Shown: piece after piece, positions 1 to 64,000 of the stretch | Layout of the letters: every line of letters begins with the position of its first letter | Position numbering within the stretch: position 1 is the stretch's first letter | Assembly (NCBI RefSeq): GCF_017348835.2 | Contig: NZ_CP071375.1 | DNA length: 64,000 bases | Source of the DNA: Escherichia coli | Lineage (GTDB): Bacteria > Pseudomonadota > Gammaproteobacteria > Enterobacterales > Enterobacteriaceae | Strand: one strand, 5' to 3' | The notes under the pieces: model-generated | Seen by the model: the letters and a program-made list of their open reading frames with translations, nothing else | What the model was told of the DNA's origin: nothing | Database searches by the model: none | Program-made: the position numbers and the translations under genes

Positions 1-527
1 GTCTGATGCAAATGGCTGAACGCTTTAAGATGCCAATCATCACCTTTATCGACACCCCGGGGGCTTATCCGGGCGTGGGCGCAGAAGAACGCGGTCAGTC
101 TGAAGCTATTGCACGCAACCTGCGTGAAATGTCTCGCCTCGGTGTACCGGTAGTTTGTACGGTTATCGGTGAAGGTGGTTCTGGCGGCGCGCTGGCGATT
201 GGCGTGGGCGATAAAGTGAATATGCTGCAATACAGCACCTATTCCGTTATCTCGCCGGAAGGTTGTGCGTCCATTCTGTGGAAGAGCGCCGACAAAGCAC
301 CGCTGGCAGCTGAAGCGATGGGTATCATCGCTCCGCGTCTGAAAGAACTAAAACTGATCGACTCCATCATCCCGGAACCGCTGGGTGGTGCTCACCGTAA
401 CCCGGAAGCGATGGCGGCATCGTTGAAAGCGCAACTGCTGGCGGATCTGGCCGATCTCGACGTGTTAAGCACTGAAGATTTAAAAAATCGTCGTTATCAG
501 CGCCTGATGAGCTACGGTTACGCGTAA
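1..527 (+). CDS. accA: Acetyl-CoA carboxylase carboxyltransferase alpha subunit, C-terminal part (gene starts upstream of window)
   Basis: ORF 6..527 translation matches AccA C-terminus as recalled; frame is open to the window edge. Confidence 0.9.
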
Positions 528-544
528 TTCGCAAAAGTTCTGAA

Positions 545-572
545 AAAGGGTCACTTCGGTGGCCCTTTTTTA
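545..572 (+). terminator. Rho-independent terminator after accA
   Basis: GC stem aaagggtcac...gtggccc followed by a T-run. Confidence 0.5.
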
Positions 573-625
573 TCGCCACGGTTTGAGCAGGCTATGATTA
601 AGGAAGGATTTTCCAGGAGGAACAC

Positions 626-2767
626 ATGAACATCATTGCCATTATGGGACCGCATGGCGTCTTTTATAAAGATGAGCCCATCAAAGAACTGGAGTCGGCG
701 CTGGTGGCGCAAGGCTTTCAGATTATCTGGCCACAAAACAGCGTTGATTTGCTGAAGTTTATCGAACATAACCCACGAATTTGCGGCGTGATTTTTGACT
801 GGGATGAGTACAGTCTCGATTTATGTAGCGATATCAATCAGCTTAATGAATATCTCCCGCTTTATGCCTTCATCAACACCCACTCGACGATGGATGTCAG
901 CGTGCAGGATATGCGGATGGCGCTCTGGTTTTTTGAATATGCGCTGGGGCAGGCGGAAGATATCGCTATTCGTATGCGTCAGTACACCAACGAATATCTT
1001 GATAACATTACCCCACCGTTCACGAAAGCCTTGTTTACCTACGTCAAAGAGCGGAAGTACACCTTTTGTACGCCGGGTCATATGGGCGGCACCGCATATC
1101 AAAAAAGCCCGGTTGGCTGTCTGTTTTATGATTTTTTCGGCGGGAATACCCTTAAGGCTGATGTCTCTATTTCGGTCACCGAGCTTGGTTCGTTGCTCGA
1201 CCACACCGGGCCACATCTGGAAGCGGAAGAGTACATCGCGCGGACTTTTGGCGCGGAACAGAGTTATATCGTTACCAACGGAACATCGACGTCGAACAAA
1301 ATTGTGGGTATGTACGCCGCGCCATCCGGCAGCACGCTGTTGATCGACCGCAATTGTCATAAATCGCTGGCGCATCTGTTGATGATGAACGATGTAGTGC
1401 CAGTCTGGCTGAAACCGACGCGTAATGCGTTGGGGATTCTTGGTGGGATCCCGCGCCGTGAATTTACTCGCGACAGCATCGAAGAGAAAGTCGCTGCCAC
1501 CACGCAGGCACAATGGCCGGTTCATGCGGTGATCACCAACTCCACCTATGATGGCTTGCTCTACAACACCGACTGGATCAAACAGACGCTGGATGTCCCC
1601 TCGATCCACTTCGATTCCGCCTGGGTGCCGTACACCCATTTTCATCCGATCTACCAGGGTAAAAGTGGTATGAGCGGCGAGCGTGTTGCGGGACAAGTGA
1701 TCTTCGAAACGCAATCGACCCACAAAATGCTGGCGGCGTTATCGCAGGCTTCGCTGATCCACATTAAAGGCGAGTATGACGAAGAGGCCTTTAACGAAGC
1801 CTTTATGATGCATACCACCACCTCGCCCAGTTATCCCATTGTTGCTTCGGTTGAGACGGCGGCGGCGATGCTGCGTGGTAATCCGGGCAAACGGCTGATT
1901 AATCGTTCAGTAGAACGAGCTCTGCATTTTCGCAAAGAGGTCCAGCGGTTGCGGGAAGAGTCTGACGGTTGGTTTTTCGATATCTGGCAACCGCCGCAGG
2001 TGGATGAAGCCGAATGCTGGCCCGTTGCGCCTGGCGAACAGTGGCACGGCTTTAACGATGCGGATGCCGATCATATGTTTCTCGATCCGGTTAAAGTCAC
2101 TATTTTGACACCGGGGATGGACGAACAGGGCAATATGAGTGAGGAGGGGATCCCGGCGGCGCTGGTGGCAAAATTCCTCGACGAACGTGGGATCGTAGTA
2201 GAGAAAACCGGCCCTTATAACCTGCTGTTTCTCTTTAGTATTGGCATTGATAAAACCAAAGCAATGGGATTATTGCGTGGGCTGACGGAATTTAAGCGCT
2301 CTTACGATCTCAACCTGCGGATCAAAAATATGCTACCCGATCTCTATGCTGAAGATCCCGATTTCTACCTCAATATGCGTATTCAGGATCTGGCGCAAGG
2401 GATCCATAAGCTGATTCGTAAACACGATCTTCCCGGTTTGATGTTGCGGGCATTCGATACTTTGCCGGAAATGATCATGACGCCACATCAGGCATGGCAG
2501 AGACAGATTAAAGGTGAAGTAGAAACCATTGCGCTGGAACAACTGGTCGGTAGAGTATCGGCAAATATGATCCTGCCTTATCCACCGGGCGTACCGCTGT
2601 TGATGCCTGGAGAAATGCTGACCAAAGAGAGCCGCACAGTACTCGATTTTCTACTGATGCTTTGTTCCGTAGGGCAACATTACCCCGGTTTTGAAACGGA
2701 TATTCACGGCGCGAAACAGGACGAAGACGGCGTTTACCGCGTACGAGTCCTAAAAATGGCGGGATAA
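626..2767 (+). CDS. ldcC: Lysine decarboxylase, constitutive
   Basis: 713 aa ORF with RBS aggagg upstream; fold-type I PLP decarboxylase sequence; position after accA. Confidence 0.9.
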   Translation: MNIIAIMGPHGVFYKDEPIKELESALVAQGFQIIWPQNSVDLLKFIEHNPRICGVIFDWDEYSLDLCSDINQLNEYLPLYAFINTHSTMDVSVQDMRMALWFFEYALGQAEDIAIRMRQYTNEYLDNITPPFTKALFTYVKERKYTFCTPGHMGGTAYQKSPVGCLFYDFFGGNTLKADVSISVTELGSLLDHTGPHLEAEEYIARTFGAEQSYIVTNGTSTSNKIVGMYAAPSGSTLLIDRNCHKSLAHLLMMNDVVPVWLKPTRNALGILGGIPRREFTRDSIEEKVAATTQAQWPVHAVITNSTYDGLLYNTDWIKQTLDVPSIHFDSAWVPYTHFHPIYQGKSGMSGERVAGQVIFETQSTHKMLAALSQASLIHIKGEYDEEAFNEAFMMHTTTSPSYPIVASVETAAAMLRGNPGKRLINRSVERALHFRKEVQRLREESDGWFFDIWQPPQVDEAECWPVAPGEQWHGFNDADADHMFLDPVKVTILTPGMDEQGNMSEEGIPAALVAKFLDERGIVVEKTGPYNLLFLFSIGIDKTKAMGLLRGLTEFKRSYDLNLRIKNMLPDLYAEDPDFYLNMRIQDLAQGIHKLIRKHDLPGLMLRAFDTLPEMIMTPHQAWQRQIKGEVETIALEQLVGRVSANMILPYPPGVPLLMPGEMLTKESRTVLDFLLMLCSVGQHYPGFETDIHGAKQDEDGVYRVRVLKMAG

Positions 2768-2823
2768 CTTGCCAGAGCGGCTTCCGGGCGAGTAACGTGC
2801 TGTTAACAAATAAAGGAGACGTT

Positions 2824-3213
2824 ATGCTGGGTTTAAAACAGGTTCACCATATTGCGATTATTGCGACGGATTATGCGGTGAGCAAAGCTTTCTACTGCGA
2901 TATTCTTGGTTTCACGCTGCAAAGCGAAGTCTATCGCGAAGCGCGCGACTCGTGGAAAGGGGATTTGGCGCTTAATGGGCAATATGTGATTGAGCTTTTC
3001 TCATTTCCGTTCCCGCCGGAGCGCCCCAGCCGACCGGAAGCTTGCGGCCTGCGTCATCTGGCTTTTAGCGTTGATGATATCGATGCGGCAGTGGCGCACC
3101 TTGAAAGCCATAACGTGAAGTGTGAAGCCATCCGTGTCGATCCATACACGCAAAAACGCTTCACGTTCTTTAACGATCCGGACGGGCTGCCGTTGGAACT
3201 GTATGAGCAGTAA
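2824..3213 (+). CDS. yaeR: VOC / glyoxalase-family protein YaeR
   Basis: ORF 2797..3213; likely start at internal Met 2824 (MLGLKQVHH); conserved synteny. Confidence 0.75.
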   Translation: MLGLKQVHHIAIIATDYAVSKAFYCDILGFTLQSEVYREARDSWKGDLALNGQYVIELFSFPFPPERPSRPEACGLRHLAFSVDDIDAAVAHLESHNVKCEAIRVDPYTQKRFTFFNDPDGLPLELYEQ

Positions 3214-3277
3214 GGCTTGTCATCGCCGCATTTGCCCGGTAACGTGCCGGGCATTGCTACTGTAAAATCGCACCATC

Positions 3278-4573
3278 ATGACACTCACGCTCAATAGACA
3301 ACTTCTCACCTCACGCCAGATTCTGGTGGCCTTTAGCGGCGGGCTTGACTCCACCGTTCTGCTGCATCAGTTGGTGCAGTGGCGGGCGGAAAATCCGGGC
3401 GTCACTCTGCGCGCTATTCATGTGCATCACGGTTTAAGTGCCAATGCCGATGCCTGGGTTAGGCATTGCGAGAACATCTGCCAACAGTGGCAGGTGCCGC
3501 TGGTGGTCGAGCGCGTGCAACTTGCGCAAGAAGGACTGGGCATTGAGGCCCAGGCGCGGCAGGCGCGTTATCAGGCATTTGCCCGCACCTTGTTGCCCGG
3601 TGAAGTGCTGGTCACCGCGCAACATCTCGACGATCAATGTGAAACTTTTCTGCTGGCGCTAAAACGCGGTAGCGGCCCTGCCGGGCTTTCGGCTATGGCG
3701 GAAGTTTCGGAGTTTGCCGGAACACGGCTTATCCGCCCGTTGCTTGCCCGCACGCGGGGGGAACTGGCGCAGTGGGCATTGGCGCATGGTTTACGCTGGA
3801 TTGAAGACGAAAGTAATCAGGACGACTCATACGATCGTAACTTTCTGCGCCTGCGCGTAGTGCCGTTATTGCAGCAGCGTTGGCCGCATTTTGCCGAAGC
3901 AACAGCCCGCAGCGCCGCACTTTGCGCTGAACAAGAGAGCCTGTTGGATGAACTGCTGGCGGATGATTTAGCACACTGTCAATCGCCGCAGAGGACGCTG
4001 CAGATTGCGCCAATGCTGGCGATGAGTGATGCCCGCCGCGCGGCGATTATCCGCCGCTGGCTTGCAGGGCAGAATGCACCGATGCCTTCCCGCGACGCGT
4101 TGGGGCGGATCTGGCAGGAAGTGGCGCTGGCGCGGGAAGATGCCTCCCCCTGTTTACGTTTGGGCGCGTTTGAAATCCGACGCTATCAGTCGCAACTGTG
4201 GTGGATTAAATCCGTCACCGGGCAAAGCGAAAACATTGTGCCGTGGCAGACGTGGCTTCAACCGCTGGAATTACCGGCGGGGCTGGGAAGTGTACAGCTT
4301 AATGCGGGAGGCGATATTCGCCCTCCGCGTGCAGACGAAGCGGTCAGCGTGCGTTTCAAAGCGCCAGGATTGCTGCATATTGTCGGGCGTAACGGCGGAC
4401 GTAAGCTAAAGAAAATCTGGCAAGAGCTGGGCGTGCCGCCGTGGCTACGTGACACCACGCCACTGCTGTTTTATGGCGAAACGCTGATTGCGGCGGCAGG
4501 GGTATTTGTGACGCAAGAAGGTGTGGCTGAAGGTGAGAATGGCATAAGTTTTGTCTGGCAGCGAAACGCTTAG
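3278..4573 (+). CDS. tilS: tRNA(Ile)-lysidine synthetase
   Basis: 431 aa ORF; PP-loop motif SGGLDS near the N-terminus. Confidence 0.9.
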
Positions 4574-4625
4574 TTAAGTGAAGGCCGGATATGACGCATT
4601 AAGCGTCGCATCCGGCGAAAGTCAA

Positions 4626-4886
4626 TCAGGACTCGCTCACCACCACCGTACCGATTTCCGGGTGGCTAAAGCTGGTAATTTTATCCAGACGTAGCTCACG
4701 GGTTTCGCCAGCGGCCTCGACGACCAGATACTCCACATTTTTGCGGGAGACTAAATCGCTGGCTTTTGCCTGCAATTTTTCGCCATCTTTCAGCTCAAGT
4801 GTCAGCATTAAATGATGCTGGCAGGCGAGCTCAAGATTATCGTAATCATCACAATTGATTGGTTGATACGTATCATTCATTGACAT
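4626..4886 (-). CDS. rof: Rho-binding antiterminator Rof
   Basis: 86 aa ORF matches Rof as recalled. Confidence 0.85.
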
Positions 4887-5073
4887 AATCGCTCACCAGT
4901 AAGTTTGCCGCAGCGTATGCTGCTTTTTCCCTGACAGCCTCAGAAAGGGCGTCGTCGGCAGCCATTTCATTCAGCACTTTCAAAACGCAGCCCAGCGCGT
5001 CCGGAACGTATCCTAAGTCTCCGCTGGCGATTTCCGCGTACCGCTTGCGTATTAACTCACAATATTTTTCCAC
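4873..5073 (-). CDS. yaeP: UPF0253 small protein YaeP
   Basis: ORF 4873..5091; probable GTG start at 5073 gives the 66 aa product. Confidence 0.7.
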
Positions 5074-5238
5074 ATGCCCTCCTGTCAGCACTCTGACTTA
5101 ACCGTGGATGCAAGTCTAAGCCTACGAAGATAAACTCTGTTTCGCAAGGTGACTATACCACACTCATTTCTGCAATATCAGCGCCGCAACTGCACGTATT
5201 CCGTTACAATGGCCTCCTGATTCGAAAGGAGTTTTCTT

Positions 5239-5784
5239 ATGGCGCTTAAAGCGACAATTTATAAAGCGACGGTTAATGTGGCCGATCTCGACCGCAACCA
5301 GTTTCTCGATGCCTCTCTGACGCTGGCGCGCCACCCTTCAGAAACCCAGGAGCGTATGATGCTGCGCTTGCTGGCGTGGCTGAAATATGCTGATGAACGT
5401 CTGCAATTTACCCGTGGTTTGTGTGCCGATGATGAGCCGGAAGCGTGGCTGCGTAACGATCACCTGGGCATTGATTTGTGGATTGAGCTGGGGCTGCCGG
5501 ATGAGCGGCGGATTAAGAAAGCCTGCACCCAGGCCGCAGAAGTGGCGCTGTTTACCTATAATAGTCGGGCGGCGCAAATCTGGTGGCAGCAAAATCAGAG
5601 CAAATGTGTGCAGTTTGCCAATCTTTCCGTCTGGTATCTGGACGATGAACAACTGGCGAAAGTAAGCGCCTTTGCCGATCGTACCATGACGCTGCAGGCA
5701 ACGATTCAGGATGGCGTGATCTGGTTATCGGATGATAAGAATAATCTGGAAGTGAACTTAACCGCCTGGCAACAACCTTCATGA
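5239..5784 (+). CDS. yaeQ: YaeQ family protein
   Basis: 181 aa ORF; synteny. Confidence 0.8.
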
Positions 5785-6203
5785 TTGTGATTTCCCGACA
5801 TGTTGCTATTCCCGATGGTGAGCTTGAGATCACCGCCATTCGTGCGCAGGGCGCGGGCGGGCAGCATGTTAATAAGACCTCAACGGCTATTCATCTGCGT
5901 TTTGACATTCGGGCGTCCAGCCTGCCAGAGTATTACAAAGAGCGTCTGCTCGCCGCCAGCCATCATTTGATCAGCAGTGATGGCGTGATTGTCATTAAGG
6001 CACAGGAATACCGCAGTCAGGAACTGAACCGCGAAGCAGCTCTGGCCCGGCTGGTGGCTGTGATTAAAGAATTAACAACAGAACAAAAAGCCCGACGACC
6101 CACGCGGCCCACCCGTGCATCGAAAGAGCGCAGGCTGGCATCGAAAGCACAAAAATCAAGCGTGAAGGCGATGCGCGGCAAAGTGCGCAGCGGTCGGGAA
6201 TAA
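5781..6203 (+). CDS. arfB: Alternative ribosome-rescue factor / peptidyl-tRNA hydrolase ArfB
   Basis: 140 aa ORF with GGQ motif ([10 protein letters not shown]) and basic C-terminal tail. Confidence 0.85.
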
Positions 6204-6216
6204 AAAGAAGGAATGG

Positions 6217-6927
6217 ATGGTGAAAAAAGCGATAGTGACAGCGATGGCTGTAATCAGCCTCTTTACTCTGATGGGTTGTAATAATCGGGCCGAAGTCGAT
6301 ACGCTTTCTCCGGCGCAGGCAGCCGAACTGAAACCGATGCCGCAAAGTTGGCGCGGCGTGCTGCCGTGTGCCGATTGCGAAGGAATCGAAACCTCTCTGT
6401 TCCTCGAAAAAGACGGAACATGGGTGATGAATGAGCGTTATCTCGGTGCTCGTGAAGAACCTTCCTCCTTCGCTTCCTACGGTACATGGGCGCGAACCGC
6501 TGACAAGCTGGTATTAACCGACAGCAAAGGTGAAAAGTCATATTATCGGGCGAAAGGCGATGCGCTGGAGATGCTCGATCGTGAAGGTAAACCGATTGAA
6601 TCGCAGTTCAACTATACGCTGGAAGCGGCACAATCCAGTTTACCCATGACGCCGATGACTCTGCGGGGCATGTATTTTTATATGGCTGATGCGGCGACCT
6701 TCACTGATTGCGCGACCGGAAAACGTTTCATGGTAGCGAATAACGCAGAGCTGGAGCGTGGCTACCTGGCTGCGCGCGGGCACAGTGAAAAACCGGTGTT
6801 ACTGTCAGTAGAAGGTCACTTTACGCTTGAGGCTAATCCGGATACCGGTGCGCCGACCAAAGTATTAGCGCCCGATACGGCGGGTAAATTTTATCCGAAC
6901 CAGGATTGCAGTAGTTTGGGGCAGTAA
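6217..6927 (+). CDS. nlpE: Outer-membrane lipoprotein NlpE (Cpx activation)
   Basis: Lipoprotein signal with lipobox LMGC; CxxC motif CADCEG. Confidence 0.85.
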   Translation: MVKKAIVTAMAVISLFTLMGCNNRAEVDTLSPAQAAELKPMPQSWRGVLPCADCEGIETSLFLEKDGTWVMNERYLGAREEPSSFASYGTWARTADKLVLTDSKGEKSYYRAKGDALEMLDREGKPIESQFNYTLEAAQSSLPMTPMTLRGMYFYMADAATFTDCATGKRFMVANNAELERGYLAARGHSEKPVLLSVEGHFTLEANPDTGAPTKVLAPDTAGKFYPNQDCSSLGQ

Positions 6928-6939
6928 ACCTGCTTAAGG

Positions 6940-7070
6940 CAGAAACAAACGCAAAATTGCCTGATGCGCTGCGCTTATCAGGCCTACAGCATATAATGCA
7001 ACATTTTGAATTAGCACGATTTTGTAGGCCGGATAAGGCGTTCACGCCGCATCCGGCATTTTGTGCACGA
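6940..7070. repeat. REP / BIME palindromic elements
   Basis: gccggatgcggcgtgaacgccttatccggcctac-type palindromes. Confidence 0.5.
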
Positions 7071-7081
7071 GGCTGGCTTTA

Positions 7082-7915
7082 TCACTGAGTCAAACCAACA
7101 AAGCGACCCGCCTTGATATAAATCCCTGGCTTCAGGTGCCCAACATACTGTAACTGCGTTTCTGGCTTAAACGCAGAGACATCACCAATACGCATATGCA
7201 TCAGATCGGCAGGGCTAATCCAGCCCGATTGCGCCAGCGTAAGCGGATGCCCGGCTTTGGCAAATGCATCAGTGACAAATTCCGAACAAAACCACGACTT
7301 TTTGTCTCCTTCGCCCACACTGCTTAACTGCGCTTTCGCCAGGCCGCTGACGCACTGTTGGCGAAAATCCTCGGAGAACGGATTCAGTGAGCACATCTGG
7401 CGAGTCACCATAAAGGGAATAAATTCGACAATGCCGCGATAGTTGTAACCGCTATCTTTAATTTTGTTGGCGAACGCGGTGATTTCTGTGGCTTGTTGCG
7501 GGGTAAGATCCGGGACTCGTAAGACGAAAAGCTTATCGCTATGCTTCATCGCTTTTTTAAGGGAAACAATCTGGACGCCAGCCCCTGTCGCTTCTGCAAC
7601 GTTGTTATCACCCAGATAGATTGCAACGTGACTCACTGAGGAAGTGCTGAAGACGCGGATACCAAATGAGGTTACCCCAAGACTTGAGGAGAACAGCAAA
7701 TCGCCGGGTTTGAGGTCAGGTTCTGTTATTTCTTTTATTGATTGTTCGGTGAAAGAGCTTTGATGCTGGAATTTGACAGCCCATGTTTTCGTCTCGGTAT
7801 CTATCGCTGTGGCTGAGGAGTCTGGCTGGCTGATATCAACGGTACAGGCCGAAAGTAAAAGAAAGCAGGGGAGAAGCAGGCGGCAGTATGCCTTTGGTTT
7901 ATCCATTTTATACAA
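7082..7915 (-). CDS. yaeF: Lipoprotein YaeF (NlpC/P60-like)
   Basis: 277 aa ORF with N-terminal lipoprotein signal (LLSAC). Confidence 0.7.
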   Translation of the reverse strand: MYKMDKPKAYCRLLLPCFLLLSACTVDISQPDSSATAIDTETKTWAVKFQHQSSFTEQSIKEITEPDLKPGDLLFSSSLGVTSFGIRVFSTSSVSHVAIYLGDNNVAEATGAGVQIVSLKKAMKHSDKLFVLRVPDLTPQQATEITAFANKIKDSGYNYRGIVEFIPFMVTRQMCSLNPFSEDFRQQCVSGLAKAQLSSVGEGDKKSWFCSEFVTDAFAKAGHPLTLAQSGWISPADLMHMRIGDVSAFKPETQLQYVGHLKPGIYIKAGRFVGLTQ

Positions 7916-7920
7916 TCCCT

Positions 7921-7952
7921 GTAAAAAAGGGTCCTGAAATTCAGGACCCTTT
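7921..7952 (-). terminator. Rho-independent terminator downstream of proS
   Basis: Palindrome aaagggtcctgaa.ttcaggaccctttc. Confidence 0.5.
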
Positions 7953-7958
7953 CTGGCA

Positions 7959-9677
7959 TCAGCCTTTAATCTGTTTCACCAGATAATCGACGATGTCACC
8001 GGTCTTAATTAACTGTTTCTCGCCGTTACGACGGTATTTGTATTCGATATCGTCGTTGTCGAGGTTACGGTCGCCCAGCACAATAGTGTGCGGAATACCG
8101 ATCAGTTCCATATCAGCAAACATCACGCCCGGACGCTCTTTGCGGTCATCCAGCAGGACTTCGATACCTTGTGCACGCAGTTCGCTGTACAGCTTCTCGG
8201 CCAGCTCTTGTACACGGAAGGACTTGTGCATATTCATAGGCAGAATCGCTACCTGGAACGGTGCGATCGCGTCAGGCCATACGATGCCGCGTTCGTCGTA
8301 GTTCTGCTCAATTGCTGCAGCTACTACGCGCGTTACGCCGATACCGTAGCAACCCATAGTCAGGATTTGGTTACGGCCATCTTCACCCTGTACGGAGGCT
8401 TTCAGTGCTTCGGAGTACTTGGTACCCAGCTGGAAGATGTGACCGACTTCGATACCACGTTTGATCAGCAGCGTACCCTGACCATCCGGGCTTGGATCGC
8501 CCGCCACCACGTTGCGGATATCAGCAATTTCTGGGGTAGCGACATCGCGATCCCAGTTGATACCGAAGTAGTGTTTACCATCGATGTTAGCACCAGCAGC
8601 GAAATCACTCATCGCCGCAACGGTACGGTCAATCACCACCGGAATCGGCATGTTTACTGGACCCAGTGAACCCGGACCGGCTTTAACCACGGCACGAATT
8701 TCTTCTTCGGTCGCGAAAGTCAGCGGGCTTGCAACCTGCGGCAGTTTTTCTGCTTTAACTTCGTTCAGCTCGTGATCACCGCGCACCAGCAGCGCAACCA
8801 GCGGGAAGCTACTGCCTTCAACCGCTTTAACCAGCAGAGTCTTAACCGTTTTCTTAATCGGCAGATTGAACTGTTCAACCAGTTCCGCGATGGTTTTCGC
8901 GTTCGGCGTATCAACCAGCGTCATTTCCTGGGTAGCAGCAGCGCGCGGTTCTTTCGGCGCGATAGCTTCTGCCAGTTCAATGTTCGCTGCATAGTCAGAG
9001 GTGTCGGAGAAGACCACATCGTCTTCACCGCTCTGCGCCAGCACCTGGAATTCGTGAGAGGCGCTGCCGCCGATAGAACCGGTGTCGGCCTGTACGGCGC
9101 GGAAATCCAGCCCCATGCGGCTGAAGATTTTGCTGTAGGCCGCATACATTGCATCGTAGGTTTCCTGCAGGGATTCCTGAGAAGTATGGAAAGAGTAAGC
9201 ATCTTTCATCAGGAATTCGCGGGAACGCATGACGCCGAAACGCGGACGCACTTCGTCGCGGAACTTGGTCTGGATCTGATAGAAGTTCAGCGGCAGCTGT
9301 TTGTAAGAGCTAAGCTCGTTACGAATCAGGTCAGTGATAACTTCTTCATGAGTTGGGCCGAGTACGAACGGACGCTCGCCACGGTCAACAAAACGCAGCA
9401 GTTCCGGACCGTACTGTTCCCAACGACCACTCTCTTGCCACAAATCGGCTGGCTGAACCACCGGCATCGACACCTCGATTGCACCGGCGTTGTTCATCTC
9501 TTCACGCACGATGTTTTCGACTTTTTTCAGAACGCGCACGCCGGTCGGCAGCCAGGTATATAACCCGGAGGCCAGCTTGCGGATCATCCCGGCGCGCAGC
9601 ATCAGCTGATGGCTGATCACCTCGGCGTCGGCAGGTGTCTCCTTGAGAGTGGAGAGCAGGTATTGGCTAGTACGCAT
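7959..9677 (-). CDS. proS: Prolyl-tRNA synthetase
   Basis: ORF 7959..9731; probable true start at internal Met ([13 protein letters not shown]) at 9677. Confidence 0.9.
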
Positions 9678-9787
9678 GTTGTTACGGTTCCAGTTGGAAG
9701 GTAGAACAGGCTCAAGGCGAGCCTGGGACAAAAAAAGTGATTTAGTTTACCAGTGCAAAAGAAATGTCAAAAGAGAAGGGCGTGAAT

Positions 9788-10495
9788 TTAACGCGGTTCC
9801 AGCGCAAAGACTTCAAAACCTGCGTCGGTGACGCGCCAGCGAACGTTAAAATCATGTAGCCAGACGGCATAGGTTTTACCCGTTTCCTCACCTTTACGAT
9901 AGGCCGGGCGTGGGTCTTGCGCCAGTACTTCGCGGATAAACAGGGTTAACTGCGGATAACGCTTCTCCAGCGTCAAAAGCTGCTTTTCGACCTCTGCGGT
10001 AAAACTCACCGTCATCTCTGCCGCTGGCGCACTTTGCGCATAGCTGGCACAGGCATCGGGAAGCGATTCAGCAAAGGGGAGATACGGTTTGATATCCACT
10101 ACCGGCGTACCATCGACCAGATCCATACTGCCGAGCTTCAGAATCACGCTGTCTTTATGGCAAACAACCTCTTTCAGCTCTACCAACGACATACCAATTG
10201 GGTTAGGGCGAAAAGTGGAACGCGTAGCGAAAACACCCATTCTGGCATTACCGCCAAGACGAGGCGGACGCACAGTCGGACGCCAGCCGCCTTCCATCGT
10301 TTGATGAAAGACGAAAAGGATCCATAAATGGCTGAATGCTTCCAGGCCGCGAACGGCGTCGGCCTGGTTGTAGGGAGCAATGAGATGCAGTTCGCCGTTG
10401 GCGCTTTTTACCAGACCAGGCTGGCGCGGAACGGCGAATTTTTCTTTATAGGGCGAGCGAATAACGCCTATTTGCTCGAACTGGAAACTGCTCAT
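9788..10495 (-). CDS. tsaA: tRNA N6-threonylcarbamoyladenosine methyltransferase TsaA (YaeB)
   Basis: 235 aa ORF; synteny between proS and rcsF. Confidence 0.8.
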   Translation of the reverse strand: MSSFQFEQIGVIRSPYKEKFAVPRQPGLVKSANGELHLIAPYNQADAVRGLEAFSHLWILFVFHQTMEGGWRPTVRPPRLGGNARMGVFATRSTFRPNPIGMSLVELKEVVCHKDSVILKLGSMDLVDGTPVVDIKPYLPFAESLPDACASYAQSAPAAEMTVSFTAEVEKQLLTLEKRYPQLTLFIREVLAQDPRPAYRKGEETGKTYAVWLHDFNVRWRVTDAGFEVFALEPR

Positions 10496-10896
10496 TTCGC
10501 CGTAATGTTAAGCGCAGAGCCGATACATACAGCCTGACGATAGCAGCCCGGCGTACCGCTGGTGACTTCGCAGCTATGCAGTAATACAGCATTGGCTTTC
10601 ATTTTAGAGGCGTTGATTTGCATCCGCTTACGTGCGGTTGGAATGCTCGGCGGAGAGTCCTGATTAGAGGCCTGGCAAGAGTCGCCACTGACTTCACCGA
10701 GATCGCGGAACGGTTTGCCGACTAATTCTTCTGCATTGGTATAAATTCGGACCGGCGTGGCGCGCGGCGCTTTCGGTTTTGCAGGCTCCGCTTTCGGCTG
10801 GGGTGCAGTGCTTTGAACGGGTTCGACAGGGGATCTGCTTAACATGGAACAGCCGCTTAGCATGAGTGCTACTAAACAGATCGGTAAAGCACGCAT
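10492..10896 (-). CDS. rcsF: Outer-membrane lipoprotein RcsF
   Basis: 134 aa ORF; lipobox LSGC; Pro-rich linker; C-terminal Cys residues. Confidence 0.85.
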   Translation of the reverse strand: MRALPICLVALMLSGCSMLSRSPVEPVQSTAPQPKAEPAKPKAPRATPVRIYTNAEELVGKPFRDLGEVSGDSCQASNQDSPPSIPTARKRMQINASKMKANAVLLHSCEVTSGTPGCYRQAVCIGSALNITAK

Positions 10897-11013
10897 AGTA
10901 TTTCCTCAATGTATGATCAAAACGTCAATATTGAATCAGGAGCTTGTAAAAATGACAAGACGGGCAAGCGCCCGTCCTGAATGATATTACAAATTGTGGA
11001 AACAGCCTAAAAA

Positions 11014-11829
11014 TTACCAGCCTTTAACAGCGCCGCCGTTAAACACTTTGTTTGCTGCTTCGTAAACTTCGTCAGACTGATAAGCCTGGACGAATTTCTT
11101 CACGTTCTCGGCGTCTTTGTTATCTTCACGCGTCACGATCAGGTTTACGTACGGGGAGTCTTTATCTTCGACAAAGATACCGTCTTTCGCTGGAGTCAGG
11201 CCAATCTGGCTGGCATAGGTGGTATTGATAACTGCCAGAGCGATTTGCGCGTCGTCCAGAGAGCGAGGCAGCTGCGGTGCTTCCAGCTCAACAATTTTCA
11301 GATTTTTTGGGTTCTCAACAACATCAAGTACGGTCGGCAGCAGGCCAACGCCATCTTTCAGTTTGATCAAGCCCACTTTTTGCAGCAGCAGCAGTGAACG
11401 ACCAAGGTTAGTTGGGTCGTTTGGCACGGCAACCTGCGAACCATCCTGCAGTTCATCCAGTGATTTGATTTTCTTGGAGTAACCAGCAATCGGATAAACA
11501 AAAGTGTTGCCTACTGCGACCAGTTTGTAGCCACGATCTTTCAGTTGCTGATCAAGGTACGGTTTATGCTGGAAGGCGTTGGCGTCGATATCGCCTTTGC
11601 TCAATGCTTCGTTTGGCAGAACATAGTCGTTGAAGGTTACCAGCTCAACGTCCAGGCCATATTTGTCTTTCGCAACTTTCTGCGCGACTTCTGCAACCTG
11701 CTGTTCGGCACCAACAATCACGCCGACTTTAATGTGGTTTGGATCTTTTTCATCCTGACCGCAGCCTACCAGTGCCAGTGATCCGATCAGGGCTCCCACT
11801 GCCGCAAAGGTTTTGAATTTGAACGCCAT
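11014..11829 (-). CDS. metQ: D-methionine ABC transporter substrate-binding lipoprotein
   Basis: 271 aa ORF with lipobox LVGC. Confidence 0.9.
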   Translation of the reverse strand: MAFKFKTFAAVGALIGSLALVGCGQDEKDPNHIKVGVIVGAEQQVAEVAQKVAKDKYGLDVELVTFNDYVLPNEALSKGDIDANAFQHKPYLDQQLKDRGYKLVAVGNTFVYPIAGYSKKIKSLDELQDGSQVAVPNDPTNLGRSLLLLQKVGLIKLKDGVGLLPTVLDVVENPKNLKIVELEAPQLPRSLDDAQIALAVINTTYASQIGLTPAKDGIFVEDKDSPYVNLIVTREDNKDAENVKKFVQAYQSDEVYEAANKVFNGGAVKGW

Positions 11830-11868
11830 ACCTTATTCCTTCTTCAATTATTTATGTTGTGTTGAACG

Positions 11869-12522
11869 TTACTTGCGAGTGACAGCCCGGACGATGCGGT
11901 CGCCTGCGAACTGAATTAAATAAACCAGAATGACCAGCAATACCAGTACCGTATTCATAACCGTCGCGTTGTAGCCGATGTAGCCATACTGATAGCCAAT
12001 CTGACCTAAACCACCGGCACCGACTGCACCACCCATCGCGGAATAACCGACCAGGGTAATCAGGGTGATAGTTGCCGCATTCACCAGACCCGGCAACGCT
12101 TCCGGTAACAGCACCTTACGGACGATCTGCATTGGAGTGGCACCCATTGCGCGGGAAGCTTCAATTAACCCGGTTGGGATCTCCAGAAGAGCGTTCTCGA
12201 CCATACGGGCAATAAACGGCGCTGCGCCAACGGTTAACGGAACAATCGCTGCCTGCAAACCAATCGATGTACCGACAATAACGCGGGTAAACGGAATCAT
12301 CCATACCAGCAAGATAATGAACGGGATGGAACGGAAAATGTTCACAATCGCAGAAACGGTACGATACAGCTTCGCGTTAGCAATAATTTGCCCCGGACGC
12401 GTGACATAAAGCAGGACGCCAACCGGCAGACCAATCACAAACCCAAAAAATCCGGATACGAAGGTCATTGCCAGCGTTTCCCATACGCCACGAACCAGCA
12501 GCCACATCATCGGCTCAGACAT
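11869..12522 (-). CDS. metI: D-methionine ABC transporter permease
   Basis: 217 aa hydrophobic ORF. Confidence 0.9.
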
Positions 12523-13546
12523 AACCCAGTACCTCTACTTTTACATGGTGTTCCTGCAGCCAGGCAATGGCGGCTTGCGTATCTTGTTGTGTGCCATGCA
12601 TTTCAGTCAGCATGATGCCGAACTTAACGCCACCGGCGTAATCCATCTGCGCGCTAATAATGTTGTTGTTGACGTTAAAACGACGCGCGGTTTCAGAAAG
12701 CAGTGGGGCATCGACCGATTGACCGGTAAACTCCAGACGCAGCATCGGCACGCAGTCAGTGAATGGCTCCGCTTGCAGACGTTCCTGGTAATCTTCCGGG
12801 ATATCCAGATGCAGGGTTGACTGAATAAACTTCTGCGCCAGCGGCGTTTTCGGATGTGAGAACACTTCACTTACCGTGTCCTGCTCGATCAGTTCGCCAT
12901 TGCTGATGACCGCCACGCAATCACAAATGCGCTTCACAACGTCCATTTCGTGAGTGATCAACAGAATCGTCAAACCCAGACGGCGGTTGATGTCTTTCAG
13001 CAGTTCGAGAATAGAACGTGTCGTTGCCGGGTCCAGCGCGCTGGTGGCTTCATCACACAGCAATACTTTGGGATTGCTGGCTAATGCACGGGCAATCGCC
13101 ACACGTTGTTTCTGCCCACCGGAAAGATTCGACGGGTAGCTATCATGCTTATCGCCAAGACCAACCAATGACAGCAATTCCGTCACGCGACGTTTGATCT
13201 CGTCTTTCGGTGTGTTGTCCAGCTCCAGCGGCAGAGCCACGTTGCCAAAAACAGTACGCGAAGAGAGCAGGTTAAAATGCTGGAAAATCATACCAATCTG
13301 GCGGCGAGCTTTGGTCAACTCGGATTCTGACAGCGTGGTCAGTTCCTGTCCATCGACCAGCACGCTACCCTCGGTTGGGCGCTCCAGCAGGTTTACACAA
13401 CGTATAAGCGTACTCTTACCCGCGCCTGAGGCCCCGATAACGCCATAAATTTGTCCAGTTGGCACATGCAGGCTGACGTTGTTCAACGCCTGGATGGTGC
13501 GGGTGCCCTGGTGGAACACTTTGGTGATATTCGAAAGTTTTATCAT
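12515..13546 (-). CDS. metN: D-methionine ABC transporter ATPase
   Basis: Walker [10 protein letters not shown]; ABC signature LSGGQKQR; 343 aa. Confidence 0.9.
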
Positions 13547-13636
13547 TGAATATTTATTATCGTCATTAAGTTAGTCGTGGCATTTCGAATGCCTGAAACG
13601 GGCAACGCCGTCAATGAAATGGATGTTAAGGCATCC

Positions 13637-13644
13637 AGACGTCT
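13637..13644. promoter_or_regulatory. Candidate MetJ box (AGACGTCT) in the metNIQ promoter region
   Basis: Exact 8-mer agacgtct upstream of metN; only one clear box seen. Confidence 0.35.
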
Positions 13645-13733
13645 AAATCAATCAGGTTTATGCGAAGAGCACTTTCTTGCAGGTCGAAACATGCGATACT
13701 AGCGCCACATGCCTTATTAAGGAGCTATAAAAG

Positions 13734-14306
13734 GTGGCGAAGAGCGTACCCGCAATTTTTCTTGACCGTGATGGCACCATTAATGTCGATCACGGCTATG
13801 TCCATGAGATCGACAACTTTGAATTTATCGACGGTGTTATTGACGCCATGCGCGAGCTGAAAAAAATGGGCTTTGCGCTGGTGATAGTAACCAACCAGTC
13901 TGGCATTGCTCGCGGTAAATTTACTGAAGCACAGTTTGAAACGCTGACCGAGTGGATGGACTGGTCGCTGGCGGACCGCGATGTCGATCTGGATGGTATC
14001 TATTATTGCCCGCATCATCCGCAGGGTAGTGTTGAAGAGTTTCGCCAGGTCTGCGATTGCCGCAAACCACATCCGGGGATGCTTTTGTCAGCACGCGATT
14101 ATTTGCATATTGATATGGCCGCCTCTTATATGGTGGGCGATAAATTAGAAGATATGCAGGCAGCGGCTGCGGCGAACGTGGGAACAAAAGTGCTGGTGCG
14201 TACGGGTAAACCTATTACACCTGAAGCAGAAAACGCGGCAGATTGGGTGTTAAATAGCCTGGCAGACCTGCCGCAAGCGATAAAAAAGCAGCAAAAACCG
14301 GCGTAA
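13734..14306 (+). CDS. gmhB: D-glycero-D-manno-heptose 1,7-bisphosphate phosphatase
   Basis: 190 aa ORF; HAD motif FLDRDGT. Confidence 0.85.
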
Positions 14307-14309
14307 TGA

Positions 14310-14495
14310 TTAAAAGATGAGCGGTTGAAATAAAAATGCATTTTTCCGCTTGTCTTCCTGAGCCGACTCCCTATAATGCGCCTCCATCGACACGGCGGAT
14401 GTGAATCACTTCACACAAACAGCCTGTTCGGTTGAAGAGAAAAATCCTGAAATTCAGGGTTGACTCTGAAAGAGGAAAGCGTAATATACGCCACC
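14310..14495 (+). promoter_or_regulatory. rrn tandem promoters P1 and P2 with AT-rich UP region
   Basis: P1 -35 TTGTCT (14350-14355) and -10 TATAAT (14372-14377), GC-rich discriminator; P2 -35 TTGACT (14460-14465) and -10 TAATAT (14482-14487). Confidence 0.7.
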
Positions 14496-14525
14496 TCGCG
14501 ACAGTGCGCTAAAGCGCGTCGCAAC

Positions 14526-14538
14526 TGCTCTTTAACAA
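14526..14538 (+). promoter_or_regulatory. boxA antitermination element in the rrn leader
   Basis: tgctctttaacaa matches the boxA consensus. Confidence 0.6.
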
Positions 14539-14669
14539 TTTATCAGACAATCTGTGTGGGCACTCGAAGATACGGATTCTTAACGTCGCAAGACGAAAAA
14601 TGAATACCAAGTCTCAAGAGTGAACACGTAATTCATTACGAAGTTTAATTCTTTGAGCATCAAACTTTT

Positions 14670-16211
<1,542 letters not shown>

Positions 16212-16279
16212 CCTTAAAGAAGCGTACTTTGTAGTGCTCACACAGATTGTCTGATGAAAATGAGCAGTAAAACCTCTAC

Positions 16280-16356
<77 letters not shown>

Positions 16357-16398
16357 AATTTGCACGGCAAATTTGAAGAGGTTTTAACTACATGTTAT

Positions 16399-16474
16399 GG
16401 GGCTATAGCTCAGCTGGGAGAGCGCCTGCTTTGCACGCAGGAGGTCTGCGGTTCGATCCCGCATAGCTCCACCA
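16399..16474 (+). tRNA. alaV: tRNA-Ala (TGC)
   Basis: GGGGCTATAGCTCAG...CTCCACCA; anticodon loop TTTGCAC. Confidence 0.95.
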
Positions 16475-16657
16475 TCTCTGTAGTGATTAAATAAAAAATA
16501 CTTCAGAGTGTACCTGCAAAGGTTCACTGCGAAGTTTTGCTCTTTAAAAATCTGGATCAAGCTGAAAATTGAAACACTGAACAACGAGAGTTGTTCGTGA
16601 GTCTCTCAAATTTTCGCAACACGATGATGAATCGAAAGAAACATCTTCGGGTTGTGA

Positions 16658-19560
<2,903 letters not shown>

Positions 19561-19653
19561 ACAACGCCGAAGGTGTTTTGGCGGATTGAGAGAAGATTTT
19601 CAGCCTGATACAGATTAAATCAGAACGCAGAAGCGGTCTGATAAAACAGAATT

Positions 19654-19773
19654 TGCCTGGCGGCCGTAGCGCGGTGGTCCCACCTGACCCCATGCCGAAC
19701 TCAGAAGTGAAACGCCGTAGCGCCGATGGTAGTGTGGGGTCTCCCCATGCGAGAGTAGGGAACTGCCAGGCAT
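19654..19773 (+). rRNA. rrfH: 5S ribosomal RNA
   Basis: TGCCTGGCGGCCGTAGCGCGGTGG...GGAACTGCCAGGCAT; 120 nt. Confidence 0.95.
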
Positions 19774-19964
19774 CAAATTACGAAGAATGGCAATGACCTT
19801 TGAGGCAGTTCACTACTCGATAAGAGAGTAGGACAAAAGCGAAAGCTTTTGAACGTTGCGAAGCAACGGCCCGAAGGGTGAATCACGAAGTGATTCATAA
19901 ACTGCCAGGCATCAAATTAAGCAGTAAGCCGGTCATAAAACCGGTGGTTGTAAAAGAATTCGGT

Positions 19965-20041
19965 GGAGCGGTAGTTCAGTCGGTTAGAATACCTGCCTGT
20001 CACGCAGGGGGTCGCGGGTTCGAGTCCCGTCCGTTCCGCCA
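19965..20041 (+). tRNA. aspU: tRNA-Asp (GTC), distal tRNA of the rrn operon
   Basis: GGAGCGGTAGTTCAGTCGGTTAGAATACCTGCCTGTCACGCAGG...CCGCCA. Confidence 0.95.
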
Positions 20042-20050
20042 CTTATTAAG

Positions 20051-20085
20051 AAGCCTCGAGTTAACGCTCGAGGTTTTTTTTCGTC
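20051..20085 (+). terminator. rrn operon terminator
   Basis: Palindrome gcctcgagttaacgctcgaggc followed by T8. Confidence 0.6.
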
Positions 20086-20203
20086 TGTATATCTATTATT
20101 GCCAGAATCGCAAAAATCCTCTGCATTTTACGCTCTTTTTCCTCAACAGTCTGAAGCCCATAATCACCTCAGTTAACGAAAATAGCATTAAAAGAGGCAT
20201 ATT

Positions 20204-21007
20204 ATGGCTATCCCTGCATTTGGTTTAGGTACTTTCCGTCTGAAAGACGACGTTGTTATTTCATCTGTGAAAACGGCGCTTGAACTTGGTTATCGCGCAA
20301 TTGATACCGCACAAATCTATGATAACGAAGCCGCAGTAGGTCAGGCGATTGCAGAAAGTGGCGTGCCACGTCATGAACTCTACATCACCACTAAAATCTG
20401 GATTGAAAATCTCAGCAAAGACAAATTGATCCCAAGTCTGAAAGAGAGCCTGCAAAAATTGCGTACCGATTATGTTGATCTGACGCTAATCCACTGGCCG
20501 TCACCAAACGATGAAGTCTCTGTTGAAGAGTTTATGCAGGCGCTGCTGGAAGCCAAAAAACAAGGGCTGACGCGTGAGATCGGTATTTCCAACTTCACGA
20601 TCCCATTGATGGAAAAGGCGATTGCTGCTGTTGGCGCTGAAAACATCGCTACTAACCAGATTGAACTCTCTCCTTATCTGCAAAACCGTAAAGTGGTTGC
20701 CTGGGCTAAACAGCACGGCATCCATATTACTTCCTATATGACGCTGGCGTATGGTAAGGCCCTGAAAGATGAGGTTATTGCTCGTATCGCAGCTAAACAC
20801 AATGCGACTCCGGCACAAGTGATTCTGGCGTGGGCTATGGGGGAAGGTTACTCAGTAATTCCTTCTTCTACTAAACGTAAAAACCTGGAAAGTAATCTTA
20901 AGGCACAAAATTTACAGCTTGATGCCGAAGATAAAAAAGCGATCGCCGCACTGGATTGCAACGACCGCCTGGTTAGCCCGGAAGGTCTGGCTCCTGAATG
21001 GGATTAA
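20204..21007 (+). CDS. dkgB: 2,5-diketo-D-gluconate reductase B (aldo-keto reductase)
   Basis: 267 aa AKR-family ORF; synteny. Confidence 0.85.
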
Positions 21008-21918
21008 GCCTCTCTGACAGCTCCTCCGGGAGCTGTTTTTACATGCTCGCTAAGGAAATCGATAAAAGCCCGGATGCGCGTACTTACCGCACGGTCGCTG
21101 TAATAGACTGCACTGAATGGCATTTCCACTGGCAACACTTTATCTGCCATTAACTCCACCAATTCTCCGCGAGCGATTTCTCTATCGATCATATAGTCGG
21201 ACAAACACGCAATCCCGTTGCCACTCAGGCAAAGCTGTTTCAGTGTTTCCCCACTATTGGATGACAAACCGTACTTCACCTCATGTAATTGTCCATCGCT
21301 ACAGGCTATCGGCCAGGTATTGAGGGAAGCGGGTTCAGTGAATCCCAGGCAAACATGTTGCTTTAAATCGTCGATCGTTTCTGGCTTCCCGTAGCGGGAA
21401 ATATAATCGGGGGAGGCGATAATTTTTCGATAACTGTTAAATAACGGCCTGGCACGTAAGCTGGAATCCGTTAACGTACCAGCGCGTATCGCGACATCCA
21501 CTTTTCTTTCGATCAAATTAATAATCGTTTCGGAGGAGACTAGCGACAAAGTGACTTCCGGATAGCGTTCACGGAAAGGCTTAATTAACGGCATCAGAAA
21601 GTGCAGCACCACTGGAGTTGCGGCATCGATCCGTAACAGTCCACGCGGTGTATTACGCGTCTCCATAATTTCTGATTCTGCCGCTGCCATCTCCTGCAAA
21701 ATTGACTGTACGCGACGGAAATAACGCTCGCCTTCTTCCGTCAGGCTAAGTTGTCGCGTGGTCCGATTAAGCAGGCTAACGCCAAGTTTCATCTCCAGCT
21801 TTTTCACCGCCCGGCTTACCGCTGAGTTTGCTTGCCCTAATTGTTCCGCTGCCCGGCTAAAGCTGCCGCTTTCTACGACCGAAACAAAAATGGCGAGTTC
21901 TTCCGACGTGGCTTTCAT
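21004..21918 (-). CDS. yafC: LysR-family transcriptional regulator
   Basis: 304 aa ORF with N-terminal HTH, divergent from yafD. Confidence 0.8.
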
Positions 21919-22107
21919 TTTTGCTCCTGTTGCAAAATAGAAGAGATATTTTGAATTTATTTGTCATTAAACCATCAGGATGCGTGATATGTCATCCGAT
22001 TTAATGTTCTCAATAATGAGCAAAATTCTGACCGGTGTAAGCACTTGCTTACATAACAATATACAATTGCTCGTTGAAAGAGTGAGCTAAAATCCCTATA
22101 ACAGTAG

Positions 22108-22959
<852 letters not shown>

Positions 22960-23036
22960 GGTATGTCAGGTCTGCCACAGGGCAGACCAACATTTGGCGC
23001 TGCCCTTTTATACTCAAATAACAAAAGGACAGCGCA

Positions 23037-23807
23037 ATGACAATACAATCCCACCATGACCATGTAGAAAAGCAGTTTAGCTCTCAAGCCAGCGAATATC
23101 TGACCAGTACCGTACATGCATTCGGACGAGATTTACAGCGCCTGGCGGTGTGTCTGGCTGATTATCCTGATGCAAGTGTACTTGATATGGGCTGCGGAGC
23201 AGGGCATGCCAGTTTTGTCGCTGCGCAAAACGTGAGCACGGTGGTGGCGTATGACTTATCTGCCCAAATGCTGGATGTCGTGGCACAAGCTGCCGAAGTC
23301 CGGCAACTGAAAAATATCACCACCCGCCAGGGTTATGCCGAAAGTCTGCCATTTGCCGATAACGCATTTGATATTGTTATCAGCCGTTATTCTGCCCATC
23401 ACTGGCATGATGTTGGTGCAGCATTGCGTGAAGTGAACCGGATATTGAAACCTGGCGGTAGGCTGATTGTGATGGACGTAATGTCTCCGGGGCACCCAGT
23501 GCGCGACATCTGGTTACAGACGGTAGAAGCATTACGCGATACCTCTCACGTACGAAACTACGCCAGCGGTGAGTGGTTGACGTTAATCAATGAAGCCAAT
23601 CTGATAGTTGATCATTTAATCACGGATAAGTTACCGCTGGAATTTTCTTCATGGGTCGCGAGAATGCGTACGCCAGAAGCGTTAGTAGACGCTATTCGCA
23701 TTTACCAACAGAGCGCATCGACAGAGGTGAAAACGTATTTTGCTTTGCAGAATGATGGCTCTTTCACCAGTGATATCATCATGGTAGAAGCACATAAATC
23801 GGCATAA
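23037..23807 (+). CDS. yafE: SAM-dependent methyltransferase
   Basis: Motif I LDMGCGAGH; 256 aa. Confidence 0.75.
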   Translation: MTIQSHHDHVEKQFSSQASEYLTSTVHAFGRDLQRLAVCLADYPDASVLDMGCGAGHASFVAAQNVSTVVAYDLSAQMLDVVAQAAEVRQLKNITTRQGYAESLPFADNAFDIVISRYSAHHWHDVGAALREVNRILKPGGRLIVMDVMSPGHPVRDIWLQTVEALRDTSHVRNYASGEWLTLINEANLIVDHLITDKLPLEFSSWVARMRTPEALVDAIRIYQQSASTEVKTYFALQNDGSFTSDIIMVEAHKSA

Positions 23808-23814
23808 ATGAAAA

Positions 23815-23840
23815 AGGCACCGGGGGAATCGGTGCCTTTC
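23815..23840. terminator. Bidirectional terminator between yafE and mltD
   Basis: Palindrome ggcaccgggggaatcggtgcc. Confidence 0.5.
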
Positions 23841-23854
23841 TATTATCTGGTTTG

Positions 23855-25213
23855 TCAGGAGTCTGGCATGCTGTTGTTTTTCACAAACAACGTCAGCTTA
23901 TCGCCTGGTTGCAGATTCGCAGTATCGCTGTTCCAGCGCATCACATCTTTGATGTTCACGCCGTGGCGTTTAGCAATGCTTGAAAGCGAATCGCCTTTGC
24001 GTACACGATACGTAATGCTATCGCTGTTGTTTGCCAGTCGCTGTGCGCTACTGCCTGCACCAATCGTCAAACTTTGGCCTGGCTTCAGCTTAGATCCGCG
24101 CAGTTTGTTCCACTGCTGCAAATCTTTGGTGCTTACGCCGAGACGTGAAGCGATACTTGAAAGCGTGTCGCCAGAGCGTACTGTGTAAACACGGCTGTTA
24201 AGCGGCGTATTGTCGGCAACCAGCGTCGACTGTACAGCAGCAATTTCGCCTGAAGCCAGAGATTCACGCAGTTGATCTGCATGCTTCTTTGGCACCATCA
24301 CGTATTGCGGACCACTTGCGCCCAGCGTGGAGCCTTTCACGCCAGCGTTGAATGTCTTCAGCTTGCTGACGGAAATCCCCGCCATATCTGCAACCTTCGC
24401 CATTTCAACCGGGCTGCTCAGGTGCACACGCGCCAGAGCACGGCTTTCATCGGTCGTTGGCAGACGTACGCCATAACGCTTGCTGTTTTTGAGAATATCA
24501 CTCAATGCCAGCATTTTAGGCACGTACTGCTTCGTTTCCTGCGGCAACGGTAACGACCAGAAGTCCGTGGATTTCCCACGCGCTTTGTTCGTTTTAATTG
24601 CCTTCATGACCCGACCTTCGCCGCTGTTATAAGCCGCTACGGTCAGAAGCCAGTCGCCGTCAAACATTTTGTTCAGACGCTGCATCATGTTCAGCGCGGC
24701 AGTTGTTGAAGCAACAACATCGCGACGCGCGTCATAATTGCGGGTCTGTTTCAAACCATAATTGCGCCCCGTGCTCGGAATGATCTGCCAGATGCCTGCG
24801 GCATTGGCGCCAGACGTTGCGTGAGGATCAAAAGCGCTCTCCACTATGGGTAGTAGTACCAGTTCCATAGGCATGTTACGTTTTTTAACTTGCCCGGCTA
24901 TCCAGTACATATACGGCTCTGCCCGTAAAGTTACATCGTGGAGATAGCTCTTATTGCGTAAATATTTCTGTTTCTGTTCGCGAATCCGGTCATTTTCCGG
25001 AATTCCCATCTTTAGCTCGTCGCCAATGAAAGCCCACAAGTCACCATCTGGCGCGATAGACGTCCCATCGTCCATCCATCGTGCCTGACTTGTAAACTTT
25101 GCTGCTTCCCCTTGACCAGCTGCAGAAAGGCTCTGTGCGTGCTGTTGAACGTTGCCGGTACTCTGGCAACCCACGAGCAGGACAGAGGCGAGTAATATCG
25201 CTTTTGCCTTCAT
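23855..25213 (-). CDS. mltD: Membrane-bound lytic murein transglycosylase D
   Basis: 452 aa ORF; lipoprotein signal LVGC; C-terminal LysM repeats. Confidence 0.85.
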   Translation of the reverse strand: MKAKAILLASVLLVGCQSTGNVQQHAQSLSAAGQGEAAKFTSQARWMDDGTSIAPDGDLWAFIGDELKMGIPENDRIREQKQKYLRNKSYLHDVTLRAEPYMYWIAGQVKKRNMPMELVLLPIVESAFDPHATSGANAAGIWQIIPSTGRNYGLKQTRNYDARRDVVASTTAALNMMQRLNKMFDGDWLLTVAAYNSGEGRVMKAIKTNKARGKSTDFWSLPLPQETKQYVPKMLALSDILKNSKRYGVRLPTTDESRALARVHLSSPVEMAKVADMAGISVSKLKTFNAGVKGSTLGASGPQYVMVPKKHADQLRESLASGEIAAVQSTLVADNTPLNSRVYTVRSGDTLSSIASRLGVSTKDLQQWNKLRGSKLKPGQSLTIGAGSSAQRLANNSDSITYRVRKGDSLSSIAKRHGVNIKDVMRWNSDTANLQPGDKLTLFVKNNSMPDS

Positions 25214-25284
25214 GTGTGTGTCAATAGTTGCTTAAAAGACGACCGATCATAACGGCGAACGGAGCCGATGACAAGAAAGTTTTA

Positions 25285-26034
<750 letters not shown>

Positions 26035-26046
26035 TTACCTCTCAGT

Positions 26047-26787
26047 GTGAAACGGAAGGTTGTGATGAAACCGGCAAGAGTCCCTCAAACTGTCGTGGCT
26101 CCTGATTGCTGGGGCGATTTGCCCTGGGGAGAGCTTTATCGCAAGGCGCTGGAGCGCCAGCTCAACCCATGGTTCACGAAAATGTATGGTTTTCATCTGC
26201 TTAAGATTGGCAATTTAAGCGCAGAAATCAATTGCGAAGCGTGCGCGGTTTCTCATCAAGTGAATGTTTCTGCTCAAGGAATGCCCGTCCAGGTGCAGGC
26301 GGATCCACTTCATCTTCCTTTTGCCGATAAATCCGTTGATGTTTGTCTATTGGCACATACATTGCCGTGGTGCACCGATCCGCATCGTTTATTGCGTGAA
26401 GCCGATCGGGTATTGATTGATGATGGCTGGCTGGTGATTAGTGGCTTCAATCCCATTAGTTTAATGGGATTACGCAAACTTGTGCCGGTATTGCGAAAAA
26501 CCTCGCCCTATAACAGCCGGATGTTTACTCTGATGCGGCAACTGGACTGGCTCTCTTTGTTGAATTTTGAAGTGCTGCACGCCAGCCGTTTCCATGTTCT
26601 CCCGTGGAACAAACACGGAGGAAAACTATTGAATGCGCATATTCCTGCGCTTGGTTGCTTACAACTTATTGTTGCCCGGAAACGGACTATTCCTTTAACG
26701 CTAAACCCGATGAAACAGAGTAAAAACAAGCCACGAATTCGCCAGGCGGTTGGAGCCACCCGGCAATGTCGTAAACCACAGGCTTAA
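26047..26787 (+). CDS. yafS: Putative SAM-dependent methyltransferase YafS
   Basis: 246 aa ORF; synteny; true start may be a few codons downstream. Confidence 0.7.
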
Positions 26788-27251
26788 ACTTCGACTTGGT
26801 AGCCCGTATCTTCCAGTGTGGGGTTCATCGCCGCGGCACGAGCCAGTTCATCACAGCGTTCGTTTTCCGGGTGTCCGGCATGGCCTTTAACCCATTCCCA
26901 TTTGATTTGATGCTGCCCCAATGCAGCATCAAGACGTTGCCAGAGATCGACATTTTTTACTGGTTTTTTGTCTGCTGTTTTCCAGCCACGTTTTTTCCAG
27001 TTATGGATCCACTGGGTGATACCCTGGCGGACATACTGGCTGTCGGTACTCAAAATGACTTCGCAATGTTCTTTTAACGCCTCCAGCGCGACAATAGCGG
27101 CCATCAACTCCATACGGTTGTTGGTGGTGCGGGTGTAGCCTGCGCTAAAGGTTTTCTCGCGTCCGCGATAGCGTAAAATAGCGCCGTAACCCCCAGGTCC
27201 AGGATTACCCAGACACGAACCATCGGTGAAAATTTCTACCTGTTTAAGCAT
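26784..27251 (-). CDS. rnhA: Ribonuclease HI
   Basis: ORF 26784..27362; true start [23 protein letters not shown] gives 155 aa. Confidence 0.9.
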
Positions 27252-27315
27252 CTCTGGTAGACTTCCTGTAATTGAATCGAACTGTAAAACGACAAGTCTG
27301 ACATAAATGACCGCT

Positions 27316-28047
27316 ATGAGCACTGCAATTACACGCCAGATCGTTCTCGATACCGAAACCACCGGTATGAACCAGATTGGTGCGCACTATGAAGGCCACA
27401 AGATCATTGAGATTGGTGCCGTTGAAGTGGTGAACCGTCGCCTGACGGGCAATAACTTCCATGTTTATCTCAAACCCGATCGGCTGGTGGATCCGGAAGC
27501 CTTTGGCGTACATGGTATTGCCGATGAATTTTTGCTCGATAAGCCCACGTTTGCCGAAGTAGCCGATGAGTTCATGGACTATATCCGCGGCGCGGAGTTG
27601 GTGATCCATAACGCAGCGTTCGATATCGGCTTTATGGACTACGAGTTCTCGTTGCTCAAGCGCGATATTCCGAAGACTAATACCTTCTGTAAGGTCACCG
27701 ATAGCCTTGCGGTGGCGAGGAAAATGTTTCCCGGTAAACGCAACAGCCTCGATGCGTTATGTGCCCGCTACGAAATAGATAACAGTAAACGAACGCTGCA
27801 CGGGGCATTACTTGATGCCCAGATCCTTGCGGAAGTTTATCTGGCGATGACCGGTGGTCAAACGTCGATGGCTTTTGCGATGGAAGGAGAGACACAGCAG
27901 CAACAAGGTGAAGCAACAATTCAGCGCATTGTACGTCAGGCAAGTAAGTTACGCGTTGTTTTTGCGACAGATGAAGAGCTTGCAGCTCATGAAGCCCGTC
28001 TTGATCTGGTGCAGAAGAAGGGCGGAAGCTGCCTCTGGCGGGCATAA
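27316..28047 (+). CDS. dnaQ: DNA polymerase III epsilon (proofreading) subunit
   Basis: [17 protein letters not shown] exonuclease motif; divergent from rnhA. Confidence 0.9.
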
Positions 28048-28179
28048 ATACATGTAAAAGGCGCTAAAAATAGCGACTTGGGCGATTTTTGCAGCAAACG
28101 ATTCAAAAGATGAGAAAAACCGTTGACGAAGGTCGAGGCAATCCGTAATATTCGCCTCGTTCCCAACGGAACACAACGC

Positions 28180-28256
28180 GGAGCGGTAGTTCAGTCGGTT
28201 AGAATACCTGCCTGTCACGCAGGGGGTCGCGGGTTCGAGTCCCGTCCGTTCCGCCA
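28180..28256 (+). tRNA. aspV: tRNA-Asp (GTC)
   Basis: Identical in sequence to the tRNA-Asp at 19965-20041. Confidence 0.95.
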
Positions 28257-28387
28257 ATATTCAGAAAGCCCGAATCAGTAATGATTCGGGCTTTCGTCGT
28301 TTTGGTGAAGTGAGAATTTTTCACTCCGGAAGTAAAACGGATATGATTTAAAAAATGGCCAGACATTATAAATTCTGGCCACTTCTG

Positions 28388-29434
28388 TTACTCCAGCGCA
28401 TCCCATTTCTCCAGCAGTTCTACTGGAATTTCATTTATTACCTCCGAGAAGCGTTTTCCGACCAGGCGTTCTGCCTGGCGCAGCAAAGGAATGGACGGGC
28501 TGCTCGGTTCGCTGTGCTCAAACCAGCGACGGATAACACGCAGGCGTTCCAGCGCGTCGTTCCGGTCGCGGATCTGCCGGGGTTCTGCGCCGGTCATCGG
28601 TGATATTTCCTCCGAGATACGCACCGGTAGCGCAATCTGCTCTGCCTGCATCTGTTCAGTATGATCGATGGTGGCGTTCTCCGGCTGTTCAGCCTGTGGT
28701 TGTGGCAGGATCTCCGGCGTGGTGCTCTGCACTGCTCCCGGCAACAGGGCTAGCAGTTGCGTCAGACGGGAGAAGTCCGGTGCCTGGTCATTCAGCGTTT
28801 CACGCGCATGGTGTTGCAGCCGCTCAGTGGTCTCTGCTGCCTGGCGAAAGGCATCCAGCGGCAGTGTGCCGCGCGCTTCCAGGTCTGCCAGTTGCTGGCG
28901 TACCGATTCTGGTGCCAGCGCATCCGCCGGACGTAATGCAGATAGCGAACGCTCCACATCCCGTACCTGAAGGCGCATGACAGCATTATTTGACAGTGTA
29001 ATGCCACGAATATCCGCCATTACGCCTTCGTGGTCCAGCAACGCCGCCAGCGCGTTACTGCGTGCCACCGCAGCATCTTCGGCGGTGATATCTTCAGTCG
29101 CGAGCAGTTGAGGATGGATGGCGTCCGGGTACGTGGCGCACAACGTTTCCAGCAGCGTGAGCGTCTCCGCCAGTCCCCTGGCACCGGCCTGCTGGATACG
29201 GCAGCGCAGCAGGACAACCAGAATGCGGATATCTTTGCTGCGCATCAGCAGACGATGGGCGTCCCGCTCAAGCTCCGCCCAGTTAATGTTTTCAGGCGTA
29301 CTGACAAAATCGCCATATTGCGCTTCTTCACGCGGTGCGGCGCGGGTGAACAGCAGCAGGTATTCCGGATCGTACTCCAGATCCGGGCCGCAGGGGCATT
29401 CCGCCGAAATTGGGTCAGACAGGAATATTTCCAT
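28388..29434 (-). CDS. tssA: T6SS TssA-family protein (ImpA N-terminal domain)
   Basis: 348 aa; N-terminal LSDPISAECPCGPDLEYDPEYLL resembles the ImpA_N domain; adjacent to tssG/tssF. Confidence 0.55.
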   Translation of the reverse strand: MEIFLSDPISAECPCGPDLEYDPEYLLLFTRAAPREEAQYGDFVSTPENINWAELERDAHRLLMRSKDIRILVVLLRCRIQQAGARGLAETLTLLETLCATYPDAIHPQLLATEDITAEDAAVARSNALAALLDHEGVMADIRGITLSNNAVMRLQVRDVERSLSALRPADALAPESVRQQLADLEARGTLPLDAFRQAAETTERLQHHARETLNDQAPDFSRLTQLLALLPGAVQSTTPEILPQPQAEQPENATIDHTEQMQAEQIALPVRISEEISPMTGAEPRQIRDRNDALERLRVIRRWFEHSEPSSPSIPLLRQAERLVGKRFSEVINEIPVELLEKWDALE

Positions 29435-29444
29435 TTAATTATCC

Positions 29445-30473
29445 TCAGTGCGCCAGGTAGTGTTCTGGTTCGAAAATCATGCCCGTCACCGGGTTGTCGT
29501 GCATGGCTTTACCCGCCCATGCGGTCCAACCCAGTTGGTACGGACCACCGGTAACAGCCGGAGGGGCGGCGTGGGGCTTTAGCTGTAGCTCAATTTCCCA
29601 GCAGTATTCAAAACCACTAAAGGCGCGGACCAGTTCGGTCAGGACAGGCAGGTTATTGCCGCCAGGCAGAAAACGTCGGTAATCCTCCAGCGTCAGCGGG
29701 CCGATAACCAGCCGGAACTTATACTGCATGTCCGGCACGGCCTGGCCGATAAGTGCACCATTGCCAATAACGGAAGAGGGGGCAGGCATCCCCAGCCGGG
29801 TTATCTCATCGTCCGCCACGGTTATCCAGTGCAGCACATACTCTTGTATCCGGAAAGATACACCGAAATAGTGCGCCAGCGTGGTGGCCAGACCGTCCGG
29901 ATTGCGGGACTCACGCACCAGATGGGCCGATGCCGCCAGACGAGCGTGATCCGGCAACGGGCTGTCGGCACTCTCCCGCAAATCCTGCCCGCTGAGGCTG
30001 GCGACATAAAAGGCAAAGCGGTCATGTTGCGGTTTATCCAGACCGCCCCCGGCGGACTGGGCGCTGCGCCATGCCTGGTAAAACTGCGTCAGCCAGCGGT
30101 GATGAAAAAGATCAGAAAAACGGGTTAGCGTCGGGTCTCTTCGGCTTTCAGTCCGGTTGCGCGCCAGTTCGCTGTAGTGCAGCGGCAGTGGACCGTTCGG
30201 CCCCCACAGCCCGAGACTGTACAAACTGATGTGCAAGCGCTCTTCCTGCCAGCTCACACTGGCGATTTCCCGTGGCGCAAAGGTCAGCGCGGGCGTTTGT
30301 CCGAGGCGAAATTTTTCTATCCGTGGTTGCCAGGTGTTGCCCGCCGGAACGCGACACAACTGCACATCAACGCGGCGCATCAGGTTCAGAAAACCGTAAC
30401 GCCAGGGGGTTTCCTGCGCCTGAGTGAAATCGTTGCTCATACGCTTCCCCGCTGTCCCGCCCTGACAGGCCAA
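29445..30473 (-). CDS. tssG: T6SS baseplate protein TssG
   Basis: 342 aa ORF immediately downstream of tssF with overlap; size and position typical of TssG. Confidence 0.55.
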   Translation of the reverse strand: MACQGGTAGKRMSNDFTQAQETPWRYGFLNLMRRVDVQLCRVPAGNTWQPRIEKFRLGQTPALTFAPREIASVSWQEERLHISLYSLGLWGPNGPLPLHYSELARNRTESRRDPTLTRFSDLFHHRWLTQFYQAWRSAQSAGGGLDKPQHDRFAFYVASLSGQDLRESADSPLPDHARLAASAHLVRESRNPDGLATTLAHYFGVSFRIQEYVLHWITVADDEITRLGMPAPSSVIGNGALIGQAVPDMQYKFRLVIGPLTLEDYRRFLPGGNNLPVLTELVRAFSGFEYCWEIELQLKPHAAPPAVTGGPYQLGWTAWAGKAMHDNPVTGMIFEPEHYLAH

Positions 30474-32320
30474 GTCATAATTTTACCGCGCTGCATGCTG
30501 TGCAGCGTCATCTGCGAGAAGGTATTAATGGAAACATGGCGGGCGATATAGTGTTCCAGCACCAGGCCGAACAGATACGGACTGATGCCGGAAAAACCTT
30601 CTTCATCCACCGTCAGTTCACAACTGACGCCACGCCCATAGGCCAGTAGTCCGGAACCGGGCAGACGGCGGGTGACCGGGGTCGTTTTACAACCAATCAG
30701 GCTGCGCACCTGGCGCGATTGCGGACTGTCATGAGCAGGAATAAACAGGTTCAGCAGATCTCGCAACGCCTGGCCGCCGGTACGGTGATCCAGATCGGCC
30801 AGCGGCAGATAATTAAAAGATAACTGGCGGATCAACCGCCATGCCATCTCACGTTCAGCCAGCGGGGGCTGCGGCGAGCGTGGCGGGCGGATAAGCCCTA
30901 CGCCCGCCACCGGGATGGCCGCATCCACGGTTAGATCGTCCCGGCCATTGCGGGCAATAAGACAGGGCAGATCGCGGTTAGTGACCATGGCCGTGATGGT
31001 GATGTGGCGCAGATTTTCCGGGTACGGCGCTTCATACTGGTCAACCAGCGACAGGAACACTTCCGAGCCCGTATAGGGGGTACGGGTGCCGTAACGGCGG
31101 GCGTTTTCTGATAAGCGGCGGGGCTCCCGGTGCAGGGAAAAATAACGTCCGTGATTGCCTTCATCATTATTGCGGGTGTGGTAGAGCGGGCGAAAGGCCA
31201 TCTTCCGTGTGGTGTCGGTTTCCAGCCCTTCCACTTCCTGGACCGAGAACACCTCATAATCCAGCGGATGGGTTCTGTCCACCACCAGATGCTGTTCCGT
31301 CGTGCTGTGCGTGACATCGATCCGGGCGGTGACGCGGGGAAACAGGTTGATAACCGGGGTACAGAACAGGCTGAACTGTGCCGCATTTGTCTGGTGGATC
31401 AGCCAGTCCGGCGGCAGGCGGTTCAGCAGGATAACAATCTCCGCCACGCCACCGTCAATTTTCTGTAATCCGGCAGACAGGCCTGTCGGGGTGAAAAAAT
31501 AGAAGCGTTCCGGACAGGCAAAATATTCATGCAGCAGGTTATGACCGTGAAACACGTTCCACGCCAGCGGCAGCAGCCCCTGATCCGGCTCCAGGCCTTC
31601 GTACATAACGGGCTGTTGCAGATTCACATCCAGCGCGCCGTCAAAATGTCCCGGAATGCCAGCCAGGGTCGCGATGGCGCTGGTATGTAGAAGTTCTAAC
31701 AGGTGTGAGGCCGTACGCTCCTCGCCGCAGAGATAAAACGGCAGCCTATCCAGTCCTGCAAGCTGACTGAACGTTAGTTCACCAAAGGTGCGCAGGGTAA
31801 TACGCAGCGCCCCGGCGACGTGAATGTTGGCCGGCAGGTAGCGATGCAGGGCAGGCATATCCGGTGGCGCGGCGGTCAGTCGCGCCTCTTCGATGGCGAG
31901 CGGCCACAGCGTTACATCCTGGCTGCTGCGAAACTGGCAGGCAGTGCTTTCGCCTTCCGGAATGGCGGAGAAAAAGGCCGTGTCGCGCGGGACGGTAAAT
32001 CCTTTCGCCAGATCGCCTTCTTCCGTATCGGGATGCAACTGCGCCACGCTCATTGAGGGCGTGGGTGTGACGTAATTGGGGCTGACCACTTCCAGCAGGC
32101 GCTGGGTGAAACGGGGGAATTCAGCGTCAATTTTTAGCTGCGTGCGGGCGGTCAGGAAGCTGAAGGCCTCGACCATTCGCTCTACATACGGATCGGCAAT
32201 ATCCGTTCCCTGCATGCCCAGCCGGGCGGCGACTTTGGGATGACGGGCGGCAAATTCGGCTCCCGTTTCCCGCAGATAGCTTAGTTCGCGGTTGTAGTAT
32301 TCCAGTAGCCGTGGATCCAT
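30437..32320 (-). CDS. tssF: T6SS baseplate protein TssF
   Basis: 627 aa; N-terminus [36 protein letters not shown] matches the TssF (ImpG/VasA) N-terminal signature as recalled. Confidence 0.75.
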
Positions 32321-32425
32321 CGGTCTCTCTCTGAATTAAAAAAACGTAATGCGGCTCTGCTCCATATCCAGCGCGCTACGTACGCGGGTTCAGCCGTAAC
32401 CGATGTATCTGGTGCCGCCGAGGAG

Positions 32426-34591
32426 ATGGCAGAACAGGCAGCGGCGGACCTGTTTGGTGCGTTGCCGGAACCGTCAGGTCTGGTTAAAGCCGCAGTAGCT
32501 GCTGCGCAGGCTGCCGCTGCAGCAGCAGGGATCCCGGATATGGCTGGTGCAGTTCAGGATGCGGCGGCGTCGATTGCTGCCGGTGGACCGGGGGCGCATA
32601 ACGTCACAGTAAGTGGTAGTGCGGTGCCGCCGCAGCTGCTTTTGTTTGCAGGCATGAATGGTTCGGAAGGGCTTGGAAACCTGTTTTCCTACACAGTACA
32701 GCTTAAAACCCCGGATACCCTGAACCTCGGATATGTCTCCCCCGCAGCCAACCTGCCGCTCAAGCCGATGGTGGGCAAAGACCTGTGCGTCAGTATCGAA
32801 CTGGACGGCGGCGGCAAACGGCATATCAGCGGGCTGGTGACAGCGGCGCGGGTGGTGGGCTATGAGGGCCGCTCGGTAACGTATGAATTACGCCTTGAGC
32901 CGTGGCTGAAACTGCTGACCCATACCAGCGACTACAAAGCGTTCCAGAATAAAACCGTGGTGGATATTCTCGATGAAGTACTGGATGAATATTCCTTTCC
33001 GGTGGAAAAGCGGCTGGTGGAAAATTATCCACCCCGCGCCTGGCAGGTGCAGTATGGTGAAACCGACTTCGATTTCATCCAGCGCCTGATGCAGGAATGG
33101 GGGATTTACTGGTGGTTTGAGCACAGCGAGAACAGCCACACGCTGGTGCTGGCGGATGCCATCAATGGTCATAAAGCGTGCCCTGACTCGCCGCTGGTGG
33201 AGTGGCACCAGGAAGGGCTGAAACTGGACAAGGAATTTATCCACACCATTACGGCCAGTGAGAGGCTGCGTACTGGAAAGTGGGTGATGGACGATTTTGA
33301 TTTTATGAAGCCTCGTTCGCTGCTTAAAAGTACCGTGGCTAGTCCGCGTGATACCGGTCATGCTGAATACGAGCATTATGAATGGCCTGGTGATTACTTC
33401 ACTACGGGCGAAGGCGAGATGCTGACGCGCATTCGTATGGAAGCGCAGCGCAGCCCCGGCAGCCGGGCACATGGGGCAGGTCATATCCGCACCCTCATGA
33501 CGGGTTACACCTTTACGCTGATGAATCATCCAACGGCAGAGGTCAACCAGGAATACCTACTGGTACAGACCACGCTGTTTTTACGGGATAATGCGCAGCA
33601 CAGCGGTCAGGAGCAGCATTTTACCTATGTCACCACGTTTGAACTGCACCCCACCAGCGAAGTTTACCGCCCACAGCGAACCCTAAGCAAACCCCACACC
33701 AAAGGCCCGCAGAGCGCCATCGTCACCGGCCCGGCAGGGCAGGAAATCTGGACGGATAAATATGGCCGGGTGAAGGTGCAGTTTGGCTGGGACCGTTACC
33801 TGTACGATGCGGAACAGCCGTACACGCCGGTGGCCGCCATCACGGGGCGCGGAGAGAGCCGGAAAATCTGGTATTACCACACGGACCTGACGGGCACGGT
33901 ACAGGAGGTGACCGCGCCGGACGGGACGCTGGTGTGGGCGGGCTATCAGGCGGGATTTGGTGAAAACCGGGGCGACATCAGCAACAGCGGGGCGTACTTT
34001 GAGCAGCCGCTGCGGCTGCCGGGGCAGTATTATGATGAAGAGACGGGGCTGCACTATAATCTGTTCAGATATTATGCGCCGGAGTGCGGGAGGTTTATCA
34101 GTCAGGATCCGATTTCGATCCGTGGGGGGCTGAATCTTTACCGGTATGCGCCTAATCCGCTGAGATGGATTGATCCGCTTGGATTAGACTGGAATTATCA
34201 TTTAACAGATAGTGATGGTAAGGTTTATTATCATGGACGTGCAAGTGATAATGCGTCAATGGAAGATGTTGCCCGTCGTCACAGCAATACAACAGGAGCT
34301 GATAAGGCAAGATTTGGAGAAACAGATACCATGACACGAATAACTGAGCCGGGTACGCCAAAATTAACAGCACAAGGTGTGGAAGGTATTGCCATAGGTG
34401 ATAATACTATCGGGCGAAGAGCTGATAACGGTAATAGGGGTCGGGGTAATAATATTCGGGGTGTTAATCCCAATGCAACCAATGCTACTGAAAAACTAAA
34501 TGCGGGTAAAGAATTTTTAAATGGACGAATACCAAGTGAAATGACTGGTGAAACATTGACAGGTAAGGAGTATTTTGAATCAAAATGTTAA
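32426..34591 (+). CDS. Chimeric protein: VgrG N-terminal (gp27-like) region fused in frame to an Rhs C-terminal core segment and a C-terminal toxin domain
   Basis: VgrG-like up to KVQFGWDR, then [21 protein letters not shown]...[27 protein letters not shown], which is nearly identical to 38200-38586 in the downstream Rhs; then an AT-rich unique tail. Confidence 0.7.
33795..34185 (+). repeat. Rhs 3' core segment, copy inside the VgrG chimera
   Basis: Near-identical nucleotide sequence to the Rhs core 3' ends at 38200-38586, 40930-41319 and 43520-43907. Confidence 0.8.
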
Positions 34592-35463
34592 AATTAACCG
34601 ATGTAAATAAAAATGCATTAAGAATACTTAAAAAATATAACGTGCTGGCAGAAGGTGACATAATAAGAGGTCATCCATTAAGTGAGCGGGATTTGAAATA
34701 TGTTGAGGCGCATTGTATTACAACTGAAGAACGAGCCTTTTTAAATGAAAAAGGTTTGGGGTTCGGATTTATTTCTGTGACTCATGATGAAGCATTAAGA
34801 GATTCGTTTACATATTTTAAATCTTCTAATAAAAATGATGTGACAGCTTCTTTTCTGGTGAGCCTGAGTAGTGCCAGATTAGACTACAGAAGTGGATTGT
34901 CTGCATTTGCAATTATGCAAACAATGCCGATGCATGGCTTTGAACCAAATCAGGCTTCTTTTTGTAAAGTATGTTCCGCAGAAAAATATAAAAAGCATTT
35001 TGATCTAACCAGCTTAAATCAGACTCGTTTCTTTAGTGGTTCTCTAGCAGTCTTTAAAACTCCTTATGAAATTTCTTTTTTTCTGGAGCAACAATCAAAA
35101 TTGGAAGTCGTTCAGCCAACCGAAAAAGATTTCTCTATCTTTAATGCGATTTTGAAAATAATTGTTGACGCAGAATCTGGCGAAAAACTGACATCAATAA
35201 TTAAAAAAATTAGAGCGATTGATGGCTTCAGGATAACTACAGATCAGTGTCGATGTCTTCTGGAAACGCTGGGATTTTGTGGGATTCTGGAAACGAAGGA
35301 ACACAAAGGGTATCTGACTTACTTTACTAATCCTGGACTGGCTCCGAGTAAATCTCATAGTTCTAACTGGGCCTATCCGGTTGATTTCTGGACCGGAGGG
35401 GATGGAATAAATCGCGAAGCGTTAAAATTCTGGTTTGGTGAATATAAAGAAATTGTTATCTGA
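34585..35463 (+). CDS. Putative immunity protein for the chimera's C-terminal toxin
   Basis: 292 aa AT-rich ORF; start overlaps the toxin stop (ATGTTAA), which suggests translational coupling. Confidence 0.45.
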
Positions 35464-35557
35464 TTAATTATTTTATAAATTTTTAATCGAGGGACGGATG
35501 GAAATCAATGCCGGATCCCCACCAGTACTAACAGGCGAAAATCCGGGAGAACTGATC

Positions 35558-35887
35558 TTACGGTTGAATAAGATCGTCAATAAACACCGCACCGTCAACG
35601 GTACGCAACCAGCGTGGCGCTTTCAGTTTTGCCGCAAAGAACCAGACCAGTTCACAAAGCAGCCCCGTCAGGGGTTGTTCCATTTTAGATCCCTGCGCCT
35701 GTTCCGTCAGGAGCTGGAGTAATACCTCGCAATATTCACACAATTGCTCAGGATCCAGGTCAAAGTGCGGAAATGAGGCAGGCAGGTCGTCGAGTGTCAG
35801 GCTGTCTACCAGATGGGGTGGAATAGGATCGTTCAGCGTGGGAGACAGAATGGCGATACAGGCGCGAAGTCGTCCGAACAACGCCAT
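35558..35887 (-). CDS. Hypothetical protein, possibly the distal part of a frameshifted gene that starts near 36021
   Basis: 109 aa ORF; upstream on the same strand a 36-codon ORF with RBS ggaggt ends in a stop just before it. Confidence 0.2.
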   Translation of the reverse strand: MALFGRLRACIAILSPTLNDPIPPHLVDSLTLDDLPASFPHFDLDPEQLCEYCEVLLQLLTEQAQGSKMEQPLTGLLCELVWFFAAKLKAPRWLRTVDGAVFIDDLIQP

Positions 35888-36097
35888 TTTCAGCGCCGGA
35901 TCGTGACACTCTATAAGGGTTCAGCGAAGCGATCGCAGTGATCGGCCAGGTCTGTGAAATCGGTGGCAGAACTGAAAGGAATGGACAATAAATCATAATC
36001 AGGGGTGAGGACTGTAGCCATAAGGCAACCTCCGATAAGTAGGCGTTAAAACCACCACCGAAGAGACCAATCTTACGGGTGGTGGAACCGGGCGGAG

Positions 36098-38932
36098 TTG
36101 GTCTTACCGGCCTTATCGGATACCGGCGCATCTTTCGATGCCACCGCCCGGCCCACCATTGAGGTACAGCCGTGCGTGCAACACAAAAAAGACGCTGGCG
36201 CGTCATGTGTCGCCGATAAGACTTATTCAGGAGACCAATCCCGACGCCTGATTTTGCAGACGCGGCATAACGATACAACGATCGCGAAATGGCGACAAAC
36301 CCCTTTCCCGGAAGGCGGCTCGCAAAATCAGAAATATCACAGGGAAAGACAGAGCGCCGCAACGCGGCGGGATGTACCGCTTCACGTACAACGAAAACCA
36401 TTTTCCGGTAGCGGTGGAACTCCCCGGCGAACGCAGGTAACGCTGGAATACGACACCCTGAGCCGGGTGGTGAAAGAGACGGACCCGGCAGGCCGGGTGA
36501 CACAGACGCAGTGGAACGGCAGTTTTGCTGAAATCACGCGCCGGGCACTGGATGACGACCACGTATGGAAGGCGGATTACAACGAACACGGCCAGGTGAT
36601 ACGGGAGACGGACCCGGAAGGGCGCGTCACGCGCTACGGGTATGATGAACAGGGGCTGGCGGTCAGCCGCACGGATGCGCGGGGCGGCGAGGCTGCGCTG
36701 GCGCATGATGCGCGCGGCCAGCTGAGGCGTTACACCGACTGTTCAGGGCGTGCCACGGGTTATGAATACGATGAAGACGGCAACCTGACGGTGGTGACGG
36801 ACGCGGAGGGGAAAACGGTACGTATCCGCTATAACCGTCTGGGACTGCCGGAGACGGTAAATCATCCCGGTAAACAGCAGGACCGTTACACGTGGAACGC
36901 GCTGGGGTTACTGAGCAGCCACCGTCGCATCACAGGCAGTGTGCAGTCCTGGCAGTATACGCCGCGCGGTCTGCTGGCGCTCCACGTAGATGAAGAGAAA
37001 CGGGAGACGCGCTGGCATTATACCGCGGAGGGATGGATTGCCAGTCTGAGCAACGGCAACGGAGCGCTTTACCGGTTCAGTCACGATGCGGACGGACGGC
37101 TGACGGGAGAACAGCGCCCGGACGGTCTGATACGGATGTTTGTGCTGAATGCGGGCGGGTATCCGGTCATCATCCAGACGCAGGGTACAGAAGGCGGGGG
37201 GCGCAATGAACAGCAGGAGCGTGACGCGCTGGGCCGCCTGCTGCGCAGTGACACGCAGCACAGTACACGGACCTTCAGCTACAACCGTCTTGACCAGATA
37301 ACGGAAGTGACGCTCACCCCGACGAAAGAAGGGGAACGGCTGCACCACATGCAGGCGGACACGGTGCGCTTTGCGTATGACCGCAGCGGCTGGCTGACGG
37401 CAGAGCACAGCGTGCACGGCAGCATAAAATATCAGCGTGACGCGCTGGGCAATCCCACCGATATCACGTTGCCGGACGGGCAGCATCTCAGTCATCTTTA
37501 CTACGGCAGCGGACATCTGCTCCAGACGGCACTGGACGGTATCACGGTCAGCGAATATGAGCGTGACAGTCTGCACCGTCAGGTGATGCGCACGCAGGGG
37601 AAACTGGCGACGTTCAGCGGCTACAACGCCGACAACCGGTTAAGCTGGCAGCGCAGTCTGCCAGGTGGCAGCCAGAATCCACAGCAGACCGGTAACCCCC
37701 CGGCGCAGAACGACAGCGTGACGGCGCGGGACTATATCTGGAATGCGGACGGTGAGGTCGGCGGCATCAATGACAAACTGCGCGGTTGCCTGGTGTTCAG
37801 CTATGACCGCAGCGGCTGGCTGACCAGTCGCACGGGTCAGATGTACGACCATGACCATTATTATTACGACAAAGCGGGCAACCTGCTGACGGACGAGTAT
37901 CAGAGCGCGGTGATGGATAACCGCCTGCCGGGCTACGGGCGTGACCGTTACCGCTATAACGAATGGGGCGAACTGACAGAGCGCAGGGACCAGCAACTGG
38001 AGTGGAATGCGCAGGGCCAGTTAACGCGGGTCATCAGCAGCAACAGCGAGACGCGGTATCAGTATGATGCGCTGGGCAGGCGTATCAGCAAGGCGACCAG
38101 CAATCTCCATACCGACCGGGGAGAACGAAGCCGGACAACGTTTGTGTGGGAAGGGGTCCGGCTGTTGCAGGAGACAACGTGGCAGGGAAAGCGGACGTAC
38201 CTGTACGACGCGGAACAGCCGTACACGCCGGTGGCCGCCATCACCGGGCGCGGAGAGAGCCGGAAAATCTGGTATTACCACACGGACCTGACGGGCACGG
38301 TACAGGAGGTGACCGCGGCGGACGGGACGCTGGTGTGGGCGGGCTATCAGGCGGGGTTCGGAGAAAACCGGGGCGACATCAGCAACAGCGGGGCGTATTT
38401 TGAACAGCCGCTGCGGCTGCCGGGGCAGTATTATGATGAAGAGACGGGGCTGCACTATAATCTGTTCAGATATTATGCGCCGGAGTGCGGGAGGTTCGTA
38501 AGCCAGGATCCGATTTCGATCCGGGGTGGTCTGAATCTTTACCGGTATGCGCCGAATCCGATTACTTGGATCGATCCGTGGGGATTGGCAAAGGGGGATT
38601 ATGGTAAAATGCCTACGTTCCCTGGTTGGCAGAAACATCATAATATTCCACAAAATATGGCTACTCATTCGGCAATTGTTGACTCTGGATTTGATATACA
38701 TAATAGTCGTAACATTACAACCTTGCCAAAAACTGGAAGTATAGATACTGCCAGAACAGTGCACAGTGGAATGCACACAGGAGATTATGACAGGATGGTA
38801 AAAAATGCTTTAGATCAAATTGACTCGTTGAATGCTTCCCCTGAGATCAAAAAAATGCATATAGAAGCCTTATCTGATGATATTGGCAATAAATTGAGAA
38901 CAAAACAAATTACGTTAAATGCTGCATGTTGA
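36098..38932 (+). CDS. Rhs / YD-repeat protein, 5'-truncated and frameshifted near 36425, with a C-terminal toxin domain after DPWGL
   Basis: YD repeats (RYxYD, YxYDxxG); frame switch at gaacgcaggtaacgctg; core ends ...NPITWIDPWGL, followed by an AT-rich tip. Confidence 0.7.
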   Translation: MVLPALSDTGASFDATARPTIEVQPCVQHKKDAGASCVADKTYSGDQSRRLILQTRHNDTTIAKWRQTPFPEGGSQNQKYHRERQSAATRRDVPLHVQRKPFSGSGGTPRRTQVTLEYDTLSRVVKETDPAGRVTQTQWNGSFAEITRRALDDDHVWKADYNEHGQVIRETDPEGRVTRYGYDEQGLAVSRTDARGGEAALAHDARGQLRRYTDCSGRATGYEYDEDGNLTVVTDAEGKTVRIRYNRLGLPETVNHPGKQQDRYTWNALGLLSSHRRITGSVQSWQYTPRGLLALHVDEEKRETRWHYTAEGWIASLSNGNGALYRFSHDADGRLTGEQRPDGLIRMFVLNAGGYPVIIQTQGTEGGGRNEQQERDALGRLLRSDTQHSTRTFSYNRLDQITEVTLTPTKEGERLHHMQADTVRFAYDRSGWLTAEHSVHGSIKYQRDALGNPTDITLPDGQHLSHLYYGSGHLLQTALDGITVSEYERDSLHRQVMRTQGKLATFSGYNADNRLSWQRSLPGGSQNPQQTGNPPAQNDSVTARDYIWNADGEVGGINDKLRGCLVFSYDRSGWLTSRTGQMYDHDHYYYDKAGNLLTDEYQSAVMDNRLPGYGRDRYRYNEWGELTERRDQQLEWNAQGQLTRVISSNSETRYQYDALGRRISKATSNLHTDRGERSRTTFVWEGVRLLQETTWQGKRTYLYDAEQPYTPVAAITGRGESRKIWYYHTDLTGTVQEVTAADGTLVWAGYQAGFGENRGDISNSGAYFEQPLRLPGQYYDEETGLHYNLFRYYAPECGRFVSQDPISIRGGLNLYRYAPNPITWIDPWGLAKGDYGKMPTFPGWQKHHNIPQNMATHSAIVDSGFDIHNSRNITTLPKTGSIDTARTVHSGMHTGDYDRMVKNALDQIDSLNASPEIKKMHIEALSDDIGNKLRTKQITLNAAC
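36848..38586 (+). repeat. Rhs conserved core repeat, copy 1
   Basis: About 1.7 kb, near-identical to 39583-41319; 3' part near-identical to 42465-43907. Confidence 0.85.
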
Positions 38933-38947
38933 ATAACGAGGGAATAT

Positions 38948-39538
38948 ATGATTTATTTTTTATCTGATAAAAAAAATACCTTCGGGTTGTTGCATTATGA
39001 TCATAAAACTTCGATCGACTACACAGTATTTAATGAGGGGGTTAGCATAACAGGAATAGACATTAATATTAAATATACATCAAACAATAAAAATGATTTA
39101 AAACGGCTCGAAAAGTGTAACATTATAGAAACGACAGGTCCGACATTGATAAATAATAAGATTAGACATGTTTTTGAAAAATATGCAAGCAATGCGGTTG
39201 AATTTTTTGATGTAGACATTAACGATGATATAGATTTATCAAGGAAGTTTTGTGCGATTAATTTATTATGGGTCTTACCATGTTGTGATATGGAAAAGAG
39301 TGAATTTACATTAAGTAATTTCGATCTTGCCAATCCTAACTATATGTTTATGTATAAAGTTCTAAAAAATGATATTAATAGAGAGGTGGATATATTTCGG
39401 TGTAAGGAGCAGCATACTGAAATTGTTGTAAGTGAAGGAGTTAAGCAAGCATGTATGGACGCGGGAATTAAAGGATTGCGTTTTTGTACGGCTATTGATT
39501 TAACTCCAAAAAATAGATCTGAGTGTGTATTTATTTAA
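38948..39538 (+). CDS. Putative immunity protein for the toxin tip of the Rhs at 36098-38932
   Basis: 196 aa AT-rich ORF immediately after the toxin. Confidence 0.45.
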   Translation: MIYFLSDKKNTFGLLHYDHKTSIDYTVFNEGVSITGIDINIKYTSNNKNDLKRLEKCNIIETTGPTLINNKIRHVFEKYASNAVEFFDVDINDDIDLSRKFCAINLLWVLPCCDMEKSEFTLSNFDLANPNYMFMYKVLKNDINREVDIFRCKEQHTEIVVSEGVKQACMDAGIKGLRFCTAIDLTPKNRSECVFI

Positions 39539-39547
39539 TATATATGT

Positions 39548-41656
39548 ATCACGCGGTGCGGGTATGACGAACAGTTCCTGCCGGAGACGGTCAGCCACCC
39601 CGGTAAACAGCAGGACCGTTACACCTGGAACGCACTGGGGTTACTGAGCAGCCATCGTCGCATCACGGGCAGTGTGCAGTCCTGGCAGTATACGCCGCGC
39701 GGGATGCTGGCGCGCCATACGGATGAAGAGAAACGGGAGACGCGCTGGCAGTACACCCCGGAAGGGCTGGTTGCCAGTCTGAGCAACGGCAACGGAGCGC
39801 TTTACCGGTTCAGTCACGATGCGGACGGACGGCTGACGGGAGAACAGCGCCCGGACGGTCTGATACGGATGTTTGTGCTGAATGCGGGCGGGTATCCGGT
39901 CATCATCCAGACGCAGGGTACAGAAGGCGGGGGGCGCAATGAACAGCAGGAGCGTGACGCGCTGGGCCGCCTGCTGCGCAGTGACACGCAGCACAGTACA
40001 CGGACCTTCAGCTACAACCGTCTTGACCAGATAACGGAAGTGACGCTCACCCCCACGGAAGAAGGGGAACGGCTGCACCACATGCAGGCGGACACGGTGC
40101 GCTTTGCGTATGACCGCAGCGGCTGGCTGACGGCAGAGCACAGCGTGCACGGCAGCATAAAATATCAGCGTGACGCGCTGGGCAATCCCACCGACATCAC
40201 GTTACCGAACGGGCAGCACCTCAGCCATCTTTACTACGGCAGCGGGCATCTGCTCCAGACGGCACTGGACGGTATCACGGTCAGTGAATATGAGCGTGAC
40301 AGTCTGCACCGTCAGGTGATGCGCACGCAGGGGAAACTGGCGACGTTCAGCGGCTACAACGCCGACAACCGGTTAAGCTGGCAGCGCAGCCTGCCAGGTG
40401 GCAGCCAGAACCCACAGCAGGCCGGTAACCCCCCGGCGCAGAAAGACAGCGTGACAGCGCGGGATTATATCTGGAACGCAGACGGTGAAGTCGGCGGCAT
40501 CAATGACAAACTGCGCGGTTGCCTGGTGTTCAGCTATGACCGCAGCGGCTGGCTGACCAGTCGCACGGGTCAGATGTACGACCATGACCATTATTATTAC
40601 GACAAAGCGGGCAATCTGCAGACGGATGAGCATCAGGGAGCGGTGCCGGATAACCGCCTGCCGGGCTACGGGCGTGACCGCTACCGCTATAACGAATGGG
40701 GCGAACTGACAGAGCGCAGGGACCAGCAACTGGAGTGGAATACGCAGGGCCAGTTAACGCGGGTCATCAGCAGCAACAGCGAGACGCGGTATCAGTATGA
40801 TGCGCTGGGCAGGCGTATCAGCAAGGCGACCAGCAATCTCCATACCGACCGGGGAGAACGAAGCCGGACAACGTTTGTGTGGGAAGGGTTCCGGCTGTTG
40901 CAGGAGACAACGTGGCAGGGAAAGCGGACATACCTGTACGACGCGGAACAGCCGTACACGCCGGTGGCGGCCATCACGGGGCGCGGAGAGAGCCAGAAAA
41001 TCTGGTATTACCACACGGACCTGACGGGCACGGTACACGAGGTAACCGCGCCGGACGGGACGCTGGTGTGGGCGGGCTACCAGGCGGGATTTGGCGAAAA
41101 CCGGGGCGACATCAGCAACAGCGGGGCGTACTTTGAGCAGCCGCTGCGACTGCCGGGGCAGTACTTTGACGAAGAAACAGGGCTGCATTACAATCTGTTC
41201 AGGTATTATGCGCCGGAGTGCGGGAGGTTCGTAAGCCAGGATCCGATAGGGTTGCTTGGTGGGCTGAACTTATATGCTTATGCGCCTAATCCGCTGTCAT
41301 GGATCGATCCGTTAGGTTTGACTCCATGTGCAAATGGGGGGAATGCTAAAAAACATGGTGGCACAGGACATAATAATTTTATTGATAATCTTATTGCGGA
41401 TGCTCGCAGTCAGGGTGCTACAAATATCAGGAAAAACCAATGGCAGGTAGATGTTAATGGAAATGTTGTTGGTAAAAATAGACCGGATGTTCAATTTGAT
41501 TTAAATGGTAAACATTATAATATTGAGGTTGATACAACAATAAAAGGCAGCGTTGGTCACCAAAATACTATACCTACACTTGATCCCAACTCAAGAAATA
41601 CATTTTGGCTAATTGATGACTTAGGGAATATTTTAAATGGCCACTCAACCATCTGA
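39548..41656 (+). pseudogene. Orphan 5'-truncated Rhs fragment with a distinct C-terminal toxin domain
   Basis: Rhs homology starts abruptly right after the upstream immunity gene; ORF track gives 39674..41656; core ends DPLGL, then a unique tip. Confidence 0.65.
39583..41319 (+). repeat. Rhs conserved core repeat, copy 2
   Basis: Near-identical to 36848-38586. Confidence 0.85.
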
Positions 41657-42221
41657 TAATAAAAAATTAGTGTTTGCTGTAGTGAACAGTGATTTTAATG
41701 ATATAGAAAGAACTATCCATAATGGATTGAACTGGCCGAGTGAACCAATAAGTAGTCGAAAACTTATTGAGGAAATACACTTGACTATTCAACGTGGTGG
41801 GGTCTTGCCGTCCGAGGGGGTTTTCTATTATCCGTGTATAAATGACAGCAAATTAATTTTTCTGTCTAATTTATCTGATGGATGGGACTCTTTACTTTAT
41901 TGCCTGTCAAAACAGAATAAATCTAGCTATCTACTGTTTAGGTTATTGATGGGGGAATACCCTCTGATGGAAATGAGTTTTATAGAGTCAGGGAAAACAA
42001 TACGTTTAATTAGAGTGATAAAAGAAAATAAATGGATTTTTTATGAGGTCGGGGAACCGTTATGGTTTGAAGAAAAGGAAAACTATTCAAAAAGAAGAAT
42101 CGCAGATAGAATTACTTATGATCTCTTACTCTCCTATTCACGGAAAAATGGCATTGACTTTGATTCCCCCGCATTTTTTAAAACGGAAAAAGAATCACTA
42201 TGGTTGAATGAAATACGATAG
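41637..42221 (+). CDS. Putative immunity protein for the second orphan toxin
   Basis: 194 aa AT-rich ORF overlapping the toxin 3' end. Confidence 0.4.
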   Translation: MATQPSDNKKLVFAVVNSDFNDIERTIHNGLNWPSEPISSRKLIEEIHLTIQRGGVLPSEGVFYYPCINDSKLIFLSNLSDGWDSLLYCLSKQNKSSYLLFRLLMGEYPLMEMSFIESGKTIRLIRVIKENKWIFYEVGEPLWFEEKENYSKRRIADRITYDLLLSYSRKNGIDFDSPAFFKTEKESLWLNEIR

Positions 42222-42232
42222 TTTATTTAAAT

Positions 42233-42271
42233 AAAAAGCCGGAAAAGAAATTAAACTTTCCCGGCTTTTTT
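42233..42271. terminator. Bidirectional hairpin terminator
   Basis: aaaaagccggaaaag...ctttcccggctttttt; homologous to the hairpin at 44613-44650. Confidence 0.5.
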
Positions 42272-42276
42272 ATTAT

Positions 42277-42465
42277 TTAACTCTCGTTCAGCACACTAAA
42301 CATCCCGTCCCGCATCCCCTTAACTGCCTGTTTAACCTGATAAAGCTCCCTGCGCAGTTCCTGTACTTCGTTGTTATCCGCAAGCAGGATCAGACATCCC
42401 TCCGAGATCTTCACGGTAACGCCCGTGCCGATCTCAAATCCCGCTTCTCTCAGCCATTTGGCGCT
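42277..42465 (-). pseudogene. SymE-like toxin gene, 5'-truncated by the adjoining Rhs fragment
   Basis: C-terminal 60 aa AKWLREAGFEIGTGVTVKISEGCLILLADNN... resemble SymE; the upstream part of the ORF is antisense Rhs sequence. Confidence 0.5.
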
Positions 42466-43907
42466 GAATGCGGGCGGGTTTCCGGTCATCATCCAGACGC
42501 AGGGCACAGAGGGCGGGGTGCGTAATGAGCGGCAGGAGCGTGATGCGCTGGGCCGCCTGCTGCGCAGTGACACGCAGCACAGTACACGGACCTTCAGCTA
42601 CAACCGTCTTGACCAGATAACGGAAGTGACGCTCACCCCCACGGAAGAAGGGGAACGGCTGCACCACATGCAGGCGGACACGGTGCGCTTTGCGTATGAC
42701 CGCAGCGGCTGGCTGACGGCAGAGCACAGCGTGCACGGCAGCATAAAATATCAGCGTGACGCGCTGGGCAATCCCACCGACATCACGTTACCGAACGGGC
42801 AGCACCTCAGCCATCTTTACTACGGCAGCGGGCATCTGCTCCAGACGGCACTGGACGGTATCACGGTCAGTGAATATGAGCGTGACAGTCTGCACCGTCA
42901 GGTGATGCGCACGCAGGGGAAACTGGCGACGTTCAGCGGCTACAACGCCGACAACCGGTTAAGCTGGCAGCGCAGCCTGCCAGGTGGCAGCCAGAACCCA
43001 CAGCAGGCCGGTAACCCCCCGGCGCAGAAAGACAGCGTGACAGCGCGGGATTATATCTGGAACGCAGACGGTGAAGTCGGCGGCATCAATGACAAACTGC
43101 GCGGTTGCCTGGTGTTCAGCTATGACCGCAGCGGCTGGCTGACCAGTCGCACGGGTCAGATGTACGACCATGACCATTATTATTACGACAAAGCGGGCAA
43201 TCTGCAGACGGATGAGCATCAGGGAGCGGTGCCGGATAACCGCCTGCCGGGCTACGGGCGTGACCGCTACCGCTATAACGAATGGGGCGAACTGACAGAG
43301 CGCAGGGACCAGCAACTGGAGTGGAATACGCAGGGCCAGTTAACGCGGGTCATCAGCAGCAACAGCGAGACGCGGTATCAGTATGATGCGCTGGGCAGGC
43401 GTATCAGCAAGGCGACCAGCAATCTCCATACCGACCGGGGAGAACGAAGCCGGACAACGTTTGTGTGGGAAGGGTTCCGGCTGTTGCAGGAGACAACGTG
43501 GCAGGGAAAGCGGACATACCTGTACGACGCGGAACAGCCGTACACGCCGGTGGCGGCCATCACGGGGCGCGGAGAGAGCCAGAAAATCTGGTATTACCAC
43601 ACGGACCTGACGGGCACGGTACACGAGGTAACCGCGCCGGACGGGACGCTGGTGTGGGCGGGCTACCAGGCGGGATTTGGTGAAAACCGGGGCGACATCA
43701 GCAACAGCGGGGCGTACTTTGAGCAGCCGCTGCGGCTGCCGGGGCAGTATTATGATGAAGATACGGGGCTGCACTATAATCTGTTCAGATATTATGCGCC
43801 GGAGTGCGGGCGGTTTATCAGTCAGGACCCGATAGGGCTGGCGGGAGGAATAAACCTATATGCTTATGCGCCTAATCCGCTAAGTTATATTGATCCTCTT
43901 GGGCTTT
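42465..43907 (+). repeat. Rhs conserved core repeat, copy 3
   Basis: Near-identical to 37146-38586 and 39880-41319. Confidence 0.85.
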
Positions 43908-44335
43908 GTAAATTAAGGGGAAGCGATGGGCGCTACAGAAGTGCACAGAATATTCAGGAAGAAATAGGCGGCCTACCCAATTTTGCAGGAAAAACTCCAG
44001 GAGAAATACGACAAACTTTGCGTAATCGAGGTTATTCGTCGGTACAAGCGTATAGTGGAGGAGAGGTCTGGACAAAAGCATTACCTGACGGAAATACTGT
44101 TGCAGTGAGGCTTGATCCGGCAAATCCTCGCTCACCTTCACATTATGCTGATGCTGTACCTCATGCTCATATTGAAACAGTTCCAACATCCAGTGTTTCT
44201 AATGGGAATTATCGCCCGCGAGACGTGACTGGCAGGCATACTGCCACTGGTGGGGTTTCTGATCGAGGAACAAATCCGAATCATAACGCTGATGTTTACA
44301 TTCCAATGTCTCCGGGACGATTCCCATATGATTAA
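42465..44335 (+). pseudogene. Orphan 5'-truncated Rhs fragment with a third distinct C-terminal toxin domain
   Basis: Rhs homology starts at gctgaatgcgggcggg (matches 37139 in copy 1); core ends DPLGL at 43907, followed by a unique tip. Confidence 0.65.
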
Positions 44336-44346
44336 TGTGAGGTTTT

Positions 44347-44610
44347 ATGAATATCCGAAATCAATATAATGAAGCCTTAAATAAATTAGAAGTTGATGTT
44401 AATGATGGTTTGAGAGATTTAATAAACATATATTGTGTGGCTATTGATTCTTTTGAAAATGATATCGTTGACTCGATTGCTTTATACGTGATTGATATGG
44501 GAAATAAAGATACTTGTCGATATCTACAAGAAGTCTTATCAGAGAATGAAGATCCTTATTTAGTAAAAGAATTTAATGCATGGATAAAAGAAATTAAGAA
44601 AAAATATTAA
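44347..44610 (+). CDS. Putative immunity protein for the third orphan toxin
   Basis: 87 aa AT-rich acidic ORF immediately after the toxin. Confidence 0.4.
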   Translation: MNIRNQYNEALNKLEVDVNDGLRDLINIYCVAIDSFENDIVDSIALYVIDMGNKDTCRYLQEVLSENEDPYLVKEFNAWIKEIKKKY

Positions 44611-44612
44611 AA

Positions 44613-44650
44613 TAAAAGCCGGGAAGGTTATAAAATCTTCCCGGCTTTTT
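44613..44650. terminator. Bidirectional hairpin terminator
   Basis: aaaagccgggaagg...cttcccggcttttt. Confidence 0.5.
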
Positions 44651-44654
44651 ATTT

Positions 44655-44939
44655 TTAATTCTCGTTCAGTACACTAAACATCCCGTCCCGCATCCCCTTA
44701 ACCGCCTGTTTAACCTGATAAAGTTCCCTGCGCAGTTCCTGTACTTCGTTGTTATCGGCAAGCAGGATCAGGCAGCCTTCCGAGATCTTCACAGTAACGC
44801 CCGTGCCGATCGAAAATTCCGCTTCTCTCAGCCATTTGGCGCTGATTTTGATCACCGGCGTGTCGCTGCTGTTGGGCAGATATCCTACGGTACAACGGCG
44901 TTGTGTTTTGGAAATGGTGACTTCTGGCGTAATATCATG
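44655..44939 (-). CDS. SymE-like toxin homolog; no canonical ATG at the 5' end of the open frame
   Basis: The open frame reads ...RRCTVGYLPNSSDTPVIKISAKWLREAEFSIGTGVTVKISEGCLILLA..., resembling K-12 SymE (LTVSY...ITLKGQWLEAAGF...GTAVDVKVMEGCIVLTA) as recalled; ORF track starts at 44855. Confidence 0.5.
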   Translation of the reverse strand, partial: HDITPEVTISKTQRRCTVGYLPNSSDTPVIKISAKWLREAEFSIGTGVTVKISEGCLILLADNNEVQELRRELYQVKQAVKGMRDGMFSVLNEN

Positions 44940-45001
44940 TTTAAGTTAGGGGCTTTCGTAGTCATACCCCGACTCTCCCCGGCCCTAAACACAACCCCCA
45001 C

Positions 45002-45781
45002 TCACCACAACCTAAACTCATCCGCATCCTGCCATGCCGGAAACTTTTCTCTATATTCCCGCAATGCCATCATCGACAGCTCCGCATCAATGCGCGTTGC
45101 CTGATGCGCGTCGGCAGTAGCGATAATCTCGCCTTGTGGATTAATCACCCGGCTGTCACCGCGATAATGGCAGCCGTTGCCATCGCTGCCGACGCGATTG
45201 CATCCCGCCACATACGCCTGATTCTCAATCGCGCGGGCCGTCAGCAATGCCTGCCAGTGCAGAGAGCGCGGAGCAGGCCAGTTGGCGACGTACAGGGCGA
45301 GGTCATAATCGTTGAGATTGCGCGACCACACAGGAAAACGTAAGTCGTAGCACACCAGCGGCAAAATACGCCAGCCGCGCCATTCCACAATCACTCGCGC
45401 ATTGCCCGCTTTATAATGCAGATGCTCATCAGCCATTCGGAACAGATGACGCTTATCATAAAAATGTACCGTGCCGCCCGGCTCAACCAGCAAAAAGCGG
45501 TTAACTGAACCAGACTCCGTTTGTAATGCAACACTGCCTGCAATCAGCGCATTGCACTGCTGCGCTTTAGCTGTCATCCAGTTCACTACGTCATCTTGCG
45601 CTAGCGACGAAGCTGCCGCTTCCATGGCAAAGCCGCTGGTAAACATCTCCGGTAGAACGATCACATCGCGCCCGGTAATACCTTCCAGTTGACGATCAAA
45701 ATGACGCAGGTTGGCAGGACCATCCATCCACACCAGTGGTTGCTGCAAAAGCGTAATCTTCAAACCAGGCACGGTGTACAA
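45002..45781 (-). CDS. yafV: Omega-amidase YafV (nitrilase superfamily)
   Basis: 259 aa C-N hydrolase family ORF; synteny with ivy. Confidence 0.8.
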   Translation of the reverse strand: MYTVPGLKITLLQQPLVWMDGPANLRHFDRQLEGITGRDVIVLPEMFTSGFAMEAAASSLAQDDVVNWMTAKAQQCNALIAGSVALQTESGSVNRFLLVEPGGTVHFYDKRHLFRMADEHLHYKAGNARVIVEWRGWRILPLVCYDLRFPVWSRNLNDYDLALYVANWPAPRSLHWQALLTARAIENQAYVAGCNRVGSDGNGCHYRGDSRVINPQGEIIATADAHQATRIDAELSMMALREYREKFPAWQDADEFRLW

Positions 45782-45925
45782 CTCCTTTATGCGAAGGGTT
45801 TTATAACTTTAACACCTTATCAGGCAGTTGCCTTAGCGCAGAATAAATTGATAACAAATGCTGATATTGGAAATATCTGATTTGCAAATTATCGTGTTAT
45901 CGCCAGGCTTTAGGAGGTTAATAAC

Positions 45926-46399
45926 ATGGGCAGGATAAGCTCGGGAGGAATGATGTTTAAGGCAATAACGACAGTCGCCGCTCTGGTCATCGCCACCAGT
46001 GCAATGGCGCAGGATGATTTAACCATTAGTAGCCTTGCAAAGGGCGAAACCACCAAAGCTGCGTTTAATCAGATGGTGCAAGGGCATAAGCTGCCTGCAT
46101 GGGTGATGAAAGGCGGTACTTATACTCCCGCACAAACCGTAACGTTGGGAGATGAGACGTATCAGGTGATGAGCGCGTGCAAACCGCATGACTGTGGCTC
46201 GCAACGTATCGCTGTGATGTGGTCCGAGAAATCTAATCAGATGACGGGGCTGTTCTCGACTATTGATGAGAAAACGTCGCAAGAGAAACTCACCTGGTTG
46301 AATGTGAACGATGCGCTTTCGATTGATGGTAAAACGGTGCTGTTCGCGGCGTTGACCGGCAGCCTGGAAAACCATCCGGATGGCTTTAATTTTAAATAA
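45926..46399 (+). CDS. ivy: Inhibitor of vertebrate lysozyme
   Basis: 157 aa with signal peptide; CKPHDC motif. Confidence 0.85.
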   Translation: MGRISSGGMMFKAITTVAALVIATSAMAQDDLTISSLAKGETTKAAFNQMVQGHKLPAWVMKGGTYTPAQTVTLGDETYQVMSACKPHDCGSQRIAVMWSEKSNQMTGLFSTIDEKTSQEKLTWLNVNDALSIDGKTVLFAALTGSLENHPDGFNFK

Positions 46400-46441
46400 T
46401 TAGCGGATAAAGAAACGGAGCCTTTCGGCTCCGTTATTCAA

Positions 46442-48886
46442 TTACGCGGCTTCAACTTTCCGCACTTTCTCCGGCAACTTTACCGGCTTCGTCGCCAGCT
46501 CTTCCGGATCAAAGTCATCAACGTTAATACTGCGCAGACGGCTTTCTTCCGCTTTCACCAAAATGGCGGCTTCATCTTTATCAATCAGCCCCTTCGCCAG
46601 CGCGTTGTGCGCCAGTTCATCCAGACGGGTAAATGGCAGATTTTTACCCAGCTCTTTACAGATCCGCTGATGAATCGGGTCGGCGGCAATCACATCCACC
46701 AACGCCTCTTCCAGTAAACCAACCGGATTATGCTCGCTCGGCGTCAGGTACTGACCGCGACCAATACGTGAGCGAGTGGCGTTCGGCACTTGTAAAATCT
46801 TCGCCACTTTATGATCCAGCTTGTCAGACGGTGCCAGATAATGACGTCCGGTCGGGAAGATCACTACATTCAGCAGCCCGGCAACCACGCGGTTCGGGAA
46901 GTTTTGCAGTAAATCGTCCATCGCCTGTTCAGCCTTATACAGCGCATCCTGTACGCCCCAGTGCACCAGCGGCAGATCGGCTTCATTACGGCCTTCGTCG
47001 TCATAACGCTTCAGAACGGCGGAGGCGAGGTAGAGCTGGCTTAAAATATCCCCCAGACGTGCCGAGATACGCTCACGACGTTTCAGGCTGCCGCCCAGCA
47101 CTGCCATCGAGACATCAGAAAGCAGGGCGAGGTTGGCGCTCAGGCGGTTAAGATGCTGATAGTAGCGTTTAGTGGCATCGCCGGTTGGCGTGCTGCTGGT
47201 TAAACCGCGCGTCAGGCCCAGCCAGAAGCTGCGAACTTTGTTGCTACCGACGTGACCGATATGTTTGAACAACAGTTTATCGAACGCGTTAACGTCATTG
47301 TTCTTCGCTGCTTCCATCTCTTCCAGCACGTACGGATGGCAACGAATCGCCCCCTGGCCGAAGATCATCATGCTGCGGGTCAGAATGTTAGCCCCTTCAA
47401 CGGTGATGGCAATCGGTGCGCCCTGGTAAGCACGCGCCAGGAAGTTGCTTTGCCCGAGCATAATGCCTTTGCCACCAGTGATATCCATCGCATCAATAAT
47501 CGACTGCTGCCCGCGGTGGGTACAGTGATACTTAACGATAGCCGACAGCACGGCAGGTTTTTCGCCGAGCATAATGCCGTAGGTAATCAGCGATGCCGCA
47601 GCATCCATTACATAAGCGTTCCCGGCAATACGCGCCAGCGGCTCTTCAATCCCTTCCATCTTACCAATAGAAATTTTGAACTGACGACGAATGTGCGCAT
47701 ACGCACCCGTTGCCAGCGCTACTGATTTCACGCCGCCGGTTGAGTTGGAAGGCAAGGTGATGCCGCGGCCTACCGAGAGGCACTCCACCAGCATCCGCCA
47801 GCCTTGCCCGGCCATTTTTGGTCCGCCGATGATGTAATCGATCGGTACGAAGACATCTTTACCGCGCGTCGGTCCGTTCTGGAAAGGTACGTTAAGCGGG
47901 AAGTGGCGACGACCAATTTCCACGCCCGGCGTGGTGGTCGGGATCAGCGCACAGGTAATACCTAAATCTTCTGCGCCACCCAGCAGCTTTTCCGGGTCGG
48001 AGAGTTTAAACGCCAGCCCAAGCACAGTCGCAATCGGTGCCAGCGTAATGTAGCGTTTGTTCCAGGTCAGACGCATCCCCAGCACCTGCTGGCCCTGCCA
48101 TTCGCCCATGCAGACAATCCCGGTGTCCGGAATCGCGCCCGCATCGGAACCCGCTTCCGGGCTGGTTAGTGCAAAGCAAGGGATTTCCTGACCACGCGCC
48201 AGACGCGGCAGATAGTGATCTTTCTGCTCGTCAGTGCCGTAATGTTGCAGCAGCTCGCCCGGGCCTAATGAGTTCGGCACGCCGACGGTAATCGCCAGGA
48301 TCCCGCTCACGCCGGAGAGTTTTTGCAGCACGCGAGACTGGGCATAAGCCGAGAACTCCAGCCCGCCGTACTCTTTTTTGATGATCATCGCGAAGAAACG
48401 ATGCTCTTTAAGGTACGCCCACAACTCCGGCGGCAGATCCGCCAGTTCATGGGTGATCTGGAAATCATTCGCCATCCGGCAGGCTTCTTCTACCGGGCCG
48501 TCGAGAAACGCTTGCTCTTCAGCCGTCAGGCGCGGCTGCGGATAGTTATGCAGCTTTTTCCAGTCCGGCTTGCCCTGGAACAAGTCGCCCTCCCACCAGG
48601 TGGTGCCCGCATCAATCGCTTCTTTCTCAGTGCGCGACATCGGCGGCATCACCTTACGGAAACCACGAAATACCGGCGCGGAAATCATCGACTTACGCAT
48701 AGGCGCAAAGTTAAATGGCACGAGGATAATGGCCAGAGGCACCAGTACCCACGCCGACCACAGACCAGCAACGCCGAGGGCGGCTGTCCAGGCGAGCAAA
48801 ATCAGACTGCTGATAAATAAGCTCACGCGGTGATAGAACAACGCGCCGAGCAGGACAACCGTAGCGAGAATACTCAAAATCATCAT
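46442..48886 (-). CDS. fadE: Acyl-CoA dehydrogenase FadE
   Basis: ORF 46442..48964; likely start [11 protein letters not shown] at 48886 gives 814 aa. Confidence 0.9.
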
Positions 48887-49125
48887 AACGAAAAGCCCCT
48901 TACTTGTAGGAGGTCTGACCACTTGTGATGATATGGTTGTAGTGGATGTAAAAACATTTAGCAATGTGTTTACAATATAATTACAACAAAGCTCACATTG
49001 TTGCTGTTTTTATCCGCACTTCAGGTCAAAAAGTCCTGGTCATAGCACCTGCCCGTACTTCTCGCTTTTGGCGGTATCCGGTACACTGCATTTTGTCTAT
49101 TACATTTATGCTGAAGGATATCCTC

Positions 49126-49704
49126 ATGTACCAGGATCTTATTCGTAACGAACTGAACGAAGCGGCGGAAACGCTGGCTAACTTTTTAAAAGATGACGCC
49201 AATATTCACGCCATTCAGCGCGCGGCGGTCCTGTTAGCAGATAGCTTTAAAGCCGGTGGCAAAGTGCTTTCCTGCGGCAACGGCGGCTCCCATTGCGACG
49301 CCATGCACTTTGCCGAAGAACTGACAGGTCGCTACCGTGAAAACCGTCCGGGCTACCCGGCGATTGCCATTTCTGACGTTAGTCATATTTCCTGCGTCGG
49401 TAATGATTTCGGTTTCAATGATATTTTCTCCCGCTATGTTGAAGCGGTAGGTCGCGAAGGCGATGTACTGCTGGGGATCTCCACCTCCGGTAACTCTGCA
49501 AACGTGATCAAAGCGATCGCAGCGGCGCGTGAGAAGGGGATGAAAGTGATCACCCTGACCGGTAAAGACGGCGGCAAAATGGCTGGTACGGCGGATATCG
49601 AAATTCGCGTTCCGCACTTTGGTTATGCCGACCGCATTCAGGAGATTCACATTAAAGTAATCCATATCCTGATCCAGTTAATTGAAAAAGAGATGGTTAA
49701 GTAA
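49126..49704 (+). CDS. gmhA: Sedoheptulose 7-phosphate isomerase
   Basis: Start [13 protein letters not shown] at 49126 inside the longer ORF; SIS domain. Confidence 0.9.
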
Positions 49705-49708
49705 GTCT

Positions 49709-49850
<142 letters not shown>

Positions 49851-49909
49851 AAATTCTTAAATCAATCTTCGCCGGGGGCCATGCGCTCCCGCTGTTGTGG
49901 AGGTTACCC

Positions 49910-50677
49910 ATGTGCGAATTGCTCGGGATGAGCGCCAACGTCCCTACCGATATCTGCTTTAGTTTCACCGGTCTGGTGCAGCGTGGTGGTGGAACCGGGC
50001 CACATAAAGATGGCTGGGGCATTACCTTTTACGAAGGTAAAGGCTGTCGCACATTTAAAGATCCACAACCCAGCTTTAATTCCCCCATCGCCAAACTTGT
50101 CCAGGACTACCCGATAAAATCCTGTTCGGTGGTGGCTCATATTCGCCAGGCTAATCGGGGCGAGGTGGCGCTGGAAAATACTCACCCATTTACCCGCGAG
50201 TTATGGGGGCGTAACTGGACTTATGCCCATAACGGACAACTGACGGGCTACAAATCACTGGAAACCGGCAACTTCCGCCCGGTAGGCGAAACCGACAGCG
50301 AAAAAGCCTTCTGCTGGCTCCTGCATAAATTAACGCAGCGTTACCCGCGCACACCGGGCAACATGGCGGCGGTATTTAAATATATCGCCTCACTGGCGGA
50401 TGAACTGCGGCAGAAGGGCGTTTTCAACATGCTGCTTTCTGACGGGCGCTATGTAATGGCGTATTGCTCGACTAATTTACACTGGATCACCCGCCGCGCG
50501 CCGTTTGGCGTGGCAACGTTGCTGGATCAGGATGTGGAAATCGACTTCAGCTCGCAGACCACACCGAATGATGTGGTCACGGTGATTGCAACACAGCCGC
50601 TGACGGGCAATGAAACCTGGCAAAAGATTATGCCAGGCGAATGGCGCTTATTTTGCCTCGGGGAGCGTGTAGTTTGA
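49910..50677 (+). CDS. yafJ: Class II glutamine amidotransferase YafJ
   Basis: Start [12 protein letters not shown] with Cys2 nucleophile. Confidence 0.8.
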
Positions 50678-51388
50678 TGCCAGCTGTGGTTGCACAACTT
50701 CGTGGCTTAACGGCTTGCTGACCACGTAACGACCATTGACCACAGAAACGGTCGGTGGCTTACGGGTTTGCTCAAAGTAGTCGTAACCCGGCTTCAGTTG
50801 CTCCCAGAAGTCCTTAAAGTTGGAATATTTATGGCGCTTCATATTGGCGTCGGTCATGCGGAACGGGTAAATACTCACTTGCACGCTCGGCTGACCAAAC
50901 ACCAGCGCACCAGTAACGAACTGGAAGATCTCATCAATACCCTGATTGGTCATTGCGTAGCAGCCGATGGAAACACAATCGCCGTGGATCATCAGATATT
51001 TCCCTTCATAACCATGCGCACGGTCATAGGCATTGGGGAATCCAATATTAATCGCTTTGTAGTAACGGCTGTCTGGTTTTAATTGATTACGCTGGACGCT
51101 ATAAAACCCTTCCGGGCTTTTGAAATCGCCCTGACGCTGTTTTGGCCCTAAGCCGCCGGAATATTTACAGATTTTATAGCTGTCGAGCAGTTGATATTGC
51201 TCGCCCATTTTGACGTAGAGATCGAGCGTACGTTCTTCCTTGAAGATCTGGATGTAGACAGGGGATCCCATCAACTGCTGCTTATACTCTTTGCTCACTG
51301 GCGTGGTCGAGCTACTGCTGCCCAGCAAACCGGCAAACGAAACGCACGGGATCAACAACATCGCAAGAATTAATGCGATTTTACGCAT
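50648..51388 (-). CDS. yafK: L,D-transpeptidase-domain periplasmic protein YafK
   Basis: 246 aa with signal peptide; YkuD-like. Confidence 0.8.
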
Positions 51389-51543
51389 ACTGCTTATTCC
51401 TTGATAAAACGGTTACACACGCCAGGACGGCAAAATGGATCCCAAATCGGAATAGTCTGGATTTGGAAGGCTCACATTATCACCAAAAGAGTTTTACGCA
51501 AGCCTGTCGGCGCAGGGTTTACAAATTTCATCGGAAGCGGGCT

Positions 51544-51822
51544 TTACCCAAAGAGCACCGCGTGAGTTCCAGTTCTCTCAAATCGTAAAAGTTTATCGGT
51601 AAGTTTGTAAATCAGGAGCCAGTCCGGTTCGACATGAGCATCGCGATAACCTTTCCATGAACCCTGCAGCGGGTGGTCTTTATAAACAGCTGGAAGCGGT
51701 AAAGTATTATTGATAAGAAGCGTCATAAGATATTTCAATTTATTCATATCATTATGACGCTTTTGTGCAAGTTTTACATCCTTTGAAAATTGTCCCGAGT
51801 ATTCAATATCCCTTTGAATCAT
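51544..51822 (-). CDS. yafQ: Type II toxin YafQ (RelE-like mRNA interferase)
   Basis: 92 aa; paired with upstream dinJ. Confidence 0.85.
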   Translation of the reverse strand: MIQRDIEYSGQFSKDVKLAQKRHNDMNKLKYLMTLLINNTLPLPAVYKDHPLQGSWKGYRDAHVEPDWLLIYKLTDKLLRFERTGTHAVLFG

Positions 51823-51824
51823 AT

Positions 51825-52085
51825 TTAAATTCCTAATTTATCAAATAAATCATCGGCGTCTTTGGCCTTATGAACATCAACGCCAGCTTCGCTGTTTTTG
51901 ATTGATTGAATGGTTAATTGATTAGGCTCGCGTAAATCAAACGGCAATGCCTTTTCACGCGCGACCTTTGTGAGGGTTATGCGAACCAGGTCAGAGATGG
52001 TCAGCCCCATCCCGGCCAGTACGTCCGCCGCCTGATTCTTCAGATCTTCATCGATTCGGGCGCGAACAAATGCATTTGCAGCCAT
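51825..52085 (-). CDS. dinJ: Antitoxin DinJ
   Basis: 86 aa RHH-type ORF upstream of yafQ. Confidence 0.85.
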   Translation of the reverse strand: MAANAFVRARIDEDLKNQAADVLAGMGLTISDLVRITLTKVAREKALPFDLREPNQLTIQSIKNSEAGVDVHKAKDADDLFDKLGI

Positions 52086-52101
52086 TGGGGTATCTCCTGT
52101 G

Positions 52102-52117
52102 CTGTATATATATTCAG
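52102..52117. promoter_or_regulatory. LexA (SOS) box upstream of dinJ
   Basis: CTGTATATATATTCAG matches CTG-N10-CAG. Confidence 0.6.
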
Positions 52118-52234
52118 CTTGAATTGTAGCTCAATTGAGCAACAGCGGCAATTCATGAGCAATTCAATAAACTGATGTATTTACATAATTCACTGAAATA
52201 TATATGTTAATTTTATAATAATGGTTTATTAAGT

Positions 52235-53044
52235 TTGTTCAGAAACGATCCGGGATACACTGCAACATTAAAGCATGACCAGCCATTATTGAGTATGTCC
52301 TTGCCGTCGATTCCATCCTTTGTATTGTCGGGATTACTGTTGATTTGTTTGCCGTTTTCTTCATTTGCCAGCGCCACCACATCACATATCTCTTTCAGCT
52401 ACGCCGCCCGCCAGCGGATGCAAAACCGTGCGCGTTTATTAAAACAGTACCAAATCCATCTGAAAAAACAGGCCAGCTATATTGTGGAAGGCAATGCCGA
52501 AAGCAGAAGGGCGCTACGCCTGCACAACCGCGAACAGATAAAACAGCACCCGGAGTGGTTTCCTGGTCCGCTCAAGGCGAACGACCGACGCTGGCAGGCG
52601 CTCGCAGAAAACAACCATTTCTTAAGCAGCGACCACCTGCATAACATCACCGAAGTGGCGATTCACCGCCTAGAGCAGCAGCTTGGCAAGCCTTACGTCT
52701 GGGGCGGCACGCGGCCCGATAAAGGCTTCGACTGTAGCGGGTTGGTTTTTTATGCCTACAACAAGATCCTTGAGGCGAAGCTCCCGCGCACGGCCAATGA
52801 GATGTATCACTACCGCCGGGCAACGATTGTGGCGAATAACGACCTGCGCCGGGGAGATTTGCTGTTTTTCCATATTCACAGTCGTGAGATTGCCGACCAT
52901 ATGGGGGTGTATCTGGGCGATGGGCAATTTATCGAGTCGCCACGCACCGGGGAAACCATTCGGGTAAGCCAGTTAGCTGAACCTTTCTGGCAGGACCATT
53001 TTTTGGGCGCGCGCAGGATTTTGACGGAAGAGACGATTTTGTAA
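52235..53044 (+). CDS. yafL: NlpC/P60-family peptidase YafL
   Basis: 269 aa; catalytic motif DCSGLV. Confidence 0.75.
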   Translation: MFRNDPGYTATLKHDQPLLSMSLPSIPSFVLSGLLLICLPFSSFASATTSHISFSYAARQRMQNRARLLKQYQIHLKKQASYIVEGNAESRRALRLHNREQIKQHPEWFPGPLKANDRRWQALAENNHFLSSDHLHNITEVAIHRLEQQLGKPYVWGGTRPDKGFDCSGLVFYAYNKILEAKLPRTANEMYHYRRATIVANNDLRRGDLLFFHIHSREIADHMGVYLGDGQFIESPRTGETIRVSQLAEPFWQDHFLGARRILTEETIL

Positions 53045-53100
53045 ATGGGTAATATTGACGAACTGGCAAAAGGCCGGATGCCACACGGCATCCGACTTGT

Positions 53101-53457
53101 TTACATCTGGGCTGAAAACTCACGTTCTAAGACATCAACAATGAGCTGGTTTTTTGAAATGGAATGTTGTCTGGCGACGATGGTCAGCCGCGAATCAATG
53201 TGATGAGGAACACGAAGCGTCAGGCGTTTTTGCTCTTCTTCTTCACGAAAAGGGGCAATACCGTCCTCTTCACAATCCGCCATCCACTCATCCAGCGCGC
53301 TTTCGCCCTCACGATATAATGCCTCAATGCTTGTGGCTACAAAGTCACAATAACCGTTTACATTGAGGAATTTGCCGCGAAATGCATTGATATCGGCTTC
53401 AAATGTCACTGCGGCTGGTTGACCTTTAATTGTGATAATGTTCGATGCTTTATTCAT
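53101..53457 (-). CDS. HicB-like antitoxin (N-terminal HicB fold plus C-terminal RHH)
   Basis: 118 aa; C-terminus LTLRVPHHIDSRLTIVARQHSISKNQLIVDVLEREF looks like an RHH DNA-binding domain; overlaps the upstream ORF by 8 nt. Confidence 0.45.
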   Translation of the reverse strand: MNKASNIITIKGQPAAVTFEADINAFRGKFLNVNGYCDFVATSIEALYREGESALDEWMADCEEDGIAPFREEEEQKRLTLRVPHHIDSRLTIVARQHSISKNQLIVDVLEREFSAQM

Positions 53458-53749
53458 AATCTACCCCTACACAGTTAACAAACCACTCCTTAAGACCTGC
53501 TACTGCGCCTTTATCCATCACATTCTTTGGATGTGGCTCATGTGTACTGAATTTGGTCGTTCCAATCTGAAATTTCCTTCTGGACCCATTGTTATTTTTT
53601 ATTGTTCCACCCACCGCTTTAATGAGCGCAACAACATCATCCCATTTAATTCCAGATTTTGGCGGCTCCGTCATTACATCGTCGAATGTTTTTCTATGGC
53701 GGGAGCCTAGCGCGCTGACCTTAATCATACTATCAATCCATGACATCAT
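53450..53749 (-). CDS. Putative HicA-like toxin partner (uncertain)
   Basis: 99 aa ORF translationally coupled to the HicB-like gene; family assignment is by position only. Confidence 0.3.
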   Translation of the reverse strand: MMSWIDSMIKVSALGSRHRKTFDDVMTEPPKSGIKWDDVVALIKAVGGTIKNNNGSRRKFQIGTTKFSTHEPHPKNVMDKGAVAGLKEWFVNCVGVDYE

Positions 53750-53832
53750 TGTATGGTGTCATCGTAGTATGTTTGCAATGTGACGTCAATCAATGGTGTC
53801 AGATGCATGCAAAGCATGGAAAAGAATCCCCA

Positions 53833-55572
53833 TCAACTCAACGCCCCCATAATCTTCAACTCCAGCTCATCCGGCACTTCGTTATACGACAGCACATGCA
53901 GCCCCGGCGCAAACAACCTTGCGTAGCGCGCTAGCAAAGGGCGCAGCTGCGGCGGCACCAGCAGCACCGGGTCTTTCCCCGCCGCTTTCATCTGCTCCTT
54001 CACCTGCGGCATCGTGCTCTGGAACTGGTTGAGCATATTCGGGTCGACCGGCACGCTGTCGAGCATCACTTTGCCGCCCTGTTGCGCCTGATTCACCACG
54101 TTGGTCAGCAGATTTTCCAGCTCATTATTCAGCGTATACACCGTCAGCTCCTGCTTGCGAACGAAAGGATGAGTAATGCTGCGCCGCAGCGCCAGGCGCA
54201 CATCGGCCGCCAGCAGAATATGATCTTTGGTCACCGCGCTACTGGCGACCAGCACGGTGGCGATGGTGACGATGTCGCGCAGGGAAACGCCTTCGGTCAG
54301 CAGCGCACGGTACACTTTCAGCAACTGGCTGTAATTCAGCGCCGCGCTCAAATCCTCCGCCAGGCGCGGTGCCATTGACGACAAACGGTTATGCAACTGC
54401 GTGATGTCATCATAGTTAAACAAATCAGGAATATAACTGCGCACAATCTTATTCACATGGGTGGCAATCACGCTGGCGCTGTCGATCACCTGATACCCCA
54501 TATTCAGCGCCTTCGCTTTCTGCGCAGGCTGGATCCAGGTGACTGGCATCCCATACGCCGGGTCGTTCCCCAGCACGCCGTCTATCTCGCCGTAGGTTTC
54601 GCTGGAGGGCAGGGCCATCAGTTTATCCGCCGGAATATCCGCTTCATCAGCCTTAATGCCGTTGATGAAAATGGCGTACTGGCTGGGCTTGAGGCGGAAA
54701 TTTTCCCTAATGCGGATCTCCGGCAGCAGCACGCCGTTGCCGTCGGATATCACCTGCCGCACGCCGCGGATCCGCTGGGTGAGCGGGTTACCCTGTGCTT
54801 TATCGACCAGCGCTACTAGCTTGTAGCCAAGGCTTAAGCTGATGGGTTCGATCAGCGGAATGGTTTCCCAACTGACCTGTTGCTCGCTGGTTTCAGTGAT
54901 GGTGCGGGTCAGCGTTTCGAGGCTTTTCTCCTCCGCCTCTGCCGCCTGCGGCTGTTTGCTCATTCGCCAGCCGGTAAAGCCAAGCAGGGCGCTGAACATC
55001 AGGAACGGCAGGTGCGGCATCCCCGGCACCACTGCCAGCACAAACATAATTCCGGTAGCGGTGTAGAGCACCGACGGGCTTGCCAGCAGTTGGTTACGCA
55101 CGTCATGGGCGATATCGCCGTTGTCGCTGACGCGGGTGACGATAATCGCCGCTGCGGTGGAGAGCAGCAGGGAAGGGATCTGCGCCACCAGCCCATCGCC
55201 GATGGTCATCAGCACATATTGCTGGAAGGCGGCATCGGCGCTCAGGTTGTATTTGAAGATCCTGATACAGACGCCGCCGATCAGGTTGATCGCCAGAATC
55301 ATCATCCCGGCGATGGCATCCCCGCGCACAAACTTCGATGCCCCGTCCATCGCGCCGTAGAAATCGGCTTCGCTGGCGACATCTTTACGCCGGGTTTGCG
55401 CCTGCGCCTGGTTGATCAATCCGGCGTTAAGGTCGGCGTCAATCGCCATCTGCTTGCCGGGCATCGCGTCAAGGGTAAAGCGGGCAGAAACCTCGGAAAT
55501 ACGCTCGGCCCCTTTGGTGACGACAATAAAGTTGATTGTCAACAGCGTCAGTAAATCCGAGCGTGAAAGCAT
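53833..55572 (-). pseudogene. lfhA: FlhA-like flagellar export protein fragment (Flag-2 remnant)
   Basis: 579 aa ORF homologous to FlhA but lacking the N-terminal ~120 aa. Confidence 0.7.
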
Positions 55573-55574
55573 TA

Positions 55575-56302
55575 TCGCCGCGCTGCACGGGCAGTCGATT
55601 TTTAACGGTGGTGGGCTGTCGCCGTTAAATAAAATCAGCCCGTCTCATCCGCCAAAACCTGCCACCGTGGCGGTGCCGGAAGAGACGGAGAAAAAAGCGC
55701 GTGATGTGAATGAGAAAACGGCGCTGCTGAAGAAGAAATCCGCCACCGAGCTTGGCGAGTTGGCAACCAGTATCAACACCATTGCCCGTGATGCGCATAT
55801 GGAAGCGAATCTGGAGATGGAGATTGTTCCCCAGGGATTACGCGTGCTGATTAAAGACGACCAGAATCGCAATATGTTCGAACGCGGCAGCGCGAAGATT
55901 ATGCCGTTCTTTAAAACGCTGCTGGTGGAGCTAGCGCCAGTGTTCGACTCGCTCGATAACAAAATTATTATTACCGGGCATACCGATGCGATGGCCTACA
56001 AAAACAATATCTACAACAACTGGAACCTTTCGGGCGATCGCGCGCTTTCAGCTCGTCGGGTGCTGGAAGAGGCCGGAATGCCGGAAGATAAAGTGATGCA
56101 GGTAAGCGCAATGGCGGACCAGATGCTGCTGGATGCCAAAAATCCGCAAAGCGCGGGCAATCGGCGTATTGAGATTATGGTGCTGACCAAAAGTGCGTCC
56201 GATACGCTGTATCAATACTTTGGTCAGCATGGGGATAAAGTGGTGCAGCCACTGGTGCAAAAGCTGGATAAGCAGCAGGTGCTTTCGCAGCGAACGCGTT
56301 AA
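55575..56302 (+). pseudogene. lafU: MotB-like fragment (Flag-2 remnant)
   Basis: OmpA-like C-terminal domain (NWNLSGDRALSARRV...NRRIEI); the 5' part of the ORF is antisense lfhA. Confidence 0.6.
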
Positions 56303-56340
56303 ATGCTGAATCTTTACGCATTTCTCAAACCCTGAAATCA

Positions 56341-56356
56341 CTGTATACTTTACCAG
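56341..56356. promoter_or_regulatory. LexA (SOS) box of dinB
   Basis: CTGTATACTTTACCAG just upstream of the dinB start. Confidence 0.7.
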
Positions 56357-56372
56357 TGTTGAGAGGTGAGCA

Positions 56373-57428
56373 ATGCGTAAAATCATTCATGTGGATATGG
56401 ACTGCTTTTTCGCAGCGGTGGAGATGCGCGACAATCCCGCCCTGCGCGATATCCCTATTGCTATTGGCGGCAGCCGCGAACGTCGAGGGGTGATCAGCAC
56501 CGCCAATTATCCCGCGCGTAAATTTGGCGTACGTAGCGCTATGCCGACAGGGATGGCGCTCAAATTATGCCCACATCTCACCTTGCTTCCGGGGCGCTTT
56601 GACGCCTACAAAGAAGCCTCAAATCATATCCGTGAAATCTTCTCGCGCTACACCTCGCGCATTGAACCGTTGTCACTGGATGAAGCCTATCTCGATGTCA
56701 CCGATAGCGTCCATTGCCACGGTTCTGCGACCCTCATCGCCCAGGAAATCCGCCAGACGATTTTCAGCGAGCTGCAACTGACGGCGTCTGCGGGCGTGGC
56801 ACCAGTAAAGTTTCTCGCCAAAATCGCCTCCGACATGAATAAACCCAACGGCCAGTTTGTGATTACGCCGGCAGAAGTTCCGGCATTTTTACAAACCTTA
56901 CCACTGGCAAAAATCCCCGGCGTCGGCAAAGTCTCGGCGGCAAAACTGGAAGCGATGGGGCTGCGGACCTGCGGTGATGTACAAAAGTGTGATCTGGTGA
57001 TGCTGCTTAAACGCTTTGGCAAATTTGGCCGCATTTTGTGGGAGCGTAGTCAGGGGATTGACGAACGCGATGTTAACAGCGAACGGTTGCGAAAATCCGT
57101 CGGCGTGGAACGCACGATGGCGGAAGATATTCATCACTGGTCTGAATGTGAAGCGATTATCGAGCGGCTGTATCCGGAACTTGAACGCCGTCTGGCAAAG
57201 GTAAAACCTGATTTACTGATTGCTCGCCAGGGGGTGAAATTAAAGTTCGACGATTTTCAGCAAACCACTCAGGAGCACGTCTGGCCGCGGCTGAATAAAG
57301 CTGACTTAATCGCCACCGCGCGTAAAACCTGGGATGAACGCCGCGGCGGGCGCGGTGTGCGACTGGTGGGGCTGCATGTGACGTTGCTTGACCCGCAAAT
57401 GGAAAGACAACTGGTGCTGGGATTATGA
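56373..57428 (+). CDS. dinB: DNA polymerase IV
   Basis: 351 aa; [18 protein letters not shown]-family signature. Confidence 0.9.
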
Positions 57429-57877
57429 ATAACATACAAATAAGAAACTATCAGCCTGGCGATTTTCAGCAACTATGCGCTATTTTCATTAGAGCGGTTA
57501 TGATGACCGCCAGTCAGCATTATTCACCACAACAAATTGCCGCCTGGGCGCAGATTGACGAATCTCGCTGGAAGGAGAAACTCGCGAAATCACAAGTGCG
57601 GGTTGCAGTCATTAATGCACAACCGGTTGGTTTTATTTCCCGCATTGAACATTATATCGATATGTTATTTGTTGACCCTGAATACACCCGCCGTGGGGTT
57701 GCCAGCGCTTTGTTAAAACCTTGGATTAAGTCTGAATCCGAACTTACGGTGGACGCAAGCATAACCGCAAAACCCTTTTTTGAACGTTATGGTTTTCAGA
57801 CAGTTAAGCAGCAGCGCGTTGAATGCCGGGGAGCGTGGTTTACTAATTTTTCTATGCGATATAAACCGCAACATTAA
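57425..57877 (+). CDS. yafP: GNAT acetyltransferase YafP
   Basis: 150 aa; start overlaps the dinB stop (ATGA). Confidence 0.8.
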
Positions 57878-58183
57878 ATCCAGCTTGCAATGAAAATAAC
57901 GCCCGCCTGGTATGTGCGCGTTTTCTTATTCCACAAACTGCAAGGAGGTAAATCATGACAAATCCTTTATCAATGACTCTTTGCAGACCTTTCCAGGATT
58001 AATTCTTTTTTTCTTGCCCTGGATTCGTCTGCCATTTCCTGATTTTTAATATTTATATACTCTAAATAATTCGAGTTGCAGGAAGGTGACAAGCGAGTGA
58101 ATCGCCAGGAGCTTACTAAAGTAAGTGACTGGGGTGAACGAACGCAGTCGCAGTACATGCAACTTGAAGTATGACGAGTATAA

Positions 58184-58450
58184 ATGGAATGGTACATGGG
58201 CAAATATATTCGTCCCTTATCCGATGCGGTATTTACCATCGCATCTGATGACCTGTGGATCGAGAGTTTAGCGATCCAACAATTACACACCACGGCAAAT
58301 TTACCCAACATGCAGCGCGTAGTGGGGATGCCAGATTTACACCCCGGACGCGGCTACCCGATTGGCGCAGCGTTCTTCTCTGTTGGTCGTTTTTACCCGA
58401 CAAGACGTCGCGGTAACAGTGCTGGAAACAGAAACAGGTCGTTACTCTGA
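58184..58450 (+). pseudogene. ykfJ: RtcB-like fragment
   Basis: 88 aa ORF resembling an RtcB fragment; fused out of frame to prfH. Confidence 0.5.
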
Positions 58451-58786
58451 CACCCTGCGTTCAGCGCTGGTTTCTCTGAATGGCGACAACGCATGGGCAT
58501 TAAGCGAAAGCTGGTATGGCACTATTCAGTGGATTTGTCGGAGTCCGTATCGCCCACATCATGGGCGTAAAAACTGGTTTCTGGGCATTGGGCGTTTTAC
58601 TGCTGATGAGCAGGAACAATCCGACGCGGTCCGTTATGAGACGCTGCGTTCGTCGGGGCCGGGCGGTCAACATGTCAATAAAACCGATTCGGCGGTGCGC
58701 GCCACGCATCTGGCTACCTGGATTAGCGTGAAGGTTCAGTCAGAGCGCAGCCAGCATGCCAACAAGCGGCTGGCACGATTGCTGAT
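58397..58786 (+). pseudogene. prfH: Peptide chain release factor homolog PrfH, 5' part, interrupted by an IS element
   Basis: GGQ motif [17 protein letters not shown]; reading frame continues at 60097. Confidence 0.7.
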
Positions 58787-58828
58787 TGAACCGCCCCGGG
58801 TTTCCTGGAGAGTGTTTTATCTGTGAAC

Positions 58829-59716
58829 TCAGGCTGCCAGATCATTATTTCCGATGGAAGCATAATAAGCTTTTTCTGCTTCTGCCGGAGGAATATGGCC
58901 CAGCCTTTCCAGCAATCGTCGATTGTTATACCAGTCCACCCACGTTAGTGTGGCCAGTTCCACTTCTGTCCGGTTTTTCCAGCTCTTACGGTGTATTACC
59001 TCCGCTTTGTAAAGACCATTGATGCTCTCCGCCATCGCGTTGTCATACGAGTCGCCAGTACTCCCTGTTGATGCCAGTAATCCGGCTTCCTTAAGCCGCT
59101 GCGTGTAGGCCAGCGATACATACTGAGAACCTTTATCACTGTGATGGATTGTGCCGGACGGCCGACGGGCCCACAACGCCTGCTCCAGTGCATCCAGCAC
59201 GAATGTTGTTTCCATGGATGATGAGACCTGCCATCCCACGATGTATCCGGCGAACACATCAATGATGAACGCCACATAAACGAAGCCCTGCCATGTGCTT
59301 ACCCAGGTAAAATCAGCCACCCACAACTGGTCTGGACGTTCTGCCACGAACTGACGGTTTACGCGGTCGCATGCGGCAACGGCTTTCCGGCTGACGGTAG
59401 TGCGGACCTTTTTACCCCGGAGAACACCGGCAAGTCCCATAACTGCCATGAGACGTGCCACAGTGCATCTGGCCACTCTGATACCTTCCCGTAACAACTG
59501 ACGCCAGACTTTACGCACACCGTATACCTGGTGATTTTCATCGTATACGCGCTGTATCTCTTTCTTCAGCCAGTCATCGTGCTGCGCACGGGCACTGCGT
59601 TTATCCGGATGATGTCGCTGTTGCTGACAATGGTAATACGTTGACGGGGCAATATGCAGTTCGCTGCATACCGGTCCGACCCCGTACTGCTCACGCAGCT
59701 TATCCAGCAGTGGCAT
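58829..59716 (-). CDS. IS3-family transposase OrfB (DDE integrase domain)
   Basis: 295 aa rve-domain ORF; probably expressed as an OrfAB fusion by -1 frameshifting. Confidence 0.85.
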   Translation of the reverse strand: MPLLDKLREQYGVGPVCSELHIAPSTYYHCQQQRHHPDKRSARAQHDDWLKKEIQRVYDENHQVYGVRKVWRQLLREGIRVARCTVARLMAVMGLAGVLRGKKVRTTVSRKAVAACDRVNRQFVAERPDQLWVADFTWVSTWQGFVYVAFIIDVFAGYIVGWQVSSSMETTFVLDALEQALWARRPSGTIHHSDKGSQYVSLAYTQRLKEAGLLASTGSTGDSYDNAMAESINGLYKAEVIHRKSWKNRTEVELATLTWVDWYNNRRLLERLGHIPPAEAEKAYYASIGNNDLAA

Positions 59717-60042
59717 TATTTTTTCCAGAGGCGGTCGAACTCCGCCTTCGCAAAATAAGCGGAAGCCTGGCGAAGGATATCGTTACTGCGGCGCAGTTCA
59801 CGATTTTCACGTTCCAGCTCTTTCAGACGCTGACGTTCAGCGGTGGTGAGTCCACCATCACCACTCCCGGTATCCCGCTCATGCTGGCGAACCCAGACAC
59901 GCAGAGTCTCCGGCGTACAGCCAATCTTTGGGGCAATGGAACAAATTGCCGCCCACTGTGAGTCATATTCATCCTGACTTTCCAGAACCATACGAATCGC
60001 CCGCTGACGGACTTCGGGGGAAAAACGAGTATTTTTAGTCAT
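59716..60042 (-). CDS. IS3-family transposase OrfA (HTH)
   Basis: 108 aa, [22 protein letters not shown]...; leucine-zipper-like C-terminus. Confidence 0.85.
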
Positions 60043-60096
60043 CCTGTTTACCTCTTTCTCAGGGAGTTTAGTCTCCAGGATTTCCGGGGCGGTTCA

Positions 60097-60232
60097 GATT
60101 GCCTGGAAGCTGGAGCAACAGCAACAGGAAAATAGCGCAGTGCTGAAATCGCAGCGGCGAATGTTCCATCACCAGATTGAACGTGGCAACCCGCGACGAA
60201 CGTTTACAGGGATGGCTTTTATCGAAGGATAA
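60097..60232 (+). pseudogene. prfH: PrfH 3' part (after the IS insertion)
   Basis: Translates to [43 protein letters not shown], continuing from LARLLI before the IS. Confidence 0.7.
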
Positions 60233-60239
60233 TGAAGGA

Positions 60240-60285
60240 TGAAACTGCCGGAAGGCGATTAAACGCCATCCGGCAGCAAATCAAA
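60240..60285. terminator. Bidirectional terminator between prfH and pepD
   Basis: Palindrome ctgccggaaggcg...cgccatccggcag. Confidence 0.5.
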
Positions 60286-60288
60286 TAA

Positions 60289-61746
60289 TTACTTCGCTGG
60301 AATTTCTTTCAGCAGTTCAGTCAGCAGTGTCCAGTAATGACCTACGCTTTCGATGTGAACTTGCTCATCCGGAGAGTGTGGACCGGTGATTGTTGGCCCG
60401 ATAGAAACCATGTCCATTTCCGGATACGGTTTTTTGAACAGACCACATTCCAGGCCCGCGTGGATAATCTGGATGTTCGGCGTCTTGTTGAACAGACGCT
60501 GATAGGTTTCACGTACCAGATGCATCACCGGAGAGTTAGCGTCCGGCTGCCAGCCAGGATATGCGCCTTTCGCTTCGGTTTTCGCGCCAGCCAGTTTACC
60601 CAGCGAATCCAGCATGCTCACCACGTAGTCTTTACCGCTGTCGATCAGAGAACGGATCAGGCAGTGAATTTCTACATTATTGTCAGTCATGGTCACCACA
60701 CCGACGTTCAGGGAGGTTTCGACCACACCTTTTGCCACGTCGGAATTGCGGATAACACCGTTCGGGGTGGCGTTCAGCAGACGAATAAAGGTATCGCGAG
60801 ATTTCGCAATCAGGGCAGCTTTATCGTTCGCTACAGAGTCCAGCAACAAGGCCAGATTTTTCTCTTTCTCTGCCAGCTCGTTTTTCAGGATCTCCTGATA
60901 GGTATTCACCAGAGATTTCAGGGCGTCGACTTTATCAGCTGCGACAGCAATGGTCGCAAAGGCTTCACGCGGGATGGCGTTACGCAGTGTGCCGCCGTTG
61001 AAATCAATAAGACGCAGATCCAGTTCTTCTGCATGACCCGCCAGGAAGCGCACCAGCAGTTTGTTGGCATTACCCAGGCCAACGTGGATTTCACCGCCGG
61101 AGTGACCGCCTTTCAGACCTTTTAAGGTTAACTTGAAGGTTTCAAAACCAGCTGGAACCGCTTCACGATCTAAATGCAGGTTGGAGGTGAAGTCGATACC
61201 CCCCGCACAACCCATGTAGATTTCACCTTCTTCTTCGGAGTCGGTGTTAATCAGAATATCAGCCTGCAACCAGTTGCTCTGTAAGCCGAACGCACCGTCC
61301 ATACCGGCTTCTTCGGTCATGGTCAGCAGCACTTCCAGCGGACCGTGAACCACGTTTTCGTCAGCCAGAACCGCCAGCGCAGACGCCATACCAATGCCGT
61401 TATCCGCACCCAGCGTGGTGCCGCGCGCTTTAACCCATTCGCCATCAATATAAGGCTGGATAGGATCTTTCGTGAAGTCATGCACGGTGTCGTTATTTTT
61501 CTGCGGCACCATATCGAGGTGGGCCTGTAAGACGACCGGTTTACGATTTTCCATACCTGCGGTAGCAGGTTTACGAATCAGGATATTACCTACCTGATCG
61601 CGTTCGACATGGAAACCTTTCTCTTTTGCCCAACCAACAATGTATTCAGCGAGTTGCTCTTCATGATAGGACGGGTGAGGAATAGAACAGATTTTGGCAA
61701 AAATATCCCACAGCGGCTGTGGAGATAATTGAGACAGTTCAGACAC
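60289..61746 (-). CDS. pepD: Cytosol non-specific dipeptidase (aminoacyl-histidine dipeptidase)
   Basis: 485 aa M20-family ORF. Confidence 0.9.
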   Translation of the reverse strand: MSELSQLSPQPLWDIFAKICSIPHPSYHEEQLAEYIVGWAKEKGFHVERDQVGNILIRKPATAGMENRKPVVLQAHLDMVPQKNNDTVHDFTKDPIQPYIDGEWVKARGTTLGADNGIGMASALAVLADENVVHGPLEVLLTMTEEAGMDGAFGLQSNWLQADILINTDSEEEGEIYMGCAGGIDFTSNLHLDREAVPAGFETFKLTLKGLKGGHSGGEIHVGLGNANKLLVRFLAGHAEELDLRLIDFNGGTLRNAIPREAFATIAVAADKVDALKSLVNTYQEILKNELAEKEKNLALLLDSVANDKAALIAKSRDTFIRLLNATPNGVIRNSDVAKGVVETSLNVGVVTMTDNNVEIHCLIRSLIDSGKDYVVSMLDSLGKLAGAKTEAKGAYPGWQPDANSPVMHLVRETYQRLFNKTPNIQIIHAGLECGLFKKPYPEMDMVSIGPTITGPHSPDEQVHIESVGHYWTLLTELLKEIPAK

Positions 61747-62006
61747 GTTAAGTCTCCTTGTCGATCACCCGCAAAACAGTATTGCAGGTCACAGGGTTAG
61801 CAGAAAATGTTGTCAACACAAGACATGCTTGCGAGATATGTTTGAGAATACCACTTTATCCCGCGTCAGGGAGAGGCAGTGCGTAAAAAGACGCGGACTC
61901 ATGTGAAATACTGGTTTTTAGTGCGCCAGATCTCTATAATCTCGCGCAACCTATTTTCCCCTCGAACACTTTTTAAGCCGTAGATAAACAGGCTGGGACA
62001 CTTCAC

Positions 62007-62465
62007 ATGAGCGAAAAATACATCGTCACCTGGGACATGTTGCAGATCCATGCACGTAAACTCGCAAGCCGACTGATGCCTTCTGAACAATGGAAAGGCA
62101 TTATTGCCGTAAGCCGTGGCGGTCTGGTACCGGGTGCGTTACTGGCGCGTGAACTGGGTATTCGTCATGTCGATACCGTTTGTATTTCCAGCTACGATCA
62201 CGACAACCAGCGCGAGCTTAAAGTGCTGAAACGCGCAGAAGGCGATGGCGAAGGCTTCATCGTTATTGATGACCTGGTGGATACCGGTGGTACTGCGGTT
62301 GCGATTCGTGAAATGTATCCAAAAGCGCACTTTGTCACCATCTTTGCAAAACCGGCTGGTCGTCCGCTGGTTGATGACTATGTTGTTGATATCCCGCAAG
62401 ATACCTGGATTGAACAGCCGTGGGATATGGGTGTCGTATTCGTCCCGCCAATCTCCGGTCGCTAA
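62007..62465 (+). CDS. gpt: Xanthine-guanine phosphoribosyltransferase
   Basis: 152 aa; PRPP-binding motif [11 protein letters not shown]. Confidence 0.9.
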
Positions 62466-62556
62466 TCTTTTCAACGCCTGGCACTGCCGGGCGTTGTTCT
62501 TTTTAACTTCAGGCGGGTTACAATAGTTTCCAGTAAGTATTCTGGAGGCTGCATCC

Positions 62557-63801
62557 ATGACACAGGCAAACCTGAGCGAAACCCTGTTCAAACCCCGCTT
62601 TAAACATCCTGAAACCTCGACGCTAGTCCGCCGCTTTAATCACGGCGCACAACCGCCTGTGCAGTCGGCCCTTGATGGTAAAACCATCCCTCACTGGTAT
62701 CGCATGATTAACCGTCTGATGTGGATCTGGCGCGGCATTGACCCACGTGAAATCCTCGACGTCCAGGCACGTATTGTGATGAGCGATGCCGAACGTACCG
62801 ACGATGATTTATACGATACGGTGATTGGCTACCGTGGCGGCAACTGGATTTATGAGTGGGCCACCCAGGCGATGGTGTGGCAACAAAAAGCCTGTGCGGA
62901 AGAAGATCCGCAACTCAGTGGGCGTCACTGGCTGCATGCGGCTACGTTGTACAACATTGCCGCCTATCCTCATCTGAAAGGAGATGACCTGGCCGAGCAA
63001 GCGCAGGCTTTGTCAAACCGCGCCTATGAAGAGGCCGCTCAGCGTCTACCGGGCACGATGCGGCAGATGGAGTTTACCGTACCCGGCGGTGCGCCCATCA
63101 CCGGCTTTTTGCATATGCCGAAAGGCGATGGCCCGTTCCCGACGGTATTAATGTGTGGTGGTCTGGATGCGATGCAGACGGACTATTACAGCCTGTATGA
63201 ACGTTATTTTGCGCCGCGCGGCATTGCGATGCTGACTATTGATATGCCGTCGGTGGGCTTTTCTTCAAAATGGAAGCTCACCCAGGACTCCAGCCTGTTG
63301 CATCAGCACGTCTTAAAGGCGCTGCCTAACGTACCGTGGGTGGATCACACTCGCGTCGCGGCCTTTGGTTTCCGTTTCGGCGCTAACGTTGCCGTGCGTC
63401 TGGCATACCTTGAATCGCCGCGTCTGAAAGCGGTTGCCTGTCTTGGTCCGGTAGTTCATACCCTGTTGAGTGATTTTAAGTGCCAGCAACAGGTGCCGGA
63501 AATGTATCTTGACGTTCTGGCGAGTCGTTTGGGGATGCATGATGCTTCCGACGAAGCGTTACGCGTGGAGCTGAATCGTTATTCATTAAAAGTGCAAGGA
63601 TTGCTGGGGCGTCGCTGCCCAACGCCAATGTTATCAGGCTACTGGAAGAACGATCCGTTCAGCCCGGAAGAGGACTCACGCTTAATCACCTCATCCTCTG
63701 CTGACGGTAAATTATTAGAGATCCCATTTAACCCGGTGTATCGGAATTTTGACAAAGGTCTTCAGGAAATCACGGACTGGATCGAAAAACGTTTGTGTTA
63801 A
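62557..63801 (+). CDS. frsA: Esterase FrsA (fermentation/respiration switch protein)
   Basis: 414 aa alpha/beta hydrolase ORF. Confidence 0.85.

Positions 63802-64000
<199 letters not shown>

What the first reader, a model, noticed from the sequence alone, without database searches (positions are those of the whole stretch)
42233..44939. SymE-like toxin genes convergent with the immunity genes behind conserved hairpins; one copy truncated at a microhomology junction
Two minus-strand segments (42277-42465 and 44655-44939) encode peptides resembling the type I toxin SymE. Each is separated from the upstream immunity gene by a homologous hairpin (42233-42271 and 44613-44650). The first copy is cut off where the third Rhs fragment begins; the breakpoint shares GCTGA between the symE-like sequence and the Rhs core (compare 42451-42470 with 44831-44850 and 37139-37160). 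This suggests a repeating unit of Rhs tip, immunity gene, hairpin and symE-like gene, with a new cassette inserted into an older unit. The complete copy has no ATG at the start of its open frame. In K-12, symE is SOS-regulated and repressed by an antisense RNA; whether anything similar applies here is unknown.
Basis: partly seen in the sequence, partly recalled or inferred. Interest (0 to 1): 0.7.

Follow-up and report, generated by a model that had tools for sequence, protein, structure and literature searches.

The report
Truncated SymE gene relics behind Rhs cassettes
Two leftover pieces of a SymE-family toxin gene sit tail-to-tail behind two Rhs toxin/immunity cassettes in an E. coli type VI secretion island; neither looks like a working gene, but such leftovers may be scars of a small mobile element that swaps Rhs toxin tips.

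Summary
On the minus strand, 42277-42467 and 44655-44941 are 93% identical. Both belong to the SymE family (Pfam PF08845, E=3e-11). Each follows an unrelated immunity gene behind a homologous two-way terminator hairpin. Copy 1 is joined to an Rhs core fragment at a shared GCTGA.

The interpretation needs correction. Neither copy is complete. Copy 1 keeps codons 35-97. Copy 2 lacks the first two codons, ribosome-binding site, promoter and partner gene, because it is cut where the island meets the yafV backbone. All full-length relatives start MAEHDITPEV.

These are not symE/symR-type loci. No SymR match and no LexA box were found, and the score falls below NCBI's SymE cutoff. Intact close relatives follow an Xre-type HTH gene.

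The unit "Rhs tip, immunity gene, hairpin, symE" is general. In 43 loci from Enterobacterales species genomes, 42 of 59 symE 3' ends face an Rhs core end within 3 kb, and only 3 of those 42 are intact.

In E. coli EC554, D6 and LI60C3, intact HTH-symE lies in a 6.6-kb element with a XerC recombinase and a primase. This element sits in the Rhs core end and carries a new tip and immunity gene. No element backbone is in this window.

RefSeq already annotates such copies, and Kawano 2007 showed SymE beside RHS genes. Interest is moderate.

The parts
39578..41656 (+). Rhs orphan fragment 1: core fragment plus tip B
   Evidence: Repeat families D2-D4 against the main core. Rhs_assc_core TIGR03696, E=7e-16, at the core end. 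PGAP marks it as a partial RHS CDS in the identical strain PE164.
41637..42221 (+). Candidate immunity gene B (194 aa)
   Evidence: ORF. Annotated as a hypothetical protein in PE164. No NCBIfam hit. The immunity role is inferred from its position after the tip.
42233..42271 (.). Two-way terminator hairpin 1
   Evidence: Folds at -17 kcal/mol on the + strand and -22 on the - strand, z = -5 and -6.4, flanked by A and T runs. Homologous to hairpin 2.
42277..42467 (-). symE relic 1: codons 35-97 plus the stop, with the 5' end replaced by antisense Rhs core
   Evidence: tblastn matches residues 35-97 at 98% to the intact D6 protein. PGAP calls a 71-aa 'SymE family' CDS that starts at an ATG supplied by antisense Rhs sequence.
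42463..42467 (.). GCTGA microhomology at the symE::Rhs-core junction
   Evidence: Three-way alignment and repeat coordinates. The same junction occurs in 3 of 5426 E. coli genomes and in Escherichia sp. E1V33.
42463..44335 (+). Rhs orphan fragment 2: the last ~460 codons of the core plus tip C
44347..44610 (+). Candidate immunity gene C (87 aa)
   Evidence: ORF. Annotated as hypothetical protein WP_032280303.1. No family hit.
44613..44650 (.). Two-way terminator hairpin 2
   Evidence: Folds at -26.9 kcal/mol on the + strand and -23.7 on the - strand, z = -7.0 and -6.4. Also found by the terminator scan.
44655..44941 (-). symE relic 2: codons 3-97 plus the stop, with no start codon, RBS, promoter or HTH partner
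   Evidence: SymE homology ends at 44941.
44942..45001 (.). Island/backbone junction and the 3' flank of yafV. Backbone homology starts at about 44950.
   Evidence: alignment with K-12. The yafV CDS is at 45002-45772 on the minus strand.

Best explanation
Both segments are inactive leftovers of a SymE-family gene. SymE is an AbrB-fold, DNA-binding toxin-like protein. In Enterobacterales this gene forms the conserved far flank of Rhs tip/immunity cassettes.

Shown:
- The unit is 'Rhs core end, variable tip, variable immunity gene, two-way terminator, convergent symE'.
- Copy 1 lost codons 1-34 at an illegitimate join (GCTGA microhomology) to an Rhs core fragment.
- Copy 2 lost its start codon and everything upstream, at the point where the T6SS/Rhs island meets the yafV backbone.

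Inferred:
- Neither copy makes a SymE protein.
- The hairpins simply end the convergent transcripts.
- The block 'hairpin, symE relic, Rhs core' is kept with different cassettes either side of it in related strains. It therefore marks, and probably serves as, a homology arm for cassette turnover, that is, Rhs C-terminal displacement.
- The relics most likely descend from a 6.6-kb XerC/primase/HTH/SymE element. In other E. coli strains that element lies inside the Rhs core end and brings a new tip and immunity gene. The backbone would have been deleted here.
For: Truncation:
- All 16 full-length relatives start MAEHDITPEV, while copy 2 starts at ..KHDITPEV just after a stop.
- The alignment with strain D6 shows homology only from codon 3.
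- The K-12 yafV flank begins at about 44950.
- Copy 1 covers residues 35-97 only.

No regulatory apparatus:
- No symR match.
- No LexA box near the copies.
- No HTH, primase or xerC anywhere in the window.

The unit is general:
- Of 59 symE 3' ends in 43 loci from species-representative genomes, 42 face a convergent Rhs core-end motif within 3 kb, at a median of 0.9 kb. The motif occurs 50 times on the convergent strand and once on the same strand.
- 58 of the 59 are followed by a stable hairpin.
- Only 3 of the 42 Rhs-linked copies are intact. The rest are 5'-truncated, frameshifted or carry stops.

Conserved block between variable cassettes: window 42234-43833 matches PapRG-06-5 at 95.4%, starting exactly at the hairpin, while the tips and immunity genes on both sides differ.

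The element:
- Strain 05-3629 has Rhs(tipA)-immA-symE-ybgA. EC554 has Rhs(tipC)-immC-symE-HTH-primase-xerC-hyp-coreEnd-tipA-immA-symE-ybgA. That is a 6595-bp insertion flanked by an imperfect repeat in the DPIGL-coding core end.
- D6 has two such units in tandem.
- LI60C3 has the same element type at another Rhs locus, with a distal symE'::Rhs junction.
- The backbone occurs in 54-66 of 5426 E. coli genomes.
- Copy 2 is 95% identical in protein to the element-borne SymE of D6.
Against: - There are no expression data, so silence of the two copies is inferred from missing signals only.
- PGAP annotates an 86-aa CDS with an ATT start in a 99.8% identical strain. Copy 2 also lies 62 nt downstream of yafV on the same strand with no predicted terminator between them, so read-through transcription is possible.
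- Both frames are still open.
- No element backbone or element-end signature is in the window.
- Orphan 2 keeps about 460 core codons, whereas the element carries only about 27. The link between these particular relics and the element is therefore indirect.
- Site-specific integration versus RecA recombination on the 30-70 nt repeat was not resolved.
Confidence: 0.72

Rival explanations
1. Copy 2 is a working SymE-family toxin gene. It would be transcribed by read-through from yafV and translated from a non-AUG start (ATT at 44915 or GTG at 44855).
For: - The frame is open for 95 codons.
- It is on the same strand as yafV, 62 nt downstream, with no predicted terminator between them.
- PGAP calls an 86-aa SymE-family CDS in strain 14EC033.
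- The Pfam domain is complete in the frame.
Against: - There is no Shine-Dalgarno sequence before either candidate start.
- In the 100% identical PE164 record, the same pipeline calls only a 66-aa hypothetical protein.
- All intact relatives use ATG with a GAGG ribosome-binding site.
- 39 of the 42 Rhs-linked copies elsewhere are visibly decayed.
- An unregulated toxin without its HTH partner would be selected against.
Confidence: 0.08
2. The relics are kept because their antisense (+) strand carries a promoter or leader, like IsrA of Salmonella or Ssr1 of Shigella. That transcript would read into the next orphan Rhs fragment and immunity gene, or would act as an sRNA.
For: - Rfam isrA passes its threshold antisense to the 109-aa symE relatives. 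It gives sub-threshold hits at 42407-42502 (36 bits) and 44785-44868 (28 bits); the gathering score is 51.
- IsrA is cis-antisense to STM0294.1n and is expressed inversely to it (PMC2330248).
- Ssr1 maps between an Rhs gene and SF0269 (PMC4782007). Its Rfam model aligns to the + strand here with E=1e-71, though far below its gathering score.
Against: - No convincing sigma-70 promoter lies upstream of the IsrA-like start on the + strand.
- The Rfam similarity is what protein-coding homology alone would give.
- Truncated copies keep the 3' part whatever the reason, so retention does not discriminate between the two readings.
Confidence: 0.12
3. The resemblance to SymE is chance, or the two copies are unrelated.
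For: None found.
Against: - Pfam E=3.4e-11.
- 269 homologues, nearly all named SymE family.
- 93% DNA identity between the two copies.
Confidence: 0.01

Closest known systems
E. coli K-12 symE/symR (Kawano, Aravind & Storz 2007, PMC1891008). SymE has since been reinterpreted as a nucleoid-condensing DNA-binding protein (Thompson et al. 2022, as summarised in PMC11894785).
   Same: Same Pfam family (PF08845). The AbrB-like core is conserved: W, L, A, F, G, T, V, V, K, E, G, C columns are invariant.
   Different: - 42.9 bits, well below the 132-bit equivalog cutoff.
- No SymR RNA and no LexA box.
- Different genomic setting: the end of an Rhs array rather than the hsd/mcr region.
- Both copies are truncated.
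The cHTH-SymE and cHTH-SymE-Prim-Hel neighbourhoods, and the 'RHS/haemagglutinin' neighbourhoods, in Fig. 7 of Kawano et al. 2007
   Same: Intact close relatives (97 aa, 95% identical to copy 2) lie downstream of an Xre-type HTH gene, next to a primase, and face an Rhs tip/immunity pair.
   Different: The window has no HTH gene and no primase. The paper did not link the element to the Rhs core end or to tip replacement.
Rhs C-terminal displacement and orphan arrays (Jackson et al. 2009, PMC2935791)
   Same: A main rhs gene is followed by core fragments with unrelated tips and immunity genes. The model uses a circular intermediate carrying 'core, tip and any intervening genes'.
   Different: [quoted passage not shown] Here symE relics punctuate the array, and related strains carry a XerC/primase element exactly at the displacement point.
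Salmonella IsrA/STM0294.1n (PMC2330248) and Shigella Ssr1 (PMC4782007)
   Same: These are homologous DNA at the end of an Rhs locus. The Rfam models align to the strand antisense to symE.
   Different: The window hits fall below both gathering scores. Neither paper recognised the overlapped gene as SymE-family; that link is my inference.
symE genes noted inside CDI/Rhs/T6SS clusters of Proteus, Dickeya, Erwinia and Pantoea (PMC11278526, PMC8386352, PMC7764402, PMC3942780)
   Same: symE lies convergent behind toxin/immunity cassettes, with a terminator between them.
   Different: Those are incidental remarks without an explanation. The copies described there are mostly treated as intact toxin genes.

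Membership tests
SymE family (Pfam PF08845, AbrB-like fold) | Significant match to the SymE_toxin profile | tested here: met
   Copy 2: E=3.4e-11, model positions 1-52 of 54. Copy 1 covers only the second half: NCBIfam E=1.1e-8, profile positions 44-88.
SymE family (Pfam PF08845, AbrB-like fold) | A complete gene with a start codon and ribosome-binding site | tested here: not met
   Copy 1 lacks codons 1-34. Copy 2 lacks codons 1-2 and everything upstream.
SymE family (Pfam PF08845, AbrB-like fold) | Toxicity or DNA binding of the product | not testable with these tools
   Needs an expression experiment.
symE/symR type I toxin-antitoxin (K-12 type) | A cis-antisense SymR RNA over the 5' end of symE | tested here: not met
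   Rfam symR RF01809 matches the K-12 control at 95 bits. It matches nothing in the window or in 9 loci with full-length or nearly full-length relatives. The 5' ends are also physically missing here.
symE/symR type I toxin-antitoxin (K-12 type) | A LexA-controlled (SOS) promoter | tested here: not met
   CTGT-N8-ACAG occurs once in the 64 kb, at 32681, which is chance level. The promoter regions are absent.
symE/symR type I toxin-antitoxin (K-12 type) | Score above the NCBIfam equivalog cutoff for SymE | tested here: not met
   42.9 and 34.9 bits against a cutoff of 132.
Rhs orphan array (C-terminal displacement) | Core fragments of one clade, each with a different tip and a small downstream ORF | tested here: met
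   Four core ends (33797, 38198, 40931, 43517) are 94-97% alike and are followed by unrelated tips and ORFs.
IsrA antisense RNA (Rfam RF01385) | Score at or above the gathering threshold of 51 bits | tested here: not met
   36.3 and 28.0 bits in the window, against 87-109 bits in the 109-aa relatives.
XerC/primase/HTH/SymE tip-carrying element (seen in E. coli D6, EC554, LI60C3) | Backbone genes (Xre HTH, primase, tyrosine recombinase) and the element end CCGGATCGTCCCGATGA next to a core end | tested here: not met
   tblastn found none of these genes in the window. The end signature is absent even with 3 mismatches. Only the symE part and the cassette layout are shared.

The most novel reading that the evidence does not exclude
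The symE relics behind Rhs cassettes, including the two in this window, are scars of a 6.6-kb element. The element carries a XerC-type recombinase, a primase, an Xre repressor, SymE and one 'core end, tip, immunity' cargo. It integrates into the DPIGL-coding end of an rhs gene. The resident Rhs protein thereby receives a new toxin tip and immunity gene, and the old tip is pushed downstream as an orphan. This would be the self-mobile 'circular intermediate' that the C-terminal displacement model has lacked since 2009. SymE/HTH would be the element's own addiction or regulatory module.
Probability: 0.4. Interest if true: 0.75.

Novelty: new member of a known kind. Interest (0 to 1): 0.45.

Why it matters
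For this window the result is mostly corrective. [quoted passage not shown]

More broadly, several papers have remarked on symE genes inside Rhs, CDI and T6SS clusters without explaining them. The comparison of empty, single-insertion and double-insertion loci offers a concrete explanation that can be tested. It also gives a candidate vehicle for how Rhs toxin tips are exchanged between strains, which bears on how bacterial competition weapons diversify.

Tried and rejected
- SymR-like antisense RNA: Rfam found only the K-12 control.
- LexA box: none near the copies.
- Antisense promoter for an IsrA-like RNA: I aligned nine copies and saw no convincing -35/-10 upstream of the model start. This stays unresolved rather than excluded.
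- Naming the tips and immunity genes: NCBIfam and Pfam recognised only the Rhs core end. Tip C, immunity B, immunity C and the D6 element cargoes had no family.
- Element backbone or element end in the window: absent.
- Literature on an Rhs-associated recombinase/primase element: nothing relevant in the held library. One search returned only unrelated papers.
- The 154-aa ORF behind the C4/isrK-like RNAs: no Pfam, PHROG or NCBIfam match.
- 'Ssr1' as a real sRNA here: the 654-nt Rfam model spans a coding 3' end, the terminator and the whole antisense of symE. The window scores 248 against a gathering score of 820, so I treat the hit as plain DNA homology.
Full report
WHAT THE WINDOW IS
The region is 100% identical to E. 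coli strain PE164. It lies at the distal end of a type VI secretion/Rhs island, and the backbone gene yafV follows directly. The K-12 map places yafV about 2.4 kb from the tRNA gene aspV, with no such island between them.

The Rhs part is heavily rearranged. It holds a vgrG fused to an Rhs core end, then four core ends (33797, 38198, 40931, 43517; 94-97% alike). Each core end is followed by an unrelated tip and a small ORF.

THE OBSERVATION
- On the minus strand, 44655-44942 reads *LKHDITPEVTISKTQRRCTVGYLPNSSDTPVIKISAKWLREAEFSIGTGVTVKISEGCLILLADNNEVQELRRELYQVKQAVKGMRDGMFSVLNEN*. The frame from 42277 reads ..FSAKWLREAGFEIG...SVLNES*.
- The two copies are 93% identical over 200 nt.
- The identity starts at the hairpins, while the immunity genes to the left are unrelated.
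- Copy 2 matches Pfam SymE_toxin at E=3.4e-11. Both copies match NCBI's SymE model. The intact relative is 44% identical to K-12 SymE over 68 residues.
- The hairpins fold strongly on both strands (-17 to -27 kcal/mol, no shuffle as good). They have A runs on one side and T runs on the other. I read them as two-way terminators between convergent genes.
- At the copy 1 junction, homology to copy 2 runs to 42467 and homology to the Rhs core (37144 onward) begins at 42463. GCTGA is common to both.

THE 'COMPLETE' COPY IS NOT COMPLETE
Sixteen full-length relatives all begin MAEHDITPEV. Against the intact gene of strain D6, copy 2 aligns only from codon 3. Upstream, D6 has a GAGG ribosome-binding site and an ATG, whereas the window has unrelated sequence.

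A search of 5426 complete E. coli genomes shows that symE homology stops at 44941. Homology to the ordinary yafV flank, as in K-12, starts at about 44950. Only 11 genomes share this junction.

Copy 2 was therefore cut at the island/backbone boundary. This explains the missing ATG.

PGAP handles the region inconsistently. It calls an 86-aa CDS with an ATT start in one near-identical strain, and a 66-aa hypothetical protein in the identical strain.

NOT A symE/symR-TYPE LOCUS
- Rfam's SymR model finds the K-12 control but nothing in the window or in relatives.
- No LexA box lies nearby.
- The bit score is a third of the equivalog cutoff.
- In strain D6 the intact 97-aa gene lies 74 nt downstream of an Xre-type HTH gene (Pfam HTH_3, E=7e-12; RstR-like). 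That gene is preceded by a near-consensus promoter inside an inverted repeat. This is the 'cHTH-SymE' arrangement that Kawano et al. 2007 listed (PMC1891008, section 13).
- K-12 SymE itself is now regarded as a DNA-binding, nucleoid-condensing protein rather than an RNase (PMC11894785, summarising Thompson et al. 2022; RefSeq name).

ANTISENSE RNA
Rfam gives sub-threshold hits on the + strand for Salmonella IsrA and Shigella Ssr1.

IsrA passes its threshold antisense to the 109-aa symE variants of five other species. It was shown experimentally to be antisense to STM0294.1n, with inverse expression (PMC2330248). Ssr1 maps between an Rhs gene and SF0269 (PMC4782007). Antisense transcription of Rhs-linked symE genes therefore has precedent.

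In the window I found no convincing promoter, and the similarity is what coding homology alone would give.

THE REPEATING UNIT IS GENERAL
A scan of one genome per species returned 43 loci from Enterobacterales species genomes.
- Of 59 symE segments that keep the 3' end, 42 face an Rhs core-end motif on the opposite strand within 3 kb (median 0.9 kb). Four more ran off the contig.
- The motif occurred 50 times on the convergent strand and once on the same strand.
- 58 of the 59 are followed by a stable hairpin. This is a crude -12 kcal/mol test.
- Several genomes have arrays that alternate Rhs tips with symE pieces; one has eight.
- Only 3 of the 42 Rhs-linked copies are intact. The others are 5'-truncated at various codons, frameshifted or carry stops.
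- Copies not next to Rhs have a different N-terminus (MATT..) and most of them look intact.

THE RELIC IS A CONSERVED BLOCK BETWEEN VARIABLE CASSETTES
The GCTGA junction is also present in E. coli GF4-3 and PapRG-06-5 and in Escherichia sp. E1V33. In the first two it lies at the same yafV locus, but with different tips and immunity genes on both sides.

Window 42234-43833 matches PapRG-06-5 at 95.4%. The match starts exactly at the hairpin and ends at the core end. Cassettes have therefore been exchanged while 'hairpin, symE relic, core' stayed in place.

WHERE INTACT COPIES LIVE
Three states of one locus (ybfA...ybgA) can be compared.
- Strain 05-3629 has Rhs(tip A)-immA-symE-ybgA.
- Strain EC554 has an intact Rhs with tip C. 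It is followed by immC, symE, HTH, a 910-aa primase, a XerC-type tyrosine recombinase and a GC-rich ORF. After these come a 27-codon core end with tip A, then immA, symE and ybgA.
- The difference between the two is a 6595-bp insertion. It is flanked by the imperfect repeat CCGATAGGGCT(R)AG(R)GGCGGGTTAAACTTATA, which encodes the DPIGL end of the Rhs core.
- Strain D6 has two such units in tandem, each with its own tip and immunity pair, plus a further displacement.
- Strain LI60C3 has an 88%-identical element, also in tandem, at a different Rhs locus. It ends in a truncated symE joined to an Rhs fragment, much as in the window.
- The backbone is in 54-66 of 5426 E. coli genomes, at a median of four places each, all chromosomal.
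- Remnants of the primase and recombinase lie next to symE in Citrobacter sedlakii; a primase fragment alone lies upstream of symE in an Erwinia MAG.

Jackson et al. 2009 proposed tip displacement by a circular intermediate and noted that no integrase was known to accompany Rhs (PMC2935791). I found no paper describing this element.

WHAT THIS MEANS FOR THE WINDOW
The window has no backbone gene and no element end. Copy 2 is 95% identical in protein to the element-borne SymE of D6, and the cassette layout is the same.

My best reading is that both copies are dead relics left after cassette turnover, probably after loss of an element backbone. The link to the element is an inference. Orphan 2 keeps about 460 core codons, more than the element carries, so at least one other recombination step is needed. 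I cannot tell from this genome whether the GCTGA join arose by insertion or by deletion.

VERDICT
- The feature is a known family in a setting that has been seen before, and RefSeq already names it.
- What goes beyond current description is that Rhs-linked symE copies are almost always relics, together with the candidate element that explains them.

Noticed in passing
L056 11100-17900 (E. coli EC554); L050 11700-24200 (D6); L057 8800-21900 (LI60C3); empty site at L053 (05-3629): A 6.6-kb unit lies inside the DPIGL-coding end of rhs genes. It comprises Xre HTH, SymE, a 910-aa primase, a XerC-type recombinase, a GC-rich ORF and one 'core end, tip, immunity' cargo. It gives the resident Rhs a new tip and leaves the old tip as an orphan. 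It is flanked by a 30-70 nt imperfect repeat.
   Followed up: partly
window 36075-36263 (minus strand) and 35558-36021 (minus strand): Rfam C4 antisense RNA (70.6 bits, threshold 45) and isrK (65.8 bits, threshold 50) lie just upstream of a frameshifted ORF. That ORF is convergent with the first cassette's candidate immunity gene (34585-35463). The ORF is intact (154 aa) in PapRG-06-5 (L054 4989-5453) and has no Pfam, PHROG or NCBIfam match. It occupies the same position relative to a cassette as symE does.
   Followed up: partly
window 32426-34591: A 721-aa ORF joins a VgrG N-terminal part to an Rhs core end and tip (repeat D1 at 33797-34096). PGAP marks the vgrG as partial in the identical strain. 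It looks like a deletion that fused vgrG to the end of an rhs gene.
   Followed up: no
L008 ~800-1050; L009 ~9750-10030 and ~11000-11280; L022, L040, L048 (alignment A6): In five species of four genera (Entomohabitans, Kosakonia, Citrobacter, Leclercia), symE is cut at about codon 11 and joined to the same conserved ~130-nt sequence. That sequence is the antisense of a degenerate Rhs core end. This is a second, older symE::Rhs junction type that has been propagated as a unit.
   Followed up: partly
window 44828-44845 and 42450-42467: The copy 1 breakpoint lies at the 3' arm of a small inverted repeat, TCAGC-N8-GCTGA, inside symE. The terminator scan flagged it in copy 2 and in D6. It may have favoured breakage or slippage there.
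   Followed up: no
L052 9165-10502 (E. coli Ec-U14-2); L054 12045-13181; rows H29-H51: ISAs1/ISEc1 copies sit at the ends of these Rhs/symE loci. In Ec-U14-2 one cuts symE and replaces the whole Rhs region. In many strains one abuts the yafV flank at the position where copy 2 ends in the window.
   Followed up: no
window 49715-49792: An Rfam naRNA4 (REP-derived nucleoid-associated RNA) match at 80 bits on the + strand. This is ordinary for E. coli intergenic REP elements.
   Followed up: no
Rfam families RF01385 (isrA) and RF02627 (Ssr1): Both published 'sRNAs' map to the strand opposite an Rhs-linked SymE-family gene. The original papers did not identify that gene as SymE-family. The Ssr1 model (654 nt) also spans a coding 3' end and a terminator.
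   Followed up: partly

What the first reader, a model, noticed from the sequence alone, without database searches (positions are those of the whole stretch)
43908..44610. Third orphan Rhs toxin tip of unknown family with a small (87 aa) acidic putative immunity protein
The roughly 140 aa tip after DPLGL (CKLRGSDGRYRSAQNIQ...HAHIETVPTS...) carries no motif I recognise. The downstream 87 aa ORF is AT-rich and acidic, which is typical of small immunity proteins for nuclease or RNase toxins.
Basis: inference. Interest (0 to 1): 0.55.

Follow-up and report, generated by a model that had tools for sequence, protein, structure and literature searches.

The report
Orphan Rhs DNase-like toxin tip, mutated
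This is a leftover Rhs toxin tip with its immunity gene in a decayed E. coli type VI secretion island; the tip belongs to an unnamed toxin family distantly related to the PT7 DNase toxin, and this copy has lost a key catalytic histidine.

Summary
An Rhs core fragment ends in DPLGL at 43906. A 142-aa tip follows (43907-44335), then an 87-aa acidic ORF (44347-44610) with a Shine-Dalgarno site and a strong terminator.

No Pfam, NCBIfam, PADLOC or PHROGs family matches either protein. An exhaustive search still found about 100 cluster representatives that carry the same C-terminal domain. It sits on Rhs, PAAR, filamentous-haemagglutinin, eCIS and HINT carriers.

The window copy has Tyr at 131, where the 78 other aligned sequences (77 homologues plus a second enterobacterial tip variant) have His. 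A full-length PAAR-Rhs in E. coli JNE151685 also has His. So this copy is probably attenuated or dead.

The 87-aa protein is all-helical and unrelated to PIM7. It keeps its position next to the tip across Enterobacterales and probably in a Bacteroidota genome. Both genes are under purifying selection.

Verdict: an ordinary orphan Rhs toxin-immunity module carrying an uncharacterised branch of the PT7 fold. Interest is modest.

The parts
42371..43906 (+). N-terminally truncated Rhs core fragment of the orphan. It ends with the DPIGL...DPLGL autoproteolysis motif; the last Leu codon is 43904-43906. The TTG at 42371 is only the mechanical ORF start, not a demonstrated start codon.
   Evidence: NCBIfam TIGR03696 Rhs_assc_core at residues 445-512 and YD repeats; 96-97% identical to the two upstream Rhs fragments
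43907..44335 (+). Toxin tip: 142 codons plus stop, pI 9.2. Its domain is a remote homologue of the PT7 DNase toxin.
44108..44116 (+). Codons for R68-L69-D70 (the VRxDP motif). They align with R35 and D37 of PT7.
   Evidence: R68 invariant and D70 in 78 of 79 sequences; hhalign alignment; PT7 D37A abolishes toxicity
44162..44176 (+). Codons for H86-A-H88-I89-E90 (the HxH motif). They align with H47-V-H49-L50 of PT7. Most of the family has K at position 89.
   Evidence: PT7 H47A abolishes toxicity
44297..44299 (+). TAC codon, Tyr131. All 78 other sequences in the alignment have His here (CAC in close relatives). It aligns with PT7 H73. This is a probable inactivating substitution.
   Evidence: Column count; DNA alignment with five relatives; PT7 H73A abolishes toxicity
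44339..44342 (+). GAGG Shine-Dalgarno site, 4 nt before the ATG of the immunity ORF.
   Evidence: Sequence
44347..44610 (+). Putative cognate immunity gene: 87 aa, pI 4.4, five helices.
   Evidence: adjacency to the tip in E. coli, Providencia, Brenneria and Entomohabitans; probable homologue next to a family toxin in Algibacter
44614..44649 (.). Hairpin of 16 pairs flanked by A-run and T-run. It is terminator-like and lies between the convergent immunity and symE-like genes.
44655..44855 (-). symE-like type I toxin ORF that closes the module. A 93% identical copy of this junction lies at 42268-42467, at the 5' end of this orphan.
   Evidence: NCBIfam PRK13605 SymE, E 8e-8; repeat D5; PGAP name in relatives

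Best explanation
The region is the last unit of an array of orphan Rhs toxin-immunity modules in a decayed aspV T6SS-1 island of E. coli. When this tip sits on an intact PAAR-Rhs protein, the expected route is as follows. The tip is enclosed in the Rhs shell, cut free after DPLGL, and delivered by the type VI secretion system into a neighbouring cell. There it acts as a small metal-dependent DNase of the PT7 fold, using the Asp of VRxDP, the HxH pair and the C-terminal His of the HIP motif. Sister cells are protected by the 87-aa acidic helical protein encoded 11 nt downstream, which most likely binds over the basic active-site face. In the window this does not happen. The fragment has no N-terminal PAAR or translation start, the island keeps only three T6SS core genes, and the tip carries His131Tyr at the equivalent of a residue essential for PT7 toxicity. 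The tip is therefore most likely a silent, attenuated relic or a recombination reserve. The immunity gene remains intact and could still protect against relatives that fire the active toxin. Shown here: the anatomy, the family, the fold match, the motif equivalence, the substitution, the synteny and the selection. Inferred: DNase chemistry, the mode of immunity binding, loss of activity, and current expression.
Confidence: 0.62

Rival explanations
1. The fold and family are the same, but the chemistry differs. The toxin would be an RNase or tRNase, or would cleave another phosphodiester substrate, using His, Lys and Glu general acid-base catalysis rather than a metal-dependent DNase mechanism.
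For: Most of the family has a conserved K57, R68, HxHKE and a DD motif that PT7 lacks. Such residues are typical of metal-independent RNases (my own knowledge). One member gave a weak Pfam hit to PBECR3, a Barnase/EndoU/colicin-E5/RelE-like nuclease, at E 0.03. The PT7 DNase evidence rests on mutants.
Confidence: 0.2
2. The Tyr131 allele is still an active toxin, and the module is a functional reserve that can be recombined onto a full-length Rhs elsewhere in the genome.
For: The tip ORF is otherwise intact, with no frameshift, unlike the rhsE-locus copies in E2348/69-type strains. dN/dS between the window and JNE151685 is 0.21. About 1.5 kb of 96-97% identical core sequence gives a substrate for recombination. 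Tyr can take part in metal or phosphate chemistry in some nucleases (my own knowledge).
Against: The position is His in all 78 other aligned sequences across phyla. The equivalent H73A change abolishes PT7 toxicity. The window holds no intact Rhs and only a T6SS remnant.
Confidence: 0.25
3. The 87-aa ORF is not the immunity protein. It would be an unrelated small gene, for example a phage protein or an accessory or adaptor factor.
For: It matches no immunity family in Pfam or NCBIfam. Its fold is a generic helical hairpin bundle. One source labels an identical-length relative 'Phage protein' and another 'MafI family immunity protein', so the labels disagree. Other branches of the toxin family have different downstream genes of 118, 141 and 219 aa.
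Against: It lies 10-12 nt after the tip's stop codon in every enterobacterial locus examined, on the same strand. It is acidic while the toxin is basic. It is under purifying selection. It persists alone where the toxin has been destroyed by an IS element or a frameshift, as orphan immunity genes do. A probable homologue sits in the same position in a Bacteroidota genome.
Confidence: 0.08

Closest known systems
PT7(Bc)-PIM7 polymorphic toxin-immunity pair of Bacillus cereus (PDB 8OWU; Nachmias et al., bioRxiv 10.1101/2021.10.19.465003)
   Different: The relationship is detectable only by profile-profile and structure comparison, at 23-26% identity. HMMER gives no hit. The tip is about 45 residues longer, with an N-terminal helix and two insertions. 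Most of the family has the extra conserved residues K89, E90 and D113. The carrier is Rhs/PAAR (T6SS) rather than LXG (T7SS). The immunity protein is an 87-aa all-helical protein, whereas PIM7 is 117 aa and is described as having an alpha1-betaA loop. The paper lists PT7 in Firmicutes and Acinetobacter, not in E. coli.
Orphan rhs toxin-immunity modules downstream of main rhs genes, as described in Salmonella Typhimurium, E. coli and Dickeya by Koskiniemi, Hayes and colleagues (from my own knowledge)
   Same: It is a truncated Rhs core fragment sharing near-identical sequence with upstream copies. It has the DPxGL boundary, a low-G+C variable tip and a tightly linked immunity gene, and the units are arranged in tandem.
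   Different: There is no intact main rhs gene and no functional T6SS cluster in the locus. The tip carries a substitution in a catalytic motif.
Colicin E-type DNase and Im immunity pairs such as E9/Im9 (from my own knowledge)
   Same: This is a functional analogy only: a basic DNase toxin neutralised by a helical acidic immunity protein of about 85 aa.

Membership tests
Rhs orphan toxin-immunity module | Rhs-associated core domain ending in the DPxGL cleavage motif directly before the variable tip | tested here: met
   TIGR03696 at residues 445-512, E 6e-25; the sequence reads ...DPIGLAGGINLYAYAPNPLSYIDPLGL|CKLRG
Rhs orphan toxin-immunity module | The fragment lacks the N-terminal part (PAAR, first YD repeats) and shares core sequence with upstream rhs copies | tested here: met
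   The RHS_core model is matched only at positions 1154-1261, plus a few YD repeats; repeats D1-D3 are 94-99% identical
Rhs orphan toxin-immunity module | A small gene on the same strand immediately downstream that travels with the tip | tested here: met
PT7 toxin family (Nachmias et al.) | Direct sequence similarity to PT7. The authors required DIAMOND E <= 0.001 and at least 80% coverage. | tested here: not met
   phmmer of the tip and hmmsearch of the family profile against PDB sequences, which include 8OWU, gave no hit at E <= 10. PT7's own search returned only Firmicutes-type 78-aa proteins. DIAMOND itself was not run.
PT7 toxin family (Nachmias et al.) | Same three-dimensional fold as the 8OWU toxin chain | tested here: met
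PT7 toxin family (Nachmias et al.) | Conservation of the residues needed for toxicity (D37, H47, H73) | tested here: inconclusive
   In the family as a whole the aligned positions are conserved: D70 in 78 of 79, H86 in 79 of 79, H131 in 78 of 79. In the window copy D70 and H86 are present but position 131 is Tyr.
PT7 toxin family (Nachmias et al.) | Mg-dependent, EDTA-sensitive endo-DNase activity | not testable with these tools
   Needs purified protein
PT7 toxin family (Nachmias et al.) | PIM7-type cognate immunity protein | tested here: not met
MafI family immunity protein (a UniRef label on one relative) | Match to a curated MafI model | tested here: not met
   An NCBIfam scan of the 87-aa protein at E <= 1 found no family, and Pfam found none. 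The label appears on one UniRef entry only.

The most novel reading that the evidence does not exclude
The roughly 120-aa domain with the motifs GGxVWTK, VRxDP, HxHKE, GNY, DD and HIP is a distinct, still unnamed superfamily partner of PT7. It has spread across T6SS, T5SS, eCIS and HINT-type carriers in several phyla and has its own helical immunity family. The enterobacterial Rhs clade has lost K89 and the DD motif yet stays under strong purifying selection, so it may have a changed substrate or cofactor requirement. Characterising it would define a new nuclease subfamily and a new immunity fold.
Probability: 0.3. Interest if true: 0.5.

Novelty: new member of a known kind. Interest (0 to 1): 0.36.

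Why it matters
The result names a function for a toxin tip that public annotation skips. In every RefSeq E. coli genome inspected, PGAP ends the Rhs pseudogene at DPLGL and leaves the 430-bp tip unannotated. PT7 relatives, meanwhile, are labelled 'transposase'.

It links an unnamed family of about 100 clusters to a solved structure and an assayed activity. That gives testable catalytic residues and a candidate new immunity family.

It also offers a natural experiment. The Tyr131 allele in the window and the His131 allele on an intact PAAR-Rhs in strain JNE151685 differ at a predicted catalytic residue.

For E. coli biology the consequence is small. This is a decayed orphan module whose main likely present-day value is the retained immunity gene.

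Tried and rejected
- **Curated libraries.** Pfam, NCBIfam, PADLOC and PHROGs gave no significant family for the tip or the 87-aa protein. HMMER against PDB sequences with the tip, the 87-aa protein and the family profile gave nothing meaningful. Foldseek of the tip model against the PDB gave no hit at E <= 0.001.
- **BECR-type RNase.** This rested on one weak PBECR3 hit in one member at E 0.03. I rejected it as not significant.
- **MafI immunity label.** No model supports it.
- **Downstream genes of other family members.** The 219-aa ORF (L011) and the 108-aa ORF (L021) share a short D-[SA]-[IV] motif by eye but are not significantly similar to the 87-aa protein. The 118-aa ORF in L019 looks unrelated. 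Only the Algibacter 82-aa ORF aligned.
- **Collection scans.** The search for related loci with the family alignment failed for lack of a conserved 7-10 column stretch. The single-protein scan of species-representative genomes returned only three loci.
- **Short PT7 query.** I recovered the full PT7 sequence by padding the primer-derived fragments with X and searching the PDB.

Full report
**1. What is in the sequence**

ORF 42371..44335 (+) encodes 654 aa. Its first 512 residues are Rhs YD-repeat and core sequence ending ...DPIGLAGGINLYAYAPNPLSYIDPLGL. NCBIfam places the Rhs-associated core domain at residues 445-512.

It runs 142 aa to the stop at 44333-44335.

An 87-aa ORF follows at 44347..44610. 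GAGG lies 4 nt upstream of its ATG. A 16-pair hairpin with a T-run follows at 44614-44649.

G+C falls from 60% in the core part to 46% in the tip and 26% in the small ORF. The tip is basic (pI 9.2) and the small protein acidic (pI 4.4).

**2. Context**

The window is the E. coli aspV island, next to yafV-ivy-fadE. Only impA, tssG and tssF of the T6SS-1 cluster remain. They are followed by:
- a vgrG::Rhs-C-terminus chimera (32426..34591);
- three N-terminally truncated Rhs fragments, each with its own tip and downstream gene.

The Rhs core end is present four times at 94-97% identity. The arrangement matches strain PE164.

A symE-like ORF on the minus strand closes each of the last two units, at 42277..42573 and 44655..44855. 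No intact Rhs protein is encoded in the window.

**3. Distribution in E. coli**

The 791-bp tip-plus-immunity stretch is in 21 of 5426 complete E. coli genomes. It occurs at three loci.
- **aspV island, 4 genomes, 100% identical to the window.** In 14EC033 the core fragment is further truncated by an IS3 element.
- **rhsE locus between ansP and pptA, three genomes of the ~94%-identity group inspected (E2348/69, RM14723, EC12; 16 genomes fall in the 90-95% band).** The module sits behind a vgrG pseudogene. In the two copies aligned, E2348/69 and RM14723, the tip has a +1 frameshift.
- **rhsC locus (ybfA-ybgA), strain JNE151685.** Here the tip ends an intact 1576-aa protein with PAAR, DUF6531 and Rhs domains. 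The same 87-aa gene and a symE-like gene follow.

So a deployable version exists. In every RefSeq record inspected, PGAP stops the Rhs pseudogene at DPLGL and leaves the tip unannotated.

**4. The tip belongs to a real but unnamed family**

The word-indexed search found only nine close fragments. The exhaustive phmmer scan of 1.84 billion cluster representatives found 106 proteins at E <= 1e-3 and 72 at E <= 1e-10. The match is almost always at the extreme C-terminus, on proteins of up to 5789 aa.

Carriers include RHS, PAAR, Tox-PAAR-like, eCIS core, PT-HINT, PT-TG and DUF6861 and a filamentous haemagglutinin. This is the signature of a polymorphic-toxin domain.

The 79-sequence alignment gives the consensus GGxVWTK..DGNTAAVRxDP...ADEVPHAHKExVPT..V.NGNY....DDxG....HIP. 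R68 and H86 are invariant. K57, D70, H88, K89, E90, D113 and H131 are at least 90% conserved. No Pfam family matches any member's toxin domain.

**5. Fold and remote homology**

AlphaFold2 on this alignment gave a confident model, with pLDDT 92.9 and pTM 0.87.

PT7 comes from the systematic polymorphic-toxin screen of Nachmias et al. (bioRxiv 10.1101/2021.10.19.465003). That paper reports the following:
- a new fold;
- EDTA-sensitive, non-specific endo-DNase activity;
- no activity on tRNA;
- a Mg ion modelled in the pocket;
- complete loss of toxicity for D37A, H47A and H73A.

I rebuilt parts of PT7 from the mutagenesis primers in Table S11. I then recovered the whole chain by an X-padded search of the PDB.

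hhalign of my family against PT7 alone gives 77.8%, E 1.9e-5. Against a 39-sequence PT7 family alignment it gives 93.7%, E 1.9e-7 over 81 columns.

The alignments place R68/D70 on R35/D37, H86 on H47, H88 on H49, I89 on L50, and position 131 (HIP) on H73 (HIP). Structure, profile and functional residues thus agree. I treat the tip as a remote homologue of PT7 and infer a metal-dependent DNase.

Plain HMMER does not connect the two families. The tip has an extra N-terminal helix and two insertions. Most of the family has K89, E90 and D113, which PT7 lacks. It is therefore a sister branch, not a member of PT7 as its authors defined it.

**6. The window copy is probably crippled**

At position 131 the window has Tyr, and all 78 other aligned sequences have His.

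The DNA alignment shows a single CAC-to-TAC change at 44297-44299. It is absent from JNE151685, E2348/69, RM14723, Providencia and Brenneria. It is not a sequencing error, because four independent complete genomes carry the identical sequence and a database fragment has the same allele (P0005).

The equivalent H73A change abolishes PT7 toxicity, so I expect this allele to be attenuated or inactive. The other window-specific changes (H49Y, I69L, N142D) fall in variable columns. F139 differs from JNE151685 (Pro) but is shared with Providencia and Brenneria.

The whole enterobacterial clade has I or L at position 89 and lacks the DD motif. The clade's tip is nevertheless under strong purifying selection, with dN/dS 0.04-0.11 between genera. 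PT7 itself has Leu at the position equivalent to 89. These clade features therefore need not mean loss of function.

**7. The 87-aa protein**

Forty-five database clusters, all at least 74% identical apart from fragments, come from E. coli, Phytobacter, Providencia, Brenneria, Pectobacterium and Pantoea. Nearly all are labelled 'hypothetical protein'.

It lies 10-12 nt after the tip's stop codon in the following loci:
- Providencia: L006, an orphan Rhs with a 90%-identical tip;
- Brenneria;
- Entomohabitans;
- all E. coli loci.

In Pectobacterium it survives alone next to an IS element. dN/dS between genera is 0.14-0.17.

In an Algibacter genome (Bacteroidota), a family toxin 44% identical to the tip is followed by an 82-aa ORF. 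That ORF aligns with the immunity profile at 76% probability, E 2.3e-5, with 32% identity over 47 columns that include the conserved ...DSIxLxV..GN..T segment.

Other branches of the toxin family have different downstream genes. This is usual for polymorphic toxins.

I conclude that the 87-aa ORF is the cognate immunity gene. The evidence is synteny, charge complementarity, purifying selection and survival as an orphan. Binding and neutralisation are not shown.

**8. Mechanism, with status of each step**

- Rhs encapsulation, self-cleavage after DPxGL and PAAR/VgrG-mediated T6SS delivery are established knowledge for PAAR-Rhs effectors. They are supported here only by domain content.
- DNase action through D70, H86, H88 and H131 is inferred from PT7.
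- Immunity by occlusion of the basic active-site face by the acidic helical protein is inferred by analogy with PT1-PIM1 and PT7-PIM7.
- In the window, the fragment has no start, no intact Rhs and no working T6SS cluster nearby, and it carries Tyr131. The most likely present role is a retained immunity gene plus a silent tip. Recombination through the 1.5-kb core repeats remains a theoretical route to reuse.

**9. Novelty and score**

Orphan Rhs toxin-immunity modules are well known. What is new is the assignment of this tip to an unnamed family of about 100 clusters, its remote relationship to PT7/8OWU, a candidate new immunity family, and the natural His131Tyr allele. I rate it a new member of a known kind, of modest interest (0.36).

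Noticed in passing
window 32426-34591 (+): One ORF joins a VgrG N-terminal part (TIGR03361, residues 67-458) directly to an Rhs core end (residues 478-587) and a tip. This is a deletion chimera, followed by a 292-aa ORF (34585-35463) with no family match. PGAP splits it into a vgrG pseudogene and a short Rhs CDS in strain PE164.
   Followed up: partly
window 28388-32320 (-): Only impA, tssG and tssF of the aspV T6SS-1 cluster remain next to the vgrG remnant. The rest of the secretion apparatus is missing from this locus. Strain 14EC033 shows a different state of decay, with tssE, tagJ, tagK, a clpB remnant and IS2.
   Followed up: partly
window 42219-42534 (+) and 44477-44918 (+): Partial Rfam matches well below gathering score: Ssr1 (Shigella small RNA 1; 149 and 248 bits against 820; E 1e-41 and 1e-71) and isrA (Salmonella island sRNA; E 1.5e-5 and 2e-3). 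The well-aligned part is the terminator plus the strand antisense to the symE-like genes. These described sRNAs seem to correspond to the antisense partner of the symE-like module that flanks each orphan, not to the immunity gene.
   Followed up: partly
window 42277-42573 (-) and 44655-44855 (-); also L002, L006, L007, L010, L015: A symE-like type I toxin gene on the opposite strand follows the immunity gene in E. coli (three loci), Providencia and Brenneria (annotated SymE), and an unchecked minus-strand ORF sits in the same position in Entomohabitans. The 5' end of the orphan Rhs ORF overlaps it antisense. The junction is repeated at 93% identity.
   Followed up: partly
L001 20058-20497; L002 12078-12497; L012 17058-17497: RefSeq (PGAP) ends the Rhs pseudogene at the DPLGL motif and leaves the roughly 430-bp tip unannotated in every genome inspected. 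This explains why so few protein records exist for this toxin. PT7 relatives in Bacillus are named 'transposase'.
   Followed up: yes
L002 12046-12490 and L013 (rhsE locus, E2348/69-type strains): These copies have an extra C in a C-run (GGAAAAACCCCC) that frameshifts the tip, while the immunity gene stays intact. dN/dS of that immunity allele against the window is 0.6-0.9, which suggests relaxed or diversifying selection in that lineage. This rests on only 10-11 differences.
   Followed up: partly
window 39674-41656 (+) and 41637-42221 (+): The preceding orphan has its own tip of about 110 aa (TPCANGGNAKKHGG...) and a 194-aa downstream ORF that overlaps it by 20 nt. Neither has an NCBIfam match beyond the Rhs core. 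In PE164 the fragment before that one (36098-38932) carries an AHH nuclease tip with an Imm11 immunity gene, according to PGAP.
   Followed up: no
L008 4711-6264 (Pectobacterium brasiliense): An immunity homologue (74% identical) stands alone directly after an IS (rve) transposase in a vgrG/DUF4123/PAAR effector island, with no recognisable tip. This is an orphan immunity gene.
   Followed up: no
L021 9789-10115 and L022 1936-2193: The ORFs downstream of two distant family toxins resemble each other at the N-terminus (...SRAV..I.SGD[FY]...). One carries an HDIVDAVDIF segment that recalls NDIVDSIALYV of the 87-aa protein. A longer form of the same immunity family is possible but was not statistically supported.
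   Followed up: partly
P0055 (Gilliamella sp. wkB112 / G. apicola): A 287-aa Rhs fragment from a bee-gut symbiont carries a tip 65% identical to the window's, with HTHIE. This extends the I89 clade beyond the Enterobacteriaceae.
   Followed up: no

What the first reader, a model, noticed from the sequence alone, without database searches (positions are those of the whole stretch)
53101..53749. Two-gene HicB-like module between yafL and lfhA, where K-12 has rayT
Two overlapping minus-strand ORFs (99 aa and 118 aa) sit in this intergenic position. The downstream one has a C-terminal RHH-like DNA-binding region, typical of HicB antitoxins; the upstream one is an unassigned partner. This is a putative toxin-antitoxin module, a few kb from dinJ-yafQ.
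Basis: inference. Interest (0 to 1): 0.45.

Follow-up and report, generated by a model that had tools for sequence, protein, structure and literature searches.

The report
Known HicAB toxin-antitoxin cassette, E. coli
The two small genes are a HicA toxin and HicB antitoxin pair that in about a quarter of E. coli strains replaces the rayT gene of K-12; this was already annotated and published, so it is ordinary, apart from an untested change in the toxin's active site.

Summary
Two overlapping minus-strand ORFs fill the yafL-lfhA intergenic slot, where K-12 has REP-rayT-REP.

The downstream ORF is a HicB antitoxin: a partial RNase H fold followed by a C-terminal RHH. The "unassigned partner" is the HicA toxin. 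Both pass Pfam gathering thresholds, and their predicted folds match solved HicA and HicB structures best. HicA most likely starts at 53728 (92 aa, not 99).

The cassette is not new. RefSeq annotates it as HicA/HicB in 1479 of 5426 complete E. coli genomes. Ton-Hoang et al. 2012 (PMC3333891) described hicA-hicB replacing tnpAREP between yafL and fhiA in B1 strains.

Evidence that it is functional:
- All 16 coding differences from the IAI1 allele are synonymous.
- 109 genomes keep hicB without hicA, and none keep hicA without hicB.
- Four TGACGTCA-like boxes bracket the promoter, and this layout recurs in several other genera.

One non-routine point: this HicA belongs to a long subfamily. The catalytic His of characterised HicAs is Arg here (GSR), and two other histidines (HxPHP) are nearly invariant. 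I found no experimental work on this subfamily.

Verdict: already known, low interest.

The parts
53045..53832 (-). Whole hicAB cassette: the complete yafL-lfhA intergenic region, an alternative to the 896-bp REP-rayT-REP cassette of K-12
   Evidence: The K-12 alignment loses homology at the yafL stop codon and regains it at the lfhA stop codon. The cassette is present in 1479 of 5426 complete E. coli genomes, and the rayT cassette in 3564. GC is about 42-47%, against 55-58% in the flanks.
53450..53728 (-). hicA, 92-aa HicA-family toxin (the 99-aa ORF extends to 53749 but is probably not translated from there)
53101..53457 (-). hicB, 118-aa HicB antitoxin: N-terminal partial RNase H fold (about residues 7-65), acidic low-confidence linker (about 66-78), C-terminal RHH (about 78-117)
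   Evidence: Pfam HicB scores 40.5 bits against GA 21. The RefSeq protein is WP_001030484.1. Foldseek's top nine hits are HicB antitoxins, followed by Arc, CopG and AtaR RHH repressors.
53761..53789 (-). Predicted sigma-70 promoter: TTGACG (53789-53784), 17 nt, TACGAT (53766-53761)
   Evidence: Found by the promoter scan. Both hexamers are unchanged in the IAI1 allele, while 4 differences fall around them. A -35 and -10 stand in the same place relative to the boxes in the other genera.
53741..53801 (.). Four 8-bp palindrome-like boxes (TGAYRYCA; the TGACGTCA type) at 53794-53801, 53781-53788 (overlaps the -35), 53754-53761 (abuts the -10) and 53741-53748. They form two pairs with 13-bp centre-to-centre spacing and are the putative HicB (RHH) operators.
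   Evidence: Four of the 17 distinct sites matching this pattern in the 64-kb window lie in this 61-bp stretch. The same O1-5nt-O2 ... O3-5nt-O4 layout occurs upstream of homologous hicA genes in Salmonella, Xenorhabdus and Brenneria and in a metagenome-derived Enterobacterales-like contig, and partly in Providencia and Proteus, while the sequence between the boxes differs. Binding itself is inferred.
53737..53739 (-). GGA Shine-Dalgarno-like element, 8 nt upstream of the 53728 ATG
   Evidence: Read from the sequence. An AGGA/GGGA/GGA element sits at the same distance in all 8 loci compared.
53450..53468 (-). hicA-hicB junction: AGGGG (53468-53464) ahead of the hicB ATG (53457), and the 8-nt overlap ATGAATAA. 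This suggests translational coupling.
   Evidence: Read from the sequence. The same 8-nt overlap is found in every homologous locus fetched.
53075..53094 (.). GC-rich hairpin (CGGATGCC-ACAC-GGCATCCG) between the convergent yafL and hicB stop codons; a likely bidirectional terminator
   Evidence: Found by the terminator scan and as inverted repeat I1. The stem is unchanged in IAI1, whose differences fall in the loop and just outside the stem. Function is inferred.

Best explanation
This is a functional type II HicAB toxin-antitoxin operon, hicA first and hicB second, matching Gerdes class 4 (HicB with a C-terminal RHH). It was acquired horizontally and occupies the yafL-lfhA intergenic slot in place of the REP-rayT-REP cassette. 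Shown here: gene identity, folds, operon layout, purifying selection, population distribution, and a conserved box architecture around the promoter. Inferred: (1) One promoter (TTGACG-17-TACGAT) drives a bicistronic mRNA, and hicB is translationally coupled to hicA through the ATGAATAA overlap. (2) The N-terminal partial RNase H domain of HicB binds and masks HicA. The RHH of HicB dimerises and binds the four TGACGTCA-like boxes over the -35 and just after the -10, so the operon represses itself. (3) When HicB is depleted, for example by proteolysis at its acidic disordered linker, free HicA arrests growth, most likely by ribosome-independent RNA cleavage as in characterised HicAs. (4) The position of the canonical catalytic His is Arg50 in this toxin. 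Catalysis, if any, probably depends on His63, with or without His66. His63 lies at the end of beta3, opposite residue 50 in the beta2-beta3 hairpin.
For: - Prior annotation: RefSeq names the pair HicA/HicB. PMC3333891 names them hicA-hicB at this exact locus.
- Selection: 16 of 16 coding differences between the window and the IAI1 allele are synonymous. pS is 0.18 for hicA and 0.065 for hicB, and pN is 0. On a simple neutral expectation this has P of about 2e-11.
- Orphan asymmetry: hicB is present in 1479 genomes and hicA in 1370. That gives 109 hicB-only genomes and no hicA-only genome, as expected if HicA is harmful without HicB.
- Toxin decay: truncated HicA variants occur in E. coli (P0021, P0028, P0033).
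- Operators: four boxes cluster in 61 bp, and their layout is conserved across genera.
- Mobility: the same 92-aa plus 115-117-aa overlapping pair occurs on a Salmonella colicin plasmid, in a Xenorhabdus prophage region and in unrelated core intergenic sites.
Against: No toxicity, neutralisation, RNase or DNA-binding experiment exists for this module or, as far as I could find, for any member of its long-HicA subfamily.

The residue that is essential in every characterised HicA (His24 in Burkholderia and Neisseria numbering; PMC11594946 and PMC12297915) is Arg here. It is His in only 1 of 149 family representatives. RNase activity therefore cannot simply be transferred by homology.

Other limits: PADLOC has no model matching either protein. 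The Foldseek E-values are weak (0.02-0.3) because the domains are small. The 109 hicB-only genomes count genomes, not independent deletion events.
Confidence: 0.8

Rival explanations
1. The pair is a domesticated or non-toxic relative of HicAB. Having lost the catalytic His, this HicA would be a catalytically inert RNA-binding or co-repressor protein, and the two proteins would act together only as a small regulatory unit.
For: Arg replaces the essential catalytic His. Purifying selection shows that the genes are used, not that HicA is toxic. There are no experimental data.
Against: The orphan pattern is strongly asymmetric, with 109 hicB-only genomes and no hicA-only genome. Truncated hicA alleles recur. 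This is the usual signature of a harmful toxin gene. His63 and His66 are each present in 142 of 149 family representatives and lie next to the old catalytic position, which suggests a retained active site. The cassette sits on a colicin plasmid and in a prophage region, like addiction or defence modules.
Confidence: 0.12
2. The mechanism is the same, but the biological role is abortive-infection phage defence rather than a selfish addiction cassette or stress module.
For: Gerdes 2024 (PMC10865869) argues that HicA modules are largely defence elements. The Xenorhabdus homologue lies in a prophage region beside two other TA-like pairs. The E. coli slot is a variable site that holds alternative cassettes.
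Against: Neither protein hits any PADLOC model. In E. coli the neighbours are housekeeping genes or pseudogenes (yafL, lfhA remnant), not a defence island. No phage data exist.
Confidence: 0.25
3. One reading: a HicB-like antitoxin paired with a toxin of a new, unassigned family.
For: NCBIfam has no model that names the upstream protein. Sequence searches against PDB chains find no HicA, even with a family profile.
Confidence: 0.03

Closest known systems
hicA-hicB cassette of E. coli B1 strains such as IAI1, between yafL and fhiA/lfhA (Ton-Hoang et al. 2012, PMC3333891); RefSeq WP_000598760.1 and WP_001030484.1
   Same: It is the same element. The locus is the same and both proteins are 100% identical to those of IAI1 and PapM-32-1. 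It replaces tnpAREP (rayT) and its BIMEs, as published.
   Different: Only the DNA allele differs: 96.7% identity to IAI1 over the cassette, with every coding difference synonymous. The paper named the genes but did not analyse them.
Class 4 hicAB operons (hicA upstream, HicB with C-terminal RHH), e.g. Yersinia pestis HicA3B3 (4P78/4P7D) and Burkholderia pseudomallei HicAB (6G26)
   Same: The gene order is the same. [quoted passage not shown] HicB has a partial RNase H domain followed by an RHH. Palindromic boxes lie in the module's own promoter.
   Different: HicA is 92 aa rather than about 60, because of an extra conserved N-terminal helix (residues 9-19). The catalytic His (GSH) is Arg (GSR), and an HxPHP motif is nearly invariant. 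Sequence similarity to the solved proteins is too low for phmmer or hmmsearch to detect.
E. coli K-12 HicAB (b4532/b1438; 6HPB)
   Same: It has the same toxin and antitoxin folds and the same hicA-hicB order.
   Different: The locus is different (1.51 Mb in K-12). K-12 HicB has an HTH rather than an RHH (class 3, PMC10865869). K-12 hicA and hicB are 45 bp apart rather than overlapping. K-12 HicA is 58 aa and keeps the catalytic His23.
dinJ-yafQ, the neighbouring type II TA (window 51544-52085)
   Same: It is also a small bicistronic type II TA with an RHH antitoxin and an RNase toxin, and its presence also varies among strains.
   Different: The toxin family is unrelated (RelE/YafQ, ribosome-dependent), and the gene order is antitoxin first.

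Membership tests
HicA toxin family (Pfam PF07927) | Match to the family profile above the curated gathering score | tested here: met
   30.2 bits against a cut-off of 27, covering residues 36-84 of the 99-aa ORF. The margin is thin. The long-family profile also aligns without gaps to a canonical 59-aa HicA at 19.5 bits.
HicA toxin family (Pfam PF07927) | dsRBD-like alpha1-beta1-beta2-beta3-alpha2 fold | tested here: met
HicA toxin family (Pfam PF07927) | Catalytic histidine at the start of beta2 (G-x-H; His24 in B. pseudomallei and N. gonorrhoeae numbering), essential in every HicA where it was mutated | tested here: not met
   The motif is G48-S49-R50. The profile alignment puts R50 opposite His24. 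Among 149 family representatives this position is Arg in 115 and His in 1. Membership therefore rests on homology, not on the canonical active site.
HicA toxin family (Pfam PF07927) | Conserved glycine two residues before the catalytic position (Gly22) | tested here: met
   G48 is Gly in 145 of 149 representatives.
HicA toxin family (Pfam PF07927) | Ribosome-independent RNase activity and growth arrest on over-expression | not testable with these tools
   The only support is indirect: 109 hicB-only genomes against no hicA-only genome.
HicB antitoxin family (Pfam PF05534; class 4 hicAB of PMC10865869) | Match to the family profile above the gathering score | tested here: met
   40.5 bits against a cut-off of 21, covering residues 60-110.
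HicB antitoxin family (Pfam PF05534; class 4 hicAB of PMC10865869) | N-terminal partial RNase H fold | tested here: met
   The AF2 model has E7-10, E13-20, E25-30, E38-41 and H44-65. Foldseek's top nine hits are all HicB or HicB-like: 6g26_A (probability 1.00), 4p7d, 4p78_A, 2dsy, 6u0i and 6hpb_B.
HicB antitoxin family (Pfam PF05534; class 4 hicAB of PMC10865869) | C-terminal ribbon-helix-helix DNA-binding domain | tested here: met
   The model has helices 85-97 and 102-117, preceded by the conserved LTLRV segment. Foldseek hits include Arc (1bdv), CopG (1ea4) and AtaR (6gts), with TM 0.46-0.72 normalised to the target. The ribbon strand is not modelled in the monomer, as expected for a strand that forms on dimerisation.
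HicB antitoxin family (Pfam PF05534; class 4 hicAB of PMC10865869) | hicA upstream of hicB in one operon | tested here: met
   The two genes overlap by 8 nt, there is a single upstream promoter, and no promoter-like site precedes hicB on the minus strand. All homologous loci fetched have the same layout.
Type II toxin-antitoxin systems in general | Autoregulation through palindromic operators in the module's own promoter | tested here: inconclusive
   Four conserved TGACGTCA-like boxes lie over the -35 and after the -10, and the arrangement is conserved across genera. Binding and repression were not tested.
Type II toxin-antitoxin systems in general | The antitoxin neutralises the toxin by direct binding, with a kill-and-rescue phenotype | not testable with these tools

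The most novel reading that the evidence does not exclude
This HicA represents a large, experimentally unstudied 'long HicA' subfamily. It has at least 361 clusters at 50% identity and members in Enterobacterales, and its plasmid-borne members include Piscirickettsia, rhizobia, Deinococcus, Legionella and others. In this subfamily the catalytic histidine appears to have moved from the start of beta2 (now Arg50) to the cross-strand neighbour at the end of beta3 (His63, in the HxPHP motif), and a conserved N-terminal helix has been added. If so, these toxins keep RNase activity with a rebuilt active site, and possibly a different substrate preference. Alternatively they may act by different chemistry altogether.
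Probability: 0.4. Interest if true: 0.4.

Novelty: already known. Interest (0 to 1): 0.15.

Why it matters
As found, it matters little. It is one more strain-variable type II TA cassette in E. coli, already named in RefSeq and already reported as the element that displaced rayT/tnpAREP in phylogroup B1.

Two things here could be useful:
- It is a concrete, easily testable operator model: four TGACGTCA-type boxes in two 13-bp-spaced pairs around the promoter.
- The HicA subfamily to which the most widespread second HicAB of E. coli belongs lacks the histidine on which every mechanistic study of HicA rests. Annotation transfer of 'mRNA interferase' to this subfamily is therefore unverified. A simple kill-and-rescue test with H63A, H66A and R50H mutants would settle it.

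Tried and rejected
- NCBIfam gave only sub-threshold noise for both proteins, and PADLOC gave nothing.
- phmmer of either protein against PDB sequences found no HicA or HicB, and neither did hmmsearch with a 15-sequence HicA profile. Fold comparison was needed.
- MAFFT misaligned K-12 HicA when it was added to the family alignment. hhalign of the family against the single K-12 sequence gave a spurious 14-column match. I replaced these with hmmsearch of the family profile against a canonical 59-aa HicA found by chance in locus L011.
- I first read the operator as one 10-nt inverted repeat (53740-53762) with an outer inverted repeat (I3 and I4). Comparing loci from other genera showed that the conserved unit is the 8-bp box in two pairs, so I dropped that reading.
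- I asked whether the experimentally studied IncI2-plasmid, S. meliloti, P. aeruginosa or N. gonorrhoeae HicAs belong to this subfamily. The papers report the canonical His24 for the last three. The organism tally of a tblastn search of plasmids, and the 30 rows it listed, gave no sign of IncI2 plasmids. None of these supplies experimental evidence for this subfamily.
- Literature searches for the RefSeq accessions found nothing.
- Rfam has no family in 53000-53900.
- The hairpin after hicB is REP-like in composition. I did not call it a REP, and PMC3333891 reports no BIMEs in hicAB strains.

Full report
**1. The observation**

The window has two minus-strand ORFs at the stated coordinates: 53450..53749 (99 aa) and 53101..53457 (118 aa). 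They overlap by 8 nt, ATGAATAA, so the hicB ATG lies inside the last hicA codons. The neighbours are as described: yafL (52235..53044, +), a 579-aa lfhA remnant (53833..55572, -), and dinJ-yafQ (51544..52085, -). dinJ-yafQ is about 1 kb from the module, not "a few kb".

K-12 MG1655 has rayT flanked by REPs in this slot. A pairwise alignment shows that homology stops at the yafL stop codon and resumes at the lfhA stop codon. The entire 788-bp intergenic region is therefore an alternative to the 896-bp K-12 cassette. The cassette has lower GC (about 42-47%) than its flanks (55-58%).

**2. What the two genes are**

- Pfam places the upstream protein in HicA_toxin (PF07927), at 30.2 bits against a gathering score of 27.
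- Pfam places the downstream protein in HicB (PF05534), at 40.5 bits against 21.
- NCBIfam and PADLOC give nothing usable. Sequence searches of PDB chains find no HicA or HicB, even with a family profile. This pair is therefore distant from the solved examples, and I tested the folds.

HicB fold. The model (pLDDT 81.6) has four strands and a long helix, then a low-confidence acidic linker, then two C-terminal helices preceded by the conserved LTLRV segment. The nine best Foldseek matches are all HicB antitoxins, followed by the RHH repressors Arc, CopG and AtaR.

In the Gerdes scheme this is a class 4 hicAB operon: hicA upstream, HicB with a C-terminal RHH (PMC10865869).

**3. It is already known**

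RefSeq annotates the pair as "type II toxin-antitoxin system HicA family toxin" (WP_000598760.1, 92 aa) and "HicB family antitoxin" (WP_001030484.1, 118 aa).

Ton-Hoang et al. [quoted passage not shown] They reported that 24 strains, nearly all of clade B1 (e.g. IAI1), have no trace of tnpAREP or its BIMEs. [quoted passage not shown] That is the present finding.

Counts in 5426 complete genomes:

| Feature | Genomes |
|---|---|
| hicAB cassette, any match | 1479 (27%) |
| hicAB cassette, at least 80% covered | 1369 |
| rayT cassette, at least 80% covered | 3564 |

The remainder is consistent with the BIME-only state the paper describes for B2 strains.

**4. The start of hicA**

The 99-aa ORF probably over-extends the gene, for five reasons:
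- Homologues in Salmonella, Xenorhabdus, Providencia, Proteus, Brenneria and Photorhabdus are almost all 92 aa.
- RefSeq starts the gene at 53728.
- The one nucleotide difference from IAI1 inside the seven extra codons changes the amino acid, while all 16 differences in the rest of the two genes are silent.
- The two upstream ATGs lie inside a conserved operator box.
- A GGA/AGGA element sits 7-11 nt before the 53728-equivalent ATG in all eight loci compared.

**5. Evidence that the module is functional**

- Selection. The window and IAI1 alleles differ at 11 sites in hicA and 5 in hicB, all synonymous. pS is 0.184 and 0.065, and pN is 0. If differences fell at random on synonymous and non-synonymous sites, this would have a probability of about 2e-11.
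- Orphan asymmetry. hicB is found in 1479 genomes, all at 80% coverage or more, and hicA in 1370. Every genome that matches any part of the cassette has hicB. So 109 genomes carry hicB alone and none carries hicA alone. Strain 98200 is an example in which hicA is cleanly missing. Truncated HicA proteins also occur in E. coli. This is what one expects if HicA is harmful without HicB. It counts genomes, not independent events.
- Mobility. The same overlapping pair (92 aa plus 115-117 aa) sits in several settings. It is on a Salmonella IncFII colicin plasmid and in a Xenorhabdus prophage region beside a canonical HicAB and a RelE/HTH pair. It also lies in unrelated intergenic sites of core genes in Providencia, Brenneria and Proteus.

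**6. Regulation (inferred)**

A sigma-70-like promoter, TTGACG-17-TACGAT, lies at 53789..53761 on the minus strand. Both hexamers are unchanged in IAI1, although four differences fall around them.

Four 8-bp boxes of the self-complementary TGACGTCA type surround the promoter:
- 53794-53801
- 53781-53788, overlapping the -35
- 53754-53761, abutting the -10
- 53741-53748

The degenerate pattern TGAYRYCA has 17 distinct sites in the 64-kb window, and four of them lie in this 61-bp stretch.

The arrangement is two boxes 13 bp apart centre to centre, then the -10, then two more boxes 13 bp apart. It recurs upstream of the homologous hicA genes in Salmonella, Xenorhabdus and Brenneria and in a metagenome contig. 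It recurs partly in Providencia and Proteus. The sequence between the boxes is not conserved. These boxes are the natural candidates for HicB RHH operators, occluding the -35 and the transcription start.

A GC-rich hairpin (53075-53094) between the convergent yafL and hicB ends looks like a bidirectional terminator.

**7. The one non-routine point: the active site**

Every HicA whose mechanism has been examined depends on a histidine at the start of beta2, in a G-x-H motif. These are His24 in B. pseudomallei and N. gonorrhoeae, His28 in Y. pestis HicA3 and His23 in E. coli (PMC11594946; PMC12297915; PMC4848639).

Here the motif is G48-S49-R50 (92-aa numbering). A full HMMER scan of 1.84 billion representatives finds 361 relatives at E<=1e-3. 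Their matches cover residues ~5-85 of the query, so the N-terminal helix is part of a distinct long-HicA family. The family consensus is KHxKTLxxIFxxP...W.D...L..ALG...GSR...HxPHP...KGAV..R.FL.

Residue counts among 149 representatives:

| Position | Residue counts |
|---|---|
| 50 | Arg in 115, His in 1 |
| 63 | His in 142 |
| 66 | His in 142 |

The single member with GSH lacks both other histidines.

The family profile aligns without gaps to a canonical 59-aa HicA that happens to lie in the Xenorhabdus locus. In that alignment GSr lies over GSH, and lhrPHp lies over LTIPHP. So:
- R50 corresponds to the catalytic His24.
- H66 corresponds to the conserved His40, which is dispensable in N. gonorrhoeae and described there as close in space to His24.
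- H63 is a family-specific histidine.

In the model, beta2 (50-55) and beta3 (58-63) form a hairpin, so residues 50 and 63 are cross-strand partners (the pairing is my inference from the strand limits). A plausible reading is that the catalytic histidine has moved to the neighbouring strand. I found no experimental study of any member of this subfamily. The RNase mechanism is therefore inferred, not shown.

**8. Verdict**

The element and its replacement of rayT are already annotated and published, so novelty is "already known" and interest is low. What remains of interest is the untested active-site variant of the long-HicA subfamily and the operator model. Both can be checked with simple experiments.

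Noticed in passing
window 51544-52085 (dinJ-yafQ); L001 2938-3251; L005 1950-2251: dinJ-yafQ is itself a presence/absence polymorphism. Strains PapM-32-1 and 98200 go from dpaA to yafL across only about 300 bp with no dinJ-yafQ. The window, K-12 and IAI1 all carry it. PapM-32-1 has a hicAB cassette 100% identical to the window's but lacks dinJ-yafQ, so the two adjacent TA cassettes assort independently.
   Followed up: partly
window 52745-53044 (3' end of yafL) and 53833-54132 (3' end of lfhA): The flanks are more diverged from IAI1 than the cassette is. There are 22 differences in the last 300 nt of yafL (7%) and about 13 in 300 nt of lfhA, against 16 in 629 coding nt of hicAB. Most of the yafL differences are spaced at multiples of 3. 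This suggests old alleles or recombination around the slot.
   Followed up: no
L005 3057-3410 (E. coli strain 98200), plus 108 other genomes: There are 109 complete E. coli genomes that keep hicB (here 117 aa, WP_024166466.1) with hicA missing, leaving only about 78 bp to lfhA in strain 98200. Thirteen of the 1479 hicB copies are unusually diverged (90-95% identity).
   Followed up: partly
L006 5703-7950 and 8801-9502 (Salmonella contig DBAJXD010000049.1): The Salmonella homologue of this hicAB (about 64% HicA identity) lies on an IncFII-type replicon. It is directly next to a cloacin/colicin DNase, immunity and lysis operon and a ParA-like gene.
   Followed up: no
L011 2073-3689 (Xenorhabdus bovienii contig): This region is a cluster of three TA-like pairs: a canonical 59-aa HicA with a HicB_lk_antitox protein, a RelE-like protein with an HTH protein, and the long HicA/HicB. 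They sit between phage genes (NinX, LysC).
   Followed up: no
NZ_AP023206.1 390257-390532 (E. coli 'plasmid' of 404 kb): An identical copy of hicA-hicB lies on a record typed as a 404-kb plasmid. Three of the 1479 E. coli copies are on records typed as plasmids. This could be a chromosome-derived segment or an assembly or typing issue.
   Followed up: no
window 36075-36263: Rfam finds a C4 antisense RNA (36075-36163, -) and isrK (36185-36263, -) side by side. My guess, not checked, is that this marks a phage- or satellite-derived region about 17 kb upstream of the finding.
   Followed up: no
window 59645-59761 and 49715-49792: Rfam finds an ALIL pseudoknot (59645-59761, -), which to my knowledge is the frameshift signal of IS3-family insertion sequences; it overlaps the start of a 295-aa ORF at 58829-59716. 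It also finds naRNA4 (49715-49792, +).
   Followed up: no
window 14670-20038: A complete rRNA operon (16S, two tRNAs, StyR-44 element, 23S, 5S, tRNA) occupies 14.7-20.0 kb. It is unrelated to the finding.
   Followed up: no

What the first reader, a model, noticed from the sequence alone, without database searches (positions are those of the whole stretch)
53833..56302. Flag-2 deletion scar: truncated lfhA joined to a lafU fragment
A FlhA homolog lacking its N-terminus abuts a MotB-like C-terminal fragment. This is consistent with the remnant of a second flagellar system reduced to two gene fragments, as described for K-12. It is a known type of scar, useful mainly for strain phylogeny.
Basis: established knowledge. 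Interest (0 to 1): 0.25.

Follow-up and report, generated by a model that had tools for sequence, protein, structure and literature searches.

The report
Flag-2 flagellar cluster deletion scar
This is the well-known scar left in most E. coli when a 35-38 kb second flagellar gene cluster was deleted, leaving two gene stumps joined head to head; it is ordinary, but the same base-level junction turns up in at least four other genera (probably five), which the usual one-off-accident account does not explain well.

Summary
Window 53833-55536 (- strand) is the 3' 567 codons of lfhA, the Flag-2 FlhA, lacking its first 130 codons. Window 55535-56302 (+ strand) is the 3' 255 codons of lafU, a MotB-like gene, lacking its first 52 codons and therefore its MotB plug and membrane segment. 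The stumps abut 5'-to-5' at a 3-bp microhomology, GAT (55534-55536). Relative to intact clusters, 35.3-38.1 kb is missing. The junction is the K-12 one and is contiguous in about 4,065 of 5,426 complete E. coli genomes.

Three further results go beyond the finding.
- The same codon-level junction occurs in E. albertii, Citrobacter, Kluyvera, Atlantibacter and a Dryocola-like bacterium, each time next to genus-specific sequence.
- Scar alleles are not one clade. Within lineage ST131, scar and intact genomes show no SNP in 22 kb of flanks.
- Both stumps stay open reading frames with piN/piS of 0.025-0.05, the same as in intact alleles, although they have decayed in E. albertii.

So the junction either recurs precisely or moves between backgrounds without trace. 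I could not settle which. Function of the stumps is unlikely.

The parts
53833..55536 (-). lfhA remnant: the 3' 567 codons plus stop of the Flag-2 FlhA homologue. The first 130 codons, which encode the N-terminal membrane helices, are missing.
   Evidence: Pfam FHIPEP profile positions 99-656/657, E=7.9e-188. Alignment to the intact 697-aa LfhA. PGAP marks it a pseudogene 'missing N-terminus' in the identical strain PE164.
55534..55536 (.). Deletion junction: the microhomology GAT shared by both parental sites. It lies within an imperfect 16-bp direct repeat, GTTGATGATCATCAGG (lfhA antisense) versus GTGGATTGTCAACAGC (lafU), 11 of 16 positions identical.
   Evidence: Three-way alignment with the intact locus L004. 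Breakpoint contexts in four E. coli and three other genera.
55535..56302 (+). lafU remnant: the 3' 255 codons plus stop of the MotB-like stator gene. The first 52 codons, including the membrane segment and the MotB plug, are missing.
   Evidence: Pfam finds OmpA only, whereas intact LafU has MotB_plug plus OmpA. Alignment.
55537..55572 (-). Junction-created 5' extension of the lfhA ORF: ATG at 55572 plus 11 codons, MLSRSDLLTLLT, read from the antisense strand of lafU.
   Evidence: ORF list and alignment. This ATG is absent in Kluyvera, Citrobacter, Atlantibacter sp. RC6 and A. hermannii.
55517..55534 (+). Junction-created 5' extension of the annotated lafU CDS: GTG start at 55517, peptide (M)TTIKL, read from the antisense strand of lfhA.
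   Evidence: PGAP lafU CDS coordinates in L001 mapped to the window. The same TTIKL/TTMKL signature appears in truncated LafU proteins of other genera.

Best explanation
This is the canonical Flag-2 deletion scar. A single deletion removed everything between codon 130 of lfhA and codon 53 of lafU: 35-38 kb and about 40 genes of the lateral-flagellar cluster. The two convergently placed terminal genes were left as 5'-truncated stumps joined 5'-to-5' at a 3-bp microhomology. Neither stump can do its original job. LfhA' lacks its first membrane helices, and the rest of the export apparatus is gone. LafU' lacks the membrane anchor and plug, so its OmpA-like domain cannot reach the periplasm. The locus does nothing mechanistically; it is the empty allele of a presence/absence polymorphism. 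Shown here: the anatomy, the junction, its identity with K-12, and its population frequency. Inferred: (a) the join arose by illegitimate, microhomology-mediated recombination; (b) the stumps stay open and look 'selected' because scar alleles are repeatedly derived from, or overwritten up to the homology boundary by, functional intact alleles circulating in the same species, not because the stumps are useful.
For: Domain truncations and alignments to intact proteins. Junction mapping. The scar is contiguous in 4,062-4,072 of 5,426 complete E. coli genomes, and the intact breakpoint sequence is retained in 1,246. It has the same ungapped structure as K-12 and 11 other sampled scars. Intact clusters occupy the same site. 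Published descriptions agree: PMC3032704, PMC6993521 and PMC5369007 report about 1700 bp of lfhA and 769 bp of lafU in a Flag-2-negative ST131 strain. Evidence for inertness: E. albertii carries the same junction but with a frameshifted lfhA stump and an indel plus early stop in lafU. The new ATG of the lfhA ORF is not conserved across genera. Intact alleles nearly identical to the scar flanks exist in every species checked, giving a source for refreshing the stumps: A. subterranea 19 differences in 1704 nt and 2 in 588; K. ascorbata 8 in 489; E. coli 0-4 in 1698.
Against: A single historical accident does not easily explain three results. (1) The same codon-level junction occurs in at least four other genera (a fifth known from one protein only) at 76-80% nucleotide identity to the window, with only a 2-nt microhomology (AT) in Atlantibacter. 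(2) ST131 scar genomes (SE15, AREA_505) and an intact genome (Esc27) show no true SNP in 11.4 + 10.8 kb of flanks, at a locus where haplotypes normally differ by 2-6%. (3) There is no sign of relaxed constraint in 12 E. coli scars, excluding AF23, whose lfhA stump is partly deleted: piN/piS is 0.025 for lfhA' and 0.048 for lafU', against 0.033 and 0.063 in intact alleles, with no stop or indel. Boundary-limited gene conversion, my proposed reconciliation, is an inference I could not test.
Confidence: 0.88

Rival explanations
1. The junction is produced repeatedly by a precise mechanism, not inherited from one event. The mechanism could be a structure- or enzyme-directed hot spot at the two conserved coding motifs, or conservative excision and re-insertion of the Flag-2 interior. 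Independent lineages, species and genera would then converge on the same scar, and each scar would be young.
For: The junction is identical in E. coli, E. albertii, Citrobacter (four or more species), Kluyvera (two), Atlantibacter (three) and a Dryocola-like strain, always flanked by conspecific sequence. Scar haplotypes are interleaved with intact ones right up to the junction: K-12 versus S163-2 differ at 1 of 1698 sites, AREA_505 versus Esc27 at 0 of 1698 plus 0 of 1268. There is no SNP in 22 kb of flanks between ST131 scar and intact genomes. The Esc27 interior is as divergent from other intact alleles as its flanks are, with no discontinuity at the breakpoint. No stump decay appears in 12 E. 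coli scars. Short palindromes sit at both breakpoints: TGATGATCATCA in lfhA and ACGCTGT-N9-ACAGCGT centred on the lafU break (read directly from the sequence).
Against: No mechanism is known. The microhomology is only 2-3 bp. The annotated conserved Flag-2 genes list no recombinase. The reciprocal (circle) junction was found in none of 5,426 E. coli genomes and not in metagenome contigs. On the lafU side, several unrelated E. coli scars share a junction-proximal haplotype (TACTT...TTG) that differs from the intact partner of K-12. That points to transfer of a pre-existing scar, not de novo formation, in those cases. The palindromes follow from conserved amino-acid motifs and common codons, and the lafU one is not kept in K. 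ascorbata.
Confidence: 0.28
2. The two stumps are domesticated genes. A truncated FlhA-like protein and/or a cytoplasmic OmpA-like LafU fragment would be kept by purifying selection, which would also explain why this particular junction is retained across genera.
For: Both ORFs are open in all 12 full-length E. coli scars sampled; in a thirteenth, AF23, the lafU stump is open but a second deletion has removed part of the lfhA stump. The lfhA ORF is open in Kluyvera, Citrobacter and three Atlantibacter species; the lafU ORF is open wherever the contig reaches its stop, in Citrobacter MGH106, Atlantibacter sp. RC6 and A. hermannii. dN/dS is 0.02-0.03 (lfhA') and 0.04-0.09 (lafU') among Atlantibacter species, and piN/piS is 0.025-0.05 in E. 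coli scars. PGAP annotates lafU as an ordinary CDS.
Against: Intact alleles 99% identical in protein sequence exist in Atlantibacter (P0004, P0124) and in every other species checked, so the low dN/dS can be inherited from functional genes. The upstream start codon of lfhA' is not conserved, and Citrobacter has none in the open extension. E. albertii's stumps are broken. LafU' has lost the only segment that could take its peptidoglycan-binding domain across the membrane (plus established MotB topology). A second deletion has removed part of the lfhA stump in strain AF23.
Confidence: 0.06
3. The scar arose once, long ago, and the junction has been passed between species and genera by homologous recombination, or kept as a very old polymorphism. 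Its flanks would later be homogenised by within-species recombination.
For: Identity of the junction to the nucleotide is most simply explained by descent. Every species examined that carries the scar also carries intact alleles. Flag-2 is reported as a recombination-associated region in ST131 (PMC4637896). Part of the E. coli scar population shares a lafU-side haplotype.
Against: It requires recombination between sequences about 20% divergent, or maintenance of both alleles over genus-level time. It also requires complete erasure of donor tracts to within 12 nt on the lfhA side. The ST131 pair shows no tract at all. De novo deletions with other endpoints should be far more common than cross-genus import, yet alternative junctions are rare: P0239 and P0240, one contig and two contigs respectively.
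Confidence: 0.45

Closest known systems
E. coli K-12 lfhA (b0229, formerly fhiA) / lafU (b0230, formerly mbhA) pseudogene pair: the Flag-2 scar of Ren et al. 2005
   Same: Same two stumps, same orientation, same junction position and same neighbours on the dinB side. Ungapped alignment: lfhA part 95.1% identical, lafU part 98.3%.
   Different: The window's lfhA allele is a rare haplotype. It differs from every other sampled allele at 76-104 of 1698 sites, and only 2 of 5,443 records are at least 99% identical. hicBA replaces K-12's rayT next to lfhA, and yafNO is absent downstream of dinB.
Intact Flag-2 (lateral flagellar) clusters of E. coli 042, W, EC958 and the strains sampled here (S163-2, 23CRST013, Esc27)
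   Same: Same chromosomal site. The stumps are colinear with the 3' parts of lfhA and lafU at 94-97% identity.
   Different: The 35.3-38.1 kb interior is missing (lfhB through lafT, plus the 5' ends of both terminal genes).
lfhA-lafU 'en bloc deletion' reported across Enterobacterales (De Maayer et al. 2020, PMC6993521: 531 of 4028 strains)
   Same: Same class of event. That paper already notes truncated lfhA and lafU copies in Escherichia, Citrobacter and other taxa that also hold complete loci.
   Different: In the text I could read, that paper does not say the junction is identical to the codon across genera, and it lists Atlantibacter as lacking flag-2. Here the junction is shown to be the same in at least four other genera, and both scar and intact alleles are found in Atlantibacter.
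Excision scars of integrase-driven genomic islands (attB sites)
   Same: A binary present/absent state, an identical junction in many backgrounds, and no flanking change between states.
   Different: No integrase, no tRNA or att core (only 2-3 bp in common), endpoints inside two structural genes, and no circular junction detected. It resembles such a scar only in outcome.

Membership tests
Flag-2 lfhA-lafU deletion scar (K-12 type) | A 3' fragment of the Flag-2 FlhA homologue lacking the N-terminus | tested here: met
   FHIPEP profile positions 99-656 of 657; 130 codons missing.
Flag-2 lfhA-lafU deletion scar (K-12 type) | A 3' fragment of LafU (MotB-like) lacking the membrane and plug region | tested here: met
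   OmpA domain only; 52 codons missing.
Flag-2 lfhA-lafU deletion scar (K-12 type) | The fragments abut directly, 5'-to-5', with no Flag-2 gene between them, at the K-12 junction | tested here: met
   Junction GAT at 55534-55536. Ungapped colinearity with K-12 strain NCM3722 across the junction.
Flag-2 lfhA-lafU deletion scar (K-12 type) | Chromosomal context yafL ... dinB, with intact clusters at the same site in other strains | tested here: met
   Annotation of the identical strain PE164 and of K-12. Intact loci.
Functional FlhA (FHIPEP export-gate protein) | Complete N-terminal membrane domain and partner export-gate genes (flhB, fliPQR) in the cluster | tested here: not met
   The first 130 residues are absent, and lfhB and lfiPQR are deleted.
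Functional MotB-type stator subunit | N-terminal membrane helix and plug (PF13677), plus a MotA partner | tested here: not met
   MotB_plug is absent and lafT (motA) is deleted.
Site-specific excisable element (considered for the recurrent-junction reading) | A recombinase associated with the element | tested here: inconclusive
   The annotations of three intact clusters list none among conserved genes. The hypothetical proteins were not searched individually.
Site-specific excisable element (considered for the recurrent-junction reading) | Shared core sequence at both ends, and a detectable reciprocal (circle) junction | tested here: not met
   The core is only GAT, or AT in Atlantibacter. 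The reciprocal junction is absent from 5,426 E. coli genomes and from metagenome contigs.
Gene under purifying selection (considered for the stumps) | Conserved start codon, and ORF integrity wherever the scar occurs | tested here: not met
   The ATG at -12 is missing in four of six other taxa. The E. albertii stumps are disrupted.

The most novel reading that the evidence does not exclude
The Flag-2 scar may not be a one-off historical accident. It could be the product of a precise, repeatable event: a hot-spot deletion, or conservative excision and re-insertion of the 35-38 kb interior. Such an event would strike the same two nucleotides inside lfhA and lafU in different clones, species and genera of Enterobacteriaceae. 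That would explain three results: the junction is identical in at least four other genera; ST131 scar and intact genomes show no SNP in 22 kb of flanks; and the stumps never look like old pseudogenes.
Probability: 0.28. Interest if true: 0.65.

Novelty: already known. Interest (0 to 1): 0.3.

Why it matters
As a feature of this window it matters little. It is the standard empty allele of the Flag-2 locus, annotated in every K-12 genome.

The population pattern around it is more interesting. A 35-38 kb flagellar system is present or absent in at least five species of four genera checked directly here. The breakpoint is always the same and the flanking sequence is always conspecific. In the pandemic clone ST131, Flag-2 presence is used as a subclade marker, yet the two states differ by nothing else over 22 kb.

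If the junction forms repeatedly, there is an undescribed precise deletion mechanism acting inside coding sequence. If it spreads by recombination, this locus is a clean natural example of traceless allele swapping up to a homology boundary. Either way, Flag-2 presence or absence should not be read as a simple phylogenetic character.

Tried and rejected
1. Primary source. Ren et al. 2005 (PMC545627) is not held, so its statements are cited only through PMC6993521, PMC3032704 and PMC5369007.

2. 'Atlantibacter has no intact Flag-2, so low dN/dS proves the stumps are selected.' Table 1 of PMC6993521 and the dN/dS values suggested this. It was rejected when a full-length LfhA (P0004) and LafU (P0124) from A. 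subterranea turned up with 99% protein identity.

3. A conserved new start codon for the lfhA ORF. None found.

4. A circular or tandem reciprocal junction. No hit in metagenome contigs or in 5,426 E. coli genomes.

5. A scar-specific haplotype next to the junction, which a single origin predicts. None on the lfhA side; a partial one on the lafU side that is also carried by the intact strain Esc27.

6. A recent foreign origin for the ST131 interior. Divergence from three other intact alleles is continuous across the breakpoint. Only three comparators were available.

7. The single 'mismatch' in the ST131 right flank. It is the T/G of the imperfect repeat 3 nt inside the junction, not a SNP.

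8. Resemblance of the breakpoints to dif, hix/gix, gyrase or HUH-transposase (TTGAT) cleavage sites. This was considered from memory only and dropped as unsupported.

9. Literature on fhiA/mbhA phenotypes. The search returned mostly unrelated acronyms and was not pursued.

10. Promoter scan. It gave only weak consensus matches near the junction, which are not evidence of expression.

Full report
**Observation.** The - strand carries an ORF at 53833..55572 (579 aa), and the + strand an ORF ending at 56302.
- The first ORF matches Pfam FHIPEP at E=7.9e-188, but only over profile positions 99-656 of 657. An intact Flag-2 LfhA from E. coli strain H2 (697 aa) matches positions 1-656.
- The second ORF retains only an OmpA domain, whereas intact LafU (307 aa) also has the MotB_plug domain.
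- Protein alignments show the first lfhA-derived residue is I131 and the first lafU-derived residue is I53. So 130 and 52 codons are missing.
- The finding's coordinates are exact.

**Junction.** BLAST of window 53700-56400 against the intact locus L004 gives two colinear blocks whose ends overlap.
- Base-by-base, lfhA-derived sequence runs to 55536 and lafU-derived sequence starts at 55534.
- The shared GAT is the microhomology. It sits inside an imperfect 16-bp direct repeat, 11 of 16 positions identical.
- The two stumps are joined 5'-to-5'. The ATG of the 579-aa ORF (55572) and the GTG of the annotated lafU CDS (55517) are therefore each read from the antisense strand of the other gene, so both N-termini are junction artefacts.
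- Relative to complete clusters, the deletion removed 35.3 kb (S163-2), 36.8 kb (23CRST013) or 38.1 kb (Esc27).

**Identity with the known scar.**
- The region is 100% identical to E. coli strain PE164 (a pig isolate). There PGAP annotates an FlhA pseudogene 'missing N-terminus' and a lafU CDS, between hicAB/yafL and dinB/yafP.
- It aligns without gaps to K-12 strain NCM3722 across the junction.
- The scar is contiguous in 4,062-4,072 of 5,426 complete E. coli genomes. The intact breakpoint sequences survive in 1,246 genomes.
- Published accounts describe the same thing: K-12 fhiA/mbhA as remnants (PMC3032704), a deletion between lfhA and lafU with direct repeats at its ends (PMC6993521, citing Ren et al. 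2005), and about 1700 bp of lfhA plus 769 bp of lafU in a Flag-2-negative ST131 strain (PMC5369007).

**What the locus does.** Nothing of its original function can remain.
- LfhA' lacks its first 130 residues, and its export-gate partners are deleted.
- LafU' lacks the membrane anchor and plug, and its MotA partner is deleted.
- I treat it as the empty allele of a presence/absence polymorphism.

**An unexpected population pattern.** I sampled 13 scar and 6 intact alleles from complete genomes.
- The lfhA 3' region is unusually polymorphic: 50-105 differences per 1698 nt, with piS of about 0.19.
- Almost all differences are synonymous. piN/piS is 0.025 among scars and 0.033 among intact alleles. 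For lafU the values are 0.048 and 0.063.
- No sampled E. coli stump has an internal stop or an indel. One strain, AF23, has lost part of its lfhA stump to a second deletion.
- Scars do not form a clade. K-12's stump differs from the intact S163-2 allele at 1 of 1698 sites, strain 98201 from H2 at 4 sites, and AREA_505 from Esc27 at none. The haplotype match runs to within 12 nt of the junction.
- The window's own lfhA allele is an outlier, 76-104 differences from every other sampled allele.

**The ST131 case.**
- AREA_505 and SE15 (ST131 clade A; both scars) are identical over 22.7 kb.
- Compared with Esc27 (intact), they show no true SNP in 11.4 kb to the left or 10.8 kb to the right. The single reported mismatch is the T/G of the imperfect repeat, 3 nt inside the junction.
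- From a ranked sampling, about 93-185 genomes carry this haplotype as a scar and about 370-450 carry it as an intact locus.
- The literature places a 'Flag-2 insertion' at ST131 subclade B2 and calls the region recombination-associated (PMC5369007, PMC4637896). An import from a foreign donor should have left SNPs in flanks that normally differ by 2-6% between haplotypes, and none is seen.
- The Esc27 interior is as divergent from three other intact alleles as its flanks are, with no step at the breakpoint.

**Other genera.** A degenerate junction pattern searched in one genome per species found seven enterobacterial species-representative genomes: E. albertii, an E. coli-like representative genome, Kluyvera ascorbata, Citrobacter sp. 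MGH106, and three Atlantibacter species. It also found two E. coli-like contigs filed under MAGs of other organisms.
- In each, antisense lfhA joins lafU at the same codons, at 76-80% nucleotide identity to the window.
- Truncated LafU proteins carrying the tell-tale antisense-lfhA leader (V)TT[I/M]KL before IVNS add C. amalonaticus, C. gillenii, Citrobacter sp. R-1.5.2, a second Kluyvera species and a Dryocola-like strain.
- The lfhA stump is a full open frame in Kluyvera, Citrobacter and all three Atlantibacter species. In E. albertii it is frameshifted, and that species' lafU stump has an indel and an early stop.
- Conspecific intact alleles exist and are nearly identical to the scar flanks: A. 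subterranea 19 of 1704 and 2 of 588 sites different; K. ascorbata 8 of 489.
- In Atlantibacter the two parental sites share only AT at the breakpoint.
- Independent random deletions would hit the same pair of nucleotides with a probability of order 1 in (2100 x 920) per event. This is my own arithmetic from the two gene lengths.

**Interpretation of the pattern.** Three readings remain.
- (a) One ancient or horizontally passed junction. Its flanks would be continually overwritten by within-species recombination with intact alleles. Pairing necessarily stops at the homology boundary, so tracts can end exactly at the junction. This keeps the stumps looking functional and explains the decay in E. 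albertii, but it needs several steps to explain the ST131 identity.
- (b) A precise, repeatable deletion, or excision and re-insertion. This explains the cross-genus identity, the traceless ST131 difference and the absence of decay at once. However, it has no known mechanism, and the core is only 2-3 bp. The cluster annotations list no recombinase, and no reciprocal junction was detected. On the lafU side, several unrelated scars share a haplotype that looks transferred, not newly made.
- (c) Functional stumps. This is weakened by four results: intact alleles are available as a source of constraint; the lfhA start codon is not conserved; E. albertii's stumps have decayed; and LafU' has lost its only route to the periplasm.
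- I rate the identity of the feature at 0.88. Treating the three origin readings as non-exclusive, I rate (a) about 0.45, (b) about 0.28 and (c) about 0.06.

**Verdict.** The finding is correct and ordinary. Its novelty class is 'already known' and its interest is low as stated. The residual interest lies in the identical junction across genera and the traceless state difference in ST131. The papers I could read do not describe either, and both can be tested directly by a clone-level phylogenetic count and by junction-specific PCR on intact strains.

Noticed in passing
window 53101-53749 (- strand): A hicA/hicB toxin-antitoxin pair lies between yafL and the lfhA stump. K-12 and ST131 carry the REP-associated transposase gene rayT (yafM) at that position. 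The hicAB variant occurs with both scar and intact Flag-2 (strains H2 and AST240), so this neighbouring swap is independent of the deletion.
   Followed up: partly
window 56373-57877: dinB is followed directly by yafP, with a 4-bp overlap. The yafN-yafO toxin-antitoxin pair that sits between them in K-12 is absent here, as it is in ST131 and strain H2.
   Followed up: partly
window 58196-60042: rtcB and prfH are reduced to short fragments (about 204 and 417 bp) and are followed by an IS3-family element (58829-60042, - strand, programmed frameshift). Beyond it lie prophage tail-fibre genes. Other strains have intact rtcB-prfH followed by pepD at this position.
   Followed up: no
window ~28600-45900 (mapped from PE164 record 3966499-3983883): A degraded type VI secretion and Rhs island lies between tRNA-Asp and yafV. 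It includes tssF, tssG, an ImpA-family gene, a truncated VgrG, several Rhs core fragments with immunity-like genes, and a SymE-family toxin. ST131 and K-12 have nothing at this position.
   Followed up: no
window 53833-55536: The window's lfhA-stump haplotype is rare. Only 2 of 5,443 E. coli records are at least 99% identical over the query spanning it, and it differs from all 18 other sampled alleles by 4.5-6%. The lfhA 3' region as a whole has synonymous diversity near 0.19, which seems high for an E. coli chromosomal gene (my own general impression, not computed here).
   Followed up: partly
L020 (E. coli AF23, NZ_OZ547209.1), locus 1853-3120: A second deletion has removed the 3' two-thirds of the lfhA stump. 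A Pin-like serine recombinase gene and phage tail genes now lie next to the remaining 621 bp, showing that the scar is itself being eroded in some strains.
   Followed up: no
proteins P0239 and P0240 (E. coli): These are rare LafU-containing ORFs in which other flagellar-looking sequence joins lafU further downstream. They imply alternative Flag-2 deletions with non-canonical endpoints, on one contig (P0239) and two contigs (P0240).
   Followed up: no
L024 and L025 (MAG contigs labelled Clostridiales and Collinsella): Two contigs filed under Gram-positive metagenome-assembled genomes carry the E. coli scar at 95-96% identity to the window. They are almost certainly E. coli contamination in those bins.
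   Followed up: no

Follow-up and report, generated by a model that had tools for sequence, protein, structure and literature searches.

The window analyzed here is a 64-kb (64,000-nucleotide) stretch of Escherichia coli DNA that carries an ordinary two-gene dinB-yafP operon allele, a real and already known arrangement. The features of the operon, all on the + strand, are the following.

56322-56349, + strand: sigma-70-type promoter-like site from a consensus scan (-35 TTCTCA, 16-nt spacer, -10 TATACT).
56341-56356, + strand: LexA (SOS) box of the dinB promoter, CTGTATACTTTACCAG, read directly in a region identical to K-12.
56373-57428, + strand: dinB, DNA polymerase IV, 351 aa, intact (ORF list, K-12 identity, Pfam and NCBIfam).
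57422-57428, + strand: ATTATGA in one copy, containing the overlap at 57425-57428 (pairwise and 16-sequence alignments, enumeration of K-12 repeats).
57425-57877, + strand: yafP, GNAT-family N-acetyltransferase, 150 aa, intact (ORF list, K-12 identity, Pfam and NCBIfam).

Reading the sequence against the ORF list gives ATGA at window bases 57425-57428, where the TGA stop of dinB overlaps the ATG start of yafP, as the initial annotation had stated. The two codons are fused with nothing between them, the arrangement described for the two-gene allele by Gutierrez et al. (2011), and the window ORF list contains no ORF between dinB and yafP.

DinB matches K-12 DinB at 350 of 351 residues, N132S being the sole change. 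It is full length, with the K-12 catalytic residues and, in the C terminus (...ERQLVLGL), the β-clamp-binding motif QLVLGL. The catalytic core, HHH and little-finger (IMS_C) domains all pass in Pfam (IMS 172.7 bits, IMS_C 54.4, IMS_HHH_1 47.0 and IMS_HHH 34.8), and the protein scores 546.2 bits on the NCBIfam Pol IV equivalog NF002677 (cut-off 256). By these profiles it is a Y-family DNA polymerase IV, for which translesion polymerase activity is predicted. YafP is identical to K-12 YafP at 144 of 150 residues (six differences), matches the Pfam families Acetyltransf_10/7/1 (Acetyltransf_10 at 70 bits) and scores 324.6 bits, against a cut-off of 146 and over residues 1-150 of 150, on the NCBIfam equivalog NF007338 (PRK09831). 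Domain content and score thus identify it as a GNAT N-acetyltransferase of the PRK09831 equivalog, with predicted activity; its acetyltransferase activity on genotoxic nitroaromatics was deduced from genetics (PMC3105422).

The surroundings of the operon are as follows.

51544-52085, - strand: dinJ-yafQ type II toxin-antitoxin (TA) pair, ∼4 kb upstream of dinB.
53101-53728, - strand: hicA-hicB toxin-antitoxin pair, between yafL and the lfhA remnant.
53833-56302: scar of the Flag-2 lateral-flagella deletion, as in K-12, in which lafU (+ strand) directly adjoins a truncated, flhA-like lfhA (- strand) immediately before dinB.
58196-58814: rtcB' and prfH' remnants, interrupted by an IS3-family element.
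58829-60042, - strand: IS3-family programmed-frameshift transposase.
From 60098, beyond the IS3-family element: the remainder of prfH, followed by pepD, gpt, frsA and crl.

The dinJ-yafQ position was obtained by mapping the annotation of strain PE164 to the window (offset 47,299); even without yafNO, the region thus keeps a TA pair named for damage inducibility (din). K-12 has rayT (REP-associated tyrosine transposase) at the site occupied by hicA-hicB in the window, a second TA-related difference nearby. At the Flag-2 site of the E. marmotae locus (L017) the sigma, motA and motB genes are intact. The window and PE164 differ by one mismatch over the 12.8 kb leading up to the IS element; past it (window 60098, PE164 L002 12800) PE164 continues into prophage tail genes and the window into prfH-pepD. 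The PE164 pepD segment lies ∼16 kb away in the opposite orientation, and strain F2_81 is collinear with the window, a pattern that probably reflects an IS-mediated rearrangement in PE164.

All 73 bases preceding dinB match the K-12 dinB promoter region, and it is on this identity that the LexA box at 56341-56356 is assigned. The bare motif CTGT-N8-CCAG is no guide in itself, with two matches in the window against 1.36 expected, not above chance, and the 20-mer LexA consensus has no match in the window with up to three mismatches; the dinB box is weaker than consensus, in K-12 as well. The -10-like TATACT falls within the box, so that the LexA box overlaps the promoter as in members of the SOS (LexA) regulon. 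LexA control of dinB is established in K-12 and restated in PMC7167474; by promoter identity, the box and the SOS-regulated operon proposed in the initial annotation hold up, and we infer that the promoter functions, that LexA binds it and that transcription of the operon in the window is damage-inducible. No terminator-like or promoter-like site was found on the + strand at the dinB/yafP junction, and a separate yafP promoter or intergenic terminator was rejected on that ground. The sole + strand terminator-like match lies inside dinB (56867-56884) and is within chance expectation.

Translation signals differ between the two genes. dinB has a Shine-Dalgarno-like GAGG 4 nt before its ATG, with an anti-SD pairing energy of -7.1 kcal/mol. 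For yafP the pairing is -4.0 kcal/mol in the short form (dinB followed directly by yafP), ending 1 nt from the ATG, and +0.4 kcal/mol in the long form (with yafNO), against an average of -3.0 kcal/mol for random 22-mers. By this comparison yafP has no usable Shine-Dalgarno sequence, so YafP synthesis probably relies on termination-reinitiation, the usual behavior of ATGA overlaps, and coupling of yafP to dinB translation is the most likely mechanism. Frameshifting was instead proposed in PMC3105422. In the resulting model, DNA damage would lead to LexA cleavage and derepression of a single promoter, with its -10 element within the LexA box, giving a bicistronic dinB-yafP mRNA; ribosomes ending dinB at the TGA would restart at the overlapping yafP ATG. 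The outcome would be Pol IV and YafP under SOS control, and no YafO mRNA interferase from the operon.

The MG1655 annotation gives the K-12 operon as dinB-yafN-yafO-yafP, the order given in the initial annotation. Alignment of the two loci shows that the window lacks exactly 759 bp and is 98.7% identical over the other 1,601 bp; the missing block holds the yafN promoter/operator region, yafN and yafO, which bears out the earlier report that the pair is missing between dinB and yafP. Tblastn with K-12 YafN and YafO detected neither protein across the whole 64 kb (best E = 1.8), nor does the window contain the adjacent genes for a Phd/YefM-type antitoxin and a YafO_toxin (PF13957) protein that mark a YafN-YafO type II system. 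The K-12 operon has the same promoter and LexA box and likewise sits between lafU' and the rtcB'/prfH' remnants, but its yafP starts 9 nt after yafO, whereas that of the window is coupled to dinB.

The 7-bp sequence ATTATGA, single in the window, is present twice in K-12, and it brackets the 759-bp yafNO block there and in all eight aligned long-form strains, one copy holding the dinB stop and the other the yafP start. The repeat was given only as ATGA in PMC3105422, and its 7-bp extent is an addition to the 2011 description. The two-gene operons of CFT073, UTI89 and ECOR B1 strains (PMC3105422, PMC7167474) have the same genes, ATGA overlap and junction sequence as the window, and other short-form strains differ from it only by allelic SNPs, the flanks of the window being 96-99% identical to theirs.

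The dinB-yafP locus is found in 5,416 of 5,426 complete E. coli genomes. The exact short junction, scored where at least 80% of a 100-bp query across it is covered (a query unable to bridge the 759-bp insert), occurs in 2,569 of the 5,426 (∼47%), and yafNO in 2,847. The same ATGA fusion was reported in 40-50% of E. coli strains by Gutierrez et al. (2011, PMC3105422), whose experiments were done in CFT073, itself a two-gene strain. The two-gene arrangement, published since 2011 and present in about half of E. coli, is thus neither rare nor new: the absence noted for this strain is real, but it is a published species-wide polymorphism and no peculiarity of the strain. The 19 closest relatives of the window locus (at least 99.2% identity), among them the pig isolates PE164 (100%) and F2_81 (99.9%), are all short-form, and the nearest long-form loci, for example that of O157:H7 TR01, are 99.0% identical. 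By these relationships the window allele belongs by descent to a short-form clade and is no private deletion.

A rare third form, dinB-yafN-yafP, was seen in three of the 5,426 genomes (MEI003, GF43 and OZ282453); they have lost ∼375 bp, almost the whole of yafO, at a short homology and keep the antitoxin gene as an orphan (MEI003, L113 1388-2165). Some long-form genomes carry decayed modules, such as the yafO with an internal stop at 1677-2075 of L014 ('capsule spontaneous mutant 25a'), and others have yafO or yafP interrupted by IS1 or IS5 (H31, H103 and H104).

We examined loci outside E. coli for the polarity of the change. Among the 600 matches listed by a genome scan with the YafP alignment, which draws in the large GNAT superfamily, were five enterobacterial loci and none from another Escherichia species. 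yafP directly follows dinB, with no yafNO, in six outgroup lineages drawn from Escherichia marmotae, Citrobacter, Kluyvera, Klebsiella and Pseudocitrobacter, with these junctions.

Escherichia marmotae: the same ATGA overlap (GGGTTATGAATAAC).
Citrobacter amalonaticus: TAA, 5 nt, ATG.
Kluyvera sichuanensis and Kluyvera genomosp. 1: stop, CC, ATG.
Klebsiella pneumoniae: stop, CC, ATG.
Pseudocitrobacter faecalis and a Pseudocitrobacter MAG: TAA, 2 nt, ATG.

The stop-CC-ATG junction common to Klebsiella and Kluyvera points to a tight adjacency that was inherited, rather than a repeated scar. Because the outgroups have dinB directly followed by yafP, the compact form is probably the older, and at the family level it probably predates the yafNO module. 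The K-12 module would accordingly be an old insert that duplicated ATTATGA. Calling the module 'absent' is correct in that it is missing from the window; the loss that the word implies is doubtful, since the outgroup genera suggest an older compact form into which yafNO was inserted. YafNO homologs with 67-69% identity also occur in K. variicola and Pectobacteriaceae in unrelated, variable neighborhoods, from which we take the module to be mobile.

However, two Pseudocitrobacter-like contigs (L104/L105, 2097-4358) carry yafN-yafO between dinB and yafP, as a 760-bp indel relative to L023/L024. Their DinB is 98.6% identical to that of P. faecalis and they have the same nqr-dinB...pepD synteny. 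In nucleotide identity to K-12 the module of these contigs stands at 77% and their dinB at 80%; the module is about as diverged as dinB, an argument for great age of the four-gene form as well. The end of their dinB (GGATTGTGA followed by TGTATAC) resembles the E. coli long form, unlike the Pseudocitrobacter short form. Given that yafNO occupies the same site in some Pseudocitrobacter contigs, the history is no simple single gain or loss. Another enterobacterial contig (L111, 1-2492) has dinB-yafN-yafO followed directly by convergent pepD, and no yafP. A candidate diverged four-gene operon on a Logan contig (L112, 1-1956, run SRR27475577) was rejected as an artefact: G-to-A changes are pervasive and the gene fails to translate to the query. 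It is E. coli-like and probably derives from damaged or chemically converted reads; in the protein database it shows up as a spurious 79%-identity YafO variant.

We are highly confident of the explanation as a whole, namely an ordinary LexA-repressed two-gene allele, most likely translated by coupling and inherited within a clade, in which the compact form is older and yafNO is an insert. Gene content, junction, sequence identities, frequencies and outgroup arrangements are direct observations; promoter use, translational coupling and polarity are its inferred parts. On balance we favor descent of the window allele from ancestors that never received the insert. A fuller reading, to which we give nearly but not quite an even chance, is that the dinB/yafP junction is an ancient, reversible landing site for yafNO: the compact state would be ancestral, the insertion single and old, and the polymorphism would have persisted across species and even genera. 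Since the insertion both states would have coexisted, interconverting by precise excision and homologous recombination. Several observations run against compact-first polarity: the four-gene operon of E. fergusonii (PMC3105422), the age of the L104/L105 module, the strain pair JNE120442/FDAARGOS1297 and the correlation between module and flank divergence, the last two of which are described below.

The most serious alternative, which we consider a substantial possibility though somewhat less than evenly likely, is secondary precise deletion. On the strength of the four-gene operon of E. fergusonii, Gutierrez et al. (2011, PMC3105422) proposed that this form came first and that three or more losses of yafNO followed; in such a model a four-gene ancestor would repeatedly have lost the block between its two ATTATGA copies, by slippage or recombination, yielding the same junction each time. 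The direct repeat needed for this is intact in all eight long forms examined. In an alignment of 16 loci (eight short and eight long), the flank tree mixes the two forms and places the short ones in four or more clades, and flanking haplotypes are common to both. The short-form JNE120442 and the long-form FDAARGOS1297 differ at 11 of 1,987 flank sites, close in both flanks; as the FDAARGOS1297 module is itself 1.8-2.5% diverged from other modules, this lineage looks like a case of recent precise deletion. Modules and flanks diverge in step (r = 0.61 and 0.48). Synonymous divergence among the eight long forms is 0.16 for dinB, 0.09 for yafN, 0.03 for yafO and 0.09 for yafP; by these values, taken from short genes, yafO looks young and yafN does not, which gives no consistent age for the module relative to its flanks. 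The separate microhomology loss of yafO alone in MEI003 and the two other third-form genomes also speaks for deletion.

For the window itself the flanks tell a less simple story. Its yafP flank differs from that of the long-form strain OkiPb01693 at one of 665 sites, and the YafP accession WP_001059871.1 is common to the window, PE164 and OkiPb01693; such proximity to a long form counts for deletion. The dinB flank, however, shows 31 differences from OkiPb01693, and the window locus is thus a mosaic produced by recombination and no clean deletion from one haplotype, and all 19 nearest relatives are short-form. Deletion as the general origin of short forms must also accommodate the compact operons of the outgroup genera and E. 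marmotae.

The repeats point in the same direction. K-12 has an 8-bp repeat pair, TATTATGA, at positions 4986 and 5706 of its locus (L001) that would delete yafNO equally well, and yet the junction predicted from this comparable pair occurs in 0 of 5,426 E. coli genomes; recurrent microhomology deletion without constraint therefore does not suffice as an explanation by itself. A second synthetic alternative-junction query gave 2,522 matches, a count that is void since the query also aligns to ordinary short forms with a 15-nt gap. An exact 7-mer repeat is expected by chance about 0.09 times, and ATTATGA is so sited that both ORFs survive, which is more easily understood as duplication by the original insertion than as a deletion substrate. 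The related sequence (T)ATTATG(A) occurs in three copies across the K-12 dinB end and dinB-yafN spacer (L001 4948-4993) and again at the yafP start (5706-5713), where chance would give about 0.09; these copies adjoin TGTATAC/TGTATA repeats resembling the yafN operator.

Two further explanations can be set aside. Relocation of yafNO elsewhere in the genome of this strain, with YafO still made independently of SOS, is very improbable: nothing supports it directly beyond the mobility of YafNO homologs in other genera, the 64-kb window holds no homolog, yafNO occupies a median of one place and at most two per positive genome among the 5,426, and the genomes with the short junction and those with yafNO (2,569 + 2,847) sum exactly to the 5,416 that have the locus, two classes that are essentially exclusive and exhaustive, so that a short-form strain with yafNO at another site must be a great rarity, if any exists. 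Still less credible is an assembly or reading artefact, a repeat collapsed or misassembled into the observed junction; nothing speaks in its favor, the 100-bp junction query being covered to at least 80% in 2,569 independent complete genomes and the 12.8 kb shared with PE164 showing one mismatch.

Opposite to the 2011 model, Fraikin, Goormaghtigh, and Van Melderen (2020, PMC7167474) call dinB-yafP of strains such as UTI89 an 'undisturbed bicistronic operon', and regard the toxin-antitoxin genes as an insertion without relation to what the operon does. They apply the same logic to relA-mazEF-mazG and relA-mazG, at another locus and with other genes, where TA-free strains likewise keep an undisturbed bicistronic operon; we take this likeness from their paper alone. 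Deletion of yafNO left SOS induction, adaptive mutation and fluoroquinolone survival all unaffected (PMC7167474), and the suggestion in the initial annotation that its absence matters for SOS-linked toxin activity was overstated in light of these published deletions. For the strain the consequence is small, one of many redundant toxin-antitoxin pairs being missing.

What is mildly new here is only the evidence on polarity and the matching presence/absence polymorphism of Pseudocitrobacter. In practice, annotation and comparative studies should not treat the K-12 operon as the default state. The landing-site reading, if true, would be contrary to the four-gene-ancestral hypothesis of 2011. More generally, the locus offers a handy test case for a question of modest interest, whether a chromosomal TA pair is acquired a single time and then lost again and again, or endures as a long-lived polymorphism at a fixed site.
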